Positions 1 to 32,026 of a DNA stretch of 32,026 bases are shown one piece after another. Position 1 is the first letter of the stretch. Every line of letters begins with the position of its first letter. Under the pieces are notes generated by a model. It was not told where the DNA came from. It ran no database searches and was given only the letters and a program-made list of their open reading frames with translations. Source of the DNA: Candidatus Nezhaarchaeota archaeon WYZ-LMO8 (GTDB lineage: Archaea; Thermoproteota; Methanomethylicia; Nezhaarchaeales; WYZ-LMO8); contig QNVF01000013.1 of the NCBI GenBank assembly GCA_004347965.1, positions 1-32,026 on the forward strand. Direction: 5' to 3'. Position numbers and translations under genes: made by a program.

Positions 1-1872
1 GGTAACAGGGACTTTTCATGGCAGGGACTTCTAGTAGGTCCAATCAATGGTACCGTGTACAAGGTCCTAGACGCTATCTACTATAAGCCTCTAGACGCTC
101 AAGAACTCAAGCCCATATATGTTGCAGCTGGAAGAAATAAAGCTCTTTACTCGTACATTGATGAGCAAGGTAAGGCCTACGATGTTAGAATCTCGATTAG
201 GACCCTGAAGGATCGGGGGAGACTCGAAGTATTTGCTTCTAGGCCATCGGTATTCGCTCCGATATTCGCTTTCTACGACATGAGGACTAATTATGAGTCG
301 TCCTTCCAGATAGTTAGAGAAGGTAATGCTGTGAAGGTAGAGCCAGAGACAATACCCCTAAGGCTAATTATAAGGGGCTTTTCAACACTTAATAGCTTGA
401 ATCAAGAATTCTACTGGGTATACAAGTTAGGTGATGGTTTTCGAACGGTTAGTGAAGGGAAGGTTTACTTTGTAAGGCATGTTCGTCGAGTTAAAGTCCC
501 GATAGCCCTTACTTCAGAAGAAGGACTGTTAAGTGTGGAGATACCGTTAAGGAAGCTAAGTTTCAAGAGGATCGACTATAGAGTTAGGGATAGGTTAAGG
601 AGGTTGCGTGGAGAGCTTAAGAAGAAAGTACGCTATGAGGTAACACCCCAAGTGATCGATGCGCTTGTACTTAGAATTGACAGGTTAATGGCCTTCGGTA
701 TACCAATAGACTCGATACTAGCTCCGGAAGCTGGCGCTATGTGGTTTAAGAGCGTCTGGACTAGAGACCTGCTTGAAGGGTTGCGGTGGAACTTATTAAC
801 CTACACACGCATTTTGGGCGTATCGAGCTGGCTTATTAAATTGGTTGAGAAGCTAATATCCATAGCTTACGAAAATCGCGGTTTAAGGGTCTTCTTAAAT
901 GGAGGTGATCACGTTAGCGATGCTTTTCCTCAGCTAATAAGCCTAGTTGCAAAGCTCTACACGTTAACCCACGATAAAGCTCTAATTAAGAAGACATTGA
1001 AGCTCACTTCGACTGCTTGCAAGCTTCTAAGAAGTGGAGAAAGCTTCTCTGCTTGCAAGCTTTACGACGGTTTACTACTGTGCAAGGCTAATACCTCGTG
1101 GACCGATGTGATTTACGAGATTGATGGAGAAAAATGGCCTCTCAGGATACCATTAGACTGGACAAATAAGACTTCACCAGGAAGCACATTCGCACTCGTT
1201 GAGGTTAACGCCCTCTTCATAGAGAGCCTAAATAGTCTCCTAAAGGTTGTAGAAGGAACGGGGCTTAAAGTTGACAGTGAGATTTATGAAGTTAAATTCG
1301 AGCTACTTGATGGTTACAAGAAGTGGTTCTACGTAGAAGATGGTCTCCCGCCATCAACCATAGAACCGCTAAGTAATTTAAGGGATTGGACTCCGAGCTC
1401 AACTGGCTTAGTAGCGCTCGCAGTGCTTAAAAACATAGTCTACGATAAAAATAGTATCTCGAATACTTGGAAGCACGTGAAGGCCATGATCGTAAAGAGG
1501 AAGTTGGTAAAGTTGGGAGATGGCTGGGAAGACTTTGGCGTCATCACTAGAAAAGTTGAGGAGAGACCTTACCTAGGAGATTTGGAGTATCATGGATCAG
1601 TTGTGTGGCCTCGTGACACACCTTACTTAGTGGAGGTAATGAAGGAGCTGGGCATGGATCCTTACGGCATATTGATTAACAACTTGGATCACATGATCTC
1701 TGAGGGGGCCATAGGATATGTCAATGAGCTGTTTAGCTTACCCGCAGGCTTAAATCCACATCCTTCAGGAGAACTTTCACATAACCCAGTGCCTGTCAAG
1801 AATTATGCACAGTACTGGAGTCACTGGTGCGATCCATACATAGAATACTTTCTCAAAGGTGATGGCTCATGA
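1..1872 (+). CDS. Glycogen debranching enzyme / amylo-alpha-1,6-glucosidase (GH133-like), 5'-partial
   Basis: Frame is open from base 1 (GNRDFSWQGLLVGP...), so the true start is probably upstream of the window. Motifs AGAMWFKSVWTRD, SDA, TSWTD, VEVNALF, YHGSVVWP, GYVNELF and QYWS correspond to the AGxxWF..WGRD / TWMD / VEIQAL / YHNGxVWP / QAWS signatures. Sits next to GT4 genes. Confidence 0.85.
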   Translation, partial: GNRDFSWQGLLVGPINGTVYKVLDAIYYKPLDAQELKPIYVAAGRNKALYSYIDEQGKAYDVRISIRTLKDRGRLEVFASRPSVFAPIFAFYDMRTNYESSFQIVREGNAVKVEPETIPLRLIIRGFSTLNSLNQEFYWVYKLGDGFRTVSEGKVYFVRHVRRVKVPIALTSEEGLLSVEIPLRKLSFKRIDYRVRDRLRRLRGELKKKVRYEVTPQVIDALVLRIDRLMAFGIPIDSILAPEAGAMWFKSVWTRDLLEGLRWNLLTYTRILGVSSWLIKLVEKLISIAYENRGLRVFLNGGDHVSDAFPQLISLVAKLYTLTHDKALIKKTLKLTSTACKLLRSGESFSACKLYDGLLLCKANTSWTDVIYEIDGEKWPLRIPLDWTNKTSPGSTFALVEVNALFIESLNSLLKVVEGTGLKVDSEIYEVKFELLDGYKKWFYVEDGLPPSTIEPLSNLRDWTPSSTGLVALAVLKNIVYDKNSISNTWKHVKAMIVKRKLVKLGDGWEDFGVITRKVEERPYLGDLEYHGSVVWPRDTPYLVEVMKELGMDPYGILINNLDHMISEGAIGYVNELFSLPAGLNPHPSGELSHNPVPVKNYAQYWSHWCDPYIEYFLKGDGS

Positions 1873-2111
1873 AGGAAGAGATAACGCAAATGCTACATAA
1901 AATCTTGTCTACGATGCATCTTCTATCTGCCATCGACGCTGAGAACGCCGTCAATGCCGATGACATAGCTAAGCATGTACAATCAATTGACAAGAGCCAG
2001 ATAGAGGATGTGCTGAGATGTTGTAAGGAACTGGGTTATGTAGGTGAAAGAAGTGGACGTTTTTACCTTACCTTCAAAGGAATCCTCTCTGCTCTCTCAA
2101 TAAGTAGCTGA
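1869..2111 (+). CDS. Small winged-helix-like protein (80 aa)
   Basis: ATGA overlap with the upstream gene and a GGTGA RBS. Pattern 'ADDIAKHV..IDKSQIEDVLR..KELGYV...GRFYLTFKG' is typical of a wHTH wing. Confidence 0.65.
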   Translation: MKEEITQMLHKILSTMHLLSAIDAENAVNADDIAKHVQSIDKSQIEDVLRCCKELGYVGERSGRFYLTFKGILSALSISS

Positions 2112-2117
2112 CGAACT

Positions 2118-2726
2118 ATGGTACATTTGATACTCGTATTTACATGGCACATCAATGGAGTAGTAGGATCGCAAGTACAAGAAGATGCCGAAGAGATCGC
2201 AAAACGAGGCTACGAGGTTATAGTGCTGTATCCATGGCACCATGACATCGGTTCTAAAAGGCGTAACGTGCTCTACCAGCCGGTTGCCATATCAATAAAG
2301 GATAACACGAACATAGTCACCAGCGTAATATCAGCTCTAGGAGATTTCGCTAGAGTGCTATCGAGATTAATTCATGAGCTCTACGATCCTAATCAAGTGA
2401 AGCTGATAATATCTTATGAGTGGTCTGGAGCCCTCTTAGGTTTCTTTGCTAAAGAGTACTTGAAAAGACCCATGATAACCTCGGTTAACAGCGTTGAGAG
2501 CATGAGAACGGGTGAGAAGAGTCTTCTAAGCCTTAGCGTACGTGGCCTTGAAATGCGCTTTTTACACGCCTCAGACTTAATTGTTGCTAGAACTGAGGAA
2601 GCTATAGTAAGAATATTAAACGAGTACAGGATACCAAGCGATAGAGTGAGACTCTCATCAAGTCCAGCACGCATGGCCTTCATAGTTGAGGAGGTCTTGA
2701 GGACCTTTGAAAGTGCTAATGTTTAG
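2118..2726 (+). CDS. GT4 glycosyltransferase N-terminal domain-only protein
   Basis: Collinear with the N-terminal half of 2707..3903 (IISYEWSGALLG vs IHVHDWLTAIAG; RPMITSVNSVE vs RPLIATFHSTE; RIPSDRV vs GVPEDKI). No C-terminal donor-binding domain and no EPFG motif. Confidence 0.7.
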   Translation: MVHLILVFTWHINGVVGSQVQEDAEEIAKRGYEVIVLYPWHHDIGSKRRNVLYQPVAISIKDNTNIVTSVISALGDFARVLSRLIHELYDPNQVKLIISYEWSGALLGFFAKEYLKRPMITSVNSVESMRTGEKSLLSLSVRGLEMRFLHASDLIVARTEEAIVRILNEYRIPSDRVRLSSSPARMAFIVEEVLRTFESANV

Positions 2727-3903
2727 CTGGGAATATCCACCCAGGATCATAGGTGGACTAGCTCGCCACGTGTACTGGCTATCGAAGGCATTGGCTCGTA
2801 GAGGCGTAGAGGTAACGGTGATAACCCTAGATTATCCGGAGACTCCAAGAGTTGAGCATGAAAGGAACTTGAAGATCGTTAGAGTCTCAAGCTACGGATA
2901 TCAGTCAAGCGATTTCGCATCGTGGGTCCATCAATTCAACTTAAATATGATAGAAGCAGCACTTGAAGAAGATGCCTCAATAATTCACGTTCACGATTGG
3001 CTCACAGCAATTGCTGGGATCACGCTCAAGCATTTGCTGAGAAGGCCACTTATAGCCACCTTCCATTCAACAGAGCGTGGGAGGAGGCAGGGCTCAATAG
3101 TAGAAGCAATGCAGAGCCACATACATGCAATTGAGTGGTGGTTAGCTTACGAGAGTTGGAGGATCATAGTATGCAGCAATTACATGAAGTACGAGCTAAG
3201 AAATTCTTTAGGCGTTCCTGAAGACAAGATTGCAGTCATACCCAACGGGATTCACTTGGTAGAGGTACTGCATGCCGTAGACGTTCATCAAGTTAGAAGG
3301 AGATACGCGGAGGATTGGGAGAAGTTAGTTCTCTTCGTTGGAAGAATGGTGTACGAAAAAGGAGTCCACGTACTGGTTGATGCAGCTCTATCCCTGCTAT
3401 CAAGGAGTCAGGATGTGAAGTTCGTCATCGTGGGGGAGGGGCCCATGCGCAAAGAGCTTATGGACAAAGCTTACAGAAGCGGATTTGGACACAAATTCTA
3501 CTTCACCGGCTTTATTGAAGACCTTGAGCTTTACGAGCTTTACAGGTCGTGCGACGTAGCTGTCTTTCCAAGTCTCTACGAGCCCTTCGGCATAGTGGCT
3601 TTAGAAGCATTGATGGCTGGAAAGCCGGTGATAGTTTCCGATGTGGGGGGCCTCTCAGAAATAGTGATTAATGGAGTTAATGGATTGAAGGTACCTCCAG
3701 GTGATGTACACGCATTAAGCTCTGCAATCGAGTACCTAATCGGGAACCCTGAGGTCATGAGGGCTATGGGAGAGAATGGTGCGAAGATTGCTAGAGAAGT
3801 GTACTCTTGGGATACCATAGCAGAAAAAACGCTGAACTTGTACCTTCAAGTCTTGCAAGAGTACGAGAATAACCCTTGGAAACCTAAGAAGAGCGTAAAG
3901 TGA
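2707..3903 (+). CDS. GT4 family glycosyltransferase (probable glycogen synthase / alpha-glucan glucosyltransferase)
   Basis: TTG start after GGAGG. Motifs WEYPPxxxGGL, HDW, HSTExGR, FVGRxxxEKG and PSLYEPFGIVALEA. Glycogen-cluster context. Confidence 0.88.
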   Translation: MKVLMFSWEYPPRIIGGLARHVYWLSKALARRGVEVTVITLDYPETPRVEHERNLKIVRVSSYGYQSSDFASWVHQFNLNMIEAALEEDASIIHVHDWLTAIAGITLKHLLRRPLIATFHSTERGRRQGSIVEAMQSHIHAIEWWLAYESWRIIVCSNYMKYELRNSLGVPEDKIAVIPNGIHLVEVLHAVDVHQVRRRYAEDWEKLVLFVGRMVYEKGVHVLVDAALSLLSRSQDVKFVIVGEGPMRKELMDKAYRSGFGHKFYFTGFIEDLELYELYRSCDVAVFPSLYEPFGIVALEALMAGKPVIVSDVGGLSEIVINGVNGLKVPPGDVHALSSAIEYLIGNPEVMRAMGENGAKIAREVYSWDTIAEKTLNLYLQVLQEYENNPWKPKKSVK

Positions 3904-3952
3904 TATAGCAACTATGCAACCTTCAAGAATGTATCGGTCTTTAGGGCTATCA

Positions 3953-5200
3953 CTAGCATTTTCTCACAATTTCTTCATACACTTTAAGCGTCCTCAAGGT
4001 AGCGTGATCCCACGTAAAGTTTTCTAATACCCTCTTCCTACCGTTGACACCCATCCACCTCCCCCTATCCTGGCTTGATAGTACTGCATCTATCCCCCAA
4101 GCAATGTCTTTAGGATCCTGTGGATTTACATGAATACCACACTGGTTAGCCCCTGATGGTATCACTACCTCTCGAAGACCACTACATCCTCGAGCACCTA
4201 CAACGACAGGCCTCTCCATGGACATGGCCTCTAGAGCCACTATTCCAAACGGCTCATAGAGGCTTGGGAAGACAGCTACATCACATGCGGCATAATAAGC
4301 GACCTTCTCTTCGTCGCTCAAGAACTTATTGATTAATGTTATGTGGCCCATTACATTAAGTTTACTAGCTAATTGAACCAAGTAGTCATATAGATCTCCT
4401 TGGCCTATCACGAGCAATCTCGCACCAGGATAATCTCTGAGCACGTAGGGCATGGCCTCTACCAGCTTGTCGACACCTTTCACCCTAACGAGCCTACCTA
4501 TGAAAAGTATCAACGGCCCATTTCTTACGGCGTGCTTAGCTCTAACCTTCTCGACGACCTCTCTTGAGATCTTTGTGGACGAGAACTTTTCGGGGTCAAC
4601 GCCATTCCACACGACATGAACCTTGCTCATTGGAAAGCCTTGGGGCGCAAGGTCATGATCTCTCATTGCGTAAGAGACCGTGATTATTGAGTCGGCTTTC
4701 TCGGCGCACGCAAGCTCTAAGGCTGAGACTGTAGGAGAACCTCCTCCAAAGTTCCTTCCTCTTTCGGTGGAGTGAACGTGAAATACTAGGGGCAAGCTCC
4801 TTACCTCATCTTTAACTATGAGCCCCGCCATTGCTGAAAGCCAGTCATGAACTGATACGACGTCAAATGGTACTCCACCCCACTCAATCTCCCTCAATAT
4901 TTCAAATGCGGACGCGACATTGTAGGTAAACACGTCGTTAAGATATCTAAATCCCAGACCCCAAGATCTTAACTCGTCGTTCACCATGATCCTTAGAACC
5001 GAAGTAGCATCAACAAACTTTAATCTGTGAATGCGAACTCCTTTATCCAAAGAGGTTGTTGGAAGACCTCCAGGGTTCATAGAGAAAACGTGGACTTCAT
5101 GGCCTAACTTGGCGAGGCGGATTGTCAATTCTCTAGAGTAAACTCCCAAACCTCCGTACACGTTAGGTGGGTATTCTGTTGTAACGAACGCTATTCTCAA
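3953..5200 (-). CDS. GT4 family glycosyltransferase (paralog, probable glycogen synthase)
   Basis: TTG start with a GAAGGAGG RBS. Motifs TEYPPxxxGGLG, HDW, HSTERGR, IGRLxxxKG and PSLYEPFGIVALEA. Confidence 0.88.
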   Translation of the reverse strand: MRIAFVTTEYPPNVYGGLGVYSRELTIRLAKLGHEVHVFSMNPGGLPTTSLDKGVRIHRLKFVDATSVLRIMVNDELRSWGLGFRYLNDVFTYNVASAFEILREIEWGGVPFDVVSVHDWLSAMAGLIVKDEVRSLPLVFHVHSTERGRNFGGGSPTVSALELACAEKADSIITVSYAMRDHDLAPQGFPMSKVHVVWNGVDPEKFSSTKISREVVEKVRAKHAVRNGPLILFIGRLVRVKGVDKLVEAMPYVLRDYPGARLLVIGQGDLYDYLVQLASKLNVMGHITLINKFLSDEEKVAYYAACDVAVFPSLYEPFGIVALEAMSMERPVVVGARGCSGLREVVIPSGANQCGIHVNPQDPKDIAWGIDAVLSSQDRGRWMGVNGRKRVLENFTWDHATLRTLKVYEEIVRKC

Positions 5201-5542
5201 TTAATTCGCCTCCTTCTTTAAACAAGGGATCAATTGCTTTTATCATTAACTAGCACATTAAGTTGTCAGCCGTTTTGAATAATGAACTTTACTTTTTCCC
5301 TCGCAACTCAGCTATGATGAAGTTATTTAGACAAGAAACCAAGATTTCTCAATAAGTAGTGACCGATTAACTATATCAACTTTACATGACATCAAACCAT
5401 CAAGGAGCATTGAAGTCGACTAGGAGTTTGGCAACTTCTAAAAACTTTCTATCAATCACTGAGCTGAAAATAAAGAACTTATAGGTCAAACTTGCACCAT
5501 ATCTCATAGCTCACAGACAGTGATGCATGAGTTGAAGGAATT

Positions 5543-5920
5543 ATGAGCCTAGAAGAGGCACAAATCCTTAGAGAGAGAGCTAAAGCATTCTTGAAAAACG
5601 CTGAGAGCCTTTTCAAAGAAGGTGTATATGACCTTGCAGCATTTAATGTTGAGCAATATTGCCAGCTAATGCTTAAGTATAAGCTGTTAGTTAAGACCGG
5701 GACGTATCCAAGAACTCACTCAATAATAAGGCTTGTGAGGGAGCTATCTAAGATAGATGAAAAGGCAGGTCAACTTCTTCGAGACATGATAATGGTTACT
5801 AAGATAGAGGATGCTTATATAGGCTCAAGGTACCTACCACGCAGGTACGAAAAAGAAGAGGTTGAGGCCATGCTTAAATACGCTAAAGAGGTTTTCGAGG
5901 TCGTGACGAATGAGCTTTGA
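5543..5920 (+). CDS. HEPN domain protein (thermophile HEPN type)
   Basis: Motifs YDLAAFNVEQ, LK, PRTHS and YIGSRY. Overlaps the downstream MNT gene by 11 nt. Confidence 0.85.
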   Translation: MSLEEAQILRERAKAFLKNAESLFKEGVYDLAAFNVEQYCQLMLKYKLLVKTGTYPRTHSIIRLVRELSKIDEKAGQLLRDMIMVTKIEDAYIGSRYLPRRYEKEEVEAMLKYAKEVFEVVTNEL

Positions 5921-6236
5921 TTTGTACATTGAGCGTGGGCTTAGGGACTTAGAGGCCATGAAGAACTACGTGGCAATCGCTAAGAAGGTCAAGGACATAG
6001 TATTAAGTTATGCTCCCGACGCTAGAGTATACGTGTTTGGCTCTGTAGTGGAAGGAAGGTATACAGCAAGTAGCGACATAGACATACTGATAGTGGCCAG
6101 CTTAGAGGACGAAGAGATTTATAGGATGAAGTCGAGAATTTACGAGGAACTTGATGCACCACTACAACTGCATGTAGTACATCCAACTAAGCTATGCTGG
6201 TACACCAAATTTGTAAGCAAGCTCGTAGAGGTCTAG
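5910..6236 (+). CDS. Minimal nucleotidyltransferase (MNT), putative antitoxin
   Basis: VYVFGSVVEGRYTASSDIDILI matches the GS-x10-DxD motif of the Pol-beta superfamily. 108 aa, coupled to the HEPN gene. Confidence 0.88.
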   Translation: MSFDLYIERGLRDLEAMKNYVAIAKKVKDIVLSYAPDARVYVFGSVVEGRYTASSDIDILIVASLEDEEIYRMKSRIYEELDAPLQLHVVHPTKLCWYTKFVSKLVEV

Positions 6237-6603
6237 AGTCTAAGGTGACTAGGACGCTACGGGTCACCGTGGATGTTAGGGTGTAAAGTTTTAACTTGAG
6301 ATCTTATCTCTTAATAACTTTACTGAACATTAGCAAGATCATGAAGTTAACTAGTACATTGTGTTGTCTAACTCGTACTTACAATCACGATTAAACGTTC
6401 TCCAAAACCTCAATAGGATCTAACTCCTCCAAGACTTAGAAGAGAGATGAGAAGGTATCGCTTGCATGTAGTGGATTGTCGATGCCATTAATTGAGTATT
6501 TTATAAAAACATGCATGCCATCTTGATTGCGATTTAAATGATAGAAGATAAGTATAGAAAAACTTTTATTACATGTCACGAGTTGACGAACTTGTGAAGG
6601 ACC

Positions 6604-7392
6604 ATGTATGTCCACCTTCTCTTCGAGAAATTTGATGGGATCATCAAGATAAGCTTAAATAGACCAGAGCTTCTCAACGCCATAAACATAAAACTTCTCA
6701 GCGAACTGCATGACGTCATAGAGAAAGTGAAGAGTGATCCTGAAGTTAAAGTTGTAGTACTAACAGGTGTTGGAAAGGCCTTCTCGTCAGGCATCGAACT
6801 TAAAGTCGCACTAGGAGAGATAGTCAAAGCACCACAACTTGAGTTGCTTGATCGTGTAAAGAAGTTTCATGAAATGATGTACTCCCTCTACACTATTGAC
6901 AAGATAACCATAGCCGCTATTAACGGTCTGGCAATAGGCTTGGGACTAAGCTTAACGTTAGCTTGCGACTTGCGTATAGCATCAGAGAAAGCCATACTAG
7001 CTACAGGATACATAAGGTTAGGTCTTCATCCAGATGGAGGTCTCACATACTTCGTGACTAAGTTAACAAATCCAGCAAAGGCCCTCGAACTCTTCCTGAC
7101 ATCAGACTTCATAGATGCTAAGGAGGCTGAGAGGATAGGTCTAGTTAACAGAGTCGTGCCCCATGAAAAGCTCGACGAAGAGGTTATGAGCTTAGCTAGG
7201 AAGATAGCACAAGGGCCATCGACCACAATAAGGCTTCTAAAGAGTACTATTCACGAGTGCATAAACGCGGATTTGAAGACTATACTTGAGAGAGAGGCTC
7301 TTGCCATAGTGTTGAGCTCTAAAACAGAAGACGCGGAGGAAGGAGTAAGAGCCCTCATCGAGAAGAGACAACCTCAGTTCAAAGGTAGATAA
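6604..7392 (+). CDS. Crotonase superfamily enoyl-CoA hydratase/isomerase (PaaG-like)
   Basis: Motifs LNRPELLNAIN, AFSSGIEL, IAAINGLAIGLG, LACDLRIAS, LGLHPDGG and EGVRALIEKRQP. Confidence 0.88.
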   Translation: MYVHLLFEKFDGIIKISLNRPELLNAINIKLLSELHDVIEKVKSDPEVKVVVLTGVGKAFSSGIELKVALGEIVKAPQLELLDRVKKFHEMMYSLYTIDKITIAAINGLAIGLGLSLTLACDLRIASEKAILATGYIRLGLHPDGGLTYFVTKLTNPAKALELFLTSDFIDAKEAERIGLVNRVVPHEKLDEEVMSLARKIAQGPSTTIRLLKSTIHECINADLKTILEREALAIVLSSKTEDAEEGVRALIEKRQPQFKGR

Positions 7393-7650
7393 TACCATGA
7401 GGTTGAGAGACAGTAAGGGCAGTATTTGACTACGTCAACATATGTGACAGAGAAGATCTGGTAAAACACCATTTAACTATCATAGCCCAGATGTGAAAAT
7501 CCCCTCATAGTTGAAGTCATGATAGCTTTAAACGAGGACTAAACATCCCTCCTTAAGAAAGCCTAAAAGAGGGTTACATAGCTGAAGTAAACATATCCTA
7601 TTGGAAGAAGTAATCCATCATTCAATAGCACATGAAGCTTTGAAAATTAA

Positions 7651-7725
7651 CGGGCCCGGGGGGACTTGAACCCCCGACCTCCGGCTCCGAAGGCCGTTGC
7701 TCTATCCTGGCTGAGCTACGGGCCC
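7651..7725 (-). tRNA. tRNA-Arg (anticodon TCG), intronless, CCA not encoded
   Basis: Minus strand folds as GGGCCCG-TA-GCTC-AGCCAGGATA-GAGC-A-ACGGC-CTTCGGA-GCCGG-AGGTC-GGGGG-TTCAAGT-CCCCC-CGGGCCC-G. The A20 Arg identity base is present. Confidence 0.96.
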
Positions 7726-7746
7726 ATTTTCTGAATGTGCAGAGGC

Positions 7747-7754
7747 GATAAAAA
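7747..7754 (-). promoter_or_regulatory. Putative TATA box of tRNA-Arg(TCG)
   Basis: TTTTTATC on the minus strand, ending about 21 nt upstream of the tRNA 5' end. Confidence 0.4.
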
Positions 7755-8069
7755 TGTTAAGTTGATTTATGCTTAATTATTGACTCACCCTCGTTGAAGC
7801 TTACACGAATTTTTAGGAAACCCCATCTTCACACATCATCTATAAAACATGTTTACCTGCAGTCTCACTAACTATAGTTCATTTTGCCCTAAAATTTTAG
7901 TTATAGGGATGAATGCTGAGAAAAGCTTTAGTTTCTACAAGGTCATAGTTTTGTTAATAAGTAAATGCAAAAATGTGAATTTATTGACTTTAAATGGATA
8001 AAATAATTTCCATAGTATATGCCTTTAAAGAAAAATTTTTAACATATTGTAGAGATTAGTAGAAGACTG

Positions 8070-9923
8070 GTGTTTAAGTTGGAGCTAAGAGTTTTAAGGG
8101 TTAACTTAAGCAAAGGAATGCTTCGTGATGAGGTTTTACCAAAAGGGTTTGTGGAGAACTTTATTGGCGGTAAAGGCTTTGCTTGGCTTCTCGCTAAGGA
8201 GTTAAAGCCTAATGTTGATCCTCTAAGTCCAGAGAACAAGATAATATTTGCTTCAGGTCCTCTTACCGGATCGGGGGCTCCAGGTTTCTCAGGTAGACAC
8301 GTTGTTATAACGAAGTCCCCGCTAACTAACATTTTTCTTGATACTTATGCTGGCGGTTTCTGGGGAGCTAGACTAAGATTTGCTGGTTATGACGCTATAG
8401 TAATAGAGGGTAAGTCAGAAAAGCCTGTCTACTTATGGATTCACGATGGAGTAGCTGAAATTAAAGATGCTCAAGATATATGGGGTAAAACCGTAAGTGA
8501 AACAGATAGGCTTGTGAAAAAAGATGTGGGAGAAAAAGACACTAGCGTGGCATCTATAGGGATTGCAGGCGAAAACATGGTGAGGTTTGCGTGCATCGCA
8601 AATGATGGTGGCAGAGAAGCTGGTAGAGGTGGTGCTGGAGCAGTAATGGGCTCAAAGCTTCTTAAAGCGATAGCTGTTACTGGCAAGCCAAGCGATAAGG
8701 TATCGAGGGTTACGATAGCAAATAGAGAGAAGTTCGAGGAAGCATGTAATGAGCTACGTGATTTGCTAGCGAAGAACCCTCTTACAAGCATTCTGCTTCC
8801 GAGTCTTGGAACACCCGGTTTTGTCAACGTTGCTAATGCACTTGGTGGTTGGAGAGTTAGAAACGCTAGGGAAGGTGTATTTGAAAGAGCTGAGGAGATT
8901 AGTGGAGAAACTATGAAGGGAAAGATCTTTGTACGTAGCACCGCATGTTATGGTTGTCCAATAGGGTGCCGAAAAATTTCTCAAGTTAAAGAGGGACCAT
9001 ATGCTTGTACGGTTGAAGGACCTGAATTTGAGTCTATATGCTTGTTAGGAGCTAACTGTGGAATTGGCGACCTAGAACCTTTAGCGTATGCTGCGTATCT
9101 ATGTGATGAACTAGGAATGGATACCATATCAACAGGTGCAGTAATAGGCTTTGCCATGGAACTCTATGAGAGAGGAATTATTTCTAAAACTGAAACCGAA
9201 GGTTTAGAACTTAAGTTTGGAAATTACGGAGCTCTAATAGAAATGATTAGAAGAATAGCAGGGAAAAGGGGGTTTGGTTCTATACTAGCCGAGGGGGTTA
9301 AGAGAGCATCTCAGAAGATAGGTCGGGGCTCTGAGTACTATGCTGATCACATCAAGGGTCTTGAATTACCAGCTTGGGAGCCTAGGGCTTTCTGGGGTCA
9401 TGCTTTATCAATGTGTTTAAGCGATAGAGGAGCATGCCATACACACTCACCTGTACTAGACTTAGACATGTCAGGCAAGCTTGACAGATTCTCTATCGAA
9501 GGTAAGCCAGAAGCCGTTAAGCAAGGTGAAGAGTTTACTGCTGCCAAGGACACACTCATTCATTGCCTATTCGTATCTCAATTCGCACAGCTATCGGCGT
9601 CTTTCTGTGCAATGCTGGTCTCATCTGCTGTCGGAATAGAATTTAGCGAAAAAAGCTTCCTGCTTGTGGGAGAACGATTAATAAATTTAACCAGGATGTT
9701 CAACGTGCGTGAAGGAGTCACGAGAAGGGATGATTATCTTCCAAAGAGGTTAATGGAACAGGTACATACTATAGGGCCTACGAGCGGGAAGGTCTTAAGT
9801 GAGGAACTTCTCGACAAAATGTTGGATAGATATTACGAACTAAGAGGTTGGGATGTTAAGACCGGAGTGCCATTAAAAGATAAGCTTAGGGCTTTAGGAT
9901 TGCTGGAGTCTGATAATCTCTAA
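8070..9923 (+). CDS. aor: Tungsten-containing aldehyde:ferredoxin oxidoreductase family protein
   Basis: Motifs TKSPLT, AGRGGAGAVMGSKLLKAI, CYGCPIGC (Fe-S ligands), GPEFE, GMDTIS, DRGACH and YYELRGWD. 617 aa. Confidence 0.93.
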   Translation: MFKLELRVLRVNLSKGMLRDEVLPKGFVENFIGGKGFAWLLAKELKPNVDPLSPENKIIFASGPLTGSGAPGFSGRHVVITKSPLTNIFLDTYAGGFWGARLRFAGYDAIVIEGKSEKPVYLWIHDGVAEIKDAQDIWGKTVSETDRLVKKDVGEKDTSVASIGIAGENMVRFACIANDGGREAGRGGAGAVMGSKLLKAIAVTGKPSDKVSRVTIANREKFEEACNELRDLLAKNPLTSILLPSLGTPGFVNVANALGGWRVRNAREGVFERAEEISGETMKGKIFVRSTACYGCPIGCRKISQVKEGPYACTVEGPEFESICLLGANCGIGDLEPLAYAAYLCDELGMDTISTGAVIGFAMELYERGIISKTETEGLELKFGNYGALIEMIRRIAGKRGFGSILAEGVKRASQKIGRGSEYYADHIKGLELPAWEPRAFWGHALSMCLSDRGACHTHSPVLDLDMSGKLDRFSIEGKPEAVKQGEEFTAAKDTLIHCLFVSQFAQLSASFCAMLVSSAVGIEFSEKSFLLVGERLINLTRMFNVREGVTRRDDYLPKRLMEQVHTIGPTSGKVLSEELLDKMLDRYYELRGWDVKTGVPLKDKLRALGLLESDNL

Positions 9924-10250
9924 CGTTAGTAGCCAAAATCACTCAATTTTCTTTGAACATAAACAATTATTTTATAAGGATCTTGAGTCGATCTCTTAGT
10001 GTTATTTAGTCTTACCTCTTTTTGAAGGTGTTAAGGAAACTGCTTGTCGTAAGACATGACTATGAACGTCTACATTAGAGAGGATTTTTTCTACTTGCTG
10101 GGATACGTACAAATCATAAATCAAGGTTGGAGTCATTTTAGAGCATAAATGTCCTATAACATTACAGTATTTATTAGTTAGAAAGAAAAGAGAATTTAGG
10201 TTAGTTAATCATATAATGTCGAGTTAAGATGCGTGTTATAGATGCTTCAT

Positions 10251-11666
10251 CTAGATTCTTTTCTCAAGCTCTTTAACTAAGTCTCTGAAAATCTCATAAA
10301 CCTTATCCAACAAGTCTTTCGTTATCACAAGTGGCGGCATGAATCTAAAGACTTGCCCCCATCTACCACACATCAATGCAAGTACTCCTTTATCTCTCAT
10401 ACGTTGTGCTAACCACACCATATTCTCAAGAGACATAGGCTCTTTCGTTCTTTTATCTTTGACAATCTCTACTCCTATCATTAGCCCTAAGCCCCTGACT
10501 TCGCCAACGATTTTAGTCTCATCTTCAAGCTCCTTTAACATCTTCATGAAGTAACTTCCTAGCTTAGATGCTCTTTCATCTAACTTATACCTCTTCATTA
10601 ACTCTATGTTCTTTAAGGCTACAGCACATCCTAAGGCATTTCCAGCGAAGGTTACTGGTTGGGAGGCTTTCGGAAGCTTATCCATTATTTTTTTCAATCC
10701 AACGACTGCAGCTACAGGAAAATCTCCTCCTAAAGCTTTTCCTAGGTTTAGAAGGTCAGGCGTCACATCCCAATGTTCAACAGCGAACCACTTACCAGTT
10801 CTGCAGAAGCCGCTCTGAACCTCATCATCTATGAATACTACATCATTTTCTCTGCAAACTTTCCAAACCCACCTAACAAAGTCCCTTGGCGGTACCACAT
10901 AACCTCCTTCACCTTGAACTGGCTCCATTATCACGGCTGCTGGTTTATCTACAAGACCTGTACCTGGCTTTGTTATAAGATCTTCAACGTATCTAGCACA
11001 TTGCAGATCGCAATCCGGATATCCCTTTTGCTTAAAAGCGCATCTATAGCAGTAAGCATATGGAGCAAAGTGTATTCCCGGTACGAGTATTGGAAGCCCT
11101 CTTTTATATGCTGGGTTGGTCGTTAAGGCTAATACACCTGCTGTTATGCCATGATATCCTCCTTGGAAGGCTATTATCTCTGTTCTTCCCGTACACCACC
11201 TGGCAAACTTAAGACACATTTCAGCTGCGTCGCTACCACTCATTGCAAAAGCAACTCTGACGTTACCTTTCATCTCTCCAGGAGCAATCCTTGAAAGCTC
11301 TTCTATTAGCTCAACTCTTCTTGGACTTGGCATATCAGCTGTATGCATAAGCTTTTCTGCTTGACTTTTTATCACTTCAACTATCTCTGGATGGCTGTGA
11401 CCAACTGCATTCACAGCTATAGCTGCAGTCATGTCGATGAATATATTGCCATCGGGATCCATTATTGTCGCTCCACGTGCCTCTTGCCATACGAAAGGTA
11501 TTATGTATGGTGCTAAGAGCGTGACAGTCTCAAGTTCATAAACCTTCTTAAGGATTTCGCTAGCTTTAGGTCCCGGAACTGTTTCAGTTATTATCTTAGG
11601 AGCCTCAGGATACGATAATTTACGAATTTCCTCTTCGTAGGGGAATTCCATAAATTTTTCCCTCAT
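10251..11666 (-). CDS. Class III PLP-dependent aminotransferase (GabT-like, substrate unknown)
   Basis: Motifs DPDGNIFID, GHSHP, SGSDA, GYHG, EPVQGEGG, DEVQSGFCRTG, LGKALGG (PLP lysine), TFAGN and RFMPPL. Confidence 0.92.
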   Translation of the reverse strand: MREKFMEFPYEEEIRKLSYPEAPKIITETVPGPKASEILKKVYELETVTLLAPYIIPFVWQEARGATIMDPDGNIFIDMTAAIAVNAVGHSHPEIVEVIKSQAEKLMHTADMPSPRRVELIEELSRIAPGEMKGNVRVAFAMSGSDAAEMCLKFARWCTGRTEIIAFQGGYHGITAGVLALTTNPAYKRGLPILVPGIHFAPYAYCYRCAFKQKGYPDCDLQCARYVEDLITKPGTGLVDKPAAVIMEPVQGEGGYVVPPRDFVRWVWKVCRENDVVFIDDEVQSGFCRTGKWFAVEHWDVTPDLLNLGKALGGDFPVAAVVGLKKIMDKLPKASQPVTFAGNALGCAVALKNIELMKRYKLDERASKLGSYFMKMLKELEDETKIVGEVRGLGLMIGVEIVKDKRTKEPMSLENMVWLAQRMRDKGVLALMCGRWGQVFRFMPPLVITKDLLDKVYEIFRDLVKELEKRI

Positions 11667-11688
11667 TCCCTTTACTGCTGTGAAAATT

Positions 11689-11705
11689 TTTATAAAGCTT
11701 TCTCC
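11689..11705 (-). promoter_or_regulatory. BRE-TATA promoter of the aminotransferase gene (probably leaderless or short-leader mRNA)
   Basis: Minus strand reads GGAGAAAGC-TTTATAAA, ending about 23 nt upstream of the ATG at 11666. The same GGAGAAAG BRE precedes the permease TATA. Confidence 0.6.
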
Positions 11706-11831
11706 TTGTGTAGGGAAAATTTTTTTCTATGAAAATAGTGTTGTAACTTTGCAAAGAGATAGATTTAAGGGAAAGATTTTGTCTCAGAACCAATTGTGCT
11801 CTATTACAAGAGCTTACCTCCGGTGTTGTAG

Positions 11832-12341
11832 ATGAGCTCGGTTAAGGTTGATGACATGGATCTTAAGATATTAGAGTCCTTAAGGAGGAATGGTAGAGTC
11901 TCGTATAGGGAAGTAGCAGAGAAGTTGGGTGTAGGTGTTGCAACTGTTTATAAGAGGGTTAAGAGACTTGAAAAACTTGGCATAATAAGAGGATATACAG
12001 CAATAATAGATGAGTCTAAGCTAGGCAAAAATATTGTTGGTTACATAGGTCTTGAAGTAAGACCGGTGGATACGAATAAGGTATTAGAGGAACTACTAAA
12101 GATGGATGAGGTTGTTGAGATCGCAACCGTTACTGGGACTTTTGATGTGCTTATTAAGGTGAAAGTTAAAAGTCTAGATGAGCTGTGGAACTTCATTTAC
12201 GTCAAGACACCCAAGATTAAAGAAATACTTAAGACGACGACGATGATAGCCATAAACGTCGTAAAAGACGAGTTAGGTTGCTCAGGGTTTAATGCGATCG
12301 ACAACAAGCATGGTATAGGTTTTCGCGACACCAGTCATTGA
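11832..12341 (+). CDS. Lrp/AsnC family transcriptional regulator
   Basis: N-terminal HTH (DLKILESLRRNGRVSYREVAEKLGV...RVKRLEKLGII) and C-terminal RAM domain (VTGTFDVLIKV). Divergent from the aminotransferase. Confidence 0.93.
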   Translation: MSSVKVDDMDLKILESLRRNGRVSYREVAEKLGVGVATVYKRVKRLEKLGIIRGYTAIIDESKLGKNIVGYIGLEVRPVDTNKVLEELLKMDEVVEIATVTGTFDVLIKVKVKSLDELWNFIYVKTPKIKEILKTTTMIAINVVKDELGCSGFNAIDNKHGIGFRDTSH

Positions 12342-12554
12342 ACCTATAGCTCCTAGAATCTCGCTGAACTCTCTTATGGACCTAGCTTGAAGCTTTATGA
12401 GAAGGTCGTACTCCCCTGTTATGCCGTAAACCTCCTTAACCGAGCCAATCTTGATTATATTTTTGACTACCTGTGGATAGTGCTCTCTTGGATGAATGCT
12501 TATGCAAACGTAAGCTAGGACTTCTCGAGGAACTTTAATTCGACTCATAATCAC
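12282..12554 (-). CDS. Stand-alone Lrp/AsnC effector-binding (RAM) domain protein, no HTH
   Basis: Motifs LAYVCI, VKEVYGITGEYDLLIKL and GVAKTYTMLV. Follows the permease on the same strand. Start is the GTG at 12554 or the ATG at 12548. Confidence 0.85.
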   Translation of the reverse strand: MIMSRIKVPREVLAYVCISIHPREHYPQVVKNIIKIGSVKEVYGITGEYDLLIKLQARSIREFSEILGAIGSMTGVAKTYTMLVVDRIKP

Positions 12555-12582
12555 AAAAGTATAGAATTTAGGTAAAGAATTT

Positions 12583-13953
12583 TTAGCTTAAACTTTCCTT
12601 TCGTGCTCTTAGATAGTATATTAATAGGGCGACTAGGAATAATGCCACGGAGTACACTCCTCCATATATGAGAATGTTGATATTTCCGTAGGGTGGCGCT
12701 ACTGTGTATACTAGAATGAATAGTGTTGATATGACCCCTATGACAGCTAGTATGGGAACTTTAGAAGGCCCTCCCATTTTGAACGGTCTTGGATCTTGAG
12801 GTCTCTTTATTCTTAATGCTATGACGTTTATGAACATGAACAAGTAGATTATTAGGAATACGAAGCAACAGGACAACGCTAAGCTGAATGGAGCTTCCAA
12901 TCCTAAGAAAGTTACTGCTGATCCTATAACAAGGAGCATGAGAACATAGAGTATTATTAGTGAGCCCCATGGGGTCCTGAATCTTGGATGAAGCCAGCCA
13001 AATATCTTGGGTAAATACCCCTCTCTTGACATGCCATATAGTACTCTCGTAGCCCCTGCCATAACCGAATTTATTGTGGTCCCAGTAGCAAATAGGCTTA
13101 TAATAGCGAACCATACCCCCCCGATGGGTCCAAGCAAGTATTCTGCAGCACCCACATGATAAGGCTCACTAAGGAGAACTTCTCGTGGAACTGACGCAGC
13201 CCACGATAACCCCAAGAACTGTTCAACTGCAAAGAGCGTTATCATTGACGTTATCATGGCCAAAGGTATGGTCTTACTCGGATTTTTAACTTCCTCCGCT
13301 AGTGGCGCAGCAACTTCTACTCCTATAAAGAGCCATACTGCTGCAAGCATAAGTACAGCAATGCTTGGGAGGCCTGCAGGAGTTCCAGGGTAAAGTTCTG
13401 ATGCAGGTGGGAAGAGGAACGTCTCAGTTAGATAACTCCAGTCAGGTTTACCTAGCGTAAGACCTACTACGGCCATCGCTACATACGAGCAAACCATGAT
13501 TATTAGTAAAGCCAGCTGCGTATAGCCAGCTACAACTATTCCAAGCATGTTAGTTATCATGAATATTGTTAACACTAAGATGGCCCAACCCCACCATGGT
13601 ACTTGAGGAAAGAAATGCTCTAGTATTATACCTGCAAGAGTGGACTCTGCGGGAAAACCGAAGATGTCCTTAAATCCATACCATAGCCCAACACTTATCC
13701 CAGCAGCTCTTCCAAGAGCCTTAGTAGTGTAAAGCTCTAAGCTGCTTGCCCTTGGATAAGTTGTTGCCAGCTCGCTAAAGGCTAAGCACACTAATATGAT
13801 GAATAGTAAGGCTAGTATATGAGTTACCGTAAAGCCAGCGCCAAGGTCGCCAAAACCTAAGCTTAGAGTCATTAATGTCGTTGAACATGTGACTAATCCT
13901 AGACACATTGCCCACGTTGTCCAAAAGCCTAGGGCTCTTTTAAGCTCAGCCAC
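12583..13953 (-). CDS. APC family amino acid/amine permease
   Basis: About 12 hydrophobic segments. Motifs LKRALG, FSELATTYP, FIGVE..AEEVKNPSKTIP, RVLYGMSREGYLP and HPRFRTPW. Confidence 0.92.
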   Translation of the reverse strand: MAELKRALGFWTTWAMCLGLVTCSTTLMTLSLGFGDLGAGFTVTHILALLFIILVCLAFSELATTYPRASSLELYTTKALGRAAGISVGLWYGFKDIFGFPAESTLAGIILEHFFPQVPWWGWAILVLTIFMITNMLGIVVAGYTQLALLIIMVCSYVAMAVVGLTLGKPDWSYLTETFLFPPASELYPGTPAGLPSIAVLMLAAVWLFIGVEVAAPLAEEVKNPSKTIPLAMITSMITLFAVEQFLGLSWAASVPREVLLSEPYHVGAAEYLLGPIGGVWFAIISLFATGTTINSVMAGATRVLYGMSREGYLPKIFGWLHPRFRTPWGSLIILYVLMLLVIGSAVTFLGLEAPFSLALSCCFVFLIIYLFMFINVIALRIKRPQDPRPFKMGGPSKVPILAVIGVISTLFILVYTVAPPYGNINILIYGGVYSVALFLVALLIYYLRARKESLS

Positions 13954-14006
13954 GATATTCCCTCTCTAAGCGAGTTTTTACTGAATAATTTTACCTTTGA
14001 AAAATT

Positions 14007-14022
14007 ATTTATAACTTTCTCC
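14007..14022 (-). promoter_or_regulatory. BRE-TATA promoter of the permease operon
   Basis: Minus strand reads GGAGAAAG-TTATAAAT, about 55 nt upstream of the GTG start, which has its own GAGGGA RBS. Confidence 0.55.
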
Positions 14023-14112
14023 TAAAAATTTAGTGATAATTTATCCTACTGACAAGTAGTTGAGAAAAAATTTTTATGCTATATTAATGAGGCTAATATC
14101 GTGGTGGTTTAG

Positions 14113-15117
14113 ATGCACGAAACCTTAATACTAACTGATGAAGAGGTTAGAAAGCTTCTATCAATGCCAGAGGTACTTAATGTTGTTGAAGAAGCTTTTA
14201 GAGAAAAGGCACTTAATAGAGTGCAGATGCCCCCTAAGATTTATCTTTTCTATAAGAAGTATGATGGTGACCTGAGGGTAATGCCATCATATCTTGAAGA
14301 GCTTGATATATCAGCTGTTAAGATCGTGAATGTTCATCCCCAAAATAGGCAAAGGTTTGAATTACCAACGGTCATGGCTATTGTCGTTCTTGTAGATCCC
14401 AAGACGGGTTTTCCATTGTCAATAATGGGTGGCAGCTGGCTTACAGCTATGAGGACTGGTGCTGCTGGTGGTATAGCTGCTAAGTATCTTGCTCGCGAAG
14501 ACTCTGAGGTCATATGTTTTATTGGTGCAGGAACACAAGCTAAGACTCAGCTAATGGCTTTGAGTAATGTCTTAAGAAACATCAAGAGAATTCAAGTTTA
14601 TGACTTAGTAAAAGAAGCTTCTAAAAGCTTTGTTGAATACGCCTTAACAGTATTAAAAGATATCAAGGTGAAAGTTTGTGAATCTCCACGAGATGCCGTA
14701 AGTAGTGCAGACGTAATTGTAACGGCTACTCCATCGAGACAACCAATTGTGATGTCTGAGTGGGTTAGTAATGGAGCTCACTTTAATTGTATAGGTGCTG
14801 ATGCCCCGGGTAAGCAAGAGATTGACCCAAAAATCCTGTTGAGGTCAAAGATAGTAGTTGATGACATGGAACAAGCTCTTCATAGTGGTGAGGTTAATGT
14901 TCCTATAGCTAAGGGTATGCTTAAAAAAGAGCAGATTTATGGAGAGTTAGGGGAGATCGTTGCCGGCATTAAGAGAGGTAGAGAATCGAGAGATGAAATA
15001 ACGGTTTTTGTGTCTACAGGATTATCAATACAAGATGCTGTCGCCGCTAAATTAGCTTATGACAAAGCCTTGTCAAGAGGCTTCGGAGTTAGGTTAAAAA
15101 TTGTCATTGCTTCTTAG
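14113..15117 (+). CDS. ala: Archaeal alanine dehydrogenase (ornithine cyclodeaminase/mu-crystallin family)
   Basis: Motifs MPPKIYL, DLRVMP, KIVNVHP, RTGAAGGIAAKYLAR, IGAGTQA, IGADAPGKQE and STGLSIQD resemble the Archaeoglobus-type AlaDH. Confidence 0.8.
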   Translation: MHETLILTDEEVRKLLSMPEVLNVVEEAFREKALNRVQMPPKIYLFYKKYDGDLRVMPSYLEELDISAVKIVNVHPQNRQRFELPTVMAIVVLVDPKTGFPLSIMGGSWLTAMRTGAAGGIAAKYLAREDSEVICFIGAGTQAKTQLMALSNVLRNIKRIQVYDLVKEASKSFVEYALTVLKDIKVKVCESPRDAVSSADVIVTATPSRQPIVMSEWVSNGAHFNCIGADAPGKQEIDPKILLRSKIVVDDMEQALHSGEVNVPIAKGMLKKEQIYGELGEIVAGIKRGRESRDEITVFVSTGLSIQDAVAAKLAYDKALSRGFGVRLKIVIAS

Positions 15118-15166
15118 TAACTTTCACGTCACATTCCACCCGCTGTCATGATTTATGAGGTGATGT

Positions 15167-15871
15167 CTACAAAATTCTTGCATCGTAAGCCCTTACGAGT
15201 CCTCTCACTAAATCTCTGAGAGCCTCCTCTTGGTCCTTTGCCCTTACAACTCCTGATGCCACTAAGACTCCTTGAGTTCCAAGCTTTATTGCAGCCTCCA
15301 CATCGTCGCTACTTGTTATTCCAGCTCCACATATCACCACAACACTTGGGTTCACGCTCTTAATAAGTCTTATAGTGTTAGTTATCACTTCGGGCTTAGT
15401 TTTCGAAACCGCTTTTCCAGTCCCTATAAGCTCCGGTGGCTCTATCGCTATGAAGTCAGGTCTAAGGGCTGAAAGTGAGGCAGCAACTTCTGGGGTATTT
15501 GCACACGCTACCACCTCAAGACCTATGCTGGCAGCCCTCTTAATTACTTCATCTACCTCATCAATTCGAAGCCTCTTCTCTGAATGATTAATCAAAGTCC
15601 CTACAGCTCCAGCTTCCTTAACAGCTTCCATTGATATGCTCCCGGTGTAAGCACCAGGAGGATAGGGATCAACGTGTTGAGCTAGAACTGGGATAGAGAC
15701 CATAGAGACAATTTTAGCTATGTCTACAGCTTGGGGGGCCACAGCTATATTCACCCCAAATTCATTAGCTATTCTCTCGCTCTTCTTCGCAAGTTCTAAA
15801 GCTCTCTGACCAGTTGCTTCGAGATACGTCTTGAAGTTTACGATAATTAATGGTGTTTTAAGCTTCTTCAT
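15167..15871 (-). CDS. tpiA: Triosephosphate isomerase (archaeal type)
   Basis: Motifs NFKTY, AQHVD, INHSE, IEPPELIGTG, GAGI and VLVASG. Likely start is the ATG at 15871; the ORF track extends to 15895. Confidence 0.96.
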   Translation of the reverse strand: MKKLKTPLIIVNFKTYLEATGQRALELAKKSERIANEFGVNIAVAPQAVDIAKIVSMVSIPVLAQHVDPYPPGAYTGSISMEAVKEAGAVGTLINHSEKRLRIDEVDEVIKRAASIGLEVVACANTPEVAASLSALRPDFIAIEPPELIGTGKAVSKTKPEVITNTIRLIKSVNPSVVVICGAGITSSDDVEAAIKLGTQGVLVASGVVRAKDQEEALRDLVRGLVRAYDARIL

Positions 15872-16030
15872 ACCAATATCATGACTCAAGTGCACTTAAA
15901 AATATTGTTATTTGTAATTTCCTTTGAAGTGGGGGTGTTTATGGGCTCTATATACTTCTTAGAGCAGAGAGTCTAAACGCATTTCGATTTATGAACTTTC
16001 ACGGACTTTCAAGTGTTGATAAAGGTTAAA

Positions 16031-16405
16031 TTAAGCTTGCATCTTCCTAACTCTTTCAAATATCTCAAGCCAGGTCAATACGCAACGCCCAATTTCGTAA
16101 AGCCTATCAAGATCACTTTCAAACTTAGCCATATTGGTGAGCTCCATTATTTTCTGGCTTGCCGTTGATGTAAGCTCACTTATAGCTTGAATTTGAGTAA
16201 TCTTGGTTATGTCCTCTCCCTCTTTCACGAAAATAACTCTCTTCTCACATCCAGGGCAAAATATCTCTCCACTCTTCAGTTTAAAGAGAGGAGAGTTGCA
16301 TATCGGACAGACATCAGCTAGCATGGTAGCACCGCTTCTTAGCAGATCAACCATTCGCTTCATCCTAATAGCTTCATCCTTCTCTCTACTCACGAAAATT
16401 CTCAC
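16031..16405 (-). CDS. UPF0148 / SSSCA1-like zinc-ribbon protein
   Basis: LLRSGATMLADVCPICNSPLF...IFCPGC. Adjacent to UPF0147, as is common in archaea. Confidence 0.85.
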   Translation of the reverse strand: MRIFVSREKDEAIRMKRMVDLLRSGATMLADVCPICNSPLFKLKSGEIFCPGCEKRVIFVKEGEDITKITQIQAISELTSTASQKIMELTNMAKFESDLDRLYEIGRCVLTWLEIFERVRKMQA

Positions 16406-16413
16406 CGATCCTC

Positions 16414-16683
16414 TTAATCCTTAATCTGTTCTAAGATGCTTACTGCTTGCCATATAGCTGTTCTAGCGAAGAGAGGCATGTTAGGATCCTGACTACATTC
16501 ATCAAGTATGCTTATAGCGTTTGAAGCTCTAACACCAGGAGTATATTTCTTAGTCTTCAATATCTTTATTGATTCGCTACAAGCTCTTCTAATGTTCCTA
16601 GGAACTCCAAGATCATCGGCAATCCTCTGTAAAACCATAATTGCCTGCTGGATTTTTTGCTCAGCATCGCTCTCACCAGACAT
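16414..16683 (-). CDS. UPF0147 family protein
   Basis: Motifs D..VPRNIRR, VRASNAISILDE and DPNMPLFARTAIWQ. Confidence 0.92.
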   Translation of the reverse strand: MSGESDAEQKIQQAIMVLQRIADDLGVPRNIRRACSESIKILKTKKYTPGVRASNAISILDECSQDPNMPLFARTAIWQAVSILEQIKD

Positions 16684-16815
16684 AAATCAACACCCTCATA
16701 AAGTTAAGGAGGGTTGTCAGAACAAAACCTAGTAAGAAAGGCTTAAACCCCTTCTTAAAAATCTTTCATATAAAGCTCTAAGTCAAAAACAAGTGTTGTC
16801 AGCAGGGGTTCTAGA

Positions 16816-18234
16816 TTGAATGATATATCAGTGATTATTAGAGGTATATATACAACAGCTCTCGTTAAGCTGCTGCTTGACCATGGCTTCAAGATAGCTA
16901 AGCCATCAGCTACCATAGCTGAGAGATTTAAACTTAAAGATGTATCTAATGAGTGGGATGCGAGGATTAGGGATTATAGACCTTTAAAGGGCTCTATAGT
17001 AATTGACGGTCCAAAGGCCCACGAAGTTGTTGTTGTCTTAATGGGGAAGCTGCCAGATGCCATCTTGAATTATAGGAAGGTAGGCTACGAGATATACAAA
17101 GGGATTGTAGAGAAGGTTGACGAGAGAGGAAGCTACGTTAATTACGGGAATGGAGTAGGCCTATTACCAGAAAAGTTAAGTGAAGGTCAAGAGGTAATAG
17201 TTTCACCAATTAAGGATGAACCTCGTAGAGATAACCATGTTAGTCTGACTAGGAGAGTAAGGATAGTTGGCTACTATGCTGACTTAGTTAAAGATGGTTG
17301 GATTTCAACACCCAAGGATGTGCCTACAAGCATGGCGAGCAGGTTGATGAACTTGGGTCATTTAATGAAGCCTCCTGGCTGGGGTGTGCAGTGGAAGAGG
17401 GAAGCATCAGAAGCCAGTACAAGCGATCTACTTGAGGAGCTGCAGAGGTTAAGGGAAAAAGCCATTGAGGTGGTACAACAATCATTAGAAGTTAAGGCAC
17501 CCGCTCTAATCTACGAACCGTCTACAAGTTACATTGTAATATTGCCTTACGATAGTAAGAAGTACTTAGACGGTATGAGAGGGCTCGTAGTACCGACCAT
17601 GCCCAAACACCACTTAATAAAGAGTTGGGGGAGGAGGTATGCATACGCCGTTGATGTTATTGAGAAATTAATGGCAGTTCTCAGCGAAGACATAGGTCAT
17701 ATAGCCTCAAATATCATCGTGAAGGGGGCAGTTAAAAGAGGTGCTAAGATTGCTATAGAACATGTAAAGCCTGACGGTAAGATCTATAAGCTATCTCCTG
17801 GCATTGTAGAAGACTTCGATGAAGATACTATGACGATAACGTTGAAGAGGAGGTTCAAGGGCGGTGGGGTTTATAACGGTCTTGGTGTCCCGAAAGAGCA
17901 AGGAGACTACGGATTGTCAACGTATAGAATAGGTGTCCCTCTTTCGAAGACTGCATACTACAGCGAGAAGGGAGCTTTAAAGGGGATTTACGTAAACATA
18001 TCAACGCCAGTGGAGATTGCTCCAAGAAAGGTGAGGTACGTAGATCTCGAAGTTGATGTGATCGCCAAGCCTAACGGTGAAGTTCGAGTTTTAGACGTCG
18101 ACAAAGCAAGAGAGCTAATGCATAAAGGCATAATAACCAGCAGGCTCTACCACGCTATAATGGAGATAGCTGATAAAGTAAAGAAAACCCTTTCTGAAAG
18201 AGGGGATGTGGATCTAGACCTTAAGCTTTTCTAA
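16816..18234 (+). CDS. fau-1: FAU-1 family AU-rich RNA-binding ribonuclease (RNase G/E-like N-terminus plus DUF402)
   Basis: N-terminal IRGIYTTAL, GWGVQWK, PTMPKHH, IEHVKPDG, GxYNGLGVPKEQGDY, YVNISTPVE and YVDLEVDV. Confidence 0.88.
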   Translation: MNDISVIIRGIYTTALVKLLLDHGFKIAKPSATIAERFKLKDVSNEWDARIRDYRPLKGSIVIDGPKAHEVVVVLMGKLPDAILNYRKVGYEIYKGIVEKVDERGSYVNYGNGVGLLPEKLSEGQEVIVSPIKDEPRRDNHVSLTRRVRIVGYYADLVKDGWISTPKDVPTSMASRLMNLGHLMKPPGWGVQWKREASEASTSDLLEELQRLREKAIEVVQQSLEVKAPALIYEPSTSYIVILPYDSKKYLDGMRGLVVPTMPKHHLIKSWGRRYAYAVDVIEKLMAVLSEDIGHIASNIIVKGAVKRGAKIAIEHVKPDGKIYKLSPGIVEDFDEDTMTITLKRRFKGGGVYNGLGVPKEQGDYGLSTYRIGVPLSKTAYYSEKGALKGIYVNISTPVEIAPRKVRYVDLEVDVIAKPNGEVRVLDVDKARELMHKGIITSRLYHAIMEIADKVKKTLSERGDVDLDLKLF

Positions 18235-18640
18235 CCCTAACTATCAAGAATCCTTGCTTAAACGATACTCTAAGAGATGTTGGATCAAGGGGTTCCGGGA
18301 ACCTTATAACCTTTCTATATCGACTAAATTCTGTACTTCTTTGTATAGTTCCCCAACGCTCAAATTTAACTTTCTCCTTAATCTCAGCTTCAACCTTTAA
18401 TGCGTCCTCTCCTTCAACGTAGACGTTGATCTTCCCCTTATCGACTAGAGGTAGGTCTACTACAACTTCATACTCGTCTCCAAGATCCCTTATGCTAGAT
18501 AGTGGTGTAAGACAGCATTCTCTAGCATCCCACATCGGCTCATCGAATTCTTCGATTAGTGACGTTAATCTATCAACTTCCTCTCTAAGCTCCTCTATGA
18601 GGTCGGAAATTGACTGGAAGAGCATCCTTCTCCTGAACAC
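18221..18640 (-). CDS. Small heat shock protein (Hsp20/alpha-crystallin)
   Basis: Motifs EYEVVVDLP, YRKVIRFP and SFKQGFLIVRVRK. GTG start after a GGAGGTGA RBS. Confidence 0.85.
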   Translation of the reverse strand: MFRRRMLFQSISDLIEELREEVDRLTSLIEEFDEPMWDARECCLTPLSSIRDLGDEYEVVVDLPLVDKGKINVYVEGEDALKVEAEIKEKVKFERWGTIQRSTEFSRYRKVIRFPEPLDPTSLRVSFKQGFLIVRVRKA

Positions 18641-18653
18641 GGTACATCACCTC

Positions 18654-19400
18654 CTACGTGTACATCAATGGAACCTCATACTCGTGAGTCTTCTTCATTT
18701 GCTTTAAGGCTTCAGCTGTACGCTTCATAAGCTCACGCGTCCTCACTCTTATCATCTCGGCTTCGTCTAATAGAGGCTTTACATCTATTTCTAACCCAAG
18801 AATTTTATTCAATGCTAATAAGGCCTGAGCAGCCGCACCAGGATCTGGGTATTCGAGGAAGCACTGAGCTAAGAGCATGATGGATGGAAGACCTCTTCTA
18901 ATCCCCTCTCGCATCATTATGGCTGCAGGTCCTACAACAAACCCCTCTTCGAAGCTCTTTACATTGGCTTTTGTAAGTACATCACTAAGTTCTGTAGCTC
19001 CAGCTATACCATAGACTTCTGGAACCTCTATGTCTAGCCTATTCGGTATAGCGATGCCGGTTATTGTAATTATCCCCTTAACACCCTCCTTAATAGCCCA
19101 ATCAATAACACTCCTACCCAGTGGATATACGAGGGATGGATGTACAGGAACCTCGCTACTTAGAACCATTAAACCTTCCCTACCAAAGAACCTTACGGGA
19201 TCATAAACTCTTGATTGATGAACTACGATTACTGGTGGAAGAAGTTCGCTCTCCACGTGGGCTATGGCCTCTAAACCTAGTGCTTTAACTATGTGAGCAG
19301 CAGAGATAGCACCCACGAGACCAGCATCTGGAAGTCCAACTATCAACCAACTGTCCTTGAACCCTCTACCTACAATCTTCACATCCAAGCTAAACACCAA
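18654..19400 (-). CDS. Proteasome assembly chaperone PAC2 family (PbaA/PbaB-like) with C-terminal HbYX motif
   Basis: Motifs GLPDAGLVGAI, PVRFF and YPDPGAA. C-terminus is ...PLMYT. Confidence 0.88.
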   Translation of the reverse strand: MVFSLDVKIVGRGFKDSWLIVGLPDAGLVGAISAAHIVKALGLEAIAHVESELLPPVIVVHQSRVYDPVRFFGREGLMVLSSEVPVHPSLVYPLGRSVIDWAIKEGVKGIITITGIAIPNRLDIEVPEVYGIAGATELSDVLTKANVKSFEEGFVVGPAAIMMREGIRRGLPSIMLLAQCFLEYPDPGAAAQALLALNKILGLEIDVKPLLDEAEMIRVRTRELMKRTAEALKQMKKTHEYEVPLMYT

Positions 19401-19487
19401 GAATAGAATTCCCGCTTACGAGATAAAACTAGCGTGTCATAGAAAACTTAACATTTAAGAGTATGCTCTAAAATTCACAAAAAACAA

Positions 19488-19589
19488 GGCCCGGTCGTAT
19501 AGAGGCCTGCCTGCGTGGGAGCCGTACAACCCGGTCAAGTATCCCGGCCTTTCGAGCCGGAGACCCGGGTTCAAATCCCGGCCGGGCCA
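19488..19589 (+). tRNA. tRNA-Glu (anticodon TTC) with a 27-nt intron in the D-loop
   Basis: Removing 19503..19529 gives the 75-nt sequence GGCCCGG-TC-GTATAG-CCCGGTCAAGTAT-C-CCGGC-CTTTCGA-GCCGG-AGAC-CCGGG-TTCAAAT-CCCGG-CCGGGCC-A, a typical crenarchaeal-like tRNA-Glu. Confidence 0.93.
19503..19529 (+). other. tRNA intron at non-canonical position 15/16
   Basis: AGGCCTGCCTGCGTGGGAGCCGTACAA. Central helix GTAT/GTAC, bulges AG^A and AA^C, inner helix GGC/GCC; a relaxed BHB motif. Confidence 0.8.
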
Positions 19590-19761
19590 TCACTTCTTGT
19601 CTTCTCCACCTAAACCTTAATGACCTCACTTATTCACCTTTCACTGCTTGAATTCTCTCAGGAACTTTAAATCAAGGTATATGGAGTAAAAACATACTTT
19701 TTATGCTAGCTCATGGGCTCGTTCTGCAGAGAATAGATTCTTTAAGGCGCAAAGCATCGAT

Positions 19762-20751
19762 CTAAAGCTTAAGTTGATGAAACTTTTTGGCACCTTCTTC
19801 TTTACAATATTCTCTCAATATTGGATGACATAAGTAGCACTTGGGCTTACGGCTTGTGCATATCGAAGATCCGAAGAGATACGTTAACGTTTGAATCCAA
19901 CCTCCAAATCCTGGAAAGAGACTTTTGATGACTTCTCTTAAGCATGGCCCATACTTATTGATGCATTCGTCACAGTAGTAAGCTAGACATAAAGTCTTCG
20001 CCGGTAATCTAACATTGTAATCTATCCATCCAAGCCTTTTAGATACTCTCTGTAAATGGACATCACATGGAACAATGTACGGAGACTTAGTCGTAAAGAG
20101 TAGGACAGCATCAGCAATCTTTGGTCCTACCCCCCAACATAGCATTAATGCTCTTCTAATGTTTTCTAGCTCGTTTTTTTGTAGACGTAACTTCACGTAG
20201 CTCCTTAGCACCTTAACTAAATCCGTCAGTTGATAACTGGTTCCAATAATCTTAATCTCTCCAGGTCTAAGGTTAGCTATGACCTCTAAGTTACAATGCC
20301 ACTTTTCCCAAAGCTTCTTAACCCACCTCCTCACGAAAACCTCATAGCTTGTTCTTTTCGAGAGTATAACAGCTATGAGTATACAGTTGAAATCGTGAGG
20401 AGCTATTGAAAGCCTAACTCCAGGAAAGAGCTCTGATAAGGCTTTGACCTCTTCTCTGATCGCACCACTTAGCTTAGATATTCGGGATGATGGCTTCTCA
20501 TCCCACAATCCAGACTCGCAAAGAATAACCTCATGCACCTCATCACTAGCACCACGCTTTACGTATGCTTCGAGTACCTCGTCCTCCTGTTTGAGTGACA
20601 ACGACTCAGCATAGAGACCTACGCGCTTAATCCAATATGTACCTTCTCTGCTGTAGAGCGATGAGACGAAGGAGGGCTTAAGCGTTAACTCAAGGTTGTA
20701 ATCTCTTACATCACCAACTTTAAACAGCAACTTCATAACCAACTGCCACAC
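19762..20751 (-). CDS. HhH-GPD superfamily DNA glycosylase/AP lyase (endonuclease III-like) with Fe-S motif
   Basis: HhH motif WGVGPKIADAVLLF (catalytic Lys), PCDVH (catalytic Asp) and C-terminal C-x6-C-x2-C-x7-C. Start may be the ATG at 20736. Confidence 0.8.
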   Translation of the reverse strand: MWQLVMKLLFKVGDVRDYNLELTLKPSFVSSLYSREGTYWIKRVGLYAESLSLKQEDEVLEAYVKRGASDEVHEVILCESGLWDEKPSSRISKLSGAIREEVKALSELFPGVRLSIAPHDFNCILIAVILSKRTSYEVFVRRWVKKLWEKWHCNLEVIANLRPGEIKIIGTSYQLTDLVKVLRSYVKLRLQKNELENIRRALMLCWGVGPKIADAVLLFTTKSPYIVPCDVHLQRVSKRLGWIDYNVRLPAKTLCLAYYCDECINKYGPCLREVIKSLFPGFGGWIQTLTYLFGSSICTSRKPKCYLCHPILREYCKEEGAKKFHQLKL

Positions 20752-20999
20752 TCTACATAACTAATCTGACGGTAATCTTTTAATGCGCTTAAAGCCATGG
20801 TCCCACGATTATTAAGAGTCAGCAAGTAGCTCGTAGAGTTGAAGGAAGTAACTTATGCGCACGTGAAGATCACGACAAGGTCATTGAACAATCTCCTAGA
20901 ATAGATCAAGCACTATCCATCGACTATTGTAGTTAGAGGATCCAATAGGGGCAAGAGCTTGCATAAACTTCATAAGAACTAGGAAAAGATTAGGAGGTG

Positions 21000-21977
21000 C
21001 TAAATGAGCCACTCTCCATCTTTAATTACCATTTTGCCGTCAACGTAGACTGTTGGTTTAGTTATTATGCCGTCAATATGTATACCAGCTTTAATCCTCC
21101 CGCCTATTGTGCTATTATCGCCAAAGGCTATGTGCACGGTCCTATACACCTTCTCATCCATTAATATGTTGCCAACGATCCTAGCACCTGGATTCGTGCC
21201 TATGCCAAATTCAGCTACGTTAAATGCCTCCTTCATCCCTACAGAACTTAGTAGTTGCTTAAGCTTCTGAGCTTCATCTCTCCCTTCGAACTCAACGGCG
21301 AATCCGTCCTTAATTAGGACCTTAACTGGGGCCTTAAGAGCCCCCACTCCCGCTATCGCACCATCAAATATCACGATACCATTAGCCGTGCCTTCGACAG
21401 GAGCCACGAAGACCTCGCCAGCTGGCAGATTACCAAATGAACCTCTCTCAGTCAGTATCCCAGTATCAGCGATGAACTCTCTGCCTTCCACCAAAAACTT
21501 TACATCCGTGCCTAGAGGCGACGTTACCCTAATCTCTTTAGAATCCCTCAATACTTTCAGTAGTCTATCACAATTTGACTTGACCACGTTGTAGTCAACA
21601 CTCATTCCCTCAATGAATATATCCATCGTTATCATTGGCATGGTGGCTCCTCTAGCACCTGCTTCCGTAGCCTTCTTCCTCGCTTGTGTGTGAGTCAAGC
21701 TATACTTTGTGGGCGCTGCAAATACGTCAGCCTTAGTCCACATAGCTGCTATAGGTTCAGGAGGTTCTTCGCCATGTCTTGTACGAGGTCTCATAACGAC
21801 TAGTATGGTTTCAGCACCGACTTCCCAACCACTTTCAGCAATTACTCTACCTATAATTTCACTATTAGTATCAGTAATGACCAAGAATTTTTCGCCGGCC
21901 TTGACTCCTAAACAAGTTTGGACAACCATATAAGCTGCTTTCTTTAACTTCTCTTTCAACTCCTCTGAAGCCTGCAA
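21000..21977 (-). CDS. M29 family (thermophilic metallo-) aminopeptidase
   Basis: Motifs HGEEPP, GNLPAGEVFVAP, AEFGIGTN, DEKV..TVHIAFGDN and HIDG. TTG start with a GAGGTGA RBS. Confidence 0.85.
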   Translation of the reverse strand: MQASEELKEKLKKAAYMVVQTCLGVKAGEKFLVITDTNSEIIGRVIAESGWEVGAETILVVMRPRTRHGEEPPEPIAAMWTKADVFAAPTKYSLTHTQARKKATEAGARGATMPMITMDIFIEGMSVDYNVVKSNCDRLLKVLRDSKEIRVTSPLGTDVKFLVEGREFIADTGILTERGSFGNLPAGEVFVAPVEGTANGIVIFDGAIAGVGALKAPVKVLIKDGFAVEFEGRDEAQKLKQLLSSVGMKEAFNVAEFGIGTNPGARIVGNILMDEKVYRTVHIAFGDNSTIGGRIKAGIHIDGIITKPTVYVDGKMVIKDGEWLI

Positions 21978-22099
21978 GGTCTCACCTCTAAATCCTAGTA
22001 TTTACGTTAAATAGATTTTAATAAATAGATTTGTAACCCACTGGCTAACGATAAAACTTAAAATTATTTAAAAGCAAAAACATTAGTGGAGGAACCTTC

Positions 22100-23203
22100 A
22101 TGAGGACCTTATCTATAAATGATTTAAAGGACATAGTCGTAGGAGCTACATTCTTAGGTAGTGGTGGTGGCGGCTCGCCGGAGAATGGTCTTAAACTTGT
22201 CGAAGCAATAGCCAACGTGACTAAAGAAATAAAGCTTGCTTCTCCTGATGAAGTTGCAGATAATGATTATGTGGCAATGATAGCAGGTATGGGTGCCCCT
22301 AAAGCGCTTAAAGAGAAGGGCTTCGGTCCCGAGGCTCTTCATGCCTTTCATGGTTTAGAAAAGCTTTACTCTATGATAGGCGTAGAGTTCAAGTATATAA
22401 TGCCAGGGGAAACTGGAGGCTTTAATTCTATAACGCCAATATATGTGGCTGCCGTAAGGAATCTTATTGTAGTTGATGCTGATGGAACTGGTGGTAGGGC
22501 TGTCCCGGAGCTAGGGACTACACTCTATAACCTTTACGGCTTGCCTGTATCACCATTTGTCGTAGCCGACAAAGTAGGAAACATAGTTGTAGGCTGGCTT
22601 GCAAACCCCCTAGATGGTCATACAGCTGAAGAAATAGCGAGACACGTAACTGTCGCTTTCGGTATGCTGTCTGGCTTAGGGACCTGGGTTGTCACTGGTT
22701 GGCAAATAAAGAACTTCTTAGAACCTCATGTTTTAACAAGGTCTCTAGATATTGGCAGAGCCTTAAGAGAAGCAAAGGAGAAGGGCAAGGATCCGGTGAA
22801 GACTGTTATCGATGTAGTTAAGGGCTATGAGCTCTTCAGAGGGAGGGTTGAAAAAGTGGAGCTAAGGACTGTCGCAGGTTTTGACTTTGGCAGAGTAGTA
22901 CTCAATGGTGTGGAGGGCTATGCAGGAAAGAAGTTCTACGTGGACTTCAAAAATGAAAACATGATTGCATGGAAGAAGCTCGGAGAACCTGCCGCGATGG
23001 TTCCAGACATGATATGTTGGCTTACGCTTCAAGGAGAAGCATTAACGAACGCGGACATTAAGGAGGGTATGGAACTAGCGGTCATAGGTATACCAGCTTC
23101 AGATAGATGGAGGAGACATCCGAAAGCGTTTGATGTGTGGAGGCACATATTAGATAAGATGGAGTACAAAGGAGACTACATCTGCATCGAGAAGCTTCTG
23201 TAA
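22100..23203 (+). CDS. DUF917 family protein (S-methyl thiohydantoin desulfurase-like fold)
   Basis: Motifs GATFLGSGGGG, MGAP, ETGGFN, DADGxGxRAVPEL, FKNEN and VPDMI. GGAGG RBS. Confidence 0.88.
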   Translation: MRTLSINDLKDIVVGATFLGSGGGGSPENGLKLVEAIANVTKEIKLASPDEVADNDYVAMIAGMGAPKALKEKGFGPEALHAFHGLEKLYSMIGVEFKYIMPGETGGFNSITPIYVAAVRNLIVVDADGTGGRAVPELGTTLYNLYGLPVSPFVVADKVGNIVVGWLANPLDGHTAEEIARHVTVAFGMLSGLGTWVVTGWQIKNFLEPHVLTRSLDIGRALREAKEKGKDPVKTVIDVVKGYELFRGRVEKVELRTVAGFDFGRVVLNGVEGYAGKKFYVDFKNENMIAWKKLGEPAAMVPDMICWLTLQGEALTNADIKEGMELAVIGIPASDRWRRHPKAFDVWRHILDKMEYKGDYICIEKLL

Positions 23204-23266
23204 TTCAAAACTTAACTTTTTCTTTGAACACTTTCTTTAAGCATCCAATCATTTGAGGGGCATGAA

Positions 23267-23809
23267 TTGAAAGATATTGAATTAAGCAGCATCGCTGATG
23301 TGTTGGCTAATGTGATTAAAACGAGACGAACGATAAGAAGGTTTAAGAAGGATGTGAAAGTGCCCAAGGAGGTCATTGAAAGGATACTAGACATCGCTCG
23401 ATGGTCTCCCAGTGGTAGTAATGCTCAGGAGTGGAGGTTCATAGCGATAATGGATGAAAGGCTTCTCAGAGCTATGAAAATGTTCTCGCCAGGATGGCTT
23501 GGTGAGGCTCCTGCAGCCATAGTCGCATGTGCTGATAAAGATTGGTCCTACAGAGTTGCAGGTGTCCTAGGCAGAGATAAAATGTACTTAATCGATGTAG
23601 GTATAGTCGTGCAAACGATAGCCCTCTTAGCTCATGCCATGGGTTTAGGAACAAACATAATAATGTCGTTCTCTCAAGAAGCGATATCGGAGCTCCTCAA
23701 TGTACCGCATAATTGGGAAATCGTGGTCATAATAGCTATTGGTTACCCTGATGAAGAGCCGAAACCTCCACCTCGTATGTCGCTAAGTGAGTTAGTTATA
23801 TGGAGGTAA
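23267..23809 (+). CDS. Nitroreductase family flavoprotein
   Basis: Motifs IKTRRTIRRF, SPSGSNAQEWRF, DVGIVVQTIALLAHAMGLGT and IAIGYP. Confidence 0.9.
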   Translation: MKDIELSSIADVLANVIKTRRTIRRFKKDVKVPKEVIERILDIARWSPSGSNAQEWRFIAIMDERLLRAMKMFSPGWLGEAPAAIVACADKDWSYRVAGVLGRDKMYLIDVGIVVQTIALLAHAMGLGTNIIMSFSQEAISELLNVPHNWEIVVIIAIGYPDEEPKPPPRMSLSELVIWR

Positions 23810-23815
23810 GAGGTT

Positions 23816-24118
23816 ATGAAGGTGGACGAGGAAAGAAAGATGCGTATCTACGACTTCATAGCATACTTGATTTCAAGTGCAAGAGGTCTACTTGTAGAGC
23901 CACAGGTGTACGGGCCATTTAGATGTCTAGATGCAGTGTCAAGGTTCATACATTTGCTTAGTGACTTAGGAATTAAAGATCCCTACCTCGATGAATTAAA
24001 AGACGAAGTAGACAAAGGTAAGTACTTACTGCTAATTGATGAAAGTAAGTTTAAAGACTTCATAATACATTTAAATGTGAAGTTAGCTCGAAAAATAAAG
24101 GAGGACTTAAACCTATAG
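23816..24118 (+). CDS. Small helical protein, probable DUF6092 family
   Basis: YLISSARGLLVEPQVYGPFRCLDAVSR resembles the SARGL..EP..YGP.R..D pattern I recall for DUF6092. Starts 6 nt after the nitroreductase stop, with a GAGG RBS. Confidence 0.65.
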   Translation: MKVDEERKMRIYDFIAYLISSARGLLVEPQVYGPFRCLDAVSRFIHLLSDLGIKDPYLDELKDEVDKGKYLLLIDESKFKDFIIHLNVKLARKIKEDLNL

Positions 24119-24253
24119 CCCCTCCTTATTATCATAGCCCTGTTTTACACTTCACAAATTGAATGAACTTGACAGACTAGCTTTTCTTACGTAATTATCG
24201 ATTCTAAAACTTAAATAGTCTTTATCTTGGAAAAATTAGAAGGGGAGTTTGTT

Positions 24254-25624
24254 TTGTCAACTAGATCAAGTAAGGAAGTTCAAGACGTCTATGGAGACTA
24301 TGCAACTCTAACGGTCCCTTCTGAGAAGCTTAGGAGCACGTTAAACGTTTTCATGGTGTACATGGGGGTCCTAGCTGTTGTAGCAGCAATATTTGCAGGG
24401 TCAGGCTTAGCCGCGATGTACGACTCTATGACAGCATTGATCGTAGCGTTAATTGGAAATGCTATGCTAGCAGTATTTGGGGCTCTCATAGCTTACATAG
24501 GCGGCACCACAAAGGCTAACACATACATGCTATTGAGGTATCCGCTAGGTAGGGTAGGAGCTATGATAGGTAGCCTGGTTGTATCAGCTCTACCACTTAT
24601 CATGTGGTTTGCTGTTGAGACTTGGTTATTCGGGATAACTGTTAACGTCATATACCCCGGTCACCCACTGACCTCCATAGCAGCTGCATCAGTATGGGGT
24701 GGTGTGTTAATGATGCTTACAGCGTACTACGGTTTTGAGGCAATAGCGCTACTAAGCTACATAACAGTTCCCTTCTGGTACGCGTTGATAGTGATAGGCT
24801 TCTTTGCAGCAATAGATGTTAGCGGGGGACTAGGAGCTTTGTGGACTGTAAAGCCAGTAACAATAGCTCCTCTAGGAGTAGGCATAACCTACGTCTTCGG
24901 TCTCTATGCTTCAGGTTGCGTTATATCATCTGATGTTTCCAGGTATGGTACCAAGCGATGGTCTGGCAGCCTTGCATGGTCTCTCCATGTATTCGTATTT
25001 ATGACTATCTTGCTTTTTGTCGGTGCTGCCATGACACTGTTAACGGGTTCACCTAACGTAATAGTAGCTATAGCTCAGCTGGGTCTAGGTGTGGGTGCAT
25101 TGCTTCTTGCAATACTAGGTCAGTGGACGACTAATGACAACAACTTGTGGAGTGCATCGTTAGCCTGGGTGAACATCGTAGGAAGGCTTACAAAGAGAGT
25201 TTGGGTCATAATAGTAGGTATCATAGGCACAGCGATAGCTGCTATATGGGGAGGAGTTTGGGGCATGAGCTTAGACCCCTTCATAGCCTTTGGAATCTTC
25301 CTAGGATACTTCATACCACCAGTAGGGGCTGTAATGATAGCTGACTACTACATATTTAGTAGGTATGTGGCTAAACGTACTTACAACTTCGGTCCAGGTA
25401 CTAAGTACTCCTTAGTTAACGTGCCCGGGATAATAGGTATGGTTGCTGGAGGGCTAGCAGGTTGGGCCGCAACAACTTATGGTCTACCACTACCAACAGG
25501 TATAGGTGTAGCTGATGCAATAATAGTTGCTTTTCTGCTATACTTAGTATTGGCCGTGGGGCTCTACAAAGCAGGCATTAAGATCGAGGTGGGTGAGTGG
25601 GTTGAAAGAGCTACAGGTTTCTAA
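24254..25624 (+). CDS. NCS1 family (cytosine/purine/hydantoin) permease, CodB-like
   Basis: About 12 TM segments with WFAVETW, SDVSRY, QWTTNDNNLWSA, PPVGAVMIADYY. Likely start is the TTG at 24254 after an AGGGGAG RBS; the ORF track starts at 24227. Confidence 0.9.
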   Translation: MSTRSSKEVQDVYGDYATLTVPSEKLRSTLNVFMVYMGVLAVVAAIFAGSGLAAMYDSMTALIVALIGNAMLAVFGALIAYIGGTTKANTYMLLRYPLGRVGAMIGSLVVSALPLIMWFAVETWLFGITVNVIYPGHPLTSIAAASVWGGVLMMLTAYYGFEAIALLSYITVPFWYALIVIGFFAAIDVSGGLGALWTVKPVTIAPLGVGITYVFGLYASGCVISSDVSRYGTKRWSGSLAWSLHVFVFMTILLFVGAAMTLLTGSPNVIVAIAQLGLGVGALLLAILGQWTTNDNNLWSASLAWVNIVGRLTKRVWVIIVGIIGTAIAAIWGGVWGMSLDPFIAFGIFLGYFIPPVGAVMIADYYIFSRYVAKRTYNFGPGTKYSLVNVPGIIGMVAGGLAGWAATTYGLPLPTGIGVADAIIVAFLLYLVLAVGLYKAGIKIEVGEWVERATGF

Positions 25625-25636
25625 GGAGGTGAAGTA

Positions 25637-26050
25637 ATGATGAGCATTGATCCTCAAAGAATTAAGAGGTTCGCTGAGGTATCCATGGTGATAATGCTCT
25701 TGCTGGGAGCCGTAACACTTGGCTTAGCACCATTTACAGGCAGTTACAGAGGTTTCTATCTCTCAGTTTTCCTCGGTGGGGTGATAGTATTTACATCAAT
25801 AATCTACTTGTTACTGATGGTCATGAGGAAGGCTGAGGATGTAAAGGGGATTGCAACACCGGCTATACAATGCTTATGGATATCAACGTCTATGAGCTTA
25901 GGCTACGTAGTAACGGCTCTAGCTCCTTACTTTAGCATAAGCTTTACGATAGCTGTGACGCTGTTCGTGATAGGATGGTTGATGCTGATATACGGATTAT
26001 ACGCCCTACTAAAGATAAGTAAAGAAACTAAAGTACCATTAGCCGTTTAA
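25637..26050 (+). CDS. Uncharacterised 4-TM membrane protein
   Basis: Strong GGAGGTGA RBS directly after the permease stop, and four hydrophobic segments. Confidence 0.75.
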   Translation: MMSIDPQRIKRFAEVSMVIMLLLGAVTLGLAPFTGSYRGFYLSVFLGGVIVFTSIIYLLLMVMRKAEDVKGIATPAIQCLWISTSMSLGYVVTALAPYFSISFTIAVTLFVIGWLMLIYGLYALLKISKETKVPLAV

Positions 26051-26077
26051 ACAAGAAAATCTTTATAACTTCCATAC

Positions 26078-26083
26078 TTTTTT
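26078..26083 (+). terminator. Putative oligo-T archaeal terminator
   Basis: T6 tract about 28 nt after the last gene of the permease unit. Confidence 0.3.
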
Positions 26084-26673
26084 CCCCACATTACTATAAT
26101 GTGTTCTTGTAATGGCATGAGAAGGTTCTGTAAGCTATCCTTACTCTTAATAATTTCATTGCATGTGTTTGGCATTATCTAATCTTATTAACTGGCCCGG
26201 CGAAATGTCATGCCGAACAAATAACGTACTTTAAACGAGAACGTCGATTACGAATAGTGTTCCTATGCTTTTATCGTATTGGGCTACTTAAACTCCTAGA
26301 TGCCATTAGCGTGATGTATCAACCCTTCACTTTATAAAGCGTGGGCTACTATCACAGTAAATAAAAGATTTCTCAAGTGTAGGGCTTACGAAAGCTGCAT
26401 CAATAACACCTAATCCAATAACCCATACCCTTATACTACCTATACTGACTAGGCAAAATGCTCATTTTCTAAACTTGGTATGTAGTTTAGGACATGTTTT
26501 CTTTAATCCATGTTCTCACGTAGTAGAAATTTAGCTAGTTGTGAAGAGTATGACTTTAGAAACTAACATCGAAAAGCTAAGCGAAAAATAGGTGTAGAAG
26601 TTGAATAGCCAAAGATCTTTTTGGCGATGCATTCTCCTAATCTTTATATGTGGATGTAGAATAATTTTTCAAC

Positions 26674-27708
26674 ATGTACTACGAAGAGTTAATGCAAAGA
26701 TTGGGTTTTCCGAGTTCTGCACTTTTAAGGAGGATTCTAGAGCATCTGATGACCGAGGATGAGGCAAGGATTGCAGCAGCTTTGCCGGGAAGCGTTGAAG
26801 AGATTGCAAATAATCTTTCCATGGAAAAAACAAGGGTCAAAGAAATTCTTGAAGATCTTTTTAGGAAGGGAGTAGCTATACCGAAGGACTTCAAAGATAG
26901 AGAGTATTATAGGCTCGTAAGGGACATAGTTCAGCTTCATGATGCGACCCTAGCATCAAAGCACATGAAGGATCCCGAGTATGCAAGACTTTGGAAGGAA
27001 TTTGGCGAAAAGGAGGTCCACAAAGTAGTTGGTAAAGTTAGAGCGTTGATTGGAGTCAAAACATGGAGAGTTGTCCCAGCTTACAACGCTATAAAGGATT
27101 TGCCCGACGTTCTTCCTTGCGAGAACATGGTTGAGATGATGAAAGCACAAAAGAAGATAGCTGTCGTTCCATGCTCATGTAGAAACGTCACACGTTTTGC
27201 AGCTAGTGGCTGTCAATATACTAAAGAGCTCGTTGAAGATGAAAAAACGTGGAAGTGTATTCAAGTTGGTAGAGGAGCTGAATATGTCATAGAGAGAGGC
27301 TCTGGAATAGAGATAAGCATTGATGAAGCTGTAGAGCTCGTAGAGAAGATAGAGGAAGATGGTTTAGTGCACACATGGGCTAACACCGCAAAAATAGTAG
27401 ACAAGAGCGTTACTGTGAATTGCAACTGCTGTCAGGACTGTTGTGAGTTTTTCTTGGCATCAAAGCATTCAGGCGTACCAATGTTGATGATCCTCGAGAA
27501 AAGCCGTTATGTGGCTTACGTAGATAAAGAAGCTTGTGTAGCTTGTGGATTATGCGTAAATAGATGTCACTTTAATGCCATAACATTAAATGACTATGCT
27601 AAAGTTGATGAAGAGAAGTGCTTTGGTTGTGGTGTTTGTGTAGTAGGCTGTAAGCAGGGAGCTATAAGGCTGAAGGCTGTGAGGGAAAAGGAGCACATAC
27701 CACCGTAA
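26674..27708 (+). CDS. Fe-S protein: N-terminal HTH-like region, Cys-rich middle, C-terminal 2x[4Fe-4S] ferredoxin domain
   Basis: Motifs SVEEIANNL...ILEDLFRKG, CSCR, CNCCQDCC, CVACGLCVNRC and CFGCGVCVVGC. Confidence 0.85.
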   Translation: MYYEELMQRLGFPSSALLRRILEHLMTEDEARIAAALPGSVEEIANNLSMEKTRVKEILEDLFRKGVAIPKDFKDREYYRLVRDIVQLHDATLASKHMKDPEYARLWKEFGEKEVHKVVGKVRALIGVKTWRVVPAYNAIKDLPDVLPCENMVEMMKAQKKIAVVPCSCRNVTRFAASGCQYTKELVEDEKTWKCIQVGRGAEYVIERGSGIEISIDEAVELVEKIEEDGLVHTWANTAKIVDKSVTVNCNCCQDCCEFFLASKHSGVPMLMILEKSRYVAYVDKEACVACGLCVNRCHFNAITLNDYAKVDEEKCFGCGVCVVGCKQGAIRLKAVREKEHIPP

Positions 27709-27930
27709 CCTAACAGACATGAGCAGAGCGAGTCTCTAGCAGAAGTCTGAAGTCTTAGAACAACAAGTCTCGCGATGTTACTACAATAGTACATTCGTGG
27801 TTAGCTGAGCAGTTCAACGATCATCTCAAATGCTTATTTGACCACATAGCTTTTAAGACGTGGCGACCCCTCTTCAAGAAGAGCCTATGTACATCATCTT
27901 CTTTTAAATAACAGAAAGCTTAGTAATATT

Positions 27931-28275
27931 TTGGGGATGGTGGACATGAATCAATTTAAAGGTTGTAAGGAACCTATTGAAGCACTAGAAGTTGCGAATA
28001 AGATAAGTCCTCAGCTCAAAGATGCTGTAAGCTCTCTCTACTCAACTATATGGAGAGATGGAGCACTACCATTAAAGTTCAAGCACTTAATAGCATTAGC
28101 TCTCAGCATATGTTATGGAGTTGAGGAGAACCAAGCACATAAAATCATGACAAGAGCACTTGAAGCGGGAGCCACGAAGGAAGAGATTGTAGAGACAATT
28201 CTCGTAACAATGTGGTTCTCTGGCATTCCAGCTCTCGTCGCTTCTAGAAGTCTCTTGGAGAGACTTAAAAGCTAA
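27931..28275 (+). CDS. Carboxymuconolactone decarboxylase (CMD/AhpD-like) family protein
   Basis: Motifs GALPLKFKHLIALAL, RALEAGATKEEIVE and SGIPA. No CxxC. Start could be the ATG at 27937 or 27946. Confidence 0.85.
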   Translation: MGMVDMNQFKGCKEPIEALEVANKISPQLKDAVSSLYSTIWRDGALPLKFKHLIALALSICYGVEENQAHKIMTRALEAGATKEEIVETILVTMWFSGIPALVASRSLLERLKS

Positions 28276-28321
28276 AACATTTAACTGCAGGTACTAACAT
28301 TAAACTGCACCACACAAGGGG

Positions 28322-29011
28322 TTGGTCGAGGTGAAAATTGCTCTACTAGGTGGAACAGGAGACATGGGTGAGGGATTAGCATTAAGATGGGTTAAAAACC
28401 ATGAAATACTAGTAGGATCTAGGGAAGCATCAAAAGGTATGAGAGTAGCCGCGGAATACTTAACAAAGGCCAAGGGATTCTATGGAGATTCTATGAAAGG
28501 TACCATAAGGGGGATGGCAAACCCCGACGCTGCTGCCGAGGCGGACGTCATAGTTCTTACAATACCATACGAATATGCAGCCTCAACAATTATTAGCATA
28601 AAAGACAGGCTTCAATCAAGCCAAATAATAGTTTCTCCTGTTGTACCAATGGTTAAGGTTAACAGAGGAATGATGTACATGCCGATGGTAGAGGACGGCA
28701 AGATAATGTCATACGCCGAAGCACTAGCAAGAGAGTTAAAAGATGTTCCAGTCATAGCAGCTTTTCACGCCATATCTGCTAAGAAGCTTGCGAACCCCTC
28801 CTTAGTTCTAAACTACGATGTCCCCATAGCTGGTGACGATGAAAAGGCAGTTGAAGTGGTAGCAAACCTTACACGCGAAATTCATAACTTACGACCAATT
28901 TACGTAGGTCCACTAAAGCTAGCACTAATGATAGAGTCGTTAACGCCGCTAATCATAAATGTAGCTATATTCAGCAAGATAAAGGACGCATCAATAGCGT
29001 TCGTTGAATAA
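28322..29011 (+). CDS. npdG: NADPH-dependent F420 reductase (F420H2:NADP+ oxidoreductase, Fno)
   Basis: Motifs GGTGDMGEGLALRW, VGSRE, N..AA..ADVIVLTIPY, SPVVP, AFHAISA and IESLTPLIIN. Confidence 0.9.
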   Translation: MVEVKIALLGGTGDMGEGLALRWVKNHEILVGSREASKGMRVAAEYLTKAKGFYGDSMKGTIRGMANPDAAAEADVIVLTIPYEYAASTIISIKDRLQSSQIIVSPVVPMVKVNRGMMYMPMVEDGKIMSYAEALARELKDVPVIAAFHAISAKKLANPSLVLNYDVPIAGDDEKAVEVVANLTREIHNLRPIYVGPLKLALMIESLTPLIINVAIFSKIKDASIAFVE

Positions 29012-29039
29012 GTCTCTTACTTAACATATCTTAATGTGA

Positions 29040-30998
29040 ATGAGGATGTCAAGTAGCATACCCTTCAAATTGTTCGAAGAAGAGTGCTTAAAGCTACTTA
29101 AGACCTCGCTTGAAGAATCGAGAATAGAATCAACCGAGAACGTTTTAGTAAGAAGCCTAGAAATCCCTCCCGCAAGAGAGATGGGAGAGCTAGCTCTTCC
29201 CTGCTTTGAGCTTGCTAAGTTATTGAGGAGGAACCCTAAGGAGCTGGCTGAAGAGCTGGCCGCAAAGATGTCATTGATGGAAAGAAAGTACGTTAGCGAC
29301 ATTAAGCCTGCAGGTCTTGGCTACATAAACTTTTACGTTAACCACTTCGAGCTTGCTCAAGAGCTATTCACGGCAGTTACGAACTTTGGATCACAGTACG
29401 GATTGATAAAGGTTGAGAGACCTCTCAAGATAATAGTAGAACATACTAGTGGTAACCCAATACACCCTCTGACTATAGGCACAGGGAGGAATGCAGTTAT
29501 AGGTGATAGCTTAGCATCCCTACTGAGATCTCGAGGCCACGACGTCAAAGCACACTTCTACGTTAATGATGTAGGCCTTCAAGTAATGATTGCTGCTTAT
29601 GGATATTCAAAGGTGATGGACAAGATCAAAGGCGAGAAGTTCGATCACTCGATAGGAATCATTTATCCAATGACGAACTCGATAGTAGAGATAATTGAGC
29701 TCAGGAAGAGACTTGAAAGAGCGTCAGATGATGAGACAAAGCGTGAAATATTGAAGGAGATCGATGAGTGGGTTGGGATAGCTTATGAGCTTAGAAATAA
29801 AGATCCTGAGCTTTTCGACTACCTCTTAAGTAAGATAAGTGAGGATGAAGATCCCAAGTCTATGATATCTAAGTTGAATAAAGACTATGAAGAGGGGGCT
29901 AGGGAAGCTGTTGAAATCGTAAGAGGGCTATGCAAGGCTGTCATAGAGGGCTTCAAGCAAACTCTATCAAGGATGTGGATAAAGTTTGATTCATGGGATT
30001 GGGAGAGTGAAATAGCTGTCTGGAGCAAAGCAACTGAGGAAGTGATAGGGAAGATAGGGGACATAGCTCCTTGGGCTCTTGAGAGGTCTGAAGGAGCTTT
30101 AGTGTTAAACGTTAATGGAGTAGCTTCGGCATTGAACCTCAAGGAGAAGTGGGGCTTGGCAGATAAAGAGTTACCAAAACTAACCTTGAGGAGAGCTGAT
30201 GGAACATCTCTCTACACTACTAGAGATATAGTTTATGCCTTTTGGAAGCTTAAAAAAGCCGATAAGGTCATAAATGTGATAGGAGCGGAACAAAGTTTAG
30301 CTCAACTACAATTAAAGATTGTATTAGCTCTTCTCGGAGTAAAGGATGTTGAGACTAGATACATTCATTATGCATACGAGCTCGTCAAGCTTCCAGGAGC
30401 TAAAATGTCAAGCAGGCGAGGTAGATACATCCCCTTAGATGACCTCCTAAACGAGTCCGTCAATAGGGTTAGGATCGAAGTAGAGAAAAGAGGCTCAGCA
30501 TTAAGCGAAGAAGAGAAGAAGGAGATAGCTGAAGTAATCGGCGTAGGCGCAGTTAAGTACGCTCTCCTGAATGTTACAGCTTCTAAGCCAATAACCTTCG
30601 ATTTTGACCAGGTAGTCAACTTTGAGAGAAACAGCTTCCCCTTCATAAACTACACGTACGTAAGAGCACTCGGCATCTTGAGGAAGAGCAGCTTCACGCC
30701 AACACCTAACGTCGATACATCCAAGCTAACTCACGAGTACGAGAGAGAACTAGTGATACAGATGGCTAAGTACCCCAAGATATTCATAGAAGCAGCTGAC
30801 GAGCTTAAACCAGAGCTACTTACCAATTACCTAAACCAGCTTAGTGAGCTTTTCAATTCGTACTACGAGAAGGTAAACGTAATAAAAGAAAAGGATGAGG
30901 AAACCCGCAAGGCTAGGTTGATGCTAGTTTACTCGATCAAGACTGTTATCGAGAGCTGTACTAAAGCACTCAACTTTAAACTAGCTCAACGAATGTAG
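29040..30998 (+). CDS. argS: Arginine--tRNA ligase (archaeal type) with atypical HIGH motif
   Basis: Motifs GYINF, VEHTSGNPIHPL-TIGT-GRN, YVND, RADGTSLYTTRDI, VIGAEQ, KMSSRRG, GAVKY and C-terminal QRM. Confidence 0.96.
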   Translation: MRMSSSIPFKLFEEECLKLLKTSLEESRIESTENVLVRSLEIPPAREMGELALPCFELAKLLRRNPKELAEELAAKMSLMERKYVSDIKPAGLGYINFYVNHFELAQELFTAVTNFGSQYGLIKVERPLKIIVEHTSGNPIHPLTIGTGRNAVIGDSLASLLRSRGHDVKAHFYVNDVGLQVMIAAYGYSKVMDKIKGEKFDHSIGIIYPMTNSIVEIIELRKRLERASDDETKREILKEIDEWVGIAYELRNKDPELFDYLLSKISEDEDPKSMISKLNKDYEEGAREAVEIVRGLCKAVIEGFKQTLSRMWIKFDSWDWESEIAVWSKATEEVIGKIGDIAPWALERSEGALVLNVNGVASALNLKEKWGLADKELPKLTLRRADGTSLYTTRDIVYAFWKLKKADKVINVIGAEQSLAQLQLKIVLALLGVKDVETRYIHYAYELVKLPGAKMSSRRGRYIPLDDLLNESVNRVRIEVEKRGSALSEEEKKEIAEVIGVGAVKYALLNVTASKPITFDFDQVVNFERNSFPFINYTYVRALGILRKSSFTPTPNVDTSKLTHEYERELVIQMAKYPKIFIEAADELKPELLTNYLNQLSELFNSYYEKVNVIKEKDEETRKARLMLVYSIKTVIESCTKALNFKLAQRM

Positions 30999-31109
30999 CC
31001 GGGTTGTCAAGTAGACCATCAAGGACATCTTCATGTAATCGTAGACCTGCATTCATTACCTCAATTCTAAATCTTCTAACGGCTTTACTCGTCATCCCCT
31101 TAATCATGT

Positions 31110-31286
31110 TCATTGACGTTCCGTTGCAGGAACTTCGTACCAAGTACCCTCCTCAGATAGTATTAAGACGTTACCGCACTTCAAGCACTTATAGTACTTA
31201 TTAACGCCCTTCTCACCCTTCTGATCCCCTAGAAACTCCAATTTGTCATGAGGGCACTTCATCTCTATACTTTTAGAGCTTTCCAT
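31110..31286 (-). CDS. Small zinc-ribbon-like protein
   Basis: CPH...YYKCLKCGNVL gives CxH plus CxxC. Start is uncertain (31310, 31286 or the MKCPH ATG). Confidence 0.6.
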   Translation of the reverse strand: MESSKSIEMKCPHDKLEFLGDQKGEKGVNKYYKCLKCGNVLILSEEGTWYEVPATERQ

Positions 31287-31584
31287 CGATCTAATATTGC
31301 TTTTAAGCATTACTTAAGTCTTGCGATAGCAATTATCTTAGTCTCTCCTTCTTAGTGTCTCTTCTTATGAAAAAGCATTAAAATCGTAGTTGTGATATCT
31401 ATTCTAAACCACACGTTGATAGTAGCACTTTGTGGTTTGACATTAATAGTTTGAAGAATTGAATTTTTATGGAGAATCACATATTAAAGCTAAACCTTAA
31501 GGTTAAAGCGTAAGTAGTATCATCAAGTGCTTGATTAGCTCGAATTACAATATAGCGATAAGGAATTAGGAAGCATCATATTCT

Positions 31585-31870
31585 AACCTTAGCAGCTCTC
31601 GTTACCGGATTAATACCTGGTGCTGCAAAGAAAAATCGAATTCTCAAAAGGTGGTCTCAGCTAAAGAGAGGATATAGCACCATGAACTTATGGCTATAGA
31701 CTTAATGGTGAAGGCTTTCTTGGTATGCCTCATATACATCGTTGTCTCTCATAGCCTCATGTGTGCCTAAAAAATGCTAGGATGGTGAAGGGAAAAGCGA
31801 TTAGGAGGGCTATGAATACTACCATGAAGACTATTGAATCAAGAATTCCAATGTCGAGCTTTGCATGACT
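31585..31870 (-). pseudogene. Possible decayed membrane zinc protease (M50/site-2-like) fragment
   Basis: Minus-strand pieces in different frames: hydrophobic IVFMVVFIALLIAFPFTILAF, then FLGTHEAM, then FFFAAPG, interrupted by stops and frameshifts. Confidence 0.25.
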
Positions 31871-31949
31871 TTATTAAATTGCATCTTGCATTTTTCTGAG
31901 CTCTAGGTGTAGGAGCGTGTGGCAGCAAGAAAATGATCTAAGTTTTAAG

Positions 31950-32026
31950 CGGGCCCGCGGGGACTTGAACCCCGGACCTCCAGCTTTCTGCATGAACCGC
32001 AGGCTGGCGTCCTATCCAAGCTAGAC
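31950..32026 (-). tRNA. tRNA-Arg (anticodon GCG) with 11-nt canonical intron; 5' end outside the window
   Basis: Minus strand reads GTCT-AGCTTGGATA-GGAC-G-CCAGC-CTGCGG[TTCATGCAGAA]A-GCTGG-AGGTC-CGGGG-TTCAAGT-CCCCG-CGGGCCC-G. Confidence 0.92.
31986..31996 (-). other. tRNA intron at position 37/38 (11 nt)
   Basis: TTCATGCAGAA. Central helix CTGC/GCAG and 3' bulge AA^A; the 5' cut lies in a 7-nt loop. Confidence 0.82.

Follow-up and report, generated by a model that had tools for sequence, protein, structure and literature searches.

Gene content and borders of the island

The window is the whole stretch of 32,026 nt that was analyzed, taken from a genome designated G000; the host is a hot-spring archaeon. 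A preceding sequence-only reading had described six contiguous genes between tRNA-Arg and tpiA, including two divergent pairs, and all of these open reading frames were found in place (Table 1). Profile matches agreed with the identities proposed for them: AOR, a class-III PLP transaminase (AT3), Lrp, a stand-alone RAM protein, an APC permease and an AlaDH-like enzyme. Both divergent pairs are real, with 165 bp between AT3 and Lrp and 159 bp between APC and AlaDH. The RAM gene and APC lie on the same strand with 28 nt between them, and Lrp and RAM share 60 nt at their overlapping 3' ends. In DNA contigs of another study (X10) the AOR/AT3 and AlaDH/tpiA junctions are crossed with no mismatches, which rules out an assembly chimera.

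Table 1. Positions of the genes, promoter regions and borders of the variable site in the window
Feature	Position	Strand	Size and basis
tRNA-Arg(TCG)	7650..7726	-	ARAGORN; left border of the variable site
Variable island, 7.4 kb (AOR plus five-gene block)	7760..15164		Absent from G006
AOR	8070..9923	+	617 aa; PF02730 250 bits, PF01314 444 bits
Class-III PLP transaminase (AT3)	10251..11666	-	471 aa; PF00202 365 bits
Divergent AT3/Lrp promoter region	11667..11831		A/T-rich elements common to G009 and G008
Lrp/AsnC (FFRP), full-length	11832..12341	+	169 aa; HTH_24, HTH_AsnC, AsnC_trans_reg
Stand-alone RAM protein	12282..12554	-	90 aa; PF01037 alone
APC-superfamily permease	12583..13953	-	456 aa; PF13520, PF00324
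Divergent APC/AlaDH promoter region	13954..14112		TATA-like elements kept across three genera
OCD/mu-crystallin-fold AlaDH (predicted)	14113..15117	+	334 aa; TIGR02371 462 bits vs cut-off 409.15
Triose-phosphate isomerase (tpiA)	15167..15895	-	NF003302 312 bits vs cut-off 132; right border

Relatives of G000 include G006 and G004 of the same genus, G009 and G008 of other genera in the same family (f1), and G005 and G007, also of family f1. In G006 and G004 the tRNA-Arg gene directly adjoins tpiA (~325-350 bp). The island is missing from G006, where 289 bp separate the tRNA segment from tpiA and the flanking genes are collinear, and blastn of the window against locus L033 found homology restricted to positions 7632-7759 and 15165-19623. 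tpiA is collinear with G006, G004 and G009; it is a border gene outside the module.

A five-gene block at more than one site and its AOR partner

The genes AT3-Lrp-RAM-APC-AlaDH (10251-15117) are one conserved unit that occurs at more than one chromosomal site. G009 and G008 carry all five in identical order and orientation at a different site, where the neighbors are a creatininase-family gene on one side and a PaaK-like gene on the other, with neither AOR nor tpiA adjoining. Nucleotide comparison of the window with G009 gave one alignment of 4,853 columns (77%), running from the 3' end of AT3 to the 3' end of AlaDH, and the ends of this alignment coincide with gene borders. In G000 the ancestral locus persists on contig C56 with nothing of the block but a copy of AlaDH, and the tRNA-Arg/tpiA site holds the whole block, including the second AlaDH, which is 72% identical to its C56 paralogue. 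The window copy falls outside the genus clade of the C56, G006 and G004 sequences in the AlaDH tree (92/88 support).

A more distant locus, L036/L130, also has AT3 (77% identity), AlaDH (53%) and APC (55%). Among the five orthologue lineages with enough flanking sequence, this trio was found in the window, G009, G008 and L036/L130 (4/5); in L131/L132, with AT3 orthologues at 76%, no AlaDH was found within 10 kb. An APC-type permease adjoins AT3 in 7/7 AT3 orthologue lineages with enough flank (window, G009, G008, G007, L036/L130, L131/L132 and L134). These counts are small, and the related genomes are not independent samples. AT3 occurs in 4/10 family genomes. Of 41 relatives, only members of family f1 have orthologues of the permease, with 89% identity in G009, 81% in G008, 79% in G005 and 65% in G004. 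Lrp is kept in the block in G009, G008, G007 and L128.

AOR lies outside the five-gene block, yet it is no chance neighbor, one subclade being repeatedly linked. This subclade, with 100/99 support, consists of the window AOR, its G009 and G005 orthologues and the AT3-fused AOR of L128; the five other AOR paralogues of G000 fall outside it. In L128 (AT3 at 86% identity) a spacer of 9 nt (GGTGGTGGC) separates the stop codon of AT3 from the ATG of AOR on the same strand, and the layout in G007 is consistent with this arrangement. In G005 an 84% AOR orthologue is divergent to a saccharopine-dehydrogenase-family gene, which is followed by the APC orthologue. Linkage thus takes a convergent form in the window, an operonic form in L128/G007 and a place beside the APC orthologue in G005. 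Because the window AOR is convergent with AT3, no shared transcript of the two is possible. The distribution is patchy, with 9/401 genomes of the phylum positive at E <= 1e-160. Within family f1 the subclade was present in G000, G005, G007 and G009 and was not found in G001, G002, G003, G004 and G006, from which AT3 is also absent. No AOR orthologue was found in G008 (67% complete), and that of G009 lies 170 kb from the block. The six genes had been proposed as a self-contained module, open to a synteny check across archaeal genomes; the five from AT3 to AlaDH do travel as a unit and the trio stays linked in most lineages, but AOR stands apart from the conserved block.

Predicted activities of the enzymes and regulators

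By its residues, AT3 is predicted to be a class-III PLP transaminase of an uncharacterised clade within the transaminase branch. Across 121 homologues with at least 44% identity, query included, the Schiff-base lysine Lys310 ('LGKALGG') and the pyridine-nitrogen Asp281 ('DDEVQSG') are invariant (121/121), Arg441 is likewise invariant, and Glu253 is present in 120. Position 174 is Ile, giving 'YHGIT' against 'YHGRT', and Arg occurs there in 0/121. Compared with the GABA, ornithine and acetylornithine transaminase equivalogs, AT3 was below cut-off in all of the best 25 of the 69 NCBIfam models matched. Its solved relatives are headed by a broad-specificity racemase (9wrf, 285 bits) and include 7vno (280 bits) and the Ala/Ser racemase (275 bits). 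An identity as a fold-type-I racemase (BAR/ASR/ILEP) was considered and appears disfavored, as Glu253 takes the place of the catalytic Asp. In the alignment this Glu, in 'QGEGG', shares a column with the corresponding Glu in PH1423 and GabT; the Ala/Ser racemase has there Asp234, which is described as catalytic and next to C-alpha, the D234A mutant being inactive (PMC6047364).

The closest characterised true transaminases are the ornithine (lysine) omega-aminotransferases PH1423 and TK2101 of Thermococcales (7vno), which have 'FHGRT' at the position of 'YHGIT'; the matching NCBIfam model, NF004426, is the best for AT3, but the score of 407 bits falls short of the 552-bit cut-off. Both are listed in Table 3 of PMC9986279 as preferring 2-oxoglutarate, with pyruvate, given in brackets, used weakly. 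As these nearest enzymes prefer 2-oxoglutarate, and as the 'QGEGG' motif and the C-terminal Arg are common to AT3, PH1423 and GabT, pyruvate as the acceptor, and hence the AlaDH shuttle, should be regarded as putative; with a 2-oxoglutarate-dependent AT3, AlaDH would not be needed. Since Ile at residue 174 takes the place of the Arg that binds a carboxylate in transaminases for GABA, ornithine and lysine, we would guess at a diamine, a polyamine or an omega-amino acid as the substrate.

The product of 14113..15117 is a predicted archaeal-type alanine dehydrogenase (TIGR02371), of the same fold and family as A. fulgidus AF1665 AlaDH (1OMO, 348 bits). It keeps the Arg ('GDLRVMP') and the Asp and Lys ('GADAPGKQE') of that enzyme, at positions occupied in the T. 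litoralis Pyr2C reductase by Leu52, Val224 and Ala228, and this signature is retained in 11/11 aligned copies from the family and order.

In the window AOR, PF02730 and PF01314 span residues 7-611. Its top match among solved structures is P. furiosus AOR (1aor, 496 bits), with which the motifs 'CYGCPIGC', 'EGPEFES', 'RGACH' and 'CLF' correspond (CxxCxxxC, distal Cys, Glu and His); we take these residues to be the [4Fe-4S] ligands plus the active-site Glu and His. The enzyme is of the AOR sensu stricto type and, as a partner, recurs with the block though not invariably; it differs from 1AOR in belonging to a distinct, patchy subclade linked with a block of transaminase and permease genes. A tungsten-pyranopterin cofactor is assumed from the family.

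The APC permease reached no NCBIfam cut-off. Lrp has HTH_24 and HTH_AsnC at residues 7-53 and AsnC_trans_reg at 73-142. The best NCBIfam match of the RAM protein, to the C-terminal portion of LysM, does not reach the cut-off, and the protein shares 24% identity with the RAM domain of the adjoining Lrp. The TATA-like elements of the APC/AlaDH promoter, ATTATTTATAAC and GAAAAAATTTT, are those found in three genera. The motif GAAAAWWTTTT has eight sites genome-wide, one of them at 11715 in the AT3/Lrp region; a match also lies at 14064 in the APC/AlaDH promoter region, and the motif is found upstream of unrelated genes as well. Judged from gene position alone, Lrp would control the divergent promoters.

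A possible route from amine to acid

We give roughly even odds (about 0.5) that the island is an accessory, oxygen-independent system for removal of primary amino groups, composed of the permease, AT3, AlaDH, AOR and Lrp/RAM. The APC permease would import the substrate, and AT3 would move its amino group onto a 2-oxo acid, leaving an aldehyde. AlaDH would then return alanine to pyruvate with release of NH3 and NADH, and the neighboring AOR would oxidize the aldehyde to the acid while reducing ferredoxin. Lrp, possibly modulated by the RAM-only protein, would switch the two divergent promoters. Linkage to AOR and to alcohol dehydrogenases leads us to infer that the product is an aldehyde, and the AlaDH linkage, together with a bacterial precedent, Tpa-Ald, suggests a pyruvate/alanine amino shuttle. 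The amine-catabolism interpretation of the sequence-only reading is supported in part: the repeated links of AT3 or the permease to one AOR subclade favor its aldehyde product, but AOR lies outside the block. In one metatranscriptome library (X13), contigs cover AOR, AT3, APC, AlaDH and tpiA, which backs the amine-to-acid reading weakly.

Distant class-III homologues occur in similar designs, in operons that include AOR genes. Locus L081 has, on one strand, genes for glutamate dehydrogenase (GDH), the aminotransferase and AOR, then amino-acid ABC transporter genes; L059 has a PLP decarboxylase, the aminotransferase and AOR; and L163/L164 has Fe-ADH, AOR and Fe-ADH divergent from the aminotransferase, with an APC-type permease nearby. 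The L059 and L081 homologues have 'GAN'/'GAT' against 'GEG' and no aligned C-terminal Arg; they belong to another class-III subgroup and are therefore evidence of design, not of AT3 function.

The locus is a variant of a known transaminase plus alanine dehydrogenase design. In anaerobic Bilophila wadsworthia, the aldehyde-forming omega-transaminase Tpa is encoded beside Ald, an AlaDH that regenerates the acceptor (PMC6386719), and the same kind of linkage was found here, AT3 and AlaDH being adjacent in four of the five lineages and part of one segment against G009. The window AlaDH, however, has the OCD/mu-crystallin fold rather than belonging to the classical AlaDH family, AT3 is in a different clade with pyruvate as a putative acceptor, the aldehyde would pass to AOR instead of the reductase and glycyl-radical lyase of Bilophila, and the host is an archaeon whose block adds an APC permease and two regulators, Lrp and RAM.

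A division of the locus into two functions is unlikely, although part of the evidence fits it. AT3 would then depend on 2-oxoglutarate, with recycling by GDH, and would act as an omega-transaminase of the type known for GABA, ornithine, lysine or diaminobutyrate, and APC with AlaDH would be a separate pair for alanine uptake and oxidation, or for alanine formation. The acceptor preference of PH1423/TK2101 and the residues shared with PH1423 and GabT would suit this, as would the GDH encoded in G000, GDH rather than AlaDH as the companion in L081, and the abundance of AlaDH across the order in unrelated contexts. In G004 APC lies beside AlaDH with no AT3, so the pair may serve simply to take up and oxidize alanine. 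Against it, AlaDH sits within the single G009-matching segment though G000 already held a copy, the trio recurs in L036/L130 despite much more divergent AlaDH and APC, and the distal-carboxylate Arg of GABA- and ornithine-type enzymes is missing from every AT3 homologue surveyed. Catabolism of alpha-amino acids is quite unlikely. Here AT3 would pass the amino group of a hydrophobic L-amino acid, taken up from outside, to pyruvate, AlaDH would free the ammonia, and the 2-oxo acid would go to 2-oxoacid:ferredoxin oxidoreductases, with AOR dealing only with side-product aldehydes as proposed for Thermococcales. A contig scan found homologues of about 40% identity adjoining subunits of such oxidoreductases at 5/19 loci, but all five are from Bathyarchaeia, a single lineage, in an otherwise housekeeping neighborhood. 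The solved relatives include binders of hydrophobic alpha-amino acids (9wrf and the Ala/Ser racemase), residue 174 is hydrophobic, with Met there in the broad-specificity racemase, and Lrp-family regulators such as PH0140 are described as amino acid sensors (PMC13628549); the 9-nt AT3-AOR gap in L128 and the Fe-ADH and AOR genes by the L164 homologue argue instead for a direct aldehyde product, and G000 has class-I aminotransferases available (eight PF00155 matches).

The locus resembles the small P. horikoshii BAR cluster, in which a transporter (PH0137), a class-III-fold racemase (PH0138, the best solved match of AT3) and an FFRP/DARP regulator (PH0140) occur together (PMC13628549). Utilization of D-amino acids, with AT3 as racemase, the permease importing D-amino acids and Lrp sensing D/L isomers, is nevertheless very improbable: the catalytic Asp is replaced by Glu in nearly all homologues, AOR would have no role in racemisation, the transporter is APC-type rather than YkvI-type, and AlaDH, the RAM-only protein and the AOR linkage are extra in the window. 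All steps of the proposed pathway are reversible in principle, and a biosynthetic direction, in which AOR would reduce an acid to the aldehyde, AT3 would aminate it with alanine, AlaDH would remake alanine out of pyruvate, NH3 and NADH and the permease would export the amine, gains from the A. fulgidus AlaDH, whose catalytic efficiency is described as far higher with pyruvate than with alanine (PMC4141209). It is likewise hardly probable, since a patchy accessory island suits nutrient use better than core biosynthesis, and in the distant analogues uptake systems and a decarboxylase are the partners of the transaminase.

Removal of primary amino groups is our preferred reading. We suggest, more tentatively, that the locus encodes an undescribed archaeal route from amine through aldehyde to acid on a relocatable block, combining the AT3 clade, an OCD AlaDH as the partner that regenerates pyruvate and a dedicated AOR subclade. 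The physiological role of archaeal AlaDH is described as unclear for the A. fulgidus enzyme (PMC4141209), and the window locus points to partnership with a transaminase. If the suggested route is true, it would provide the first defined physiological role for an archaeal OCD-type AlaDH. The saccharopine-dehydrogenase-family gene of G005 would then be a one-enzyme replacement of the transaminase/AlaDH pair, and an AOR paralogue would gain a substrate class, amino-aldehydes from di- and polyamines and omega-amino acids.

Gene content of the tRNA-Arg/tpiA island

The window spans an entire contig, and the closest named homologues bear the labels Candidatus Nezhaarchaeota or Thermoprotei. The genome under study (G000; 1.35 Mb, 93% complete, six AOR paralogues) carries between tRNA-Arg and tpiA a gene for an aldehyde:ferredoxin oxidoreductase (AOR), followed by a block of five genes encoding a class-III PLP-dependent transaminase (AT3), an Lrp/AsnC regulator, a RAM-only protein, an APC permease and an alanine dehydrogenase (AlaDH) of the OCD/mu-crystallin fold. 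All six ORFs of the sequence-only reading were recovered at their positions, each with a strong family match. In two genomes of the same genus (G006 and G004), tRNA-Arg directly adjoins tpiA and the flanks are collinear with the window, so that 7760-15164 can be delimited as a 7.4-kb island. Its gene order is not an assembly artefact, because DNA contigs of a separate study span both the AOR/AT3 and AlaDH/tpiA junctions with 0 mismatches.

Features of the island and gene content of distant loci of similar design
Feature	Position	Strand	Length	Family match, content or remark
tRNA-Arg(TCG)	7650-7726			
AOR	8070-9923	+	617 aa	AFOR_N + AFOR_C
Class-III aminotransferase (AT3)	10251-11666	-	471 aa	PF00202
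Lrp/AsnC	11832-12341	+	169 aa	HTH + RAM
RAM-only protein	12282-12554	-	90 aa	PF01037 only
APC permease	12583-13953	-	456 aa	PF13520, PF00324
OCD/mu-crystallin protein (AlaDH)	14113-15117	+	334 aa	TIGR02371, 462 bits vs cut-off 409
tpiA	15167-15895			
GAAAAWWTTTT site	8030-8040			30 bp upstream of AOR start
GAAAAWWTTTT site	11715-11725			
GAAAAWWTTTT site	14064-14074			
Deltaproteobacteria MAG	L081:8623-16476	one strand		GDH, class-III transaminase, AOR, periplasmic amino-acid-binding protein, two permease genes (Liv-type ABC)
Leptospirales MAG	L059:8347-14253			Group-II PLP decarboxylase, class-III transaminase, AOR, DUF819 membrane protein
Metagenome contigs	L163/L164			Fe-ADH, AOR, Fe-ADH divergent from transaminase; APC-type permease nearby

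Conserved A/T-rich elements occupy both divergent spacers. The 11-mer GAAAAWWTTTT, a pattern picked after two of its island sites had been noticed, occurs eight times in the 1.35-Mb genome, including once in each of the island's three promoter regions; the remaining sites precede unrelated genes (ABC ATPase, UbiD, phosphoribosyltransferase and DUF5305). Given these unrelated genes and the post hoc choice of pattern, we rejected it as a shared Lrp box or sign of a regulon; its presence upstream of unrelated genes indicates that it is probably a BRE/TATA-like promoter core element. Assembled contigs of one metatranscriptome library cover AOR, AT3, APC, AlaDH and tpiA at ~99% identity, a weak hint that the island is transcribed.

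Two further loci in the window were recorded. Overlapping HEPN-domain and nucleotidyltransferase genes of the toxin-antitoxin-module kind lie at 5543-6236 and are conserved in G006. At 22100-25624, one strand encodes an S-Me-THD-like protein (PF06032/PF20906), a nitroreductase, a DUF6092 protein and an NCS1-family permease, which together may serve to take up and convert a compound resembling a hydantoin or nucleobase.

The five-gene block and its linkage to AOR

AT3 was searched in 41 related genomes, G000 included. Orthologues (81-86% identity) were confined to three genomes from other genera of the same family (G007, G008 and G009); none was found in the six genomes of the same genus. In G009 and G008, AT3-Lrp-RAM-APC-AlaDH keep the order and orientation of the window and are flanked by creatininase-family and PaaK-like genes. 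At the nucleotide level, the window matches G009 in a single alignment (10263-15077, 77% identity) that is bounded by the 3' ends of AT3 and AlaDH with none beyond, and the five genes therefore behave as a unit. Of the earlier proposal of a self-contained amine catabolism module, synteny supports the grouping of these five genes and does not extend it to AOR, which, like tpiA, is not near the block in G009 and G008.

Ancestrally, AlaDH of this family resides at the creatininase/PaaK-like site. The gene order there (ThyA-like, creatininase, AlaDH, ASCH, YdjM, a 235-aa protein, PaaK-like) is present in G006, in G004 and on another contig of the genome under study (C56). G000 has two AlaDH genes, the window copy and a resident paralogue at this locus (C56:30590-31591, between creatininase-family and ASCH-domain genes), which are 72% identical. 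The resident copy is sister to that of G006 (97/94 support) and the window copy is placed outside the genus clade (92/88 support). The block includes an AlaDH that G000, with its resident copy, did not strictly need. Its ends were searched for signs of a mobile element, and neither donor-flank remnants nor repeats were found.

At L036/L130, a more distant locus, AT3 (77% identity), AlaDH (53%) and APC (55%) occur together, adjoining glutamine synthetase and an Lrp gene. An APC-type permease adjoins AT3 in 7/7 orthologue lineages with enough flanking sequence, and AlaDH lies within 10 kb of AT3 in four of five such lineages, the exception being L131/L132. The ~40% homologues of AT3 have no consistent neighbour besides 2-oxoacid:ferredoxin oxidoreductase in one lineage. 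That lineage is Bathyarchaeia, which contributes all five of the 19 examined homologue loci that adjoin subunits of this enzyme (L043, L044, L045, L047 and L049), four of the five having an Alba gene alongside.

A hot spot for metabolic cargo, the tRNA-Arg/tpiA site holds in G009 (L032:10010-15608) an AOR orthologue (81% identity), two CoA-transferase subunits, an uncharacterised 172-aa protein and a BKACE-family enzyme scoring 450 bits (cut-off 430) on NF053538 (3,5-dioxohexanoate:acetyl-CoA acetone transferase). The block of G009 lies 170 kb from this site, an arrangement that suggested AOR to be a chance neighbour. We set this explanation aside on the evidence of a metagenome contig, of G005 and of the AOR tree. 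On the contig (L128; AT3 86% identical), AOR lies at the ancestral locus downstream of AT3 on the same strand, nine bases (GGTGGTGGC) separating the AT3 stop codon from the AOR ATG. G007 retains the matching half, AOR-creatininase-ThyA-like, its contig starting within AOR. In G005 (same genus, 75% complete; L119:1-4386), the orthologue of the window AOR (84%), truncated by the contig end, is divergent to a 424-aa saccharopine-dehydrogenase-family gene, after which come an ORF of 82 aa and the orthologue of APC (79%). The tree unites the window AOR with its orthologues in G009 and G005 and with the AOR of L128 (100/99 support), and the five other AOR paralogues of G000 fall outside this clade. 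Three physical arrangements of one AOR subclade, albeit in few and related genomes, are hard to ascribe to chance.

Family-wide, this clade is present in G000, G005, G007 and G009. No member was found in G001, G002, G003, G004 and G006, where AT3 is missing as well; in G008 (67% complete) the block is present and no AOR of the clade was detected. At four further AOR loci outside the family (46-49% identity), the block genes are absent. The nearest window-clade AOR beyond the family (63% identity; G012, L206:853-6507) has a FixC/geranylgeranyl-reductase-like flavoprotein gene upstream and a GDH-like gene, split into two overlapping ORFs, downstream.

Predicted activities of the enzymes

Among solved relatives, the window AOR scores highest against P. 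furiosus AOR (1aor; 496 bits), ahead of formaldehyde oxidoreductase (313 bits) and WOR5 (251 bits). Its alignment with 1aor matches at the iron-sulfur ligand motif and at the active-site Glu and His; as its family suggests, it would be a tungsten enzyme.

The window AlaDH exceeds the equivalog cut-off for archaeal AlaDH and scores higher against A. fulgidus AlaDH (348 bits) than against T. litoralis pyrroline-2-carboxylate reductase (286 bits). The Arg of its 'GDLRVMP' stretch and the Asp and Lys of 'GADAPGKQE' are shared by 11/11 aligned AlaDH copies of the family and order; the T. litoralis reductase is described with Leu52, Val224 and Ala228 at the corresponding positions (PMC4141209). The same source describes it as unclear what role the archaeal OCD-type enzymes play.

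AT3 falls below every NCBIfam equivalog cut-off (top, NF004426, 407 bits vs 552), and its best solved relatives are mixed: P. horikoshii broad-specificity racemase (285 bits), the ornithine aminotransferase PH1423 (280 bits), an Ala/Ser racemase (275 bits) and bacterial GabT (~270 bits). Residue-level alignments decide between racemase and transaminase: the racemases have 'QGDAG' where PH1423, GabT and AT3 have 'QGEGG'. In the Ala/Ser racemase, the Asp of 'QGDAG' is Asp234, and a D234A mutant is reported to be inactive (PMC6047364). AT3 further carries Lys310, Asp281 and Arg441. Among AT3 and its best 120 homologues (all at least 44% identical), Glu253 occurs in 120/121 and Lys310 and Arg441 in 121/121. 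AT3 is therefore of the transaminase type and belongs to a large clade that is still uncharacterised.

The substrate is harder to predict. In E. coli GabT, the Arg of the 'YHGRT'/'FHGRT' motif, which PH1423 shares, binds the distal carboxylate of the substrate. AT3 has 'YHGIT' instead, and Arg is found at this position (174) in none of the same 121 sequences. Public pipelines label the clade GABA or diaminobutyrate transaminase, although it lacks the Arg expected of such enzymes. The hydrophobic residue speaks against classical binding of GABA, ornithine or lysine and would suit a substrate without a distal carboxylate, for which reason di- and polyamines are favoured; a diamine or polyamine is our guess. 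A correlation of residue 174 with GDH or AlaDH neighbours was uninformative, the GDH-linked homologue coming from a different subgroup.

Proposed pathway and its significance

We propose that the permease takes up a primary-amine compound, which AT3 would convert to an aldehyde. The amino group would pass to alanine, from which AlaDH would release ammonia and NADH, and AOR would oxidize the aldehyde with formation of reduced ferredoxin. Both divergent promoters would be under the control of Lrp and the RAM protein. That the product is an aldehyde is suggested by the AOR and ADH linkages, and the alanine shuttle by the AlaDH linkage alone. Against this proposal, the QGEGG and Arg441 motifs of AT3 are common to PH1423 and GabT, and the text of Table 3 in PMC9986279 lists 2-oxoglutarate as the acceptor of PH1423 and TK2101, with pyruvate bracketed. 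GDH is present in G000, and in G004, AlaDH is paired with a 65% APC in a genome that lacks AT3; both likewise weaken the proposal.

Proteins of the saccharopine-dehydrogenase family cleave or form C-N bonds adjacent to an aldehyde. The G005 member scores 55 bits to carboxyspermidine dehydrogenase, otherwise falls in none but generic Atlas clusters, and lacks close relatives among the 41 related genomes, so that no closer assignment was reached. As a single case, it could be a one-enzyme stand-in for transaminase plus AlaDH.

With AT3 as query, 160 loci were retrieved (80 + 80), of which several distant ones (table) show, as judged from their gene content, that a design of uptake, transaminase, acceptor-regenerating dehydrogenase and AOR recurs. 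Their transaminases belong to other class-III subgroups than AT3, so these operons speak to the design and do not imply AT3's own activity.

The component families and the transaminase-AlaDH logic are already known, this pairing being experimentally established in the Bilophila tpa-ald cluster (PMC6386719). New relative to that pairing is the OCD-fold AlaDH as transaminase partner; also new are the uncharacterised transaminase clade, the dedicated AOR subclade, the Lrp and RAM regulators, and the occurrence of the block as a single unit at differing chromosomal sites in archaea. Searches of full-text literature, subscription journals excluded, turned up no account of such a unit. The locus offers a testable partnership that would give a role to an AOR paralogue and to an archaeal OCD-type AlaDH. 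For most AOR-family paralogues, no physiological substrate is known so far. A thermostable transaminase and AlaDH pair is also the cascade employed in biocatalytic amine chemistry. If the pathway is confirmed, it would show how amines can supply small-genome hot-spring archaea with nitrogen, NADH and reduced ferredoxin in the absence of oxygen.
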